DNA of 60,770 bases, the filler included, from Sphacelaria rigidula (lineage: Eukaryota), in the NCBI GenBank assembly GCA_964200075.2. It is 9 parts of 9 records of this genome, joined end to end, with 100 filler letters (N's around TTAATTAATTAA, not from the genome) between each part and the next. Parts side by side here need not be neighbours in the genome. Positions count along the whole stretch, not along the records: positions 27,057 to 33,719 come from CAXNAA020018754.1; positions 33,820 to 40,482 come from CAXNAA020018755.1; 7 more parts are not named here. One strand, written 5' to 3'. The notes below the pieces were generated by a model that saw only the letters and a list, made by a program, of their open reading frames with translations, had not been told where the DNA came from and ran no database searches. The translations under genes were made by a program, and so were the position numbers. The stretch's first letter is position 1. Each line of letters starts with the position of its first letter. Positions 1 through 60,770 of the stretch are shown here, piece by piece.

Positions 1-69
1 CATCCTTTACGACTAAGGCAAGCAACAAATGAGTACGCCTCCCCCCCCCATCCTTCCCTCCCCCACCCC

Positions 70-398
70 GATGGTGAGACACCCATGAGGCAGTGTAAAA
101 CCCGTGGCTGTCTGTGGAAGTGGCGATGCCAGAAAATAAAACAACTTATTGAAGGCTGTCGTCAAAAGTGAGACAATCAGCACGCTTCGGGTCGCACATT
201 CTTAGCAGGATGCAGCTCAACCTTCATACGACTCGCCGAACATGTCACGGCGCTTTGCGCCTGGCGATTGATTGCGAGCCTGGTCCGGCGAAAACCCGGC
301 GTGCTCCGTCTTGGCTTGTAGAGATGCGAGGTCAATGGTCTCATGACTACGACATGCGAGATCATGAGTGCCCCCCGCCCCCCCCCCCCCCCCCCCCC
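70..398 (+). mobile_element. 5'-truncated non-LTR retroelement 3' end (family B) ending in poly(C)
   Basis: Homologous to 13770-13970 (+), 15040-15510 (-), 13630-13697 (+) and 39420-39500 (-). Ends GATGCGAGGTCAATGGTCTCATGACTACGACATGCGAGATCATGAGT followed by a C-run. Confidence 0.7.
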
Positions 399-409
399 TG
401 ATCGAAGAA

Positions 410-500
410 AGCTCGGTCTCGAAAGGGATGCGTGGTCTATGGTCAAACGACTAAGGCCAGCAACAAATGAGTACCCCCCCCCACCCCCACCCCCTCCCCT
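410..500 (+). mobile_element. LINE 3'-terminal fragment (family A) between two C-tracts
   Basis: GGGATGCGTGGTC(T/A)ATGGTCAAACGACTAAGG..GCAACAAATGAGTAC-Cn matches the 3' end of the LINE at 37510-37935. Other copies at 9-60, 10773-10830, 10950-10990, 14915-14973, 16238-16315, 40408-40482 and 40610-40695. Confidence 0.8.
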
Positions 501-506
501 CCACAC

Positions 507-820
507 CCTCGGGACGGATCCATGGTCTCAAGTTATGAGCGCAGCTCTCCCCCTGTATGGTACATGCGTTTCATTTCAATCTCGCGGATTGGATCATGAC
601 TAACTCTTCCGCACTGCGTCAGCTCTCGTAAAAAAACTCAGACATACGAAGTCAGTGTCAAACAAAATCTTTTCCGCTGCTCACATCCTTACGCATGCAA
701 CGGTGGAAATCAGATACTCTCGGGGGAAGCACCCAAGCGCATTTTGTGGGAATCGAATCCTCATTTTACCCATTGTAGTGGTGTCTGTTGGGCCACTACA
801 CCACCGGGGCACGGCTGCTC
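507..820 (-). mobile_element. tRNA-derived SINE, family 1
   Basis: Minus-strand head with A-box-like CCCCGGTGGTGTAGTGG and B-box-like GATTCGATTCC. Body is shared with 27640-27940, 35275-35445 and 56000-56280. Confidence 0.7.
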
Positions 821-1135
821 AGTTCTCCTTGTATTGGATGTGTCGTTTGAGAGTACAGCCACCGGAGACTGAGTGTTTCAAGTCCATGTGAAGTCGCCGA
901 AGCGGTCATCCACCCACTTGTATAGAAAAAGAACCAGCCAGGCACTACATACGAGGCGAGCCACCTTCTTCGTATCACCGCTCGAATAATGCTTGAGGTT
1001 ACCCTGCAATGATGGCTCAGTAGCCTCGGGCGGCACCCGAATCGTGGGTTTAATGTTTTCTTGCTACTGTAACTAAACGCGCGGGGGGCTCGGGTTCCCA
1101 GTATGACAGTCAAGGCGTCGAGTTTTACACCCTAG

Positions 1136-1580
1136 AACAGCCGATCATCGAAACTGAGGATGGAGCTTTTCATTGTGAATGAGAACCGGGAGGATTGAAA
1201 CCTTCGCATCCACACAAAATCTTCGAAATATGGTTCCATTCCTTTACCTACTGATAGATATTGACAACTGCTACACGCCCTACAAAATTGGATTTTAACA
1301 ACCGAAATGTCGGGGTCCTAGATGAAGAAACATTTTTGGGGAATTGAAGTGATCCAATCGGGTCGCCGAAATTCCTCAAAATTGGTTTTTCACCTAGGAC
1401 CCCAACATTTCGGTTATTGAAATCCATTCTTTTTATGACGTGTAGTTGTTGTCAGAAGCTACCAGTAGGTAAAGGAATGGAACCATATTTCGAAGATTTG
1501 GTGTGGACGCGAAGGTTTTAATCCTCCGGGTTCTCATCCTCAATGAAAAGCTCCATCCTGAATTTCGATGATCGGCTATT
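1136..1580. mobile_element. Foldback (palindromic) MITE, family FB1, CTAG target-site duplication
   Basis: The whole 445 bp is an imperfect inverted repeat (AACAGCCGATCATCGAAA...TTTCGATGATCGGCTATT). CTAG occurs at 1132-1135 and 1581-1584. Confidence 0.9.
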
Positions 1581-4500
1581 CTAGGCTCTGGAAATTGTGA
1601 CCATAACGGATTGAGTGCGGGGCGCGGCGACCGCAGGTTTCCCTGGCGACACAGCCCGACTCCTCCACGTCAGATTGCGCTGACTGCACAGTGACACGTA
1701 AGAGAGCGCATGGCACGTACTGCGAAGGCCGAACGACTTCCGGTAGGTGCGACAGAACATAGGGGTACCGGTTATCACACGGTACCACAATGTAGTTAAC
1801 CCTTTCGGCACCAAACGGGGCGACCGAACTCTTCCATCGATTGTGCACCAGGCTGTAGGGTGCGCAGTGTGTGTTGACTCGTAGATTGCTTTTTTGGGAA
1901 GCCAGAATTTTCCCACGATTATCGAGCGCTGAATGTCGTCTGGTCAGCGGATCAAGAAGAGAGCTGCGCAGTAGCGACCATCTGGAGAAACGTAAGCATG
2001 CCCTAGGAATATGATAGCTATAAGGTTAGCGTCTGACACCGACCTGCATCTCGAAACCCGCGACCCCTGCCTGGTTCGAGGTAGATGTGTCTATTTCCAG
2101 AAACCGGGAAATCGAAACATATCCCCCTCGATACACCACCATTCGTATGCAAAACCTGTTCAGTCTTCGTGGTTGGGTGTACTTGTCTACAGCCCCTTTC
2201 CCTGGTCCACCCCGATACCTCTCCCCTTCACCTGCTATGATCGATGTCCGCTCTGAGTTTGGCCTGAGCCGCCCTCGTTTTCTCGGCAGCGTCATCCTCC
2301 TTCCGGCGTTGTTCCTCCGCTTCTCTCTCTTCCTTTCTGTCATTTTTCATGGTGTGTGCCTCCAACTCTCTTGTCGCGATGTCGATCATCTGTTGCCGCA
2401 ACGCCTGCATTTGTATTTGTATTCGTTTTTGTACCTCGTATTTTTTTTCTGTATTTTGTTTTATAGCGATAGAATTTATGCTCGTGACAGAATACTTGCG
2501 TTCCTGTTTCAGTGTGTTTTTCTCGTTCGTGTTCCTGTTTCTATATATGCGTGTGCAATCACTATGGCGGGGAGGGAGAGAAAATATCGAAACGCTATAT
2601 TACACGAAAAATATCAAGACCATCATTCCTCTTCGAGTATAGATGCTGTTGACAATTCGGCGTTGTGCAGAAGAAGAGTTGCTTGCGCCCCCTGGATGTC
2701 GGACCGGGGTGTGTGTGTACGAGACGGGGAGGGGAGGGGGCTATCGCTACTCGGGAACCAACAGTTCTTTATTCTTCGGGGACTGACAGTAAGAAGGTTT
2801 ATCCGACGCGACGGAGTCCACCTACACTACCCGCGACACTACAGTTTGTTCGAACCCCCGCTCGAATTGCCACGAATTTTTACTCCGTTTCCCATGCGCG
2901 GGGGGACGGGACTGTACTGGGCAAACGAGTATATATAGATATATATATACACACACAGTATCGATGCGTCTAGCCGTAGATTTCATTCGACCTACTGCCG
3001 AACCCTGAGGATTTGTTTTGTCTATCCGATCCTGCGAAGGGGGGGAATGCGGCTATCATCACGGAATTACTTCCCGCAGAATAGCATTGTATGGGCCGCT
3101 GAAATTGAAAATCCCAGTTTCGACAAATTTGTTGGGGGCTACAGTCAGTGGTAAGTACGCGGAGCAAAACGTGAATCTTCGCCGTCCGAGCACCGGAAAT
3201 GAATGCCTAAAATGGACGAAGTGCGCCGTTGAGTATTGAAAAAATCGCGACTTTTATCCGCACCTGATAGTGTAGCACTGTGCCTACAGTAGTTTTATTC
3301 GGGGTATCCCCTGATTAAGACCGCTGCTGGGAAGATAAGAGGTCCTCGAAAGCTAACCTTGACCTCCATCCAACGGACGGTGGAGCACGGAATATATATT
3401 TTTTATCCTCCTTGCGTTTTACCTGGCGTTCGTTGAAGCGTTTTTGCTCCACGGCCTTTCTGGCGCGAGCTGCCCTGTCTAGCGCGTCCCTCTGCTGCTT
3501 GCACTTCTCCATATACTGATATGGTATTCACAACGAGGCAAGTAAAGGAACATGGAGTGCGGAGCAGAAAGACTTCGCGATTGAGTTGTGTCCTACGGTA
3601 GGATTGCACGTTTTGGTCCAAACTTTGTCTGAGATATTTTCACGTTGTGAGACAAAACAATGACATTTTTCCCCCACAGTTTGTTTTTTTCAAATATTTG
3701 CCTGCTAGAGGATCGCCTCAGGTTCAGACCCAACTTCGTCCTAACTGAGCTAGTGCGTGTGCGCGAGAGTCTCTTCGTAACTCCGGTATGATGGCCCAGA
3801 CAGTCTTTGCGCGCCCCTCCCGTAGCACCACCCAGTTGACGTAAATGCAGCACGGCATGAGCATTCGATCCACACCATACGGCATGGGGAAAGGCCCATG
3901 ATCAACGTATGTATCGCGCATGGGGATTAGCTTCGAAGCACCTCGTAAAGTGAAGCAAATTGACATGTATGTCTCCTCTTCTTGTTTCTTGCTTTTGGTT
4001 CTGCATGCACTGCAAATCCGGGTGGCGAGCACGACGACAAAAAGGGTGTGTGCACACTCACAGCGAACATAATTCGTGAGGACATTCGGTGTATTGAACC
4101 CGTTTGACACGACACAGGACATACATAACTCTTGTATCTTTCGCCCCACGGCGTATTGCATGCGGAAGCTCTTGCGGTAGTAGCGCTCGCGTATGCAGTG
4201 GTTGGTTGTACGTGTGTGTGTGTGTGTGCGCGCGCGCGCGTGTGTGTAAATATGTGAGAGAGAGAGACGAACGTAAGACTAAAAACAGAAAAATATGCTG
4301 TGGAAGAGAGATTGTACAAGCAACACAGGGCCTGAAAGCCGTGTACCCCTGAATAGATTGCTCAAGTGATTGCTGTACCTCGAATGTTTGTGGCGGTATT
4401 GTAGTGTGCAATCTATACGTGCGCGGATGAAGTGCAAAGCATTGTGGTCGCGCAAGGAAACCTACTTTAGGTTTGGGCTTGCCGCTGTCGCGTACCCTGA

Positions 4501-4749
4501 GTACGGCGACCGGTTACATCTATGTACCACTCCGACGACAACATAATGATACAATACTCGCATAATGTACAACACGCAGGATTGTCTTCTCTTTTTCTTT
4601 TCTTGCCTTAGTCTACTCTGTGCGATTGTTCTACCCTTTCACTTTTTTTCCTTCACTTTTCTTCAACGCGTGTTTTCTACTTTGTTTTGTCTCACATCCG
4701 TCCATATGTGAGCGCGGCTGGATCCCAGGGAGATCTGTTAACGCGCGAT

Positions 4750-5080
4750 AATCAATCACTCAATGAATCATGCATCCATAAATCCATGAATCAACAAACC
4801 AATGAATCAATGAATCAATGAATAAACCAATGTATGAATCACTCGATGAATCAATGAATCAATGAATCAATGAATCAATGAATCAATGAATCAATGAATC
4901 AATGAATCAACGGATCAATCACTCAATAAGTAATGCATCCATGAATCCATGAATGAATCACTCGATGAGTCAATTAGTGAATCACTCAATGAATCAATGA
5001 ATCAATCACTCGACGGATCAACCATCCAATCAATGTGATTCCATGAATCAATCAATGCATATCAAGGAATCAATGAATCA
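4750..5080 (+). repeat. (TCAATGAA)n / (AATC)n tandem repeat
   Basis: Degenerate 8-bp units with a pure core at ~4848-4908. It follows a sequence resembling an RTE-type LINE 3' end. Confidence 0.9.
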
Positions 5081-5405
5081 TGTGTGTATATTGCTTGCCC
5101 CCCGAGAAGTTTTACAGGGTGATACAGATAGCGGCTGAGGATCGATTACATTGACACTTGTACAAGCATGCTGACCGCGAGTTCCTCCGAGATACGACCA
5201 GCGCGTATCTTATGCAAGTCCCGATTAGCAGCCAACATCTTCTCCATCTCGGTCCTTCCTTTCACTTTTTTAGCTCTCACGTCTTCTTCCTCCGCCTCGA
5301 TGGCCGCCTGTTGCCCGTTCAGAGCGGAATTTTGTAAGGAGGAACAAGTACCGTGATTGATATTGCTTCTGATGCTACTGCTGCTGCTGTTGTTGTTATG
5401 ATCAT

Positions 5406-5851
5406 AACAGCCGATCATCGAAATTGAGGATGGAGCTTTTTATTGAGGATGAGAACCCGGATAATTAGAATCTCCGTTTTCACACCAGATCTTCGAAATA
5501 TGGCTCCATACCTTCACCTACTGGTAGCTATTGGCAAGTACTACACGTGGTACAAATTGTGATTTCGATAACCGAAGTGTTGGGGGTCCTAGGCAAAAAA
5601 TCGGTTTCGGGGAATTTCGGCGATCCGATCGGATCACCTAAATTCCCCAAACTTGTTCCTCCATCTAAAACCCCAACATTCAGGTTATCGAAAAACAAAG
5701 TTGTAGGGCGTGCAGTAGTTGTCAATAGCCACCAGCAGGTGAAGGAATGGAACAATATTTCGAAGATTTGATGTGGGTACGAAGATTTCAATCCTCCGGA
5801 CTCTAATCCTCAATGAAATAGCTCCATCCTCAATTTCGATGGTGGGCTGTT
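5406..5851. mobile_element. Foldback MITE, family FB1, copy 2
   Basis: Full-length palindrome homologous to 1136-1580, with AAC...GTT ends and flanks TCAT/TGAT. Confidence 0.9.
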
Positions 5852-6664
5852 TGATGCTTTTTTCCGCAGGCATTACCTTGTATACACATACTACTGTATG
5901 AACACCATGCACGCGATTTCCTCCATCTTCATTATCGATCTCGGAAGTCCTCCTTGTTATGACGGGACGAACGATGGCACGTCATAGATAGGTTCCCCCA
6001 AATCAACGTGACAAACGCAACACAATCAGCGTCCTGAGCGAGGCGATTCCTGTCTTGTACAGCGTGCGGTCAGTCGTTTAGTGGTGGAGGGGAGAGACAG
6101 CAGGGAGCACGTCAGCGATAGACTTCGCCTCACGATCGAAGGGGCTGTGCTTTAGCAGCCTCGCGTTGGTTTTCACAGCCGTAAACTTCGCTACAACCGC
6201 GAACCCTCCCACCACCCTTTAGGAGCCGAACGGCTCACCCCCTACGGCTCACCCTCTACGATGCTTCATCTTCTTTGCTTGCTTTTCGTTTCGGCTTTTG
6301 CTTAGGTCAGATTACACGCTAAATGTGTACACAAAAGTAGTGTCACGGCATCGGCACGTATCGGTAGCGTAATTATGTTCCCAACCACCGTGCCTATAGG
6401 TGTCAATACGGGTACGTCATTTCTAGTTTCGGAACATTGTGAACGAGGATTCGAGACGGTTGGATCGTTCCAGAAGACTTATGTCTTCCAAAAACGTGAG
6501 AACATCGGCAAAAACCTTTCAACGCGATAGCAAGTGAATTAACTGCGGGGGGGTTGATCTGATCCTGAATAATAACTTAGTACAAGTAAGACGTAGGGGG
6601 GGGGGGGGGGGGGTTGCGGGGTTTGCTTCCCTTAAGAAGGGGAGAGGGGCGGGGAGGGAAAGGG

Positions 6665-6764
6665 NNNNNNNNNNNNNNNNNNNNNNNNNNNNNNNNNNNN
6701 NNNNNNNNTTAATTAATTAANNNNNNNNNNNNNNNNNNNNNNNNNNNNNNNNNNNNNNNNNNNN
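6665..6764. other. Artificial scaffold linker (N44-TTAATTAATTAA-N44); the same linker recurs at 13429-13528, 20193-20292, 26957-27056, 33720-33819, 40483-40582, 47246-47345 and 54009-54108
   Basis: Identical 100-bp spacer with a stop-in-all-frames core. The segments between linkers are 6664, 6664, 6664, 6664, 6663, 6663, 6663, 6663 and 6662 bp. Confidence 0.98.
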
Positions 6765-6774
6765 AAGATCAATT

Positions 6775-7116
6775 GGGCGAGCCCCCGAGTCATTGCTCGT
6801 TGGGCAAAAAATGAATAGGGCGAGCACTCGAGTCATCGCTCGTTGTGCAAAAATGAAAAGGGCGAGCACTCGAGTCAATGCTCGTTGTGGAAAAAACGAA
6901 TAGGTCGAGCACTCGAGTCATTGCTCGTTGTAGAAAAATGAATAGGGCGAGCATTCGAGTCATAGCTCGTCGTCGAAAAAGGTGATGGCTTGAGCACACG
7001 AGTCATTGCTCGTTGTAAAAAAAAGCAATGATTCGAGCGCACGAGTCATGCTCGTTGTGTTTTCGAAAAACATCAACGAGTGCACTCGTCTCGACGAGTG
7101 ATGACTCGTCCGACGT
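6775..7116. repeat. ~39-bp tandem repeat array (GAGCACTCGAGTCATTGCTCGTTG plus A-rich linker), probably transposon terminal or subterminal repeats
   Basis: About 8 units. An inverted copy lies at 9834-10147. Confidence 0.85.
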
Positions 7117-7159
7117 ATGGAAATTTGCATATCGTGGTCGGACTTGGTGTCTCCCATTA

Positions 7160-7369
7160 AACAACGTTTTCGCGATAGCGAGAGTAGAGCGCTGATTGAG
7201 AGGGGCTTTGATCATTCACTTTACCTTGAGCAATTTTTCATCCCGTGTGTATGAACTTTTCTTTGTCTCCATCACTGGCGTGTGCTTACAGCTACACGAT
7301 TCATTCACTAATTGACCGCTTTTCGCTCTCAAGCGTATCCTCTACTCTCAATCTCACGAAAACATTGTT
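7160..7369. mobile_element. MITE family M2 (internally deleted), ATTA target-site duplication
   Basis: TIR AACAACGTTTTCG...CGAAAACATTGTT with ATTA on both sides. Homologous to 35740-36039 and 55186-55483. Confidence 0.85.
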
Positions 7370-7549
7370 ATTAGCCGTGGGAAAGGTGTTCATTCTTGCA
7401 CATCGCCAGTACAAAATGTGTGGATAACGACGACAACCTTTTTCATTTCAATCTCCATTTGGTTTGTGCATCTAGCTCGCGATACGTGACACTAGACTCC
7501 ACTGCCCATTTCATGCATGGGCAGGCTGCATGTGGGGAGAGTTGAGGAG

Positions 7550-8380
7550 TTGATTGATTGATTGATTGATTGATTGATTATCTCACATTAGCTGATTGCA
7601 ACGATCCAGCCCGTGGTCAGGAGCAGCAAAAATAGAACAGAATAATGATTAAAAAAAGGAACAGAAAACGACAGAAGCAACGGCTTCAGAAAGGAAAGAA
7701 AGAGGGCAGCGATAACAACAAAAAAAAACGCCACCACCACCACCACCAACAACAACAAACAACAAAATAACGACAAACACAAACACAAGCACGAACAACA
7801 ACAACACAAGGGATGATGGTCGCGCTTTACGTAGCTGATTGCAATACTCCAGCTCGTGATCAGGAACAAAAAAAAGAAACATGAAAAAAATGAAAGAAAA
7901 AGAAAATTAAAATAATAGAAACGTAAAAAACAGGAATACAATAGACAAAAATACAGAGCCAGGCTCGTTCTGGCGGCGGGCGGGGGGGGGGGGGCACAGA
8001 CGAATTAAAAACAGACAAAAAAAGAAACCACCAGGAACAAAGGATGAACAAAGCAGAGATGGCGACCAAATACAATGCTATGCATATCTGGCGTAGGCTA
8101 TGATGAGTTGCTGTTGGTACTGTCGGTCCCAGGTGCTGTCGGTGCATCTTGGCCCGCAGCTTTCGCGTGCCGGATCGCTGCCTCTGCGTCATCCTTTTGG
8201 CACCAGTCCGCCATGAACCTTTCTGCTCCCTGTTCAACACAGCCGTGCCACTCTACTGCATTCAAGGCTCTGGTAGTCCACCCCTGCCATTCGATACCGA
8301 ACGCCTTCACGTCTTCCGCTAGGCAGCGGATCCCGTCCTTGTGCCTGCCGTGTCCATCGCTCGTTTTCCTCGCAATCCGT
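7550..8380 (-). mobile_element. 5'-truncated RTE-clade LINE (ORF2 C-terminus, 3' UTR and (ATCA)n tail)
   Basis: Minus-strand peptide RCLAEDVKAFGIEWQGWTTRALNAVEWHGCVEQGAERFMADW resembles the RTE C-terminal region. The tail reads (GATT)n on + at 7550-7580. A related 3' end lies at 47515-47670. Confidence 0.7.
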
Positions 8381-9833
8381 GTGCAAATCGGATATCCGGA
8401 TATCCGGATATCTGCCACTTTTTTCAATCCGCGGATTGATCCGGATAAGACTGCCCGAAATCGGAAATCCGCTCCGTTTGAAAATTCAAACGGAGCACAA
8501 CTGTAGCACAATACCTGTACCATGCACCCCAGCACAGCATGGAGCAACACAACTCCATGCAGCGAAGTGCAGTGCAGCACGGAGTATTGTACAGTCTGTG
8601 TAGTGTTATGCTCGGGTATGAAATGCGCCGGCTTCAAGAAGATACACTGCGTACAGAACTACTGTAGTACGTAGATGGCGGTCGGGACCATGCCATCAAG
8701 ATTCACGATGTGCGTCATGCGACCGTGGGTAATGTGTAATCCGGGGGGTTGTGTGCTTGATGAAGAGAGGTATCACGCGCTCCTGGTGCCCTTTGAGGCG
8801 CAACGATCGCATGTTGGGAACCCGCACCCGGGTTCCAACGACCACCAACGTGGAGCGAGGTCAGTGGAGTGTACAGAGCGAGGCTGCTACGAAACTCTTA
8901 TTTAGAGCGAGGCTCGGCATCTTATTTTCTCTCTGAATCCAGCACAAATGCTCGAACCCCAATTCCTATTGTTCGAAGAGCTGCTAACGCCGGATGCTCA
9001 ATTTTGAAATTCTCATTTTGCGCAGGCATAGGAGTAGGGGATATCCAAGGTACCCCCCTACTCTTATCCTCTGCCGTGTGCGAGTAGTAAGCAGTACGTT
9101 AACCAGTCTTGTTCCGAAAGACAACATCGGAACATAATATAGTACAGTACTGAACGATTTTTGTACAGATTGTTATCATCCATGGGGTGTCCCAGCAGAG
9201 ATCAATGTTGTTTGCCAGTTCCAGGGAGGAGGCAGCTTCGTTGTGGGTCTGATATAGCCATGGTGGTTGTGGAGGCAGTCTCTTATTACCCTGATGTGCA
9301 GTTCATTCTTGCAGATCGTTACCTGCCGACCTCCTTGCACTTTCCTGAATCTATTTTTTTTTTTCCGCTTGAGTTCACCACGAACGCTTACTCGTATATT
9401 CCTTAATTTACGTAAACGCGAACCTGCTAAGGCTACTACCCCTAGGTGTGGGAGAGGTAGCCTCGGGAGCCACGGACTTCGGCCGTGGGACGTGCCTAGA
9501 CAGTTCGTTCTTGTGTGGAGAGAGACTCCAGGGTCGAGATCAGATGTGCCTCGAGGGGGCACCGTGACAGGTGCCGCCTCCAGTTGTGGAGTATGATCAT
9601 TACTCTGGGGACGGGATAGATAATGATTCGAAAGGACAGACTAATGTTCTAGACGGACGCTGCCGGAAGTACGCCGGAGACATGAATATCATGGAATGGA
9701 GCGGAGGGATCTATGAGATATTCTCGGAACTATGACGAGGGAAATATGGTCCCGTCGCGGTCGTGGACACGTGTAAGACTCGTGCACTACCCGGGTACTC
9801 ACACTGAGATTATTAACTAACAATTTTTCAACA

Positions 9834-10147
9834 CGTCGGACGAGTCATTCCTCGTCGAAACGAGTGCACTCGTGGATGTTTTTCGGAAACACAACGAGCA
9901 TGACTCGTGTGCTCGAATAATTTTTTTTTAACGAGCAAAGACTCGTGTGTTCGAGTCGTCCAGTTTTTTCACAACGAGCAATGACTCGTGTGATCGAGTC
10001 AGTAATTTTATTCTCAACGAGCAATGACTCATGTGTGTCAATAATTGTTTTCACAACGAGCAATGACTCGTGTGCTGGGGTTATTTTTTTAAACAACGAG
10101 TAATGACTTTCATGTTTTCACGAGCAATGACTCGAGTGCTCGCCCTA
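9834..10147. repeat. ~39-bp tandem repeat array, inverted relative to 6775-7116
   Basis: Starts ACGTCGGACGAGTCA, the reverse complement of the end of the first array. Units read CAACGAGCAATGACTCGTGTG. Confidence 0.85.
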
Positions 10148-10772
10148 TATATTCACTAGTCCAGAGAAAATCTCCGTCGCATGAAGCAAAACCGACTGAC
10201 AAAACCGAATAACCGGATGGGCTTTTACGTCGCGTTTCACATGATTCAACACTCCTTACCGAGATGGCAATATCTAGATACACACGGCAGCTGCAGAGAC
10301 AATTGAAGTTTCTCTGTGTAGATAAAATTTATGCCTACCAGCCCTCCAGTTTCTGGCTGCGCGGACCCCTGTCGCAGATGCAGATGAAAAACTGGGGGTA
10401 CATCGGAGATAGTCTGCGACTGACGCTGCACTATTCCGACCCCCAACTGAAGCATTTCTAGGCATGAAGGACGGCTGGTAGCTAGCTGTACCACCCTGGG
10501 GGATCTCAGCTTGCAGACATCCATACAGCATCAGTAATGATCGATTGCACGTTCGAGGGGCATGTTGGAAAGTGACTTTTTCGCTTGTACAAAATAGTAA
10601 CTACGGAATACTTTTTCATGGGTATCCATCGCTGGAATGTGAGCTGTACCGGGTGCGATTGAGCCAGACTTCGATCAAACGTAGCTTCGGATACATGCTA
10701 CAGCTGCGTACCATTGTCGTCGTGATCTCAACCTCTGTACACTTCTTTGACTCAATCGTGTCTTTGTTTTTT

Positions 10773-10804
<32 letters not shown>

Positions 10805-11953
10805 ATTTGTTGCTTGCCTTAGTCATTTGAGGACGCCCCTTCGTTTTGGGGTGGGGGTTGGGGGACGTGACACTATTTCCNNNNNNNNNNGGGGTGGGGG
10901 GTGTGGGGGTTGGGGGGTGTGGGGGGGGTGGGGGCGTGGGAAGCGGACGGGGGGGGCGTACTCATTTGTTGCTTGCCTTAGTCATTTGAGTACGCCCCTT
11001 CGTTTTGGGGTTGGTGATGGGGAACGTGACACTATTTCCCCGCCGCAACACTGCTTTATATATAGGCAAGTAATGGCTGTACAGATATTTTGAAACGTTT
11101 CTAAAGACGGAGGATCATATTCAGCGAAGGTGGGCGAGGAAGAGAAGAAAAAAAAAGGGCACAAAAAAAGAGCACAAAATCGAAAAAAATGCAGACCATA
11201 AAAAAACAACAAGCGCATAAAGCGAGCAACAAAAAGAGCAGATTGAGTCAGAGCCTAACATCAACTGCTGTTGCTTTTGCGGCTAGCTGTTGGTGGTTCG
11301 TCTGTATTTCTGTGCTTGTGAGCGGGTGTTATCGATGTGCGTGCCGTGGAGTGCCCTATATGCCTGCCCTGTTTGGTGCGGGTGGGTTCAAAATTAAGGG
11401 TGTGCCGGTACTCGTCTCGTGCGCGGTGGATACAAACATCGTGTTGGTTGGACCGCCGGGTCTGCAAAAATGCAATGTAACCGGTTCTAGTCTGCAGGCA
11501 ACCCGGCTGTTGGCATCGATGAATGGGCAGGCAGTGAATCGTCCTCAAGAGCAGCGTCGTACCGCGGTACCCTGGGGTTGAATGCAGTGCAGTACACTCC
11601 ACAATTACAGTACACGATAATACCGTGTGGTCATACATGATGGTACAATCGGCATGTACGAGAAGAGTGCACAGTGTGAATCCACTAGTGCAGTGCCATT
11701 CATCACCCTGCATGTATACCGTATAGAATATACAATCGAATGCTTTGCTAATCAGACCAGACGGAATAGGAACACGGAAACCTGACCATACCGTAGGAGT
11801 TCGAAGTATTGAAGCCCGAAGCCTGTCGGCCTGGCGGGTGACGAGTAACGCCACATGAAGCACTCGTAGGCAGCTAGCTGACTGCAGGAAATGCATTACA
11901 CATTATCGCAACTTGATGCACGTTTCATGCGCGCTGTTTTTCCAGCATGTTAA

Positions 11954-12061
11954 CCCTTCGACCGCAAGGGTATACTAGAGATCACCTGCTGAATCGGCAT
12001 CAATATCACTTGAAGAAAGTATATGTGATCCAGATGGACTACCCGCATCGCGGTCTAAGGG
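11954..12061. mobile_element. Single piggyBac-like mini-MITE (monomer of the 47.9-49.1 kb array)
   Basis: TTAA|CCCTTCGACCGC...GCGGTCTAAGGG|CTAA, with the internal GAATCGGCATCAAT..CACTTGAA core seen in the array units. Confidence 0.75.
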
Positions 12062-12337
12062 CTAAGCTCGTTTCAGGCATTTTAACCCCCAAAACCTCAA
12101 ATTGAGCTAAACGTTCTGCGTGCATTGGCCCCCCCTTTTTTTTTCGTAGCATTCATGAGGCGGCAGAACCTGCGGCCAATCACCGCGACCAAAAAACTCC
12201 ACGTCAAGCCATGTCACATCAGCTTCCACTATGGAGTTTTTAGCGTCCATCCTGAAGTTTCAACCCTCCCCCTCTAAACTCTGAATACATTATTAGACCC
12301 GCTCCCCCCTCGAAACTCTCCATAACAATACGCGCTG

Positions 12338-12848
12338 TGTGTGTTGTTATCCCATCTATTCTGGACAGCGGTCTACACAATTCAGTATATATGTGTGCTG
12401 TGGGCGCACCAGCCGGGGTCACACAGGAGGCAGGCCAAACACAGTGTTTTTTTTAGTCCTCCAAGTTCCTTTTCTCTGCGGAACGTGCCTTTTATTTTTT
12501 GTCACGAATCGCGAGAGGGGTTCAGCAATCCCTTCCCTTCGTCGACCGTTTAGTCGAATTTTGGGTACCCACGACATGGTCGTTTTTTTTTTTCTAGTTC
12601 TACATCTTTCGTCTTCTGCGGTGCTTAACTTGTATTTTTTATCGCGAATCGCGAGAGGGGTCCAGCAATCTCTTCCCCTCGTCGACCGTTAGGCCGAATT
12701 TTGGGTACCCACGACATGGCCGCTCTCCACCACTGTTGGGCATCGTGTGAGAAAAAAACCCAGTTCGCTCCGAGATTCTGACCCAGGACCCAACCGTCAG
12801 AAGGTTGCGATGCTATTATACCAACTGAGCCACCGAGGTGACCGGCAC
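12338..12848 (-). mobile_element. tRNA-derived SINE, family 2, with an internal tandem duplication
   Basis: Minus-strand head CCTCGGTGGCTCAGTTGG (A box) ... GGGTCAGAATCTCGG (degenerate B box). A ~130-bp segment is duplicated (12470-12580 and 12610-12720). Other copies at 13248-13428 and 49138-49445. Confidence 0.75.
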
Positions 12849-13247
12849 TATTGGTTCTCCGAGCTCAACCTGGAAATTTATCGCCATGTGAAAATGGGTC
12901 TGCAACCTACAGATCCGCTCCTGGGCTGGCCAAGCTCGTACAGCAATCGTGCAGATTCTTACAGCATTCGTCAGTTACACCGCAATCATGTGGAAATAAG
13001 AAAATATCAAACGTGACCGTGATAATTTGCTGCCGCATCCATGTTGTCTCCCCAGCTTGATATTTATTTGGCGCAAGGGGGGAGGGGTGGTGTCAGGCAG
13101 TCAATAGCGGTAACATCATCCAGGAAGATTTGAATCAACGAACACACCTCGTTTGCACTCGCGGCATAATCTTTATTGAAAATTGTCTCATCGACAACAG
13201 CTCCAGCCACCGCCAAGCCGGAATACAGAGAACGAGGTGGAGGCTGA

Positions 13248-13428
13248 AGTGTTGTCGTCCCATCTATTCTGGGCGCCAGTCTATCCCTTTCGGGATAAGA
13301 TGTGGGCGCATCAGCCGGTGTCACACAGGAGGAAGGTCAACACAGAAGCTTTTTCTTTTTTATTTGTTCTTTTTTACCCCACCTTCCTTCTGCGGTGCTT
13401 GAATATATTTTTTATCGCGAGAGGGGTT
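13248..13428 (-). mobile_element. SINE family 2, partial copy cut by the scaffold end
   Basis: Homologous to 12338-12520 and 49138-49320. Confidence 0.7.
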
Positions 13429-15039
13429 NNNNNNNNNNNNNNNNNNNNNNNNNNNNNNNNNNNNNNNNNNNNTTAATTAATTAANNNNNNNNNNNNNNNN
13501 NNNNNNNNNNNNNNNNNNNNNNNNNNNNGCCGGGACAAGGATGCGGGGGCCGTCTGTCGTCGACTAAGGCAGCAACCCCGTGGGCCCGACCCCCCCCCCA
13601 CCCTCTCCCCCTCCTCCTCCCCTATCGTCCCGGCTTTGTAGGGATGCGAGGTCAATAATCATATGACTACGGCATGCAAGGTCACGAATACCCCCCATCG
13701 TTTCAAGGGTTGGCGTCGGTCGATAATGACGCTGTGAAACGTACCACTGACGGCGTGACCAAGGCAACCAGGCTACCGTTTTTGTCTCGGTTGCGTTTTT
13801 TCTACGGTAACCATGATGGTGGTCGAGCTGGATCATATTATGCGGGGTGGGAGAACCCTCAACTCCGCGGAAAGCGGATGAGCGTACTGCGCAGTGCTCA
13901 AATGGTGAGACACCCACGAGGCAGTGTGTAACCCGTGGCTGTCTCTGAAAGCGGAAACAACAGAAAATGAAGCAGCTCTTTCGGGACTGTCACCAGCATG
14001 CAAGATGATCACTACGCTTCGTACCGAACAATCTTCGGCAGAGGATGTAGCTCACCCTTCCTGCTACTCGCCGAGCACATCACCTATTTTTCGCCAAGCG
14101 CATTTGTTTTTTTCAAATCCACACTCAAGTCGAACCATCCACATATACGATGGCATAGGACAGACACTAAAATATATATGGCGGTGTTCGTGTATCATGT
14201 CATTTTCCACAACACACATGCGTCTAGACCCGTCTGTGATTCGCTATCGTGCACACGTCAATTATTCCCGTATTGGCTCCCGACAGCGATGGACGCCGAG
14301 CACGCCGTGTAGCGGGAAGGTAACAAATTGGCTTTTCGGACGCCGCTTTCACGTGTTTCGTGTGTTTTTTGTACAATGGATCTGAGAGTTCTCTTCGATT
14401 TGTTATTTCAGGTAATATATATCTCATGACCTGTCCGACGTGTGCTTCCGTGCATAAACTTACGTACACTACTTTTTTTTGTCACGACTTAGTCTGCTAT
14501 GTCGTTCTGTTCGACCCCTCTTTCTTTTTCTTTCTTTTTCTCCTGCTCCCATTGTTTTCTGTTCTTTTTCTTTTTTTTCCCTTAGAGCGTGTTTGAATTC
14601 CGTTTTTGTTGAGTACGTCTATCATGACACCACGGCGGGACCCCTGGGGGGTCACTTAAAGTGCGACAATCAATCAACCAAAGTACACACGAGGAAGTGC
14701 TCTTGCTATAGTACTTGCTCTACTCTGATTGCCCGGAATGCTGCGCGTGCTCGCCACCGAAAATTCCGTAGCAACGAGACTATTACGCAACATTACCACA
14801 GACAACAAAACAACAGAACAGGACAGTAGTGATGCTCTGTAGTCCTCGCGGATTGACCCGGGCGCAAACTCGAAACCAACTAGAACTACACAGTAAAAAC
14901 TATCGCTGGGAGAAGGGGCGGGGGGGGGGCGTACTCATTTGTTGCTTGCCTTAGTCATTTGACCATTGACCACNNNNNNNNNNGGGGGGCGACTTTGGGC
15001 AGGGAGCGAGTGGTTCGGCCGGTGGGCGGGGGGGGGCGT

Positions 15040-15077
<38 letters not shown>

Positions 15078-15510
15078 TACTTATTATCTTGCACGCCATA
15101 TTGTAGTCATGTGACCATTGACCTCGCATTCCTACAAAGCCGGGACGTAGGACGTCGAATTTTTCACCGGACCAGGTTCGGGATCAATCACCAAGCGCGG
15201 AGCGTCATATGTGCGGCGAGTCGCATGAGGGGTCAGCTGCATCCCGCTGAGATTGTTCGGTCCGAAGCGTACTGATTATCTTGCACATGGATGATAGCCT
15301 CCAATCGGTTGCTTAATTTTCTGGTATCGCCACTTCCAGAGACAGCCACGGGTTCCACACTGCCTCATGGGTGTCTCACCGTTTAAACACTGCGGAGTAC
15401 AACCATCGCCTTCGCGCAGAGTTGAGCTTCTCCACCCCGCCCACGATATGATCTAGCTCGACCACCATCATGGCTACCACAAAAAAATGCAAGCGAGAAG
15501 AAAACGGTGA
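15040..15510 (-). mobile_element. Non-LTR retroelement 3' fragment (family B) with a long G-run (C-tail on the minus strand)
   Basis: Reverse complement aligns with 70-398 and 13770-13970. A run of ~38 G lies at 15040-15077. Confidence 0.7.
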
Positions 15511-15912
15511 ACGTGGGTGCCTGGCTTACGCAGTGAGTGGCGTGATTTACATCGCCGTTGCCAACCGACCGACGCCGACCCTAAAGAGAGGGAGGCGGGG
15601 TGCGAACGCAGGTGACGCGCGAGCGGCTGGAGATCTGCCCTCCTGCACTCGCTCGATAGTGATAGCCAACACGGCTTGACTGGCGCCGACCACACGCGCA
15701 CACAACGGAAAACCAAGCGAGCAACAAATAAACAACACACCAACAACAACAACAACAACAAAGATATTGTTTTTTTTTTACACACACCGATATATACATG
15801 CACAAGGAAAAAATACAACCCCCCCCCCGCCACACAACCACACCGCACTAAATTCCCCCGCCCCACGCCTGCAAGTCCATCCCCCCCCCCCTCCCCCAAA
15901 CCAAGCACGCAC

Positions 15913-16198
15913 CTCATGCGTGCGCCCCCCTCCATCAACGCCTCCGCCGGTGCCACCGAGTTTCTGCGCCCGCTTCTTCTGCAAGAAATTTCTCAACTCC
16001 GTGTGAACGTGCTCTAACTCGAATTCCAAGTCTACCGCGTGCGCCTGATCACCATCGCCCTCCGAGGCTCCTCGCGACCCGCGATCCGCCTTGCTCTCGG
16101 GGCCGCCTTGACCCTTCGCCTTCGCTAGTAGCGCTGCCGTCGAGTTTGGTCGGACTAGTCCTCCCTCCCGAGGTATCTCGAGCGGGGGTGGTCGTCTG
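15913..16198 (-). CDS. Kinesin-7-like gene, putative downstream tail exon
   Basis: Open frame CRRPPPLEIPR...DLEFELEHVHTELRNFLQKKRAQKL...RTHE with a CAG acceptor and GAG|GTGCGT donor. Phase fits the preceding exon. Confidence 0.55.
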
Positions 16199-16514
16199 CT
16201 GTTCGGTCAGTAATCGTGTAGAGAGAATCGGTGAAACGGGGGCGTGCTCTTTTGTTGCTTGCCTTAGTCACTTGACCACTAACCACGCGTCCCTTTCGAG
16301 ACGGAGCACCGTTCCTACGTACTTCGGATAGATACACCTCCAACATTTAGATTCTCACTACGTTTCTTCCATACATTACACGAAAAAATGCACATGTTCT
16401 ACATGGTACGGGATCACGGCAACGACACTACACACAGGCGCGGCTGGCCGCCCAGCCTTGGCACGTCATCGTCCGCCTCCGGTCACCGCCCTCCCCAACG
16501 CCACACTAACATAC

Positions 16515-16583
16515 CAAGCGCCGACCGAGTCAACACCACTACCGGATCCCCCCCGTCCCCCCCCCGTGGGCGCGCTCGTAGTC
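16515..16583 (-). CDS. Kinesin-7-like gene, putative small tail exon
   Basis: RTTSAPTGGGRGGSGSGVDSVGA between a CAG acceptor and a TG|GTATGT donor. The phase 2/2 boundaries keep the frame. Confidence 0.4.
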
Positions 16584-16750
16584 CTGATCCTGGGTTTTGT
16601 TCTGACTGAATGAAGTTTTCCGGGCGGGGCATGTTTTCTCTTATCCATGTACCTACAGGTGGAAAACCTCAGGTGAAGTCAAAGTAAGCAATTCACAACA
16701 CCTCCGCCACTCCCTCCCTTTCCCAAGGTTCAGAATCCCATCCGCCCCAC

Positions 16751-17577
16751 CTGTCCGACGGGCTCCCATTGCTACTCTCAGTGCTCCCCTCCACCGTCGG
16801 CGGCGTCCCTACCCCGCCGTCCTCCACGGCACGATCGGCCCTCCAGCCCTCGGACTGCGCCCTCGAATGTGCCGTCTTCGATATCACCGGTCGCCGCTTC
16901 ACCCCGCGATCCTCGTTCCCCTCGACCGCTTTAATTCCATTATCGCCGGCGCCGGCGTCGCTGCTCCCCCGCCCTCTGTCCTCTCCCATCGCGTCCCATG
17001 CCTTGCTAAACGAGCCCCCAGAATCTCGGGCCGAATGCAGGGGTTTCGTGTCGAAGAAACTCGTACTCTGTCTCCGGCTCGGCATGGACGGTCTATCGGT
17101 CAGCGGCGCGCGCAGGCGGCTGCGAGAGCTGGCCATTCGCCCGCCGATTGATAACCCGTGTGGCCGTTTCGGCGGCGACCTGGAGCCTCCTGCGCCGGCA
17201 GCGGCTGCGGCAGAAGCGGCGGCGGCCGCGGCACCTGCTGCCGAGTCGCCGGTGCCACCGCCGGCGCCGGCCGAGGCAGCGACGGAGGAGGACGACCGAG
17301 GAGTCTCGGCCTTTCCGACTCGAGACTTGAGGATCAGCCGCTCCAGGCGGTTGATGGTGTTCTGCAGGGCCATCTCAGTGTCGTCCTCTTCCACCCAATT
17401 GTCGCTCTGGCTCCCGCCGTGCTCGCTGCCGCCGACGGCGCCGAAGCCGCCCTGGACCGCCGGGGAGGGGGATATCATGTTCCCTCCGCTCGTGTTACCG
17501 CCGAAGGCCTCCTTTTGAGATTGCGGCGAGAGGCGTGGCATCGGCGGCGGCAATGAGGCTGCCTCTTCCGCGGAGGC
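16751..17577 (-). CDS. Kinesin-7-like gene, large low-complexity tail exon
   Basis: GC-rich open frame ASAEEAASLPPPMPRLSP...LQNTINRLERLILKS... following a CAG acceptor, in phase with the coil exon. Likely donor is AG|GTGGGG at 16750; an alternative end lies near 16702. Confidence 0.7.
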
Positions 17578-18391
17578 CTGAATGGATAGGGAGGGTTGTG
17601 AGTCGTGGTTTTCAACGTAACAGCAGTACACACCAGGGGGCCAGGGGGGCGGAGCAGGGTGGTTAGACCTTCGAGTGGGTTCGTGATGCTTGTTTGGCTA
17701 TATCGTATCTAAAATTTAAAAAGGTAATATTTGGATATTTTGTTCATACCTATATATATATATATATATGTATATCCACGAATAAATTTTGAAGAAAATA
17801 CTGTATGTCGAGTATCATATCTCTCAAAATCTTGAATCAATGAAAAGCACCTACACACAACAGAAAGCAGCTCACTACAGTACCAAAACTTGATGGGTGG
17901 ATCGATGGATGGATGTACTCAACGCGCGCATATATTGTCAACAGACAACGCAATCAAGGGTGTGAAAAACATTTGACGCCACAGAGGAGACGCAAGGCGC
18001 GGCGCGGCGCGGCGCCTTCCGATGCGAACAGCGACATCACTGCGCGCTTATTCTCCGCACTTCTCCGCCACACCGGGAAAACCAAAAGGAAGGAAACCGA
18101 GGAAATTGACATCCAAAATTACTACAGCAGGAGGAAAGCAATAGGTCGATGACACACAACGCCAACACCACCACTATCGGTCGTCCAGACAAGAACACCG
18201 TAGACATTCCACTCATCGGTCTCACGTATGACCTCTCCTCTCTCCCCTGTTTCATCTCCTTTATTCATCATTTCAATACAGTACTCATCTCGTTTTGGCT
18301 TGTCACGTTACGTCAGAGTCAGACAGTGCAACCGCCCCGGAAAATCAAGAAGGCTACCGTCCGTCCGCTTGCCCAACCAACGTCATCCCAC

Positions 18392-18454
18392 CTTTGCTCT
18401 CGCCAGCTGCTCCTTAAGTTCGGCGATCTCCTCCAGATACTTCTTCAGGAGAGT
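18392..18454 (-). CDS. Kinesin-7-like gene, neck coiled-coil exon
   Basis: 63-bp exon TLLKKYLEEIAELKEQLARAK with CAG and GTGGGA splice sites. It resembles the kinesin-7 neck motif (LIKKY..EI..LK.QL). Confidence 0.85.
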
Positions 18455-19406
18455 CTGTCAACCCCATTGGCATGCGCAGCAGCGGCGCAATTTTGACCGC
18501 CCAAGAACACAGCGTACGTCCACCCGCGCGCGCGCACACACACAAACAGACATACACAGGCGGTAGGGCGACAGAGAACATGCAGGACTGTGATGCGGAG
18601 GGAGAGGGGAAGGCTCATGCACATAGCTATTACTAGCAGACGGGATGGTCAGCCGGCGCAAGATGTTGCAGAAGTGAAGATGAGTGTGCGCTTTTACTGT
18701 GGTGCCCGCAGCGAAAAAAGAAGAAGAGACCGCGCTTACAAAGTGTACCAATTCCTTCATTCCTTCATTCCTTCCTCATACATACATACACGTACATAAA
18801 TGCGTATCATATACTCAACAGAACCAAACAAACTGAACACGCCAACATCATTCTATCTCTCTTCTTGTTCCAAAACAAAAAGATGAAGTGAAGATTACGT
18901 ATACCAAAGAAGAACTCGCGTTTTCTCATGATACGCATACGTGTATGATTCACTTCACGCTTGGTGTGATACATTTTCCGTCAACATAAAATACCCATAC
19001 TTCAAACAACCACCCATTCACTCCTAGCTACACCGGCTATCGGTTTCATCGTTAACACGAACATCTTTGCGCGAAAATGACGGGAAAAAAAGAGAGAAGA
19101 ACAACCAACAACAATGCGTTCAACAAAGTGGAGGTTACATATATATATATATATATATTAAACCCGCTGATGATAGCATCAATTTCCACCCTCAACTCCT
19201 CAAGGAGCAGCAACGCCGCCTACACCGATCGACGAGCAAAGCAAACGTGAATTGACAGATGATCTCGACGACATCATTCACCTTTGTCTAGCGATGTACA
19301 TACAGCCAGCCACACCGATGCCACCATCACGGACTGTCGTCGTCGTCGTCGTCGTCGTGATCGAGACTCTCGAGCTTGAAAAATGATCGCAGAAAGGTCT
19401 CACGAC

Positions 19407-19894
19407 TAGCGATGGATGGTGTATCGCAAATCTCGATGTATCCACCCCCGATATATCCTAGATAATGTATGTCACGTAAAATTGTGGCATATGTGGCATA
19501 TCTCGGTACCATAACGCATTTCGTACCCCACGGTATATCGTGCGTATCTCGCGATGAACAGTGCAATGCATGATATCGCACGATATATCGCGGGATACGC
19601 ACGATACATCCTGCGATACGTGATATACCTTGCGATATATCGCGGGATACGCACAATATATCGTGGGATATCACGTGCCGTGCGATTAATCGTGGGATAC
19701 AAGATAGCATATGTGCACCTCAATGTGTGAAACTAGGTTGGTTCTAGATTCTAGACATTTTGGGGAAGTTTGGAGGCGAAAATCTCGACATCTTATCCGA
19801 TATCGTGCGATTGTCACGCGCCACGATATATATATATTTATCAGATATATCAGATATCGTATCCCGTAGAGTTTTCTTCTCGATACTGTCACTA
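19407..19894. mobile_element. hAT-like non-autonomous element in a kinesin intron
   Basis: Imperfect TIR TAGCGATGG / CTGTCACTA, 8-bp flanks CTCACGAC / CTCATCAC, and dense (CGATAT)-like internal repeats. Confidence 0.5.
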
Positions 19895-19948
19895 CTCATC
19901 ACCCCCACGTTTCACGATAAAAAAGCACGCAAAAAAAAACGGCCGGAC

Positions 19949-20157
19949 CTTTTCGTTGGAAACCTCGTTGATGGACGCATGATTCTTAATGCGTTTGGCG
20001 CGGTTCGCGAACTTGAGCGTGTTGTGCGTCTCCTCCGCGCTCAACTGCGCCGCGGTTACCGTGCAGATGATGGTGATCTGCGCGTTCCCCCCCAGGCTTG
20101 GCTGGAGCAACCGCGTGAGCTTCGAGTCTCGATAGGGTATATACCCCTGCTTGCTCT
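19949..20157 (-). CDS. Kinesin motor-domain C-terminal exon (kinesin-7/CENP-E-like); upstream exons are not on this scaffold
   Basis: [30 protein letters not shown]...[25 protein letters not shown] is the canonical end of a kinesin motor. Polypyrimidine-CAG acceptor and AAG|GT donor. Confidence 0.93.
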
Positions 20158-20389
20158 CTGTCGAAAAGAAACACGGGCAGAAGGGGGGGGGGNNNNNNNN
20201 NNNNNNNNNNNNNNNNNNNNNNNNNNNNNNNNNNNNTTAATTAATTAANNNNNNNNNNNNNNNNNNNNNNNNNNNNNNNNNNNNNNNNNNNNACTAACGT
20301 AGAATAAACAAAAAAAAAACGGCGAGCAGCCTCAGCGACACCAACCACGGGGGGGCGGGGGGGGGGGGGGGGGGGGGATGGCTACGTGT

Positions 20390-23300
20390 CCGAAACGTTT
20401 CTCCGCGCTGCCCCCTGGCGTGGGGTCGTCCCAATAATGACTTGTTTAGTATCCTGTTTTTCAGCACCGAAAAATTCGCAAACAATACCATTAGGCGCGA
20501 TATGGGCAAAACCCAACAGGGTGGGGTCGGGAACGAACAAGCAGCGTGGGCGGCGCTGTATGACAACTATGACGGCAACAGCAAGGAGGCACGGAGGGGG
20601 TTTCATGACAAACTTCACACTATGATGATGCCGTCCGGAGATGATCCGGAAGACTTCCTGTTTGTCATGGACGGCTACCGCGACCACCTAGAGGATGGGG
20701 CAATGTATATACGACGAACGATACGAGGATATTATCCTCCGAGCCCTGCCTGCCAAGTTTATAAGGGTTCGCATTGCTAGCTGCGAGAGGCGCAATTTTA
20801 ATTTGGCGGATCTCCGATATATGGTCAGCACCATGTATACCGACTATCTCTCACGCCCAGATGTCATCAACTTGGTCACAGACCGCGGGGTCGCCATGCA
20901 GGCCAGTGGAAGTGGTGATAGCAAAAGAAACCACATAATAAGATGCTTCCGCTGCGGAAAGCGAAACCACGTTGAACAAAATTGCCCCGCTCGAAACGCG
21001 GCCCAAGCACTGGCAGGAGAAGACAAGGAGAAGGGGACAGAAGGCAAGTGGTGCTCCTTCCACATGGCAATAACCTACAGCGACGAAGAGTGCCGTTTCT
21101 TGCAACGGCGCAGGGGTTGGGTTACCCACCAGTCACCGGTGCAAGGGAACAGCCTCCGGCCATCTCCTTCGATGCTTGAGAAGCGCCCAGAACACAAAAT
21201 CCCCCGGAAGCGGACAACCTTTGGCCGGTCGCTCCAACGAACAAACCCGTTGCTTCGTTTGACAGCAGCGGGCTCTTCGGCGCCTTCGAAGGGGCCGACG
21301 GGGCCGAGGAGGCCAGGGGTCTGGAGTTCCGGCGCAGAGCTCACAACATATTGCGGGAAATCAAGTAGGCACTTTCCCCCACTAGTGCGCGCGTTGGCCA
21401 TAATAGCCGTGGTTCACCACGTTTGGTTGATGTTTGGAAACTCATTATACCACCAAGCCACGTCCAACCTCGACGACAACGCTGAATTATTTGGCGGTAT
21501 CATCGACGCTGATGATGGGCCGGCTCTCGCGGCGGGATCCGCTCTCGACAAGTGAAAGGAGGGCAGCAACAACTCTGTTAGCTCTGTCAGTGCCATGGTG
21601 GACAGAGGCGCGTCGGGACATTACTTTGACGATACCCTTACCCCGGGGCTGCGGCACAAACTGGCGACCCCGCGTAAAATCACCACCGCAGCAGGGCACC
21701 AACTGCAGAAGTTGGTATTGGACTGCTGCGTGGACACATCAAAGACGACGAAGGGGTCAAACGCCTGGTGCAGATTTCGGGTCTGGTCGTGCCTGGTTTG
21801 GGACGGCACCTGTTTTCCGTCAAACAAGCGACACGAAAGAGAGTAGTATCTATTTTCGAGATGAACAACGCAAGACTAGAAACAAACATCTTCATCGTTC
21901 CGCCCGAGGAGCTGGAGAGCAACCTGTACTTCTTTTATCTGGAACTAATCAGCGACAACGACGCGCCTGGACTGGCTATGCAAGCTGCAGACACCGTCAC
22001 GCTGTGGCATCGGCGGATGCGACACTTGAACAGCGATAATTTGAACCTTCTGAAAATCGTCGAAAGCAACGGGGTGGACTTCGGTGAAGCCGTCCCGGAC
22101 TTGGATATTTGTGCTGTTGGGAAAAGTCATCAACTCACTAGCCCACCCGAAGACAGCCAACAACACAGTGAAACGCACCTTCCAACTAGTCATGACAGAT
22201 TTGATGGGACCGATTACGCCGGAGGCGCTCGGAGGCTTCAAGCACGGCTGCAAAATTTATGACGAGTATACCAGATGGGCGGAGATTTACCTCCTAAGAA
22301 CCAAGGACGGCGTACTCCAGGCATTCCAGTCAGTCATTTATACAGTCAATAGTAATTTCTGGCGGCGTTCGGGGGTGAGTTTATTGGCAACGGTTTCAGA
22401 ACGTATCGCCGGCAGACAGGCGTATTCCTAGAGTTTGTAAGCATCAAAACACCACAACAAATCGGCATGTCAGTACCCGTAAGGAGGATGTTTGCAGCCA
22501 TGGTCTGGTGCATGCTTGCCGACAGCGGTTTGCCGACCTTTCTCTGAGGGGCATTAATGTTCACAGCGGCCTACTTTGCGAATGGATCACCTCATTCCGC
22601 GCTCGACATGCAGTCCCCTCATAAGATGCTGAAGGAGACAGAACCGGATTTCCAACACCTTCGAGTTGTCAGAGCCAGGGCTTTGGTTCATATCAAGCGG
22701 CACACTCCAAAACTCGCTCTCAAAGGAGTTGAAGGACGCTCTTAAAGTAGTTGAAGGACGACTAGTTGGGTACAGTAATGACAACAAGGGCTACCGAGTC
22801 TACAACCCGGTCACTCGAGGTATCATGGAGAGCAGGAACGTTTGTCTTCGTCGAGACGCCGTCACGCCTTACACCGACAGGAGAGCCACAACTTCGGATA
22901 CACTCCTTTTCACTTGAGGATGAAGAGTCCAGCAACAGAGAGGGACACAACTACGCCACCGGCGACGACTTCTTCCGTGATCTTCGCGACCACACCTCCG
23001 CACTAGCCCAACCGGCTTATGCCTCTGTCGATCATGTCACTGCCAGCGGGATCTCTAACGATCCACAGGTAACCGAGCTTCTGGAGAGAATCAGCGCTAT
23101 CACCAAGCAGGGCATGCTGCACGACGATGACACACCTCGTGAAGAGACGTCTCCGACAACATCACCGCAGAGCCGTGCGCCGCTAGAACAAACTGCAACT
23201 CCTCCACAGGACGAAGCCGAGCCACCACCACTCTCACCATCAAGTAATTCCTGCCGTGACGCGCGCAGGCATTGCAGCGCACTCCTGTAGGGAACGCAAC

Positions 23301-25050
23301 GGCAATAACGACGGCGCAGCTTCTGCGCACCTTGCAGCGACCGTGGACGACACACTGCCCTCCGAGCTACGACGGCTGCAAATAGACGCCAACGTGCTCC
23401 CACCAGATGTCGCACAGCAGACGTTTGGGGTGGAATCAGTCGTGGAGTATCCCTGGTCTACAGAACGACCAGCTAATCGAGTTGTTCGGTGGAGGAGAAA
23501 ACCGAAAGGATCCCAAACACGTTCAATGAGGCCAAGAGCCTCCCCGAAAAGGAACGGTGGAAGGTGGCTTCAGACGAGAAGTTGGATAACCGAAGAAAGA
23601 ACAAGCTGTATACTCTCGTACTGTCCAACTCCGTTCCAACTGGCCACAGGTTAATCGGGTCTCGATGGGTGTACAAGGAAAAAGCGGATCTCTCGTACAA
23701 GGCCCGAGTCGTCGTGCAGGGTTGGTGACAAGTTCCCGGCATCGACTGCGGCAGCACTTTTGCATCCAGAGCATCAGCATGGTGTTGACTGTAGCGACGG
23801 AGTACGACTTGAAGTGCTGGCAATTAGACCGTGACACCGTCTTCCTGAACGACGAACTCGAGGAAGAACTGTACGTCAAAATGGCGCCCGGATACGAGGA
23901 GTTTGATGCCAATGGAACTCCGATAGTGATGCGGCTCCGCAAAAGCTTTTACGGTTTCCGTCAAAGTCCAAACTGCTGGTGGGGTACGGTCCACACACAC
24001 CTGGCGGAGATTGGGTTCAAGAACCTTAAGCCGAACCCTTATGTGTACACCTACCAGGAGAGCGGCGATGTCTACATCTTGACTTTGTAAGTCGACGATG
24101 TCCTGCTGCTCGGGAAATACTTCAAGGTGCTGGAAAGGATCAAGCAGAAACTAATGGGACGTTTTTCGATGACGGACATGGGAGATGTATCGTTAGTGCT
24201 GGGAATGGATGTTGTTCGTGACCGTAACAGCAAGACAGTCAACATCAGCCAGGATAATTACACCAAGTGTCTCCTGAAACGATACGGGATGGCGAACTGC
24301 AACCCGGCGTGCACTCCTGGGGTGGGATAAGAACTATCCGTGCACCAGCCGGGGGACAAAATTCTAAACGAGGAGGAAAACAGCGCTTCCAGGCCATCAC
24401 AGGCAGTGTGATGTACTTCGCTCAAGTGACCCGCTGCGACTTTGGATATGCCGTGAATCAACTGGCGCGGGCAATGTCCAAAACGTCAAAGGCGCATATG
24501 GTAGCTGCAAAACACTTACTTCGATATTTGGCCGGCGCTATGGACCATGGCATCACCTACAACCAGGGCGGTTTTCAATTGACGACTTTCTCAGATGCAA
24601 AGTGGAGCAACAACCCGGACAACGGAAAATCAACATCACCATATCTTCTCTTTTTCTCGAATGGTCCCATCAGTTTCAAGGTAGGACTACAAGGATTGAA
24701 GGCGCAATCGACCATCGAAGCAGAGCTCGTGGCCGCTGCAGTCACCATGAAGGAGACCATATTTTGCTCGAACATGACGCGGGGGATGGGACGTGGCACA
24801 CGCTTCGACTCCGTTCCCGTCTACATCGACAACACTTCAACTCTCCACATCGCAGGCAACCGAACCTACAGCTCGAGAGTCAAGCACGCAGCTTTAAAGT
24901 ACTTCTTCATTCAGGAATCAGTCAAGGAGGGAAGGATCGACTTTCGTTAAGTTAAGCCCGAAGACCAACTCACCGACACAGGGACCAAGTATCTCAGCAA
25001 ACACAGTCACCGCCATCTTGTCAAGCTGATCAACGCATTTGAAATCCGAG
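20390..25050 (+). mobile_element. Degenerate Ty1/copia LTR retrotransposon gag-pol (many frameshifts and stops)
   Basis: Gag (AAWAALYDNYDG); zinc knuckle CFRCGKRNHVEQNC; protease VDRGASGHY; pre-integrase LWHRRMRH; integrase MTDLMGP; RT GSRWVYK..YKARVVVQG and L*VDD; RNase H FSDA..KSTS/STIEAE/IDN/KH. Domain order PR-INT-RT-RH. Confidence 0.95.
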
Positions 25051-25182
25051 TTCAGTCTGGCTGTGGGACACGTTCTTATTTTGTCCTTAAGTGTCGGGAC
25101 GGTTGTACTGAGCTGGGTAGTTGGAACTAGTATGTATTTGCATTGAGGGGTAGTGTGAGGGAGTAAGACTTGTACTTGCGTT

Positions 25183-25428
25183 GAGGGGGAGACTTACAAA
25201 ATGAGGCTGTGATACTTATTCTCGTCAACGCTTCGTAAGGAATTGATTTTGTATGGAGGCATTGTGTGGATCGTCGGTACTGCTTACGATAGCTTGGTCT
25301 GATATGGAGCGTAGCAGTAGTCGGGTTCTTCTTACTCTTCTCGGTTGACCGTTCAACAAAGTGAGTTGTTCAGACTATCTTGCCCGCAAGCGGCACCTTG
25401 AACACTATCTTCTGTCTACACTCCAACA
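25183..25428 (+). repeat. Polypurine tract and probable 3' LTR of the copia element
   Basis: GAGGGGGAG at 25183-25191 after the RNase H region, then a non-coding segment ending CCAACA. No 5' LTR is available to confirm. Confidence 0.5.
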
Positions 25429-26560
25429 CAGCTTGTCCGGTTGCTTGGCTTAACCGCCATTGCGCTAACTCTAGCGATCACGTCAAAGGGGTCCAAGCGC
25501 GACCTCCAGTGCCCAGAAACTGGTATGCATATGGGAGGACCCCGCCCCCTACCATATGACGCCGTCTTGCGTGGGTCAGCGCCCACTACCTCCGATTTTG
25601 TCGATTTCTGCATTTTCAGTACTCGCGCGATTCTCTTCACGGAGACACCTTCGGTCACCCACCTAATCTCCGACAACATGCGCTCCCGATCTGCCGCCCG
25701 CACCACCACGAGTGCCCCGCCGCCACCGATAACACCTGCAAATTCCACGAGCCACGCAACACAGGTCCCACGGACCAGCACGCAACGCTCCGCGAACACT
25801 CCTCCAGTGTGCACTACGCGCCGCGGACAATCTTCGCCGCGCACTACTACAGCCCCGCCGCCTACAACGGCGCCACCAACATCTACCGCTCCCGAGCATG
25901 GAGCTAACGACGTAGCTCCTTCTCCCGGGGCAGATATTGACGTCGGCACCCCTGCCCCGTAGCCTATTCTCCCGCTGCCTACCCCATCATATTTGGTCGG
26001 CTCGCCAGCGGAAGGTCAACTACGCGAGTTTCTCGCCAGCTACTCTCACCGCGCTTGGGCTCGCGAACAAGACGCGGAACCGCTATGTCGCGCAGTCATC
26101 CGATACTTACAATTCGACTGTCCAGTCCCTTTTCCATCCACCCTTCTGGCCCCGGTTGGCACACTGCCACCACCAGTTATTTCTGACGTATACGAGCTCG
26201 TGCGTAAAGGCACTCTTTTTACTACGGATGAAGGGGTACAACTACTCGTGCGTCGCGCCACGCCCTTGACAGGCGCAACTTCCGTCTCAACTACGGGACG
26301 CCACACACGACTTCTCGATGACGAACCAACGCGCATATATGTCCCATTATTAATACGCCCCTGGGTCATGAAAGGCTGCCACATAGACTTATCATGTCAC
26401 CTTGGCGTCACCCGCACCCTAGTGCTCTTGGATCGCTCCTACTGGTGGGTTGGCATGTAAATTTCTACCCGGTTCTGGATTCGGCGATGCTTCAAATGCC
26501 AAGCCCGAAAGACTTGACGGTAGACAGTACGCGGGCCCGTCATCTCTATGGGATATTCCG
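25429..26560 (+). mobile_element. Ty3/gypsy pol fragment (linker plus integrase HHCC zinc domain)
   Basis: RIYVPLLIRPWVMKGCH...CHLGVTRTLVLLDRSYWWVGM*...IRRCFKCQARK, with an in-frame stop. Confidence 0.85.
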
Positions 26561-27639
26561 TGGCCCGTGGCGAAGGATAGATAGTTTTATCTTTTGTATT
26601 ATTGGAGAGTGCCTAGACTGAGCTGCTGAGGGATCCGATGTTGAGAGTGAGCGCTCATGGCAGCTCGGTAGCTGCCATGAGCGGGATACTGTAGTCACAC
26701 ACACTCGACTACCAGTATCTGCACGTCGGCATCATTCTATCCGCACGTGTGCATGTTCACTCAGTGTACCTGTTCACATGAACACCCCCTCTGAACCGGT
26801 ACATCAGTCGTCGTGGCTTTTTTCTCTCTCAAAACAAAAAAAGTTTCAAGGGGGAAACCCGGCCATCCGGGCAAAAACCCCCTCCCGTACGGAAGAAAAG
26901 TAAGATAGGGCAGGCTGGAGTAAGGTGGGATAAAGAAGTCAAGAAAGTGTGGAAGGNNNNNNNNNNNNNNNNNNNNNNNNNNNNNNNNNNNNNNNNNNNN
27001 TTAATTAATTAANNNNNNNNNNNNNNNNNNNNNNNNNNNNNNNNNNNNNNNNNNNNCCCCCCCCCCCCTTACGGAATGAAAGTTCTTGATTACATTTCCT
27101 CTTTCTGGCCCCCCCCCCCCGCTACGAACCTCACGCTGTAGTTCAAGTGAAGCATCAGATCCGCACCCCCGCAGCCCCCTCTTATACCCCGTACTACCCG
27201 TACCGAGTCTGATCCGAAAATCAATACAAACATTCTATGGCCCTGACGCAAAAGGGAAGTGGACATCGGGAAAAAGGTCCCATGTTTTCAACTTTGGTCT
27301 GATTGCAGTTCGTGAGCCCCCCCCCCCATCTTCCGCAAGTAACGGCGGTGAGGTTGTTCCTCGAATCTCTACATCAGAATGGCCCAGTGCGTGTCAAGAG
27401 GCAGCCTTTGTCTTCTTTTGGAAGTCCTGGAGAGGAACCCGTGTTCTCAACTACCCCTCGGCTACAAGAGATAGCCCTTGTCTTCTCCTTGAAGTCCTGG
27501 AGAGAACACCGTATTCTTCACTATCCCTCGGCTACAGTTTGTCGCCTACCTCGTGCGAGCCGCAACGGGCGTAGCGTAGCCCCCGTTCGACGCAGGTACA
27601 TTGTAAACAACATTTTTCGTTGTACTTTCAATCCCTCCC

Positions 27640-27940
27640 CTTCGTTGGAGCTGGTTCATGGTCTCGGGGGAATTAATACATAACTCCCCAGGTATGTACA
27701 TGTATACCTGACATTTTGGTGTCGCGGATTGGACCAGCACTACCGCACCGTGTCCACTTTCGGCACATTTGCTTTTGCAACTCGCGTCCTCTCGTTTTCA
27801 TTGACAGAAGTCAGTTTTTGGTCAGAAAATAAATCATCTACTACTCGTATGGGGATTCGAGCCCTCAGCCGTCCACCCTGGCCGACTTGACGCGTAGCAC
27901 TTCACCACTCACACTTACACCGTCGGGGCACAGTAGCTCA
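27640..27940 (-). mobile_element. tRNA-derived SINE, family 1 (diverged)
   Basis: Shares the CATTTTGGT.TCGCGGATTGG..CAGCACT body and the tRNA-like head with 507-820 and 56000-56280. Confidence 0.6.
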
Positions 27941-28084
27941 AGGCATGTATGCCCTGTTTTTCATTTCATGCCATGCTAAAGCATGAGAAGGAGACTAGGT
28001 GAAGAGGGAGGGGGGGGGAGGGAGAGAGAATAAAACCATGAAAGTTGATGGGCTGCAGGCAGTTGTGATCCAATGCTCTTGTGT

Positions 28085-28330
28085 CCAGAGCATAGCACCT
28101 CCAGCACACCTCCAGGTCTCCAGCACACCTCCAGGTGCATGAGGGTGCTGCTTGTTGATATGGTGGTTTTGGATATGATTTCATTTTTTTCAGATTGGGC
28201 CGTTGGACATTCTCTGGAGAATGACCATGGCTGCTTGACATATGATACGTATATGCGAAGGTGCTGATCTCTTCCGGTAGCAAAGACTGCGCGTGCATGT
28301 GGGTGAACAACATATGGCTTGAAGTTTTTA
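28085..28330. repeat. Dispersed repeat with a diverged second copy at 32175-32380
   Basis: Alignable segments CACCTCCAG.ACAC..CCAGGT...TGACCATG.CTGCT...TGCTGATC.CTT..GGTA...CTTGAAGT. Confidence 0.65.
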
Positions 28331-28339
28331 AGCCCTAGT

Positions 28340-31300
28340 GAGGGAGGAAGCTCTTCGAGCAAGCCTGTGGCCTCGTTCTGAGTCTAGAAAGGTCGACAAT
28401 AAACGTTTAGTCAGGGAACCTGCTGGTTCCCGGGTAAGGGGTTTTCAGCTGCGGGGAGTCTCTGTACGGTTGTACAAGAGGTGTCGTCTGTACCAAGCGA
28501 GGACGCTCGCCAAAGCAGAAACGAACGAGTACGTTGGCTGCAAGCATTGCGGGGGAGCTTTTCAGGATGGCAACTTGCAGGAGAGGTGGCGGGAGAAGGT
28601 TAAGTCGACGACGTGAAGTTTGGTCTCCCTGAGTTGACCTTGGGAGGATCACTGAATCCACACCAGAGTACGGGAGTCTTTCTAGCAAGAGTGCATCGAG
28701 ACCTTTCCCCCAGAAAATATGAGGAGTGTGAGGGAGCTGTACAGAGAAGCAGTACGAGTCGGACAGTCAAGGCCGCTCACTGTTGACTGTAACGAAACTG
28801 GTGCCAGAGCATATTCGCGCATGTGCGTCTCAGACAATCTTCCACGGGATGATTCCAGACGATGACCCACTTAAGGAGGCGATTGGTGGAGATACGAAAT
28901 GGTGGACAGATGTGCCACTTGATCCCTTTGACGCTGTAGCTGGCGTGAAAAAGGGCGCTGGTCGCACGCACCGAGTCCGCGATGGCTGGTAGGATCGAAG
29001 GACAGTGGTGTGCCCTCGACGAGTGCTTCGCCGAGAACGTAATTGTTGAGCATGCGTTCCGTGAGGGTCGTTCCTTGAAAGCAGGACCCGCATATATTAT
29101 CATGCGAGCTACGCTCGCCGGCATGACCCCCCCGGAGTTCCAAACGACAGTTGAGAACATAGTGCACATGAAGGGGGAGGGGGTGGAAAGAGGAGCCTGG
29201 GTTAGTCTACGATACGGCTCGTGAAGCAGCAGAAGCGTAGAAGACGATGGAAGCGACTGATAATCAGCTCCTGTCACCAGCTGCAGCTGAAGCAGAAGAC
29301 TGGCAGCGGCACTTCTGCGTCAAAGAGACAGCCGTCAGGTGGTAGGACGGCGACTCCCGGGAATGGGACCGCGAGCCCCGGGGAATCTCGGGAACGGGAT
29401 CCGAGCTATGGTGGGCTGTTTCAAATGTGGAGATGAGGACTATATCTGGAGGGATTGCAAGAAGCTAGGCAAAGCTGCTGCTGCGAGGGATACTAAAGGT
29501 GGGCAGACGTAGGCCGGCGGCACGCAGTAGCAATAGCATCAGCAGTCACATGGTGTGGGACAGATACCTTGCAAAGGGGGCAAAGGTCCTGCCCCTACGG
29601 GGGCCGAGGTTTCAGGCGATGGAGGGGTGCTGCCAGCGGTGGAGTGATGCTGTCGCCCGTACCCGCCGTTTCTATTGGTGGAGTGCAGCATAACATGTAG
29701 GCGGAAACAGTCCCGGGCTGGAAATCTGAGACAATGCTGGCGTGGAGATCGCTCAAAGCTGGTGAGGTATCAGGGTTTCTGCCTGGGGGTTTGGTCGTGG
29801 ATAACAAAGAAGGAATTGTGGTGTTTCACAAGAAGTGCACCCCGATCGTAGCGTTGCTCCCGGGCGACCGATTTTCGGCGAGCGCTGCCTGATGATCCTC
29901 CTGCTCGTGTCGAGCCCCCGAAAATGAGGTTCAAACCTGGTGCTGTGGCGGTTTAGGCTAGGCCGCGGGTGTACTCTCCGGTTAAGAAGGTGTGTTTGGT
30001 ACGCTGCAAAGCGATATTGGTGACGCTCGGACTCGTGTACCGCACTTTACAGGCAGCGTGGGCAAGCGCGGCGATTGCGACGCCCAAGAACGACGTTTCC
30101 GACTGATGAGTGATTGCCGCGCTGTTGACAAGCTCACTGAAAAGGTGCCGCGTGTAATGCCAAACCACGGGAGAGGAGATGATCGATACTCTGGGGGCTG
30201 CTTTGCGTGGGAAGCTTGATGTGTTGCAGGGGTCCTGGCAGATGCCGGTGTCGGCTGATGCCCAAGACAATTTTCACCATCGCGACCCCTGACGGTCTGT
30301 TTACGCCTACGCGGGTGCCACAAGGCGTACTCAATGCTACAAGGTACCTTCTGGTTATCATGGGGGACCTGTTGTCTGACCTTCACTGGAAGGTATGGGT
30401 ACATGATATCTTGTTCGGGGCAACTGAAGATGACTTGTTGTGCACGCTGGGTGCGACTTGAGGCCGCCCGGAAGAGGCTGGTCTTTTTGCGCTGCATACA
30501 TGTGTATGTCTTACGGCACGCAAACTACGTGGTGTGGCAAGGTGCTCTGGGGTGGGCAAGTGGCGTACAACCGGGGGATAGGTTGAGCGGTTCGGCGAAT
30601 ATTAGACGTCCTCGAGCCGTGGGCGAGCTAACGCAACTTCTGCAGGCCGTGAGCTGGCTGCGAACGTCTCTACCATGCCTGGCTGAGGTGGTGGAGCCAC
30701 TTCGTGTCCTGCTTGAAGAGCACATGGCGGACACTGTGCCCCGAAGTAAGTAAGGTGCTTCATGCAGGACGATCGGGGGACGCGGCGTGGATGTCAGAGC
30801 GTATGCAAGCTTGGACTGAGCCGCAAGATTTTGTTGGCACATGCTTTTGCTTTGTCTCATCCCAAGAAGAGATACGAGGTGCTGATGTTTCCGCACGCAC
30901 CGGATCTTAACTAGGGTGGTTTCGTGACACTGATAGCAAACGATGAAACGAACCGCGACGTCGCGATGGAGGACACGAGTCACGGCGACCAAGTTGCCAT
31001 GGTCTAATGGTACCAGTCAGCGCATGATGCGTGAGATTGTCCGTAACTTGAAGGCCGTGATGCAAAAGGAAAGGCGCGATATTCGTGACTGGGTGAGCTT
31101 GGTACCTGCCGTGCAGTGGGCATGAAACACCGCTCTCCAAGAGCGCTTTGCGAGCACACCGTGCTATGCAATGTTTGGCCGGGAGCAAGCCCACGAGTTT
31201 CTCCACTCTGGCATCGTCAACTGGGGGCGTCTGGAACAATCGATGTACTTGACGAAGGAGGTTTGCGGTAGTGAGTGGCGTCTATCATCGAGGCACAGAA

Positions 31301-31859
31301 AGAGCCGCACAAGATGGTGGCGCAGCGTGTCGAGATGAAGCGCAAGATGCAGAGATGTGTGGCTAGTACGAGGCAGCTTCCAAACTTCGCGGTTGGGGAT
31401 GACGTGCTGGCGGCAAGGGTGAGGTGTTCGGGAACAACGCCGAGGCTCGTGAGCACGTGGACAGATCCTTGGCGAATCGTGACGGCGGAGAAACAGCACA
31501 TTCACGGGATTCAGAGCATTGTGATGAGTGGGGTATGGAACGTGCATGCCACCCGCTTCCAGTTCCACGCAGACAAGGAGCCGGAGCTTACTGCTGAACT
31601 GAAGAAAGTTTTCCAGCATGCTTTTGCACAAGCGGAGTACGACACGGCGGCTACCGTGGGTAACTCCGAGGCCGAGGCAGGAGACGGGTTTCACGTACGA
31701 GTGGAGTGGATCGAGTTTGGCCTGGAAAAAAACTCGTGGGAGTCTTCAAAAACTGTTTTAGAAGGAGCACCGCAGTTTGTGAAATCTGAGCTGCATAAGT
31801 TGGCACTCCGTGAAGAGGTGCGGGCACGTTTGCAGGCGAAGTATGGTGTTAACCTTTGA
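28340..31859 (+). mobile_element. Degenerate chromodomain-containing Ty3/gypsy retrotransposon with internal deletions
   Basis: Gag knuckle GCFKCGDEDYIWRDC (~29414-29461); RT FRLMSDCRAVDK, KLDVLQGSWQMP, TRVPQGVLNA, WVHD; start of RNase H; integrase PWSNGTSQR; GPY/F-like FAVGDDVL..W.DPWRI; chromodomain-like FHVRVEWIEFGLEKNSWE. Confidence 0.9.
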
Positions 31860-34223
31860 ATGCTGATTTCGTTATATTGTCGATTGCTGCTGGTGTGAGA
31901 TCGTATTGTGCTTGATGCGTTTTGCTTTGTGTGAGTATGATACGACTGAAAATTGTCTTTACTGCACCATTGACATCAGTGAGCCAGATTGAAACTTCTG
32001 AACTTTAGCGATGCCAACGTTCAGGTTTGCGCCGGCTACCACTTCTATTTGTAGAATATGATCTTGCATGGTCGTGTGTCATTTAACGGACGGCCGAAGG
32101 CAGAATAAACACGACTGTCGGTGTCTACCGCCCATCAAGGTCGCTTTGTATCTCGAGTAGTGCGGAGCCTTGAGTGTGCTGTAGAGTATATCACCTCCAG
32201 TACACGCCCAGGTACGTGAGAGGTTGTTTGTTGATGCAGCGGTTTATATGAAACTCGGCCATTGGGTATTATCAGGAGTATGACCATGACTGCTAAATAC
32301 ATGATATGTATGTGCGGAGATGCTGATCACTTCTGGTAACGAAGACAACGTGTGTGAGCAACATCTGTCTTGAAGTCTCCATATAGGAGGCGGGGCTGAC
32401 GTACGGGGGGGGGGGGAGAAGGGGGGAAGGACTGGTTTACAAAGGAAGTCGGTCTTGAGATTTTCCGTCGAACTGCGTGACATACTTAGTGTATCACCTA
32501 TGGTATAGGCTGTGACGAGCGGGGTTGGCATAGGAGGAGCAGGCAGTGGAGAGGGGGAGAGCATTTTTGAGGAGGGGGTTGAGCTTGGAGTTAATGGTCA
32601 CCCTGGTTAATATACCATCTGTTGTGTGCATCGTGGCAGGCGAGGCTGACGTAGCGGAGGCGGAGGCGGGAGGAAAGAGCTTTGCCGGTAGAAGAAGATG
32701 AGCTTGGGATCTCTTGGCCTCCCGGGAAAATCTTACCTATGGTGTGCGTCGTAGCAGGCGGGGTTGATGTACGGGTTGCGGAGGGGAACTGGGGGAGGGG
32801 TTCGCTGGTAGACGACGCCAAGCGCGAGCTATTTTGTTCGTTCTGGGCCCTACACCCCGTATATCAACTGTGGTATGCATTGTGGCAGGTGCGGAGAGTG
32901 GAAGGGCAAGCGCTGGTTTACGGAGGGTGTCGAGCTTGGGATTTGTTTGTCGCCTTGGGCGACGTACTATGTATATTATCCATGGTATGCATTGTAACTT
33001 AGAGAGTTGGCGTGGGTGGACGGGGAAGTGAATGGGGAAGCGCTTGCTTAAGGAGGAAACCAAGCATGAGATTTGTTGTCGCCCAGGGTGCAAGTAGGAG
33101 CGGGAATAGACGAGAGCAGGAAATGTCTTCTGGGCAATGTCAAGGTTGGGATTGGTTGTATGCCTTAGTGCTATTATATTCCATATACTGCCGGTGGTAT
33201 TCCTCGTTGCAGGCGGAACTTTGGCTGAGGGGACGGGAACTGGTTGCTTGTGAAGGGGATACAGCGGGTTTGTGTTCACCTAGCGTGCCATACGCATGTG
33301 AATGGGGGTGGAAGACGGGGACGAAGGCTTGATCGAAGAGGAAGTTGAGCTCGGCATTTGAATTTTCCCCAGGTGCTACACGCGAGGGAGTGGGAGTGGG
33401 AGTGGGAGTGGGAGTGGGAGCGGACGTTGACAAGGGCTTGCTTGCAAAGGAAGGCGAGCTTCACATTTATTTGCTTCTTGGAGGAAGTCGAGCTTGAGGT
33501 GTCGTTCTTCGTGACACGCGTACGTCGACGGGGGGAAGTAAGGGAGGAGGCTTTACCCCAGTTGGGCTACAATCTACCCATGTCTAACACATGATACAGC
33601 TGTTGCTCACCCTGACCCTAACCCCGATCCATGACATACCAAGAACTCTCGGCAGGGAGGGGGGGGGGGGGGGGGGGGGGGCGTTTTTTTTTCTTGTTGT
33701 CTTATGCTTTGAAACACTANNNNNNNNNNNNNNNNNNNNNNNNNNNNNNNNNNNNNNNNNNNNTTAATTAATTAANNNNNNNNNNNNNNNNNNNNNNNNN
33801 NNNNNNNNNNNNNNNNNNNGGGGGAAGATGGCTTCGCTCGGTCGCAAGTGCTTCGCGTCTTCCCTGCAAAAGAGAAATGCCACTTCAAGCCCATTTTTTG
33901 TATGAACCCCATTTTCTAGGATCCACTGTTAAATGGAGATTCCGATGGCGGGATGAAACAAATGCGGGTAGGGATCAAAGGGAAAACGGCAAAACGGGCA
34001 GGAAAAATGGATTAGGGGATAACCACACTCCGGGCACAGAAAGGTAAAATTGTCAGTAGTTCGAAGAGGAAGAGAGAAGCGCTAGTCGAGCACTACCGTA
34101 AACTAGGAACACCAAAAACAACCACGGAGTTTAAAATGGAATTCGAAAAAGAATCAACGCGTGGGCAAAGGTAAGTGTAGAGACGTCAAAACGGGAGGAT
34201 AGGGGCTCGAAAGAATAGCAGAA

Positions 34224-34656
34224 AACAGTGGATTCTCGAACATGGTGTTGAAAAAAATAATGAGGTTCAACTCAAAAGCCGTGCTTTCCCTGATCCAAAT
34301 TCATGACACATGACTTTCATATAGATGACCCCATCCCCCCCGACTTGCCTAAGACTATTTCGGGGGATTTCTAGCCTTCCGTTTCCCCCAAGGGTATGTA
34401 TGTGCGAAAGCACGATTTTCGGCCCAAAAAAAACGTCGTTTTTTCACCCCGAATTCGAGGCAAAAATGTGCTTTCGCACAACATACCCTTTAAGGGGATG
34501 GAAGGCTAGAAACCCCCAGAAATAGTCTTCGGGAGGTCGGGAGAGATGAGGTCGTCCGTATGAACGTCATTTGTCATGAATTTAGGCCAGGGAAAGCACG
34601 GCTTTTGAGGTGAACCTCGTTATTTTTTTCAACACTATTTTCGAGAATCCACTGTT
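34224..34656. mobile_element. Foldback MITE, family FB2, nested in the LINE
   Basis: ~430-bp near-complete palindrome AACAGTGGATTCTCGA...TCGAGAATCCACTGTT. AGAA on the left; AGAA on the right after an extra GTTGTT. Confidence 0.88.
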
Positions 34657-35274
34657 GTTGTTAGAAGAGGGAGTTTACCAGAGATGAAGTAAAGGAGTGC
34701 GTAGCTAAACTCAAGAACAGAAAGGCAGCAGGGGCAGACGAGATAGTGAATTCATTTTTCAAGTACGGGGGAGAGGGAATTATTACCATGATGGTTATGC
34801 TGAATAATTGGATCTGGGGAAACGAGTACACACCCAAGAAGAGGTGGAGATAATAGTAAGAAGGAGTAGTCGTCGACCTTTTAAAAAAATAAAAGGAGAG
34901 AAGGCTGAACCAGGGAATTATGGAGGGATAACGCTACTGAGCACGGTAGTAGGGAAAACATTCCGGAAGATTCTGGACGATAGAGTAGGAGCGATGCTAG
35001 AAAAGGAAGAGGAAATCAGCGAGGGACAAGCAGGAGTAGACCAAACCGTAGTTAGTTGCGTAGACCATGTGTACACACTAGGTAAGATTATTCAGGGTAG
35101 GAAACACACCGCGCTGACAAATAAATGTACTGTTTTTTTCTGGACGTGCAACAACAAGCTTATGACACAGTATTATGAAGAAAGGGGTTGTGGAAAAAGT
35201 TGTGGAAAGCTGGGATCAGAGGAAAGGTATGGAGAATGGTGCAGAAGATGTAGATTTTTTTGTCGCACTCTGAA

Positions 35275-35445
35275 CCCCTCCCCTTCCTCGGGCTGAGTCC
35301 GTGGTTTCAAGGGATCAGCCCATCTCTCCCCCGCTACACGCCTTGCATTTTGGTCTTGCGGATTGGGTCAGCACTCCCACACCGTGTCAACTCACGTCAA
35401 ACAAACTCAGTCGACTGCTTCGGTTACTTCCGTTCTCACGCATAG
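35275..35445 (-). mobile_element. SINE family 1 fragment nested in the LINE RT
   Basis: Matches 56000-56160 and interrupts the RT just before the IDGEIS..QG region. Confidence 0.7.
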
Positions 35446-35739
35446 ACGGCGAAATATCGAGCTATTTTGATATTTTACAAGGAGTTGCACAAGGATGTAC
35501 GTTATCACCCGTATTGTTTAAGGTGTTTATTTATGAGTTGATGAAAGCAATAATAATAGAAGAAGTAGCAAAACAAGGGGTCAACGTGGGTGGAGATATG
35601 GGATCAGGATTGATGTTCGCCGATGATTTTGTGGGGATTTCAGAAATACCAGAAGGAAGAAGGATTGCAGAAACGGATAGACAAGACGCTGGGATACACT
35701 ATAATAGGCCGTGGAGAGTGACAGCGACCTTTCACAAAT

Positions 35740-36039
35740 AACAATGTTTTCGTGAGATTGAGAGTAGAGGATACGATTGAGAGTAAAATGCGGTCAATTA
35801 GTGAATGCATCGTTTCTGTTCCGAAATACCCCTCAACGAGGCCCAATATGCTTTCTGCAGCAGCTTGCCACTGAGGTCCTTGATGCCCCTGGGTAGAATA
35901 TCGACGTATAGCTATACGCACACGCTAGTGATGGAGGTGAAGAAAAGTACAGACGGAGTGAAAAAATGGCTGAGAGCAAGCGAATGATCAAAGTCACTCT
36001 CAATCAGCGTTCTACTCTCAATCTCACGAAAACGTTGTT
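35740..36039. mobile_element. MITE family M2, AAAT target-site duplication, nested in the LINE
   Basis: ~29-bp TIR AACAATGTTTTCGTGAGATTGAGAGTAGA, with AAAT on both flanks. Confidence 0.92.
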
Positions 36040-36146
36040 AAATGCGCGGTACTTGTCTGTAACGAAGATGATAAAAATCCGGTAGAGTTCAAATAATGGA
36101 AGTGGGGAGAAGAGCCATTGTCGATCGTAAACCAGTATACATACCT

Positions 36147-36394
36147 GACACTTTCTACGATAGCCCCCCCAAAACCAGCCCAAAAGCGTCACGAAAAATA
36201 TGGCCATACAGCCCCTGATGTTTGGGTTCAGGCTGCATGAAGCGCCAAACATTGGCAACATTGGCGAGAACAAGCCCAAGCATGGGAATTCCCAGCTTCT
36301 CATTGTGCTCGGTTTTTCCCATTTCGATTTACGTGAAGGTTTTGCCTCCCAAAACCATGTACATTTGGGGGGGGGGGCAATCGTAGGACGTGTC
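36147..36394. mobile_element. MITE family M3 (GAC...GTC ends, C/G-run inside the TIR), nested in the LINE
   Basis: TIR GACAC..T/CCTACGAT.GCCCCCCC with flanks ACCT/ATCT. Removing it plus one flank restores LINE codons TAT ACA TAC CTT GGC (YTYLG). A second copy lies at ~40190-40418. Confidence 0.85.
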
Positions 36395-37566
36395 ATCTTG
36401 GCGTAGAGATTTCAATAAGATATTCATGGGATGCACACATAAAATTTATAAATTGTTAGAAAAGGGTAAGGCACAGACAGGCAGGGTGGACGTGATCCTC
36501 AGAGACCCGCACCTAGACACCAGGATTAAGATATGTACCCTAATGAACGTGATCGTACAAAAGCTGTAATGTGCAGGAGAAGTATGGGAGGAGAACGTGA
36601 AGTTGGTGGAGAAGTTGGAAACAATACAGAAGATGGCAGCAGCTAAGTACTTGAATGCTCGAAAACGACGAGTAATACAGTTTGAAGAAGAGCAGAGTTG
36701 GGAATGTACTCACTTGAAACTAACAACAGAGACCTGAGAAAATTGTGATGGCAATATAGTGTGAAGAACACGCAGGGAAAGAGATTGCCAGCTGTTGATA
36801 AGGCTGTATGGAAGAGAATTGCGAAAGGGCGGGCTGGAATAAGGTGGGATACAGAAGTCAAGAAAGTACGGAAGGAGACGGGAGGAAACCAAGACAAAAT
36901 ACTGTCCATCCATGGGTGAAGGCGCGGGGGACGAGACAAGAGTAGTACAAGACGTGATAAAAATAAGGAGGGAAGGGGCGCTCAGACGCAAAGTAGACGA
37001 GGAAGAACGCGCCTGAAGATATACGGGGGGTTGAGAGAGAGGATAGGGATGAAAGCATATATATATATATATATATATATATGGCCCAATGGACTCCGCG
37101 AAAAATCTGGAACTGCGATTCCGGGTGGGGGACCTGGACTTGCCAGAAAGAATAAAGAGATTTACCAGTAGTGGTAGTCGAGAGGAGAAGGGAGTAGATG
37201 CACAGAATTGCCCCTGAGGTAATGCAATAGAGAACATAATAACTCATATATATTGTGGCAGAAGGAGGAACGGGACGTGTCGGAGGGGGGAAATTTGGAG
37301 AGTAAAACGAAGGTGGCATGAAACCGTTTGATACATTAGACAGTCAGTAGAGAGAAACAACTGTGGCTATAGTAGGAAATAGATAGTGGCCACAGACAGA
37401 CGGCGAAACAGGGCGGGGATAAGATAATAATATGTAAAAAGTTTTTGGTGTAATGTATGGAAGAAACGTAATGAGCCCCTGCATGTTGGAGGTGTCTCTA
37501 TTAGGAATAGGGACGGTGCTCCGTCTCGAGAGGGATGCGTGGTCAATGGTCAAACGACTAAGGTAA

Positions 37567-37900
37567 CACACGCGGCCATTCGGCTACCTCCATAATTCCT
37601 CCAGGTGGGTACTCTTTTCGAGCCCCCAGAGGAATTACACGCCTCCGGAGGGGTGCGCAGCCCTCCAGAGGATATTTAACTTCCTCCAGAGGGATTGAAC
37701 GCCTACTCAGACTTATTCTCGCCTGCTAGAGGGCCGCGCATACCCACAAATTCCTCCGGAGGGGTGCGCGGCCCTCCGGCGGGTCGGTAGAGTTTCGTTC
37801 CCTCCAGAGGGATGGAAGGCCTCCGGAGGCTTGTTTTCCCCCTGGAGGGTCGCGCATCCCTCCGAAGGCATTTTGGGGTCTAGCCAAATGGCCGCGTGTG
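37567..37900. mobile_element. MITE with CAC...GTG ends (CMC/EnSpm-like) inserted in the LINE 3' end
   Basis: 20-bp TIR CACACGCGGCCATT(C/T)GGCTA, internal CCTCC(A/G)GAGG repeats, and AA duplicated at the site. It splits the conserved GACTAAGG.AAGCAACAAATG motif. Confidence 0.85.
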
Positions 37901-38583
37901 AAGCAACAAATGAGTACGCCCCCTCCCCCCACCCCTAGGTGACTGTTCATGTATGGGAATTACGCTATTGCTCAGTTTCATAGGCGGGGGGATTGGTACA
38001 ATAGTACGGTTCATTGTGATTGCAGGCGAAGGCTTACCGGAGAACATAATATATTATGCTCCCGTTACATCTCGTATGTGACCACATAGTATTACATGGT
38101 GAATAACGGGTATGTAAAGTAACTCAACCGATTGATTAGTGAAGCGAGCGAAGCACGGAAAATTATAACCCCCCCTGTGAATCACACTTATGAGAACTCA
38201 ACATACCTTATAGTTCTGTCCGAGAACCTTTTATTGGTTCTATTCATGGGAACGTTCTTGCACCGAGGAAGGTTCCTCGGACGTCCGCTAGATCTTTGGA
38301 GGATGGTCTGTTTTATCTCGGAATATCGGGACAATATCAGACCGAATATGCCCAAGAGTCACAAAACGTTGTACACACCAAACCCAAGGTGATCTACACG
38401 TTGAACTGAACTCTACAGTCTAGGCCAATGTCCGTCGGTACATGGTGCCTTGATCCATGTCCTGTTGTCTGAGAGCTGTATGGATAGATCGCAGATCATC
38501 CCCACCTCATCTCACAACTTCTTCTCTTCACCTCCACTCTGTCTGTCAAGCTCACTCGAGCTCTATCCTGTCCACTCAACGCT

Positions 38584-38671
38584 ACCGACGTAGCTTAACT
38601 GGAAAGAAGAGCACTCTGCGTCTCGCTTGCGTTTCGCAGAGAGAGTAAGGGTTCAAATCCCTTCGTCGGTC
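38584..38671 (+). ncRNA. tRNA-like sequence (pseudo-tRNA or SINE head) with an extended anticodon arm
   Basis: Acceptor ACCGACG/CGTCGGT (7 of 7 pairs), D-stem GCTT/GAGC, T-arm AAGGG-TTCAAAT-CCCTT, and an anticodon-position stem CTCTGCG/CGCAGAG with a 14-nt loop lacking U33. Confidence 0.6.
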
Positions 38672-39093
38672 TCTCTGAAAAAATAAGTCAATAGCCATGT
38701 ACGACATCATGCATTCGATGTTCCCAGTACGGTCTCGAGTGCGGTAGTTGCCCACCGCACCATTCGGTTGGTATGTGTCCGCTGAAAGTATTGGTGATGC
38801 TGAGCAAAATATCGGTCTGAACATAACTTGGACATTCCCATCCTAAATACATCCTATTAACCATCCATGTGGGGCTCGAGTCATGTCCCGTGCATTTGTG
38901 GCCTTGGAGTAGTCATCAGTCTTCAAGTGCGCCCAGGACTATTATACTTGAATGGTCCCCACAATCTGGCGTCAATATATACAACTCGACGACCTGCCCT
39001 CAACTTCTACATAATTGTCAACGTCTAGACTTGGAATCTCTTCGCCAAGAATGGTTCAAGGACCGATTTTGTTTCCATTCTAGAGTTCTGGAG

Positions 39094-39289
39094 TCAGGCC
39101 GTGTCTATCAAAATTTATTTCGACTCGAAAACGTACGGTGGAATCAAATTTGCTGGCACCTGATACGTCCACGGCATCCATATTATCAACCCTCTGAGAA
39201 AATGAGCAGCGTAGACGAATCAGAAACGAGCGAATTCGATTCCACCGTACGTTTTCGAGTCGAAAACAATTTGACAAGACACGGCCTGA
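39094..39289. mobile_element. MITE with ~60-bp TIRs
   Basis: TCAGGCCGTGTCT...CGACTCGAAAACGTACGGTGGAATC is inverted at 39230-39289. GAG occurs on both flanks. Confidence 0.75.
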
Positions 39290-40939
39290 GAGGATAATGA
39301 TTGGAAGAACAACAAGAAGGTGGTTGGCATATTATTCGAAACTTTCGTCATGTCGGAACAATAAAGACATGGAGTAGGAAAAGTATGTTCGTGCACGGTC
39401 GTGGGGAAGGAAAGGTGGATGGGGGAGGGGAGAAGGAGGTCGTACTCATGATCTCGCATGCCGTAGTCATGAGACCACTGACCTCGCATTCCTACAAGGC
39501 TGGAGGAGAGTGGGGGAGATTTTATCCGTTTTTGGTCCGAAGACACGGCTTTTCGCCGGTAGCGCGATAACCACCACGAAACTGAAATAAATTGGAGCCT
39601 GAAGGGGTGTTCAACAGTACGGAAGGACCGGGACTGGTTCGATCAAGGGGAAAAAATCAAAAAGCCAAAACGCGGGGCCGCGTCCTCGTAGGGACCTGCG
39701 ACGACCGGTCAACCCGTGAGTCATTCAAAATGAGATCATAGAAATGAGTTTCCTTTCGGGATGTGTTCCAACTGCTAATATCACTTTATTCCCAAATTTC
39801 AGTAGTCAACGCTCACCACACACCGATAAGTGATGGTGACCAAAAAGCCTGAAAAAAATCGCTTTTCAACCGAAAATTCTCCGTCCGAATGTTGATTACT
39901 GTAGACCTCCCCCGCCTTACGCTTGTAGCCATTCAAATGTTGACTACTGTAGACCTTCCCTGTCTTACTGTAGTATACAGCTAGCTACTACTGCAGTTTT
40001 CCCTGACAACGGGAATGGACAACCCCATGTGAAATCAACGCGAATAGCAACTCACGAAGGCACCGGCAAAAACACAGCGCCTGGTGCATGAAATCACGGT
40101 TTTTCGAAAAAAAATCAAAAGTTGGATTATAAAAAGACGGAAGTCCCCAACTGACCGATATTTTCTTTAGCCATGAGTGACGCCGAGATACCCCCCCCCT
40201 GCCCCCAAAACCAGCGTCACAACTGTCACGAAGAAAATGGTCATACAGCGCGTAATACAGTAGCTGTCTTCACACTGCACGAAGCGCCTCATAGGGGCAA
40301 CATTGGCAAAAACGATCCTAAGCGTGGGAGTTCGCAGCTGTTCGGTGTGCTTGTCTTTTGTCATTGTAATTGACACGTACTTTTTGCCTTCTCAAACCGG
40401 CCATTTAGGGGGGGGGGCGTACTCATGTGTTGCTTGCCTTAGTCGTTTGACCATCGACCACGCATCCCTTTCGAGACGGAGCNNNNNNNNNNNNNNNNNN
40501 NNNNNNNNNNNNNNNNNNNNNNNNNNTTAATTAATTAANNNNNNNNNNNNNNNNNNNNNNNNNNNNNNNNNNNNNNNNNNNNCTCCCCCCCCCTCCCGCG
40601 CGCCAATCTTTGCTCCGTCTCGAAAGGGATGCGTGGTCAATGATCGGACGACTAAGGCAAGCAACAAATGAGGACACCCCCAATGAGTGCCCCCCTGCTG
40701 TATACTTTCCAATGCTCTATCGTCGGGCCTTGTTCATAGCCCCTGCGCATGGTTGACTGGCCCTTGGGCGCACGTTGAAACGCGAACAGTAACACTACGA
40801 CAAGTACCCGGTGCGTTGATCCTAGAGAAGCGGTAGACCGTACCAAGACGATATCGTACTTCCATTTCGCGGCGATTGGGTTGTAGGTTCTACAACATGC
40901 TCTCATTCGTCGACCTTTCGTGTGTAATATGTCGTGCAG

Positions 40940-41107
40940 GGGGGCTCCCAAAGCAGTGATCGTCTTCACGCAGCAGCAATGGGGCTAGACGGCTCGGTCA
41001 TTCTCGCTGGACAAACCTCGGGCGACTGGAATGGTTCGAATGCCGGCGTGACCGACTTTGCGGCGTTGAAGCTGGATGCGGACGGCGTTCTCCAATGGCG
41101 GTGGCAG
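40940..41107 (+). CDS. Cell-surface beta-propeller-repeat protein, repeat exon (168 bp, phase 0/0)
   Basis: GGSQSSDRLHAAAMGLDGSVILAGQTSGDWNGSNAGVTDFAALKLDADGVLQWRWQ with a TGCAG acceptor and CAG|GTGAGA donor. Confidence 0.85.
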
Positions 41108-41625
41108 GTGAGATGCGGATCAGGATGGTACGTTGTGGAAGAGCATCTACGATAATAGCAGTATGGCAGGTCTCGACATACATCGGCGGAGATATTGAGG
41201 AGGGATGATGGGGCATGATACCCTACCAAAGGCACAACACTATTGTTGTAGCTTGTCGGTTGCTTCTCCCTCGTTTTATCGCGTTTGTCAGATAGGTTCA
41301 TACATTTACATCACGATAATTTCTTTGCATCAGTCATGTGAAAGAATCATGTAGGTATGAACGTGTTGATTGTACACAGTCAGTAAATCGGGGATGTCGT
41401 GAAAATCATCCGACAGCCACGAGTAGTGAAAGTGTGCTCGCGTCGCTGGTGATCGCTCGTTTGTGCAAGAGGTAAGGTGTTCATGCCACAAACACAGCTG
41501 GAGTCCCACGTCACTGTCTTTTTTTTTTTCTTCTTTTTCGAGGAGTAAGATGGCCAAGCAAATATACCTGGGGACAGCTGAAAGTCAACTCGGATCTCGT
41601 CCTGGTCTGTTGCTTCTTTCGGCAG

Positions 41626-41793
41626 AGCGGGACAACGGTGCAGGACTATCTGTATGCAGCTTCCGTATTGGAGGACGGCTCCGTGCTGCTGACCGGAGAC
41701 ACGGAGGGTAGCTGGGCTACCGTCAGCACTGGCAATAAGGACTTCGTTGCTGTGGTTCTGGACGCCAGTGGGAACGAGCTCATGCGTTGGCAG
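41626..41793 (+). CDS. Cell-surface beta-propeller-repeat protein, repeat exon (168 bp, phase 0/0)
   Basis: SGTTVQDYLYAASVLEDGSVLLTGDTEGSWATVSTGNKDFVAVVLDASGNELMRWQ with a polypyrimidine-CAG acceptor and CAG|GTGCGT donor. Paralogous to the previous exon. Confidence 0.85.
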
Positions 41794-42438
41794 GTGCGTT
41801 GGTGATGATCGCCGTTGCTACGGCTCCCGTGTTTTTTGCTCATCACGATGCGTTGCTTAAGAAGATTAAAAATAATGGCCGCCGCCCGGGGGGTCTGGGC
41901 AGATTCTATCCCCCCTCGACATGGAATGACAGGACACAGTCGAGTTCAAAAGACCATCTGGTGTACACTTGGTGGCATCGGTGTGCAACTGCAACACTGC
42001 GATGCGGACTCAATCGCTCCGTTGCCAGACTCAGGTATATTATCTCGCTCGTAGGTCGGCCAGCCATTTGCTGTGTTTACCACACGATGGGTTTTCGGCA
42101 CCCTTTCTACATCGCGGTGATGAAACCCTTCATATCTGGCAGATGAAGGATCAGAACCCAATTAGTATCCCAGTCATCGCTAGCTACGTCTCCGTTCGTG
42201 CTGCACTTGTGGCACATTCAACATTCGGACGCATGGGGGTCGAAGGGGTTCAGTGAGGACGGTCTGCCATTTACATGCATTCATGTACAAGTCGATATCT
42301 TTCCCCGACGTGTGTCTTTCACTCAAACGAACAGAGGGAATCTGTGACTGCAACAGATATGTGCAGCAAGAAAACATGAGAGCAAAACGTAGGTTCCGTT
42401 TTCCTGACGTACACGCCTTGCCGATCGTTTTTTCACAG

Positions 42439-42843
42439 CACGGGACGGGGCAAGACGACGAATTCGACGGGATCGCGGCCGGATCCGACGGTAGAGTTGT
42501 TTTGGCGGGAACTACGTTCGGAGACTGGGGTACCACGCGCGCAGGGAACGGCGATTTCGCTGCCGTGATGCTGAACACGAGCGAAATTCCTACGCCATCA
42601 CCCACGCTCGGCACGGCTGCACCTTACCCTGCCCCCGGAGGAGTTCCCACGCCCACGCCCACGCCATCTCAATCGGGAACACCTCGCCCTTCGGTGGCAC
42701 CTACGGCTGATACCACCAGCCCTGTCACCAACAGTCCTGCTACCAACAGCTCTGCTACCAACAGCTCTGACGCCGATGTTGACACCCAGACTTCAAGCTC
42801 TGAGAGGACAACCCCAGCGCGAACTGGAGCACTTTCGGCGTTG

Positions 42844-42874
<31 letters not shown>

Positions 42875-42912
42875 CGCTCGTAGTCATCGTGACTGCTGAC
42901 ATCATGCAGTAG
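42439..42912 (+). CDS. Cell-surface beta-propeller-repeat protein, terminal exon (repeat, P/T/S stalk, hydrophobic GPI-like tail)
   Basis: HGTGQDDEFDGIAAGSDGRVVLAGTTFGDWG...DFAAVML, then a PTPTPTPS/TNSS stalk, then ALSALAAAAAAAAATALVVIVTADIMQ*. Acceptor TTTTTTCACAG. Confidence 0.85.
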
Positions 42913-45138
42913 TCAAACTTTGAATATGGTGGTCACTCAATCGGATTTTTTCTCACTGAGAATGTGTCACCCCCACTCGAGAGTATGTCGGTAAGCGTTG
43001 GGAAAAAATTGAAGAAAAAAAACAGGTCGCCCTCGTAACACATTATCCAATTTTGTGTTATCCAAAGTATGGCCCCCAAAAACACGGCTGTTCGGCTGTA
43101 GCGCAAGGACTGTCGAGAAAATAGCAAAACCGAAGCCGTAGACATTTTTTTTATAACGATCCGGATCGGTTCGGTCGGCGAAAATATCAAAGAGCGACAA
43201 CTGGGGGCTGTACACTCGTAGGACCCCCGAATGCCCGTGAGCTCGTGTCTCCTTCATAACTGGTCGTAATGTATATTTTCTTGTCGAAAATTGTGTTGGG
43301 TGCTCGTGTCTCTCAATTCTCGAAGTTTGGGATCAAACGGACACCGCGATGAGTCATCGTAAACGAAACACCTCAGAAAAGCTCTTCCAATCGAAAATGT
43401 TGTGTGTCAGGTGGACAACGTTAGCCACCGGTGAGGTTCAAGTAGCGGTTATGCACGTCCGCCCTATCTGTCGGAGTAAGCTAGAAGAGACAACAATCGC
43501 CCACGCTCTTGGTTTTTTATTTTCCAAGTTTTTTTGGGGGGGAACTGGGAACACAATCTAAGCTGCGCGGGTGGAAGAACATTTGTAGTGATTGCCAAGT
43601 CGTCTCTGTTAAACGGCAAGCTACTGTAGCATGCAGAGGGGAAAAAAACAAGGCCCAGAGTTGTCGGCATATATATATATATATACATACACGTATTGGA
43701 AAGAACGTCGGTACAAAGTAAGAAAGACATCTTTTGGCAATGATTCGGAACATGACCATCTACAGAGCTCGTGGATGAGATTCATGTCCACGTGATGTGG
43801 TTCCACAACAGCCGAGTCGCAACCTGCGTCCAGGGCTTTGTGTGTGTTTTTTCTTTGTTTCGGCTTATTTTTTGAACGGCACCCTTTTACCTGAAGCCAT
43901 GCGGCGGGGGGCCGCCATTTTTTTTGTATTATTATTTTAGCGGGACCGGTACTACGCCTGTCCTAGCGTTTATTTCTCTCTCTTCCCGTTCCTTCCCTGT
44001 ATTATCTTCCTCTTTCTTGAGTGTGTATTTGTGTGAGTGTGTTTCCCTGTTCCTTGTATTGCAGTCGACTACCTGTTCTCTTTTCAATTTAGCCTTTTCT
44101 CGAGCTTCCTTGAGTGAGTGTTTTCGTTCTGTTTACCTTGCGTACGTCTATCTTGTGACGGCGGCTGAATTCGTACGGCATCAGTTAATGTGCGGCAACC
44201 CATTGACCGCTCGAATCAGTATGAGACTTGTAAATATACCCGCAGCCAGTGACGGTTTGGATTCCTCTTCTGGTAATGAATGCATTTAGCCGTGTTAGGT
44301 CGGATGAGTTGATGGACAGCGAGACGGTGGAATGCGAAACAGGACGACCAAATTGTTTTGAGAATAAAGGGACTATGATTTGAAGGTGTGTGGTGGGTTC
44401 GACGTCAGGTTCATGTGGTTACGTAGAATCACTCCCTTCACTAGATCCACGGTGAAATCTACGAATAAAACATCCCAAACTTTTTTTTTCTGGGCACATC
44501 ATACCGACATCAGCTGAGGAGCTTCTTGGTAACATATGGCTCCTTGCAAGTCTGTGTGCCGGCCGCGACGGACCGAGCGCCCGGCTAAATCACGATCAAC
44601 AGCATTCGCATGCTGCAATCAAGCTCAACCAGAGGCAGCTTGCTCCTACGCTTCCCATGAATACTTTATCTTCAGGGATGGAGAGCTTTGCTTACGATAC
44701 CCTCCGGTGATTCGGTAAGGGGGTTTCGTTGAATATGATGGCTATTACCCCCCCTGCCCCCCCTGCCCCCACCCACCCCGTCGAGCGGAAGCAGTTGGCG
44801 GGCATGACAACGGGGGGCCGGGTGACAGTAACGAATACGATTGGGGATCTCAGCAGATATGATACTGCGACATGTACGAGCGCCAGTCGGTGCACATATG
44901 AAGTGAGGGGGTTCAGCGCCCTGACTACCAAAGGTCGAAGTAGTACATGAAATACCCCTACTACAGCATCCGCCCCCTCAGTAGAAGCCTTGATGGAGGA
45001 ACCAAGGTTTTTTTTTTTTAAATGCGAAATTGTTACAGGAAAATGTGGCTCAAGTTTTGAAAGCAATTACAAAAAGACAACGGTCAGAATGGGCTCAAGA
45101 TGCCCCGACGTTACTGTTGTAGTACGATTAAGGTTTCA

Positions 45139-45562
45139 AACACGGGATCTTGCAAATTGGGGATGGATCTTTTCCTGGGGATGGGAAACCCGGATAATTA
45201 ATATCCTCGTATCCACACCAAATCTTTCGAAATATGGTTCCATTTCTCCACCTACTGATAGTTATCGACAACTGCTACACGCCAGAGAAATTTGGATTTC
45301 GATCACCGAAATGTTGGGGTCATAGGTGAAGAAACAATTTTGGGGAATTCGGGGTGTCCGAACGGACGCCATAATGGTTCCGATTTTTTTTCACCTAGGA
45401 CCCCAACATTTCGGTGATCGAAATCCAAATTTCTATGGCGTGTAGCAGTTGTCAAAAGCTATCAGTAGGTGAAGAAATGGAACCATATTTCGAAGATTTG
45501 GTGTGGATACGAATATTTTAATTCTCAGGGTTTCCCATCGCCAATTTGTAAGATGCCGTGTT
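45139..45562. mobile_element. Foldback MITE, FB1-related variant with different outer ends
   Basis: Palindromic core homologous to 1136-1580. Ends AACACGG...CCGTGTT with flanks TTCA/TTTA. Confidence 0.8.
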
Positions 45563-46286
45563 TTTAGGCGATATTTTATTGGCATTTAGACCAAAGATAG
45601 GAACCGCACCCTACACCTCTGACGGGCACATTTTTTCTACCTACCTGGTGTGGGATGCCGCAGGATGAACACTGACTGGCCTATTTCCCCGGAAAACTAA
45701 GTAATGACGGAATAAATTCATCTGTAGTCTAGTCATAATCATCATAGTTCACTGAGTCGGGTTATTCCCAAGCTCTAATAGAGGATTATTAGGTCTCTGT
45801 CATGGGTCTCTGTCAGCAAAAAAAGAAGAAAACAAGTATTTTAATTCATCGACATGCTCATCCCTTGATCGATTGACTCTCAAAAGCTCCTCTCAGCTCA
45901 CAGTGCGAATCTCGCGTCACTTGATCTGTCTCCGTGTCGGTGGGATGATTTCGTGAGCCCTCCCATACTTTTTAGCACCTTTCGTGTCGTGCGGCCTGCG
46001 ACAATCGATGTTGCGTGTTCGGACGACAGGCGACGCCGAACCTGCCCCAGATCCTGAACCCAATACGGTCCTGTTAGGGTCAATTTTGTACCAATCTCAG
46101 CTTACAGTGCGAATCTTGTCCCACTCGATGTATGTGTGTATAAGGCCGGATGTTATGGCACACAGATTTTTGGCCCACGGATTGTTCACCTTAGGGACAT
46201 TTGACCCCCCTTTTGACCCCCAAACAGGGAAAATCGCCAACACACATCTTGGACACTTTTCATTACCCCACAGAGAGGAGCCTAGC

Positions 46287-46440
46287 TAGAGGTGGACACC
46301 GGATAAGAAAATCGAAAAACCGGTGACCGGATAAGGACGCGTTATTTTGAAAAACAAAAAACCGGTTAAACCATTTTTTTTCAGCCGATTTAACCGATTC
46401 ACCGGAAAACCGGTTTAACCGGATAAGCAAGGGGAAACGC
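46287..46440 (+). mobile_element. Probable hAT-like transposon end
   Basis: TAGAGGTG start followed by clustered (A)ACCGG / ACCGGATAAG subterminal motifs. No partner end was seen. Confidence 0.45.
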
Positions 46441-47886
46441 CTCCAGATCATTGAAACGCAGGTGAATTCGGCGTTGTCGTCGTACAGTATGTTTCGTGTG
46501 TGGTGGGTGATGGATACTCTCGAACACATCCATTGTCGGTAACGGCAAGGTTCAATCTCACACCCCCGCACTCCGCACTCCGCACTCCGCACCCGTGCAA
46601 CACCTGTCGAACTTTATAGCACAGTGGCTGACGACTGGTGACAGAGTTTTATGCGTGATAGGAAATGGTGTTCGTGATTACGTGAACAGCTGCTGTTCAA
46701 ATCTTGCACCTATCCCTAGCAAACACAGGGTGTCAAAAGTAGAAAATAAAAACTATACTTCGGAGTGGTAGATAGTAGTGGGAACCTGAACCGTTCTTTT
46801 TCTCATTTCTCCGTCGTCGGCGATTTTCTCAGGCTCTTCCGCTTGTCACGGTCCATCACATTGAGGATTCAAAGATTCCTGTATCCGCTCCACATTCAAT
46901 GAAAACAAAATCATCTGTACTCAACATTGGGTGACTTACGGGCTGGCCGGTCGTCGGGGGTCCTGCAATTTTTCAGCACAGATTCTGACTCTTTGCACTT
47001 TTAGTTCGATCGAGCCCGTCCCGATCGTTGTTGTAAAGAAATGTGTAGTTCTATTTTTTTGAATTCTACCTACGATACTCACTGCACCAGAGCCGAATAA
47101 CTGCGTTTTACGGCCAATAACATCCTCCTTATAATAAATGGGGTATCTGCTCTTATCGCCCGATAGCACTACATAGCACTACTTGGGCACTGTTTCGTTT
47201 GAGATTAAACAGCCAATCATCTATGTTGAGGATGGTGCTTTTGATNNNNNNNNNNNNNNNNNNNNNNNNNNNNNNNNNNNNNNNNNNNNTTAATTAATTA
47301 ANNNNNNNNNNNNNNNNNNNNNNNNNNNNNNNNNNNNNNNNNNNNGATCTCGGAATGATCTCCCGATCTTTAAAAACAAAATCGGCAGAAATCGTTCTGA
47401 GATCGCAACACCCCGATATTATCTCCCCCGATTTGGACCAAGAAATACGTTCCCCGATTTTCCCCCCCACGATGTAAAAAAAATGGGATCGGTGATGGCC
47501 ATTAAAAAAAAAGGTTGATTGATTGCTTCTCTCACATTAGCTGACCGCATCAGTCCAGCCCGTGGGCAGAAGCAGCAAATAAAAACAGAATGATGAAAGA
47601 AAGAAGGGGAAAAAACAGATGAAGACAAAAGCAGCGGTCTCAGAAAGGAGAGAAGAAAGGAAGCAGCGATGGTCTGAAACCCTTGGTATTCGTGACTAGG
47701 ATATCGACGTGTAGATGTAAGCACACGCTTGTGATGTAGGCAAAGAAAAGCACACGCGGAATGAATAATTGGCCAACTTGAAGCGAATGATAAAACCCAC
47801 TCTCAATCAACGCCCTACTCTCAATCTCACGAAACCATTGCTACCTGCCGCTGACACACGATTGATAGATAGAAGTCCCAAGAGGA

Positions 47887-49108
47887 TTAACCCTTGGACC
47901 GCAATCAACGCCCTGTTTTCAATCTCACGAAACCATCGCTACCTGCCGTTAACATACAATTGAGAGGTAGAAGGTTCCAGAAGGATTAACCCTTAGACCG
48001 CGAGGAAGGTAGCCATCTGGATCATGCTTACGTTTTCAAGTGGAATTGATGCCGATTCAATAGGTAACTTACTCTTAACGTCTGAAATTTACCTTTGGAA
48101 CGCAATCAACGCCCTACTCTCAATTTCACAAAAACATTGCTACCTGCCGCTAACACACGGTTGTGAGGTAGACGGTCCCAAAAACCTTAGACCGCGAGGA
48201 GGATAGTCTATCTGGATCACGCATAGTTTTTCAAGTGAGATTGATGCCAATTCAAGAGATGATCTACTCTTCTTGCCGTCTACGGGTTAACCCTTGGATC
48301 GCAATCAACGCCCTACTCTCAATCTCACGAAAATATCGTTACCTACCACTAACACACAATTGTTGTGAGGTAGACGGTCCCAAAAGGGTTAACCCTTAAA
48401 CTGCGAGGAGGGTAGTCCGTTTGGATCGCGCATACTTTTTCAAGTGGAATTGATGCCGATTCAAATTGTAACCTACTCTTGCCTTCTAAGGGTCAATCCT
48501 CAGACCGCGAAGGTAGGCCACCTGCTGAATCGGCATCAATACTCACTTGAAAAAAATATGCATGATCCGGGTGGACTATTGCACCGCGGTCTAAGGGACA
48601 ACCCTTTGACCGCGATGCGGGCAGTCCACCTGGATCGCGCATACTTTTCAAGTGAAATTGGTGCCGATTCAGCATATGACCTACCCTCGCGGTCAAAGAG
48701 CCGCGGTGCGGGCAGTTTATCTACATAATGCATTCTCTTTTCAAGTGAATATTGATGCCGATTCAGCAGGTGACCTATTCTTGCGGTCGAAGGGTTGACC
48801 CTTAGACCGCGAGGATAGCCCATCTAGATCATGCATCATGCTTTTTTCAAGTGACATTGATGCCGATTCAAAAGATGACCTATTCTCACCATGTACGGGT
48901 TAACCCTTAGACCACGAGGGTAGTCCATTGGGATCATGCATATACTTTTCTCAAGTGAAATTGATGCCATGCCAACAGATGACCTACCCTCGCCGTCAAA
49001 GGGTTAACCCTTGGACCGCGAAATTAGTCTTTCTGGATCATGCATACTCTTTTCCACTTGAAATTGATGCCAATTCAACAGAAGACTAACCTCGCGGTCT
49101 AAGGGTTA
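47887..49108. repeat. Tandem array of ~12 ~100-bp piggyBac-like MITE monomers joined at TTAA
   Basis: Recurrent AGGG|TTAA|CCCTT(A/G)GACCGCG junctions, monomer TIRs CCCTTAGACCGCG/CGCGGTCTAAGGG, two monomer types, and one inverted monomer. Confidence 0.85.
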
Positions 49109-49137
49109 AGGACCACACGAGCATCAACACTACTGGG

Positions 49138-49445
49138 TGTGTGCGTGTGTGTTGCCATCCCATCTCTTGTGGGCACCAGTCTACATCTTCCGGTGTATGT
49201 GGGCGCACCATCCGGGGTCACACAGGAGAAAGGACAACACGGGAGTTTTTTTGTTTGTTTGTGATAGTTCTTCACCTTCCTTCTGCGGTGCCTGCCTTTC
49301 ATTTTTTATGGCGAGAGGCGTCAAGCAGTCCCTTTCCCTCGTCGACCGTTAAGTCGAGTTTCGTGTACCCACGACATCGTCGCTCTCCACTATTGGGGAT
49401 TTGTGAGAAAAATCCAGATCGCTCCGAGATTTGAACCCAGACCCG
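49138..49445 (-). mobile_element. SINE family 2, with its head truncated
   Basis: Homologous to 12338-12790, with B box GGGTTCAAATCTCGG on the minus strand. Confidence 0.75.
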
Positions 49446-49452
49446 GTGGAAG

Positions 49453-49713
49453 GCGATGGCACGCTGACTCTTTCTTGCCGTTGTATCCATCGGAGGCATA
49501 CCGCACGCATACTGACTCTGCACGCTATTGACTGCATGGTCAAAACAGGTCAGGAGTTCCCTGGAACTGCCTTCTACATGGATGCCCAGCATCCACATGA
49601 TTATACACATGATTATGAGAAAATGCGTTTTTGTGTAGCGAGAAAAAAGCTGTTCTGAACCCCAGATGTGGCATAGTCCATCTCAGTCCACCTGCGGGGT
49701 CGCTGAGGGTTAA
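49453..49713 (+). repeat. Dispersed repeat ending GAGGG|TTAA (piggyBac-like right end); second copy at 52172-52427
   Basis: Two ~260-bp alignable copies starting GCGATGGCACGCTGACT and both ending CTGAGGGTTAACC. Confidence 0.7.
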
Positions 49714-49899
49714 CCCTTGTACAGCGAGGGCAGGTCATCTGTTGAATCGGCATCAATTTCACCTCAAAAAAGTGTGTATAGCCTAGATGGACTACGTTCG
49801 CGGTCCTCACACCGTGATGGTAGTCCATCTGGATTATGCATTATTTTTTCGAGTGAAAATGATGCCGACTCAACAGATCGCGGTCTTCCGGTAAATCAC

Positions 49900-50620
49900 T
49901 TTAGTGCCGCAGGTGTTCATGTGCGGAATCGGCATCATTTTTACTCGAAAAGGGCCTGAAAATGATGCCGATTCCACAAATAAATGAATACTTCCACTGG
50001 GTCGAAATTTTGTGTCCACGCCGTAGAACAAAGCACTCTCTGCCTACGGAGCGATAGAACACCCTCACTGCCCGGGTGTTCGAGGTCTGCCTTTTTTGGG
50101 GTACGGCTGGGGTTAGTGTTGAAGTGCAGTTTGGTCAGTCTGTAAATAATGCATATATTGAGAATAAAGGGGTTTTAACGAAATAAAACCTTGGACCACC
50201 GGAGGTGTCCATTTGTTGACGGCACCACTTCATTAATTAGAGAAATCGGTATCATTTTCATCAAAGCGCCGGAGTTTAATGTGGAATCGGCATCATTGTT
50301 ACTCGGAAAGGGTCTGAAAATGATGCCGATTCTACCACTGAATGAATGCTTTCACTGGGCCGGAGGGTTCGTATCTACACCGTCGGACGAAGCACTATCT
50401 GCCTACGGAGCAATAGAGCACCCTCGCTACACGAGTGAGTGTTCGAGATCTGCCTTTCTCGGGACACGGCTGGGTTAGTATTGAAGTGCAGTTGGGTCAG
50501 TCAATAAAAGACGCGGATATTGTGAAGAAAGGGGCTGATAACGGAGTAAAGCCTTGGACGGCCGGAGGTGTCCATTTGCTGACGGCATAAAAATATTAAA
50601 TTTATGAAATCGGCATCGTT
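49900..50620 (+). repeat. ~360-bp direct tandem duplication containing the GGAATCGGCATCAT...ATGATGCCGATT hairpin
   Basis: 49920-50225 aligns with 50280-50585. The hairpin motif is shared with the MITE monomer core. Confidence 0.75.
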
Positions 50621-52429
50621 TTCAAGATATCAAGGCCTGTGTTTGGGCGCTCGGCCGGAGCGATCTCAGTCAAGGCATATGTACTAGTGGTGATATTCAA
50701 GTAATGATAGTGCGACTGACGCCGCAACGCTCAGGGAGAAGAAGGTCGCCGCCATAGCAAAATATATCTATATACACTACCCTAGGGTGTACGGGGCACC
50801 TTCGCGCCAGGCGCGGCACGCGGTGAGCTCCAACAAAACAAACTGCTGCAGAAAGGAGGCAAGTTGGGTAGTGGTGGAGAAATAGAGGGGTAGGTGTCTC
50901 CAACAGCGAGAGAGGTGCGGACGGCCAAGAAGGAGACTCGAGACGGGCTGAAGACAAGATGAAAAATTCCTTTCAAGTCCGTAGAAAGAAAACGGAAAAA
51001 AACCCTGTAGTGATCACAAAGAAACGGAAGAATCAAATATTGCGAAACGGGGGCCAAACGGCTGGGAGCGTCGCTGGGCGCAAAAGAAGGTCAAACGGCT
51101 GGAAACGTCACTGGTTCCAGAGTAAATTCCGCGCAAACGGCTGGCGAAGTCACTCGTGAGGTGGTGCCGAAGTGGCAGAGAAAAGAGTATGATAATCCGA
51201 GAGAGGTAGAGTAGTCAGAGGTCAAAGTGGCAGAAAAGGTGAGATTCCGAGGGAGGGGTAGAGCAGCCAGTGGTGCGGAAGTCGCAGAAAAGTGTGAAAT
51301 TCTGAATGAATGAATCGACGAAAGCGCAAATTCCCAAGAGTAAATAGGAGATGCTGTTCATCACAGAGAAACGGAAGAATCAAATACTGGCCGCTGGTGC
51401 GTCGGACTTCGAAGGGATGGTGCGCTGTCAGGCCCCGTAATTGTTGCACCTGTGTCCAGAGACCCGGAATGCGGACAAACTTAATGAATAAGAATAATAT
51501 ATATATATATATATATATATTGGACGCGCAATACGCGTGCAGTCCAAGGGTATCAATATATATATTACGCCGGCAATATATAGCAAAATTCCAATATAAT
51601 CGACTAACATATATTGAAAAGATTTTGTATCGTCCAGGGTGTGAAGCTCTGTAAGACTTCGTACCCTCAACCCTTATACAGCGAGCGTCGCCTCGGAACA
51701 GTTTCACAGGCTGACAGTCTGGAAACATTCGGGGGTTTCCAGTGGTTCGGGGGGGGGTGGTTTTTGAGAACAGGGGGGTGTCTGTCCGCAGAGCAGCCAA
51801 AAAGCTCACCAAGTCAACCATGTGTGTTTGGAGGTGTCCCACGAAAGATTCTAAATTAGGAACGAGGCCCGAAGGGCGCGGAATGACCATTCTGACCAGT
51901 CAAGGCCGTCAAAATGAGCACGTAGTTCCCCTACAGGTGGACTACAGGTGGACTACTTCGCTCTCTATGGGCATATCTCAGTTGGCCACGGCAAATCAAC
52001 CATACATGACATGAGTACAAATTACGTGTTTTGTTTTCTGGTCGAGGTCTGTTCCGCCTGTCTGACGCCTCATGTGTTGCCAGCATAGTTTCACACTGTC
52101 CATCAGCTGTAGTGTTGTTGAACACTAAGCAAAGGCATCAGGAGCGTGCTGTAAATTGTTTTCAGTGAAGAGCGATGGCACGCTGACTGTTTCTTGCCGT
52201 TGTATCCAGCGGAGACTTACCGCACACACACAGACTCTGTACGCTATTGACTGCTCGGTCAAAACGGGTCAGGGGTTCTCCGGGACTGTTTTCTATATAG
52301 ATGCCCAGCATCAACATGACTAAAAAAAAAAGGCGTTTTGGGTAGCGAGAAAAGAGCTGTTCTGAACCCCAAATGTGGCACAGTGCAATTCAGTCCAGCT
52401 GTGAGGTGACTGCCGACTGAGGGTTAACC

Positions 52430-52860
52430 GATAGTTCTGCGTGTTCAGCACGCCTCCCGTACCATCACCGGTGGGCACGGGTATGTTCTTGATAAGATAC
52501 CCGATTGCAGGTACGGTTTTCTGTGCAACCTTCGTACCCTAACCGACAGTTCCCGTCAGTTTTGTAAGCCTTCCATACCCTTAACCGACAGTTCCGTGAG
52601 TTCTGCACAAAATGTCTACCCGTACCCGGAGCACGGGTATGCCATTGGAGAAATACCCGATTGGTGGTGCGTACAGTTTTCTGTAAGCCTCACATACCCT
52701 ACCCGACAAGTTCTGTAGTTTCTGCAAGACTTTCAAACCGGTACCCGACAGTTTTGTAATTTTCGTAAGACTTGCATACCGGTACCCGGTATTTTTGTAA
52801 GTTTCGTAAGGAATCCCATACCCTAGAAAACATACCTGTACCATACACAACACAACCTTG
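52430..52860. mobile_element. Transposon terminal region with GTACCCG/CCGACAG repeats; near-identical inverted copy at 53885-54008
   Basis: 52737-52852 is essentially the exact reverse complement of 53893-54008. Confidence 0.75.
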
Positions 52861-54684
52861 CAATCTTTCTATGAGTCATTACGCAACTTTCGTAGGTCGA
52901 GATTTTTTTACTTCAAGGTATTTTCACCGTTTTCGGGGGTCCGACGTTTTCTGGGGAAAGTTGGATTCCGTCGTACCTCCAAAAAGCGAAAAATAACTCG
53001 TTTATCCAAAGCTGCATAATGACCCATAGCACACTTGTGCAAAATTTCAGGGTCTAGCTCCAGGAAACGGCGCGAGTTTCGCGCGTTTGGGCAATGGCGC
53101 GAGCTTGGTTTCAGTAAAAACGTTTTTGGGCGTACTTTTACATCAAGGGGAGAAAAACTGTATGAGGTTCTCGAGTTTCTCCACCAAACTTCATACATAT
53201 GTTCCTTGAACTACCCCAGGGTGCATTATGTTACTTTTCTTTCCGGGGGTCTTCACACTGGGACCCTCGGAAGCCGGTAGAGAAAGGAGACACTTTAAAT
53301 ATCGTAAAAAAATAATGTTTCATGTGGAGCATCAATACCTACGGAACTACCAAGTTTAAGGGCGATCTAAGCTTTTTTACGACAGATATAAGGAAAACCG
53401 TCACGAAGCTCCCTGGGTCGTTTGTGCTCACCACCCGTAGAAATTAGGCGACGCCGAAACCCCACATCGCCCAAACACCACATTTCGGGTATAATCCACC
53501 CCCGTTGTAACTGTTGTCAAATATGTATATTCCGTTAGATCAATGAGTCGATGGCGGTTACTACGATTTGAAGTATGTACAGATTGGGTAAAAATTGGGC
53601 TTGGAATTCGTATTTTCGGTTTCGGAACGATTCGACGGGCGCTGATTGGCCGCGGTACCTTTTCGCCCTTAGCGCCACCACGATGGCCTTGAACAAAAAT
53701 CCGGCTATGTCACCCTCTTCAGCTGTCTATGGCGGTCGATATGTACACGACTAGTGGGTAGGTATTGCGAAAGGTATTCGCTGATGAAACAATTTGGGGT
53801 CAAGAGTGTAAACCAGCTTGTAGATTCCGCCGATTCCTACCGAAGAGCCTCTGATTCGTTGAACTTTCCACTTCACAAAAATCGAAGGTTTGGTTGTGTA
53901 TGGTACAGGTATGTTTTCTAGGGTATGGGATTCCTTACGAAACTTACAAAAATACCGGGTACCGGTATGCAAGTCTTACGAAAATTACAAAACTGTCGGG
54001 TACCGGTTNNNNNNNNNNNNNNNNNNNNNNNNNNNNNNNNNNNNNNNNNNNNTTAATTAATTAANNNNNNNNNNNNNNNNNNNNNNNNNNNNNNNNNNNN
54101 NNNNNNNNTTCGTATTTTCCCTTCAATAGAGAAATGGGACTTCACCCTCATTTTATGTTTCAACCCCAAAAATTAGGATCGGCTGTTAAGCGGTACGTAG
54201 ACTTCCTAGAGATCTTGAAGGATAGAAGCTGGTACAAAGTGTGGGGGAATCGTTGGCCTCAGAAACATGCGTGAAAAAACAGTCGCTGGTGAGGAAGCCG
54301 TTGCTGGGCTGCGGCAATCCTACTATTCTTGGTCAGAACTTGAATCTCAGAAGTTGATGACGGTTCCCACACGACCTATAAGCGGTCTCCTACGCTCATA
54401 CCGTTGCCCAATTCCGAAAAATAGCGGGAATACTAGCGGCCGGGTTCTCTGAAGAACGACGAGCTTCAAAAGGCTGAACTATCCATCATAGTTGGGGTGG
54501 TCGGCGCTCGTATGTATGGATACCCATGATCTGTGCTTTGCTGCAAGTTCCACTCGGTTTTGTGAATTTGTCTTTGGCCTCCACTAGTACGGTTAGTACT
54601 GTATATACGAGTGACTGACTAGTTTCGTCAGTTTAACCTAGACTCGTGTAGTAGATGCCGTGTGAGCGGGTGACTAGTGACGGA

Positions 54685-55715
54685 GGATCCTGGAAATGGG
54701 GTTTAATTCTCAAATGGAGCTGAGTCCATCTTCCGAAAATTGACATCTTCCCCGAACAGTTTCTTCGCAAAAAGAACCAACTGAGGATTTTACTTGTCTG
54801 TCGAAACTTCCTCTATAGCTTGCCTTGTCGCGCAGTGTTTCTCTGGTCTCTGAAGCCATATGCATCTCCTTTCGTATATTCAAAGCGGCTTTGACTAGGC
54901 GAGCGGAAGAGCTTTCGTCGGCTTCCTTTCGCTGTCGTCAAAACTTGTTCCAGGTTTCTGTCAAACGTCTCTCGAAATGATGATGGAGGGAATACTTTCA
55001 TGACCATTAAAATACCGCCGTTGGCATTCGGAAAGGAATTTCGTTGCTGGGAACGTATCACAGATGTGAACATGGGAACTTTCCAAAACTTTCATAGGTC
55101 CCAACTCCCCGCCCGTGCGAATTTCCCCAGAGCTCGTGATTGTTTCCGGCATTATGTTCTTCAAAGATGAGGGAATCCGATGAAAAACAACGTTCTCGTG
55201 AGATTGAGAGTAGAGGATAAGATTGAGAGTGAAAGCGGTCAATTAGTGAATGAATCGTTTCAGTTCCGACATGGCCCTCCACGAGGCCCGATATGCTTTC
55301 TGCAGTAGCTTGCTAGCGAAGCCCTTGATATCCCTGAGTAGGATATCGACGTGTAGCTGTAAGCACGCGCTAGTGATGAAGGCAAAGAAAAGCACACACG
55401 GAATGGAAAATTGGCTAAGTCAAAGCAAATGATCAATGCCACTCTCAGTCAGCGCTCTACTCTCAATCTCACGAAACGCTGTTGAAAGTGGCTCCTCTCC
55501 CTTACCTGGTGAGAGCCGTTTCAAGTGTAGCAAAAGAGATACACATATTTTGACACCGGAGCAGCAGTGGGCAACAAGGCAAGCTAGGGGACGTTTCAAC
55601 AGAAAGATGAAATTCCCAGCAGGTCGTTTTTGGAAAACTGTTCCGGAGAAAATGTGAATTTTCGGAAGGTGGGTTCAGCCCCATTTAACACTTCAACCTC
55701 ATTTTCCAGGGCCCT
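54685..55715. mobile_element. Older long-TIR element (~210-bp diverged TIRs) containing a nested M2 MITE
   Basis: 54685-54895 aligns with the reverse complement of 55510-55715. Its end resembles the element terminus at ~33905-33930. Confidence 0.65.
55186..55483. mobile_element. MITE family M2, GAAA target-site duplication
   Basis: AACAACGTTCTCGTGAGATTGAGAGTAGA...TCTACTCTCAATCTCACGAAACGCTGTT with GAAA on both flanks. Confidence 0.9.
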
Positions 55716-55736
55716 TTGTGTAGTGGTGTCAGTGTG

Positions 55737-55935
55737 TGTAATGCGTGAGAGGACCGCGTGCTTAGAGGACCGCGCCATAGTTCAAAATACCTCAGGATCA
55801 ACGTTTTTCAAAACCAATTGGGCCAGTCCCTGCAGGTACTACGCCCCTGACCATAACCCTAACCCTTACCCTAACCATAAGGATGTTCATATTCCGATGC
55901 GGTCCTTTAAGCACGCGGTCCTCCCACGCATTACA
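55737..55935. mobile_element. MITE with TGT...ACA ends, ~37-bp TIRs and internal telomere-like repeats
   Basis: TGTAATGCGTG.GAGGACCGCGTGCTTA is inverted at 55900-55935. CCCTGA-CCATAA-CCCTAA-CCCTTA-CCCTAA-CCATAA lies at ~55845-55880. Confidence 0.8.
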
Positions 55936-55999
55936 ATGTGGCTAACGTTCGAACTAAGTAATGAATACATTTATTTGTCGCTATTTGAATCCCTCCCCT

Positions 56000-56280
56000 C
56001 CCTCGGGATGAGTCCGTGGTCTCTAGGGACCGACCCATCCCCCCCCCCCGATACATGCCTTACATTTTGGTCTCGCGGATTGGGTGAGCACTCCTGCACC
56101 GCGTTAACTCACGTCAAACGAACTCCGTCGACTACTTTGTTTACTCACGTTCTCACACTTTCGACGGTGGAAATCAGCCATTACGAAGAGGAAACCCAAC
56201 ACATCGGGAATCGAACCCTCGTTCTCTCCACCCTAACGGCGACAGTCGGACTATTACACCACCGGGGCGCGGCGGCTACC
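56000..56280 (-). mobile_element. tRNA-derived SINE, family 1 (best-preserved copy)
   Basis: Minus strand reads GCCCCGGTGGTGTAATAG (A-box-like) ... GGGTTCGATTCCC (B box). Confidence 0.78.
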
Positions 56281-56319
56281 GTAAGGTCGAATTCCTCGGT
56301 GCCTACGCTTGGATGGGTT

Positions 56320-56560
56320 GGACGGTATAACTATAAGTTATACCTATTTCCACTGAAGGAGTTGTACGATATAACTCAGCGGTACTTCCCCCCACTGAAT
56401 GGTTTATACATTATAGCTCAGGGGTAATTTCCTCCACCGGATGGGTTTTATGGTATAGTGTAACTCAGTCATACATTTTCCCACCGCATGTGTTCTATGG
56501 TGCAGTATACCTCAGTGGTACTTTTTTTTCTTTCCATTGGCTGAGTTATACAGTATACAG
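56320..56560 (+). repeat. Degenerate ~43-bp minisatellite
   Basis: About 5 units of (T)ATAACTCAG.GGTA.TT.CC.CCAC.G. Confidence 0.65.
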
Positions 56561-56930
56561 CAGGAGATTTTGAAGGTTGAGAAATAATTCTTTTCTTCAT
56601 TGAGACGTAAAATGGATGAGGGCGGGTCTTACCACATCATTTTTCGATCAAAAATGTGCGGTCGAAAAAAATATCCCAATCTGATACGTCGTGAGTTCAG
56701 CTATCGCTAGGGTTGGGGACTGGACGAGTATCTACTGACAGTATTCCTGTACTGGCAGTTTTCCTGTACTGCGTCAGAGGGCTGCCAGTTCAGCCAGTAC
56801 ATACCCATCTTACGTACGTCCNNNNNNNNNNGTCCTATATTATGCCTCCTAAACCACATGGAAACCCACCGAAACTGCGCCGCATGAGAGGCAGAAAAGG
56901 AGAAAGGTTGAGAGTAGGGCACACACACTA

Positions 56931-57186
56931 TGTTCGAGTGATATAGATACCCAGTAATGCTGGATCTACGTAGAACCGGGGATCGGGGTGACGTACAAGT
57001 ACCGACAGTCAAGTGTGTGCAAATGCGGTACAGTACGGCTGAGAGCAGCGGAGCAGTCCGCCACCCTTGATCATTCTCATTCATCTACTCTCCATCTCAT
57101 CAGCACTCTCCCAAGTTACAGTAGAACTTGGGTGCTCTTCAATAAAGATCTCAAACCATTACCCTGTGCCTGAGCCAAGGAATACA
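56931..57186 (+). repeat. Probable 5' LTR of the copia element
   Basis: TGT...ACA ends, AATAAA at 57141, immediately followed by PBS-like TGGTGATC (57188) and the gag ATG at 57212. Confidence 0.65.
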
Positions 57187-57211
57187 CTGGTGATCAATCG
57201 ATTGGGCAAGT

Positions 57212-60200
57212 ATGGCTAGGAACGATGGTAACGCTCTGTCTTCAGAAGAGAGATTGGACGGGCTGACGAGTCAAATCGAAAATATGATGAGTCTGTTCAG
57301 TGGTCAGTTTAGCACACTGACAGAGATGGTTAGATATGTACAATCTACACAAACTGTAATACAGGGTAGAGTAAATGGCATCGAAGATAGAGAGTCCGGA
57401 GGCACGAGGTGGAGTGGCGTCGTCAAAAGCGAAGAAGACCAAGCAACACAACAACACCAGGCTGACAACTCAGCCAGCCACAGCACACCTCACGGGCGAA
57501 GACGCAGCCGCGGGGGCGAGCACGGAGCTCCGAGCTGGAGCGACCACAGGACAGCAAGCGACCGAGCAAGGGGTGCAGACCCCGCAAGTGAGTCCGTCGC
57601 AATGTTCGGTCACGATCGACCAAGTGTCCAAAATATGTCTGGGGTCACGGTTTTCAAGGCAACTGGACCTAAGTTCTCTGGAAAGAGTTCAGAGCTCAAC
57701 CACTACAATCACGAACTAATCATGTTTGCCAGGAGCGAAGCAGTTGATTGGGTGTTCACTATGTCAGAAGATAGGGCAAATGATGTGGAGGTGGGAAACA
57801 AGGCGTTATCCTTAAGTTATCTTGAAGCAAGGCACGGAAAGGGCACTGTAGCTGCAAATGTGAGAGCGAGGCAAATGCTGGTGGCGAGTCTCGAACATAA
57901 GCGGAACCAGGATGTTCTGTTCAGAATTTCGTCTCCTGCAGCTGTGTGGCGTGAGTTGAATGATTTCTGCAGCCCCAAGACCAACGGAGCTAGATTAGCT
58001 CTTCTAGAAAAGTATGATCACGTGAAGATTGGAGGTCGCGATGATCCCGTACAAAACCTAATCGAGATGGAAGAGGTGGCGAGAGAGTTACAACCACACG
58101 ACACCAACATCATCCTGACGGAGGCGCAAACCCCCCTTAAATTTGTCAATGCGCTTCCTTGCGAGTATAACTATCAAAAACAGGCGTTGGAGGAGCGCGA
58201 AGGTCTGCTCACGAGGGAAGTCGTAGTGACGTCGGTTCGAAAACGTTTCGAATCGGCACTTTTCAAGAAGGAACTCGCCAAGGGGAATGAAACTTCCCCG
58301 GGCGACCAGGCCCTTGCTGTCAAGGGCCATCTCGGCAAACCGAACGGTTCAAACCGGAAAGGTAAACCGGGAAAGACCCAGAACCCAAGCCACGCAGGTG
58401 ATGGGGGGTAGGGCAAAAACAACCAGTCGCCGGCTTCATCAACTACGAGCCAGTCGGGGGCTGCAACGCCGTGGAGGTGCCACGTTTGTCAGAAGATGAC
58501 CACACATTGGGCGAGAGATTGTCCAGACAGGCGTTGTGCTAGGTGCAAAAAGAGAGAACATAGTTTGATTGACTGTCAGAGCACTGTGGAGGACACGGCG
58601 ACTATGGAGGACGCGGCGGTTGTGATGGGCGTGGTGGAAGACGTGGTGGACGACGACCCCGTCTGTTCGGATGCTGATGCAAAAGCTTTCACCAGCCTCG
58701 ACATGACGGTAGATGAGGTCAACACAGGCGAGTATGCGTTTGCAACTGGGAAGGGGGATGTAGAGCAGTCAGATGGGGGCGAACCGTGGGTACTTGACAC
58801 GGGAGCCACTTCGCATTTTTCTCCTATTCGAGTAACATGACGGATTATAGAAAATGCAGTGGAAGGGTACTACGGTGTGCGGGCGGTGGTACCTACCCGA
58901 TCGTGGGAAGAGGAAACTTGGCTCTATCTTCACGATCTGACGGACGCGATATAGTCTTGCATTTGAAAAATGTAGACCACGCACCTTGTGTCCGTGACCA
59001 TCTGTTGTCACTGACCAGGATGTCCACCGCGGGTCACACCTACATTGGGTCTAGTAATGGCCCAGGTTGAGTTGAAGTCAGGCAATACCCTGAAAATCCC
59101 TGGTCAGCACATGCAGTTGATAATGTACGCCCAACGCATTTATCCATAATAAGGTCATGACAAGCATGCGACAACATGCGCTGTGATTGCCCCGGGGAAA
59201 CTTCCCAACCCTCAAGTTGAAGACATACATGATTTCCATTGCAAACACGCGCATGTTCACGAGGATCTGCTCCAGCGGACTGTAAAGCAGCTCGGAGTGG
59301 AGCTGCGCGGCGAGTTGAGACCGTGCCAAGGATGCTCGGAAGGGAAAGGGACTTCGGCAGCCCATCCCAAGATCGACCCATACACGAGCAGTTGAGCCAG
59401 CTTCCAGAGTGTTTGTTGATCTCACAGGCCCAAAGCCAGTTAGATCTCGGGGAGGAAAGTCGTACATGATGATAGTACGCGATGATTACTCGCGGCAAAC
59501 TAGATCGTTTTTTCTGCGCACAAAGGACGAGCCCGTACAGTACTTTAGTAAATACATAGCAGAAATCCACCCGCGAAAGATCGAGAAGGTCCGCAATGAT
59601 GGTGGAGGTGAATTTTTGGAGGGGGCATTCGAGGAGCTATGCGATAGAGAGAAAATAAAACAAGAGAAAACAACTGCTGACTCCCCACAGTTCAACGGCG
59701 CAGCGGAGCGTGCGATTGGCATCATAGAGACGGCCGGCCTTGCAGCCAAAGCCTGGATTTTGTAGGCTTCAGAGGACAGACACGTTGCAACGAAAAGCTT
59801 AGAGCTGCTGGTGCCTTAGCCCAGCCCCAGGATACCCGCGCGATGCTATAAGAGTGATGACGGAAACAGGACAAACTATTACGACCAGGCACGTAACATG
59901 GGCGTATGCCCCCCCTACTCCTCTCCCCGCCCCACAGCAAGCGATCCCGACGCCCGACGGAGCTAGGGATGACAAGATCGAGGAAGGGACGGACGGCAGC
60001 GAGGCCGCGGAACGGCAAACTCCGGCGGCGCGTGCTTCACCCCGCGGTTCACGTCACGTGTCGTTCTTGCTCCCCAACCCAGAGCTGGACGCGGAAGCGG
60101 CACAACAGACCTCCGCTATTGGCGGGAGGGGTGAGATGACCTCGCCGCTTCCTTGCAGAAGCGGGGGGGGACGCGGGATTTTACGCAACCCTGTCCAACA

Positions 60201-60770
60201 TCTCATTGATGACGGGGGATCAGCGCCCCCCACATCGACGCCGACCGCCACATAGCCGCCGACAGCTACGTCGCCGCCGACAGTCACGTCGCCGCCGACA
60301 GCAACACCGCCGCCGATAGCTACATCGCCACCGCCAACACCGACAGAAACAACGCCGCCGATGACGTCGACAGCAACAACACCGGCAACCGTCGGGCGCA
60401 ACGACGGGGGGGGCGGTGGAACTCCCGAAATCCCAAAGATGGAGCTACCCCGTCTTGCACTCGACGATGAATTATCTCTGCCTCCACAAATGGTAGGTCG
60501 CACGCGCAGTGCGACGAGAGCGGTAGCCGACCGGAACGAGCTAGCATCGGCGGCAGAGCAACTGGAGAAAACGCTGGCATGTGAAAGAAACGAAATGTTC
60601 CCCCGCGCGATGGCGAGGGTTCAGGCGAGGGCTCAAGCAGAAACTGTACTGTATGGAATGGCGGAGGACAAGTGCGGGGTGACGGCTGATCACTGCAGCA
60701 GCCGGACCAGTGGTGGGAGGCAGCGCGGCCATGCTGATCGAAGAGACTTTTGCGGAGCAGGAGTATTTTT
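57212..60770 (+). mobile_element. Degenerate Ty1/copia gag-protease-integrase, truncated at the window end
   Basis: 399-aa gag ORF (SPAAVWRELND); frameshifted double knuckle CHVCQKMTTHWARDC / CARCKKREHSLIDC; protease WVLDTGATSH; pre-integrase FHCKHAH...CQGC; integrase FVDLTGP, RDDYSR, RNDGGGEF, PQFNGAAER; then a P/T-rich linker with 18-bp repeats at ~60230-60390. Confidence 0.93.

Follow-up and report, generated by a model that had tools for sequence, protein, structure and literature searches.

A (C)n-tailed RTE-X-type LINE family and its non-coding partners in Sphacelaria rigidula, with likely insertion into C/G tracts

A C-tailed LINE family and its 3' end

A family of LINE copies that end in poly(C) rather than poly(A) was found in the window, that is, the whole 60,770-nt stretch of Sphacelaria rigidula DNA that was analyzed, which comprises nine whole scaffolds of 6662-6664 bp each separated by linkers of the form N44-TTAATTAATTAA-N44. 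The reading we prefer, with a probability of roughly 0.6, is that of a brown-algal RTE-X-type APE LINE with its 5'-truncated copies and non-coding passengers, all carrying an inherited C tail and target-primed into C/G tracts.

The family is recognized by the 18-nt motif AAGCAACAAATGAGTACG, for which nine matches with up to three mismatches were counted in the window (20+, 458+, 10798-, 10957-, 14930-, 16243-, 37901+, 40418- and 40659+) against 0.08 expected; none of 100 shuffled windows reached nine. The upstream motif GGTCAAACGACTAAGG occurs eight times in the window, with 0.63 matches expected. On the sense strand, the motif is followed directly by a C-run of 5 to 28 in all nine copies. Three unrelated public records (L001, L002 and L003) have GTACG followed by C8, C10 and C13, respectively, and then by three unrelated flanks. 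Altogether, the C-run begins exactly after GTACG in every one of the 12 family A 3' ends (nine in the window and three outside) with unrelated flank beyond, and none of these 12 copies has an A-tail after the motif. The first-pass annotation had proposed both a LINE ending in poly(C) and further 5'-truncated copies of the same 3' end, and both proposals are borne out: eight further copies of 37 to ~150 nt are present, the 3' end being common to all.

Contigs of four runs (X1, X2, X4 and X5) were placed on the scaffold at 13529-20192, and they agree with the C-tailed ending. Loose ends before the tail at 14920 come from 108 contigs of X1, 122 of X2 and 126 of X4, and their consensus on the + strand runs through a G-run (sense C) and is then lost, with agreement of 0.36-0.40. 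The joint between the 5' end of family B, a non-coding relative described below, and the C-run end of family A was seen in 10, 9 and 7 contigs, the letters between the two sides differing, while a tail following itself with a 53-nt jump back was seen in 5, 1 and 2 contigs. These data bear on the scenario that the first-pass annotation had set against its own proposal, in which the C tract belongs to the interior of the 3' UTR, with conserved sequence and an A-rich tail lying beyond it. Such a structure would fit the A6 at 10767-10772 after C28, which is found in one copy only, but none of the 12 family A copies resembles another in the flank beyond the run and the consensus is lost right after the run in more than 100 contigs per run (X1, X2, X4), and we regard it as scarcely credible.

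We give equally little credence to an artefact of a fragmented short-read assembly, in which repeat ends would have been fused to poly-G tails of reads or to collapsed repeats. C/G runs of at least 8 lie within 65 nt of 9 of the 18 scaffold ends in the window scan, so the density of sites in the window is inflated by assembly break points, and N10 gaps adjoin two tails. Against an artefact, the same junction occurs inside contigs of the three unrelated public records with unique DNA beyond the run, X4 record 17 spans one window junction (the flank, C5 and 67 nt of the 16238 tail, with 0 differences), and the Ectocarpus library was curated independently (PMC12477816). Since the association between motif and C-run recurs in the three records and in contigs of all four runs, it is not a product of break points.

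The encoded protein and the degraded copy in the window

Intact relatives define the element. P0006 is an intact 1360-aa endonuclease and reverse-transcriptase protein of the same family as the window copy; it shares with the L004 ORF an Exo_endo_phos domain at 170-392 (E-values of about 1e-11 to 1e-12) followed by an RVT_1 domain at 740-989 (about 1e-31). The sense strand of L004 holds a single ORF of at least 80 aa, 1359 aa in length, which terminates in ...ASNK, and the codons of this terminus are the tail motif. The conserved 3' end, previously taken for an untranslated tail, thus consists of the final ~20 ORF codons, the stop lying 5 nt ahead of the C-run, a feature that is new here. Because the ORF extends to within 5 nt of the element end, the 3' UTR consists of GTACG alone. 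With endonuclease and reverse transcriptase in one protein and 5'-truncated copies sharing a common 3' end, the element is an APE-type non-LTR retrotransposon. The best solved structure match to its reverse transcriptase is L1 ORF2p in the PDB (E 6.6e-21). The nearest named homologues are Ectocarpus proteins, with 60% identity in one comparison and, in a second, 55% along 963 aa that match colinearly up to the C-terminus; overall, identity to Ectocarpus ORFs is ~55-60%, with 72% over one partial match.

The RT-encoding LINE annotated earlier at 33935..37935 is real, as tblastn places residues 571-1360 of P0006 at 33932-37918 (+), but the copy is badly decayed, spread over all three frames, and retains the RT half only. 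On its 5' side, the copy is cut off by a further inserted repeat and by the start of the scaffold (33820), which accounts for the absence of the endonuclease part. The LINE body (33932..37566, +; ~P0006 residues 571 to about 1352 by tblastn) includes the RT domain as well as the C-terminal Cys/His motif, although the RVT_1 match at 35274-35738 is weak (E 2.4e-4, under the Pfam cut-off).

Five nested repeat insertions, none assigned a strand, interrupt this copy. A palindromic MITE-like insertion lies at 34224..34656 (inverted self-match of 445 bp, 81% identity). The RT domain is interrupted at 35251..35439 by a repeat with other copies at 55966-56156 and 27613-27758 (blastn), which corresponds to a protein-map gap at residues 850-860. 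Next comes a repeat with inverted ends at 35737..36042 (blastn), with other copies at 55183-55486, 7155-7372 and 47697-47843, while a MITE-like insertion at about 36166..36378, recognized by blastn and from its sequence, carries C7 and G11 in its inverted ends and has a relative at 40202-40418. Finally, a MITE-like insertion with inverted termini (37567..37900; blastn and sequence) splits the last codons of the LINE at a point that is uninterrupted in intact copies elsewhere. The last 18 nt of the LINE follow at 37901..37918 (+), consisting of the final codons in frame with the P0006 C-terminus ...ASNK, TGA at 37911-37913 and GTACG, and are succeeded by the C-rich tail C5 T C6 A C4 at 37919..37935 (+).

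Short copies and non-coding partners

Besides this LINE copy, the window contains family A fragments in several places. The first (1..70, +) consists of a tail fragment at 1-37, cut by the scaffold start, and a decayed C-rich tail at 38-70, and a second (411..512, +) has a tail unit at 411-475 with its own C-rich tail and a C21 lying 12 nt upstream. The fragment at 14920..14973 (-) has C10 at 14920-14929 and is cut by an N10 gap, while the 5'-truncated copy at 16238..16400 (-) is ~150 nt long with C5. At the end of one scaffold, the tail unit at 40408..40482 (-) with C10 is cut by the scaffold end. The segment at 40585..40695 (+) opens with a C9-rich tract and 14 nt, which precede a family A tail unit at 40612-40676; C5 and then C6 follow, separated by an 8-nt repeat of the element's end (40682-40689).

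Several non-coding families share the last 35-75 nt of the LINE together with (C)n; family B and other variants have C-runs of C6, C10, C21 and C37. One family B relative at 71-370, with the tail C6 G C21 at 371-398 (71..398, +), begins directly after the preceding C-rich tail. Two short units arranged head to tail at 10773..11039 (-) have only the last ~35 nt in common with family A; one tail is a C28 run (10773-10800), the other a C-rich tract (10891-10956), and an N10 gap lies at 10881-10890. The short copy suspected earlier at ~13560 corresponds to a diverged tail variant at 13529-13589 followed by C10 (13529..13599, +). At 13615..14083 (+), a family B tail fragment extends to 13696 and is followed by C6 and an internal family B piece (13706-14083). 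The longest family B copy (15040..15582, -) occupies 15077-15582 and has a C37 tail at 15040-15076, while a family B tail at 39400..39505 (-) ends in ATGAGTACG and continues into a decayed C/T-rich tail. Evidence for a small hairpin within the shared end is weak: fold z-scores range from +0.65 to -2.23, and covariation lends no support because the stem never varies.

Junctions, stacks and targeting

A C-run of at least 5 lies within 30 nt upstream of 8 of the 10 visible 5' junctions, compared with 3.8% of random 30-mers; the junction positions were placed by eye, and the 10 junctions are not mutually independent. Both flanks carry a C-run in 8 of 10 short copies, the upstream runs being mostly the tails of other copies. 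The earlier remark that some copies sit between two C-runs holds for those at 458, 40659, 10798 and 14930. The copies form four stacks, head to tail and each co-oriented, and tail purity varies within one of them, from the decayed tails at 38-70 and 474-512 to the pure C21 at 378-398. Template jumping would yield the same stacks.

Targeting of C/G tracts by the LINE family, as proposed in the first-pass annotation, is likely. Three results fit this part of the earlier proposal: the C-runs upstream of most 5' junctions, the co-oriented head-to-tail stacks, and the 'C-rich' TSD recorded for Ectocarpus RTE-X families (PMC12477816). But neither an empty site for these copies nor a target-site duplication delimited beyond the C's was found. 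Consequently, a C-run inherited by the element looks the same here as one that was already present at the target, and priming on a pre-existing G-run is a deduction.

One alternative, to which we assign a minor though appreciable share of the probability, dispenses with target preference altogether: the (C)n would be carried by the RNA, and the stacks would arise in single events, with the reverse transcriptase jumping from one template's 5' end to the C-tail of a second RNA, or from the pile-up of decayed copies in repeat-rich DNA. In its favor, stacks mix families and contain very short units (for instance, the 8-nt repeat), tail-after-tail joints are common in contigs, and two of the ten 5' junctions (11039 and 16400) lack an upstream C-run. 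The differing purity of tails within a stack suggests, weakly, insertions of different ages, and the C-rich TSDs recorded by the Ectocarpus curators (PMC12477816) are a property of the target; both argue against it.

The converse alternative, in which the element has no tail of its own, its RNA ends in GTACG and it always lands at the edges of pre-existing C/G tracts that abound in this genome for unrelated causes, appears quite improbable. C/G runs are indeed plentiful: among runs of at least 10 in the window, 19 are C/G and 7 are A/T, and 17 of the 27 C/G runs of at least 9 have no recognizable tail within 70 nt upstream, so some C/G runs are not attributable to these families. Random entry into a tract predicts C on both sides, however, which the copies at 11039 and 16400 lack at their 5' ends, and a run that starts exactly after GTACG with unrelated flank beyond, in every family A end, is hard to reconcile with it. 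The Ectocarpus curators likewise give (C)n as the 3' terminus of the element (PMC12477816). The reading that we favor combines the two, the C-run probably being both the inherited tail and the favored target.

Comparison with known elements

In mammalian L1, the poly(A) tail anneals to a T-rich nicked target; the tail stems from polyadenylation, and template recognition is relaxed. The logic of tail-primer complementarity, 5' truncation and the mobilization of passengers are common to L1 and the family described here. Unlike L1, the present family has a C tail with no A-tail in 12 family A copies, and its passengers share a specific 3' sequence.

Much closer parallels are found in Ectocarpus, whose repeat table describes RTEX-1_Ec32 and RTEX-2_Ec32 as 'single EN-RT ORF; (C)n 3'', with a 'C-rich' TSD and '(C)n termini/TSD' (PMC12477816, Supplementary Material 3); the curators' annotation is 'best blastp RTEX-4_NV / RTEX-1_BF', and the main text of that paper, as searched, does not take up the tail. 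The 3' 60-100 bp are shared by the non-autonomous RTEX-N1/N2_Ec32, which 'can be present in tandem' (PMC12477816). A single EN-RT ORF, a (C)n 3' terminus, C-rich flanks and high copy number are common to RTEX-1/2 and the present family, as are, with RTEX-N1/N2, abundant short non-coding partners, a shared 3' end and tandem arrangement (family B, the 10798/10957 units and the 13529 variant). The host is another species, the partners measure about 85 to over 500 nt here compared with 188 and about 605 bp in Ectocarpus, and the RTEX families were compared by their table description, the matched NCBI proteins not being equated with RTEX. The earlier suggestion that a family of this sort could be on record already proved apt: given the (C)n RTE-X LINEs in the Ectocarpus table, the family would be a brown-algal RTE-X LINE of a known kind, a placement made through that table and the shared features instead of a tree and forming part of the preferred reading as a whole.

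Other LINEs end in short repeats. The review PMC3747384 gives TTG repeats as the ending of both the TS SINE and its RTE LINE, TAA repeats as that of the I element, and TGTAA repeats, with template slippage, as that of UnaL2; in Ectocarpus, the endings are (CAA)n for RTE families and (CA)n for CRE (PMC12477816). The present family resembles these 'stringent' LINEs of the RTE clade and others in its very short or absent 3' UTR, its non-poly(A) repeat tail of variable length and its passengers that copy the LINE 3' end, as their SINE partners do, but differs in that the repeat unit is a single C and the recognition region is apparently coding sequence. Microsatellite-specific APE-type LINEs include Waldo (ACAY), Mino (AC), Kibi (TC), Koshi (TTC) and Dong (TAA), and a C/G homopolymer target is absent from the list in the passage of PMC3812793 that names them. 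These elements are likewise APE-type and located in simple repeats matching their own tails, but they belong to other clades and have di- to tetranucleotide targets, whereas C/G targeting here is likely and deduced.

Proposed mechanism

Under the preferred reading, copies would insert by 'stringent' target-primed reverse transcription. The protein may recognize the last ~60-75 nt of its RNA, which are coding in the LINE and mimicked by the passengers, and its endonuclease would place a nick in the G-rich strand at a C/G tract. The 3' end of the G-run released in this way could then anneal to the C-run of the RNA and prime cDNA synthesis, with homopolymer slippage giving tails of variable length (C5 to C37 here). 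Each insertion would leave a new C/G tract, so that older tails might become preferred landing sites and stacks would form.

A stronger version is tentative, and we consider it somewhat doubtful: a self-seeding system in which endonuclease and reverse transcriptase depend on a G-run as primer and a C-run as template, every insertion provides a landing site for the one after it, and the last ~20 codons serve in addition as the RNA signal copied by the passengers. If this were true, the unusual excess of long C/G homopolymers in these genomes would stem mainly from the family and its passengers, as would the head-to-tail arrays and assembly breaks.

Copies in RNA-like contigs and in an intron

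X5 was the only run that behaved as RNA, and what its contigs show is read-through from tails into flanks. The copy at 16238..16400 lies in sense orientation within a GT-AG intron of an expressed minus-strand gene, and a splice from 16195 to 16751 is present in X5 record 25.

The shared 3' end and its C-run

Family A consists of a LINE, with a decayed RT-encoding copy at 33932-37918 (+), and its 5'-truncated tail copies. Its 18-nt end motif was found nine times in the window at up to 3 mismatches (0.08 expected), and a motif just upstream of it eight times (0.63 expected). A C-run of 5 to 28 C on the sense strand directly follows the end motif in all nine copies and an A-tail in none, while the sequences past the C-run are mutually unrelated. 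The first-pass annotation had described this arrangement of a shared 3' end leading into a C-run without an A-tail, and the motif copies confirm it; its short copy at ~13560 is likewise real, being a diverged variant followed by C10. At 40677-40695 the tail consists of C5, 8 nt repeated from the end of the element, and C6, an arrangement that suggests either an aborted second event or slippage.

The conserved end is the C-terminal coding sequence of the ORF. P0006, an intact related protein, terminates in ...GAPSRKGCVVNGQMTKASNK, precisely the peptide obtained when the conserved DNA 3' end is read in frame. The stop codon TGA is located at 37911-37913 with only GTACG between it and the C-run, and the element is therefore essentially devoid of a 3' UTR. 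A related C-terminal peptide, ...APSSRGRVVNGLTAK, is present in the Ectocarpus homologues. It is very likely that this RTE-X-type LINE family has a (C)n terminus of its own.

The decayed LINE copy and its known relatives

P0006 (1360 aa) was retrieved using a 107-aa RT fragment from the window as query; it belongs to the same family and is 59% identical to the decayed fragment. It combines an apurinic-type endonuclease (residues 170-392) with an RVT_1 domain (740-989), and its best solved relatives are the L1 ORF2p and R2 reverse transcriptases. Residues 571-1360 map by tblastn to 33932-37918, switching among all three frames. Nested repeats interrupt the map at 34224-34656 (MITE-like with inverted ends, a 433-bp near-perfect palindrome), 35251-35439, 35737-36042, about 36166-36378 (MITE-like, with C7 and G11 in its inverted termini) and 37567-37900 (MITE-like with inverted ends, splitting the last codons and tail of the LINE). 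At its 5' side the copy is cut by a further repeat insertion and by the start of the scaffold. Given the frame jumps and nested repeats, the window copy is old, lacks its endonuclease half and has a split tail. A further MITE-like element with inverted ends was noted at 40202-40418.

The nearest named homologues are entries of the type 'unnamed protein product [Ectocarpus sp. CCAP 1310/34]', with 60% identity in one search and 55% over 963 aa, colinear to the C-terminus, in a second. The best 150 representatives were for the most part short fragments without a name and of no use for placing the clade, and Atlas returned unnamed EN/RT clusters only. In the curated Ectocarpus repeat table, RTEX-1_Ec32 is described as 'single EN-RT ORF; (C)n 3'' with a 'C-rich' target-site duplication (TSD), and RTEX-2_Ec32 as having '(C)n termini/TSD' (PMC12477816, Supplementary Material 3). 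Two non-autonomous entries have 'C-rich' TSDs as well: RTEX-N1, of about 605 bp, with the remark '60 bp 3' end 83% RTEX-1/RTEX-2' (PMC12477816), which 'can be present in tandem', and RTEX-N2, of 188 bp (PMC12477816, Supplementary Material 3). RTE-X and RTEX-N1 are given as the most abundant Ectocarpus families in the main text, which does not mention the C tail and has 0 occurrences of 'C-rich' (PMC12477816). For Saccharina, a recently active RTEX-1 is reported with the genome (PMC4421812). A review lists LINEs of a comparable tail type, with simple repeats at the end and template slippage (PMC3747384), and a passage on LINEs specific for di- to tetranucleotide microsatellites does not include a homopolymer C/G target (PMC3812793). 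Our literature search for poly-C-tailed or G-tract-targeting LINEs returned nothing relevant beyond the Ectocarpus supplement. The poly(C) end is thus not a new class: for Ectocarpus, the closest model species, it has catalogue entries already, all of them in a supplementary table. New here are the identity of the conserved end with the C-terminal coding sequence of the ORF, its stop 5 nt before the run, and the quantified stacking.

Non-coding relatives, stacks and 5' junctions

Family B, a group of non-coding relatives, shares with family A a 3' module that extends from GCTCCGTCT through a small GGTC-NNNN-GACT hairpin; downstream of it the sequence is different and an in-frame stop is present. 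Folding of the shared 3' end gave no convincing structure, and the hairpin had no statistical support. The C-runs of family B are C6 G C21 at 371-398, C37 at 15040-15076 and C6 at about 13697, and a decayed C/T-rich tract follows ...ATGAGTACG at 39400-39440. Units at 10798 and 10957 have only the last ~35 nt in common with family A.

The elements are arranged head to tail with uniform orientation within each stack. Scaffold 1 has a family A tail, a family B copy and another family A tail, and scaffold 2 two short units in succession. Scaffold 3 has a diverged variant, then a tail and then an internal piece of family B, plus a separate second stack in which a family A tail follows a family B copy. 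The joint of a family B 5' end to the C-run end of family A was recovered in 10, 9 and 7 contigs of sequencing runs X1, X2 and X4, respectively, with differing intervening letters, and tail-after-tail joints are also present in contigs. Such stacks could have formed by template jumping of an element that has a C tail and no target preference, a reading that we consider unlikely although not negligible. The flanks at the 5' side bear on target preference: 8 of 10 visible 5' junctions have a C-run of at least 5 within 30 nt upstream, compared with 3.8% of random 30-mers (nominal binomial P = 2e-10, for junctions that were placed by eye and are non-independent), the two others being at 11039 and 16400. 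A real preference of the LINE family for C/G tracts is moderately probable. The first-pass interpretation is supported in part: a LINE family ending in poly(C) stands, and its targeting of C/G tracts is probable.

C/G homopolymers and assembly

Homopolymers of at least 10 nt in the window comprise 8 C, 11 G, 2 A and 5 T runs (C/G 19 vs A/T 7). Among the 27 C/G runs of at least 9 nt, 10 have the tail motif within 70 nt upstream, compared with 3% as background; in the other 17, no LINE end is recognisable upstream. Long C/G homopolymers are found, for example, at 6596-6613, 7982-7994, 20357-20377, 27057-27120, 32405-32416 and 33659-33681. With so many runs at hand, the C-run could belong purely to the target and the element could lack a tail of its own; beside the nine C-runs after nine end motifs, this appears improbable.

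The nine window pieces (6664, 6664, 6664, 6664, 6663, 6663, 6663, 6663 and 6662 bases) each represent one complete short scaffold from a fragmented assembly and are sorted by length, and adjacent pieces are not genome neighbours. They are separated by eight linkers of structure N44-TTAATTAATTAA-N44 at 6665-6764, 13429-13528, 20193-20292, 26957-27056, 33720-33819, 40483-40582, 47246-47345 and 54009-54108. Nine of the 18 scaffold ends have a C/G run of at least 8 no more than 65 nt away, so the window over-samples C/G-run sites, as the first-pass annotation had feared. Since (C)n elements coincide with scaffold breaks, they are relevant to brown-algal assembly quality.

Contigs of sequencing runs

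Logan contigs of four runs (X1, X2, X4 and X5) were aligned to scaffold 13529-20192; one run source is labelled 'algae metagenome', and none of the runs is recorded as RNA. Summed contig depth in X1 was ~0.8 to 3.2 million in tail-holding bins against ~60 over unique DNA. Depth over the tails exceeds that of unique DNA by about four orders of magnitude, a figure not to be read as a copy number, and tail-bearing elements thus appear very abundant. At the 3' end of the 14930 copy, 108 (X1), 122 (X2) and 126 (X4) contigs leave the reference; beside the tail they agree on a G-run of the + strand (C on the sense strand), past which the consensus is lost (agreement 0.36-0.40). X4 record 17 (413 nt, 0 differences) spans the flank, C5 and 67 nt of the 16243 copy. 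Among the contig joints on this scaffold no empty site was readable, and the joints listed connect repeat copies.

X5 contigs splice 16195 to 16751 and 17576 to 19949, and X5 accordingly behaves as RNA; its contigs read through the tails and are uninformative on transcript 3' ends. The spliced contigs belong to an expressed gene on the minus strand at 15912-20158, with an Ala/Gly/Pro-rich ORF without a Pfam match. Its GT-AG intron between 16195 and 16751 contains the 16243 copy, which is oriented in the sense direction of the gene. Contigs of all four runs, the RNA-like X5 included, skip 117 bases at 14305-14423, for which a deletion variant, a small intron and an effect of repeats are candidate explanations.

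Copies outside the window

Exact matches to the 22-nt core of the end turned up in two metagenome_contigs records and one genome_contigs record; viral_contigs had 0 matches to the end core or motif. In all three outside copies the ORF continues upstream and the end is GTACG followed by C8, C10 or C13 and then by three unrelated flanks. Both these copies and the run contigs show the same C-run junction, and the association of tail and C-run is independent of this assembly; an assembly artefact is accordingly most improbable despite the over-sampling of C/G-run sites. An internal C tract with an A-tail hidden further downstream is equally far-fetched, given the loss of consensus past the run in the contigs and the unrelated flanks of the outside copies.

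The third outside copy lies on a 5259-bp contig (C43) of a bacterial genome bin (G001) and has an intact 1359-aa ORF, 88% identical to P0006 and the sole ORF of at least 80 aa on its strand. It is evidently eukaryotic contamination of the bin. A public source attributes a close relative, P0003, to a Hyphomicrobiales bacterium under the name reverse transcriptase; this protein and the C43 ORF are probably both algal sequence that contaminates metagenome bins. The 1067 bp upstream of the C43 ORF contain no C-run, and the 5' end of the element was not recognised there. A search of G001 with the 5' region and tail gave C43 as the lone contig with a copy, and the three outside copies yielded no 5' end or TSD of a full-length element. 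Upstream of the intact ORF, at 436-520 of its record (L004, sense orientation), a fragment in opposite orientation resembles by eye the 3' module of another such family and adjoins, also by eye, a G-rich stretch.

Proposed mechanism

The best combined explanation is an RTE-X-type LINE with its own (C)n terminus and C/G-tract targeting (probability about 0.62). For such an element, the last 60-75 nt of the RNA would be stringently recognised, the G-rich strand of a C/G tract would be nicked, and the G-run primer would anneal to the C-run of the RNA. Slippage could produce variable tail lengths, and older tails may be re-used as targets. Ordinary polyadenylation cannot account for a homopolymer C tail, and for this reason the elements provide a natural test of LINE 3'-end fixing and primer choice. 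A (C)n-tailed LINE is the C/G counterpart of the A/T logic of L1, possibly with relevance to G-quadruplex-prone tracts. The remaining value is in mechanism, namely the templating and priming of a C homopolymer tail, and not in discovery.

Other elements in the window

Pfam scans of 118 further window ORFs (22 + 96) detected, besides the LINE, only Copia- and integrase-type domains. Remnants of Copia-type LTR retrotransposons are located at 20692-26457 and 57194-59762, with a gag zinc knuckle and gag_pre-integrs, RVT_2, integrase and Retrotran_gag_2 domains.
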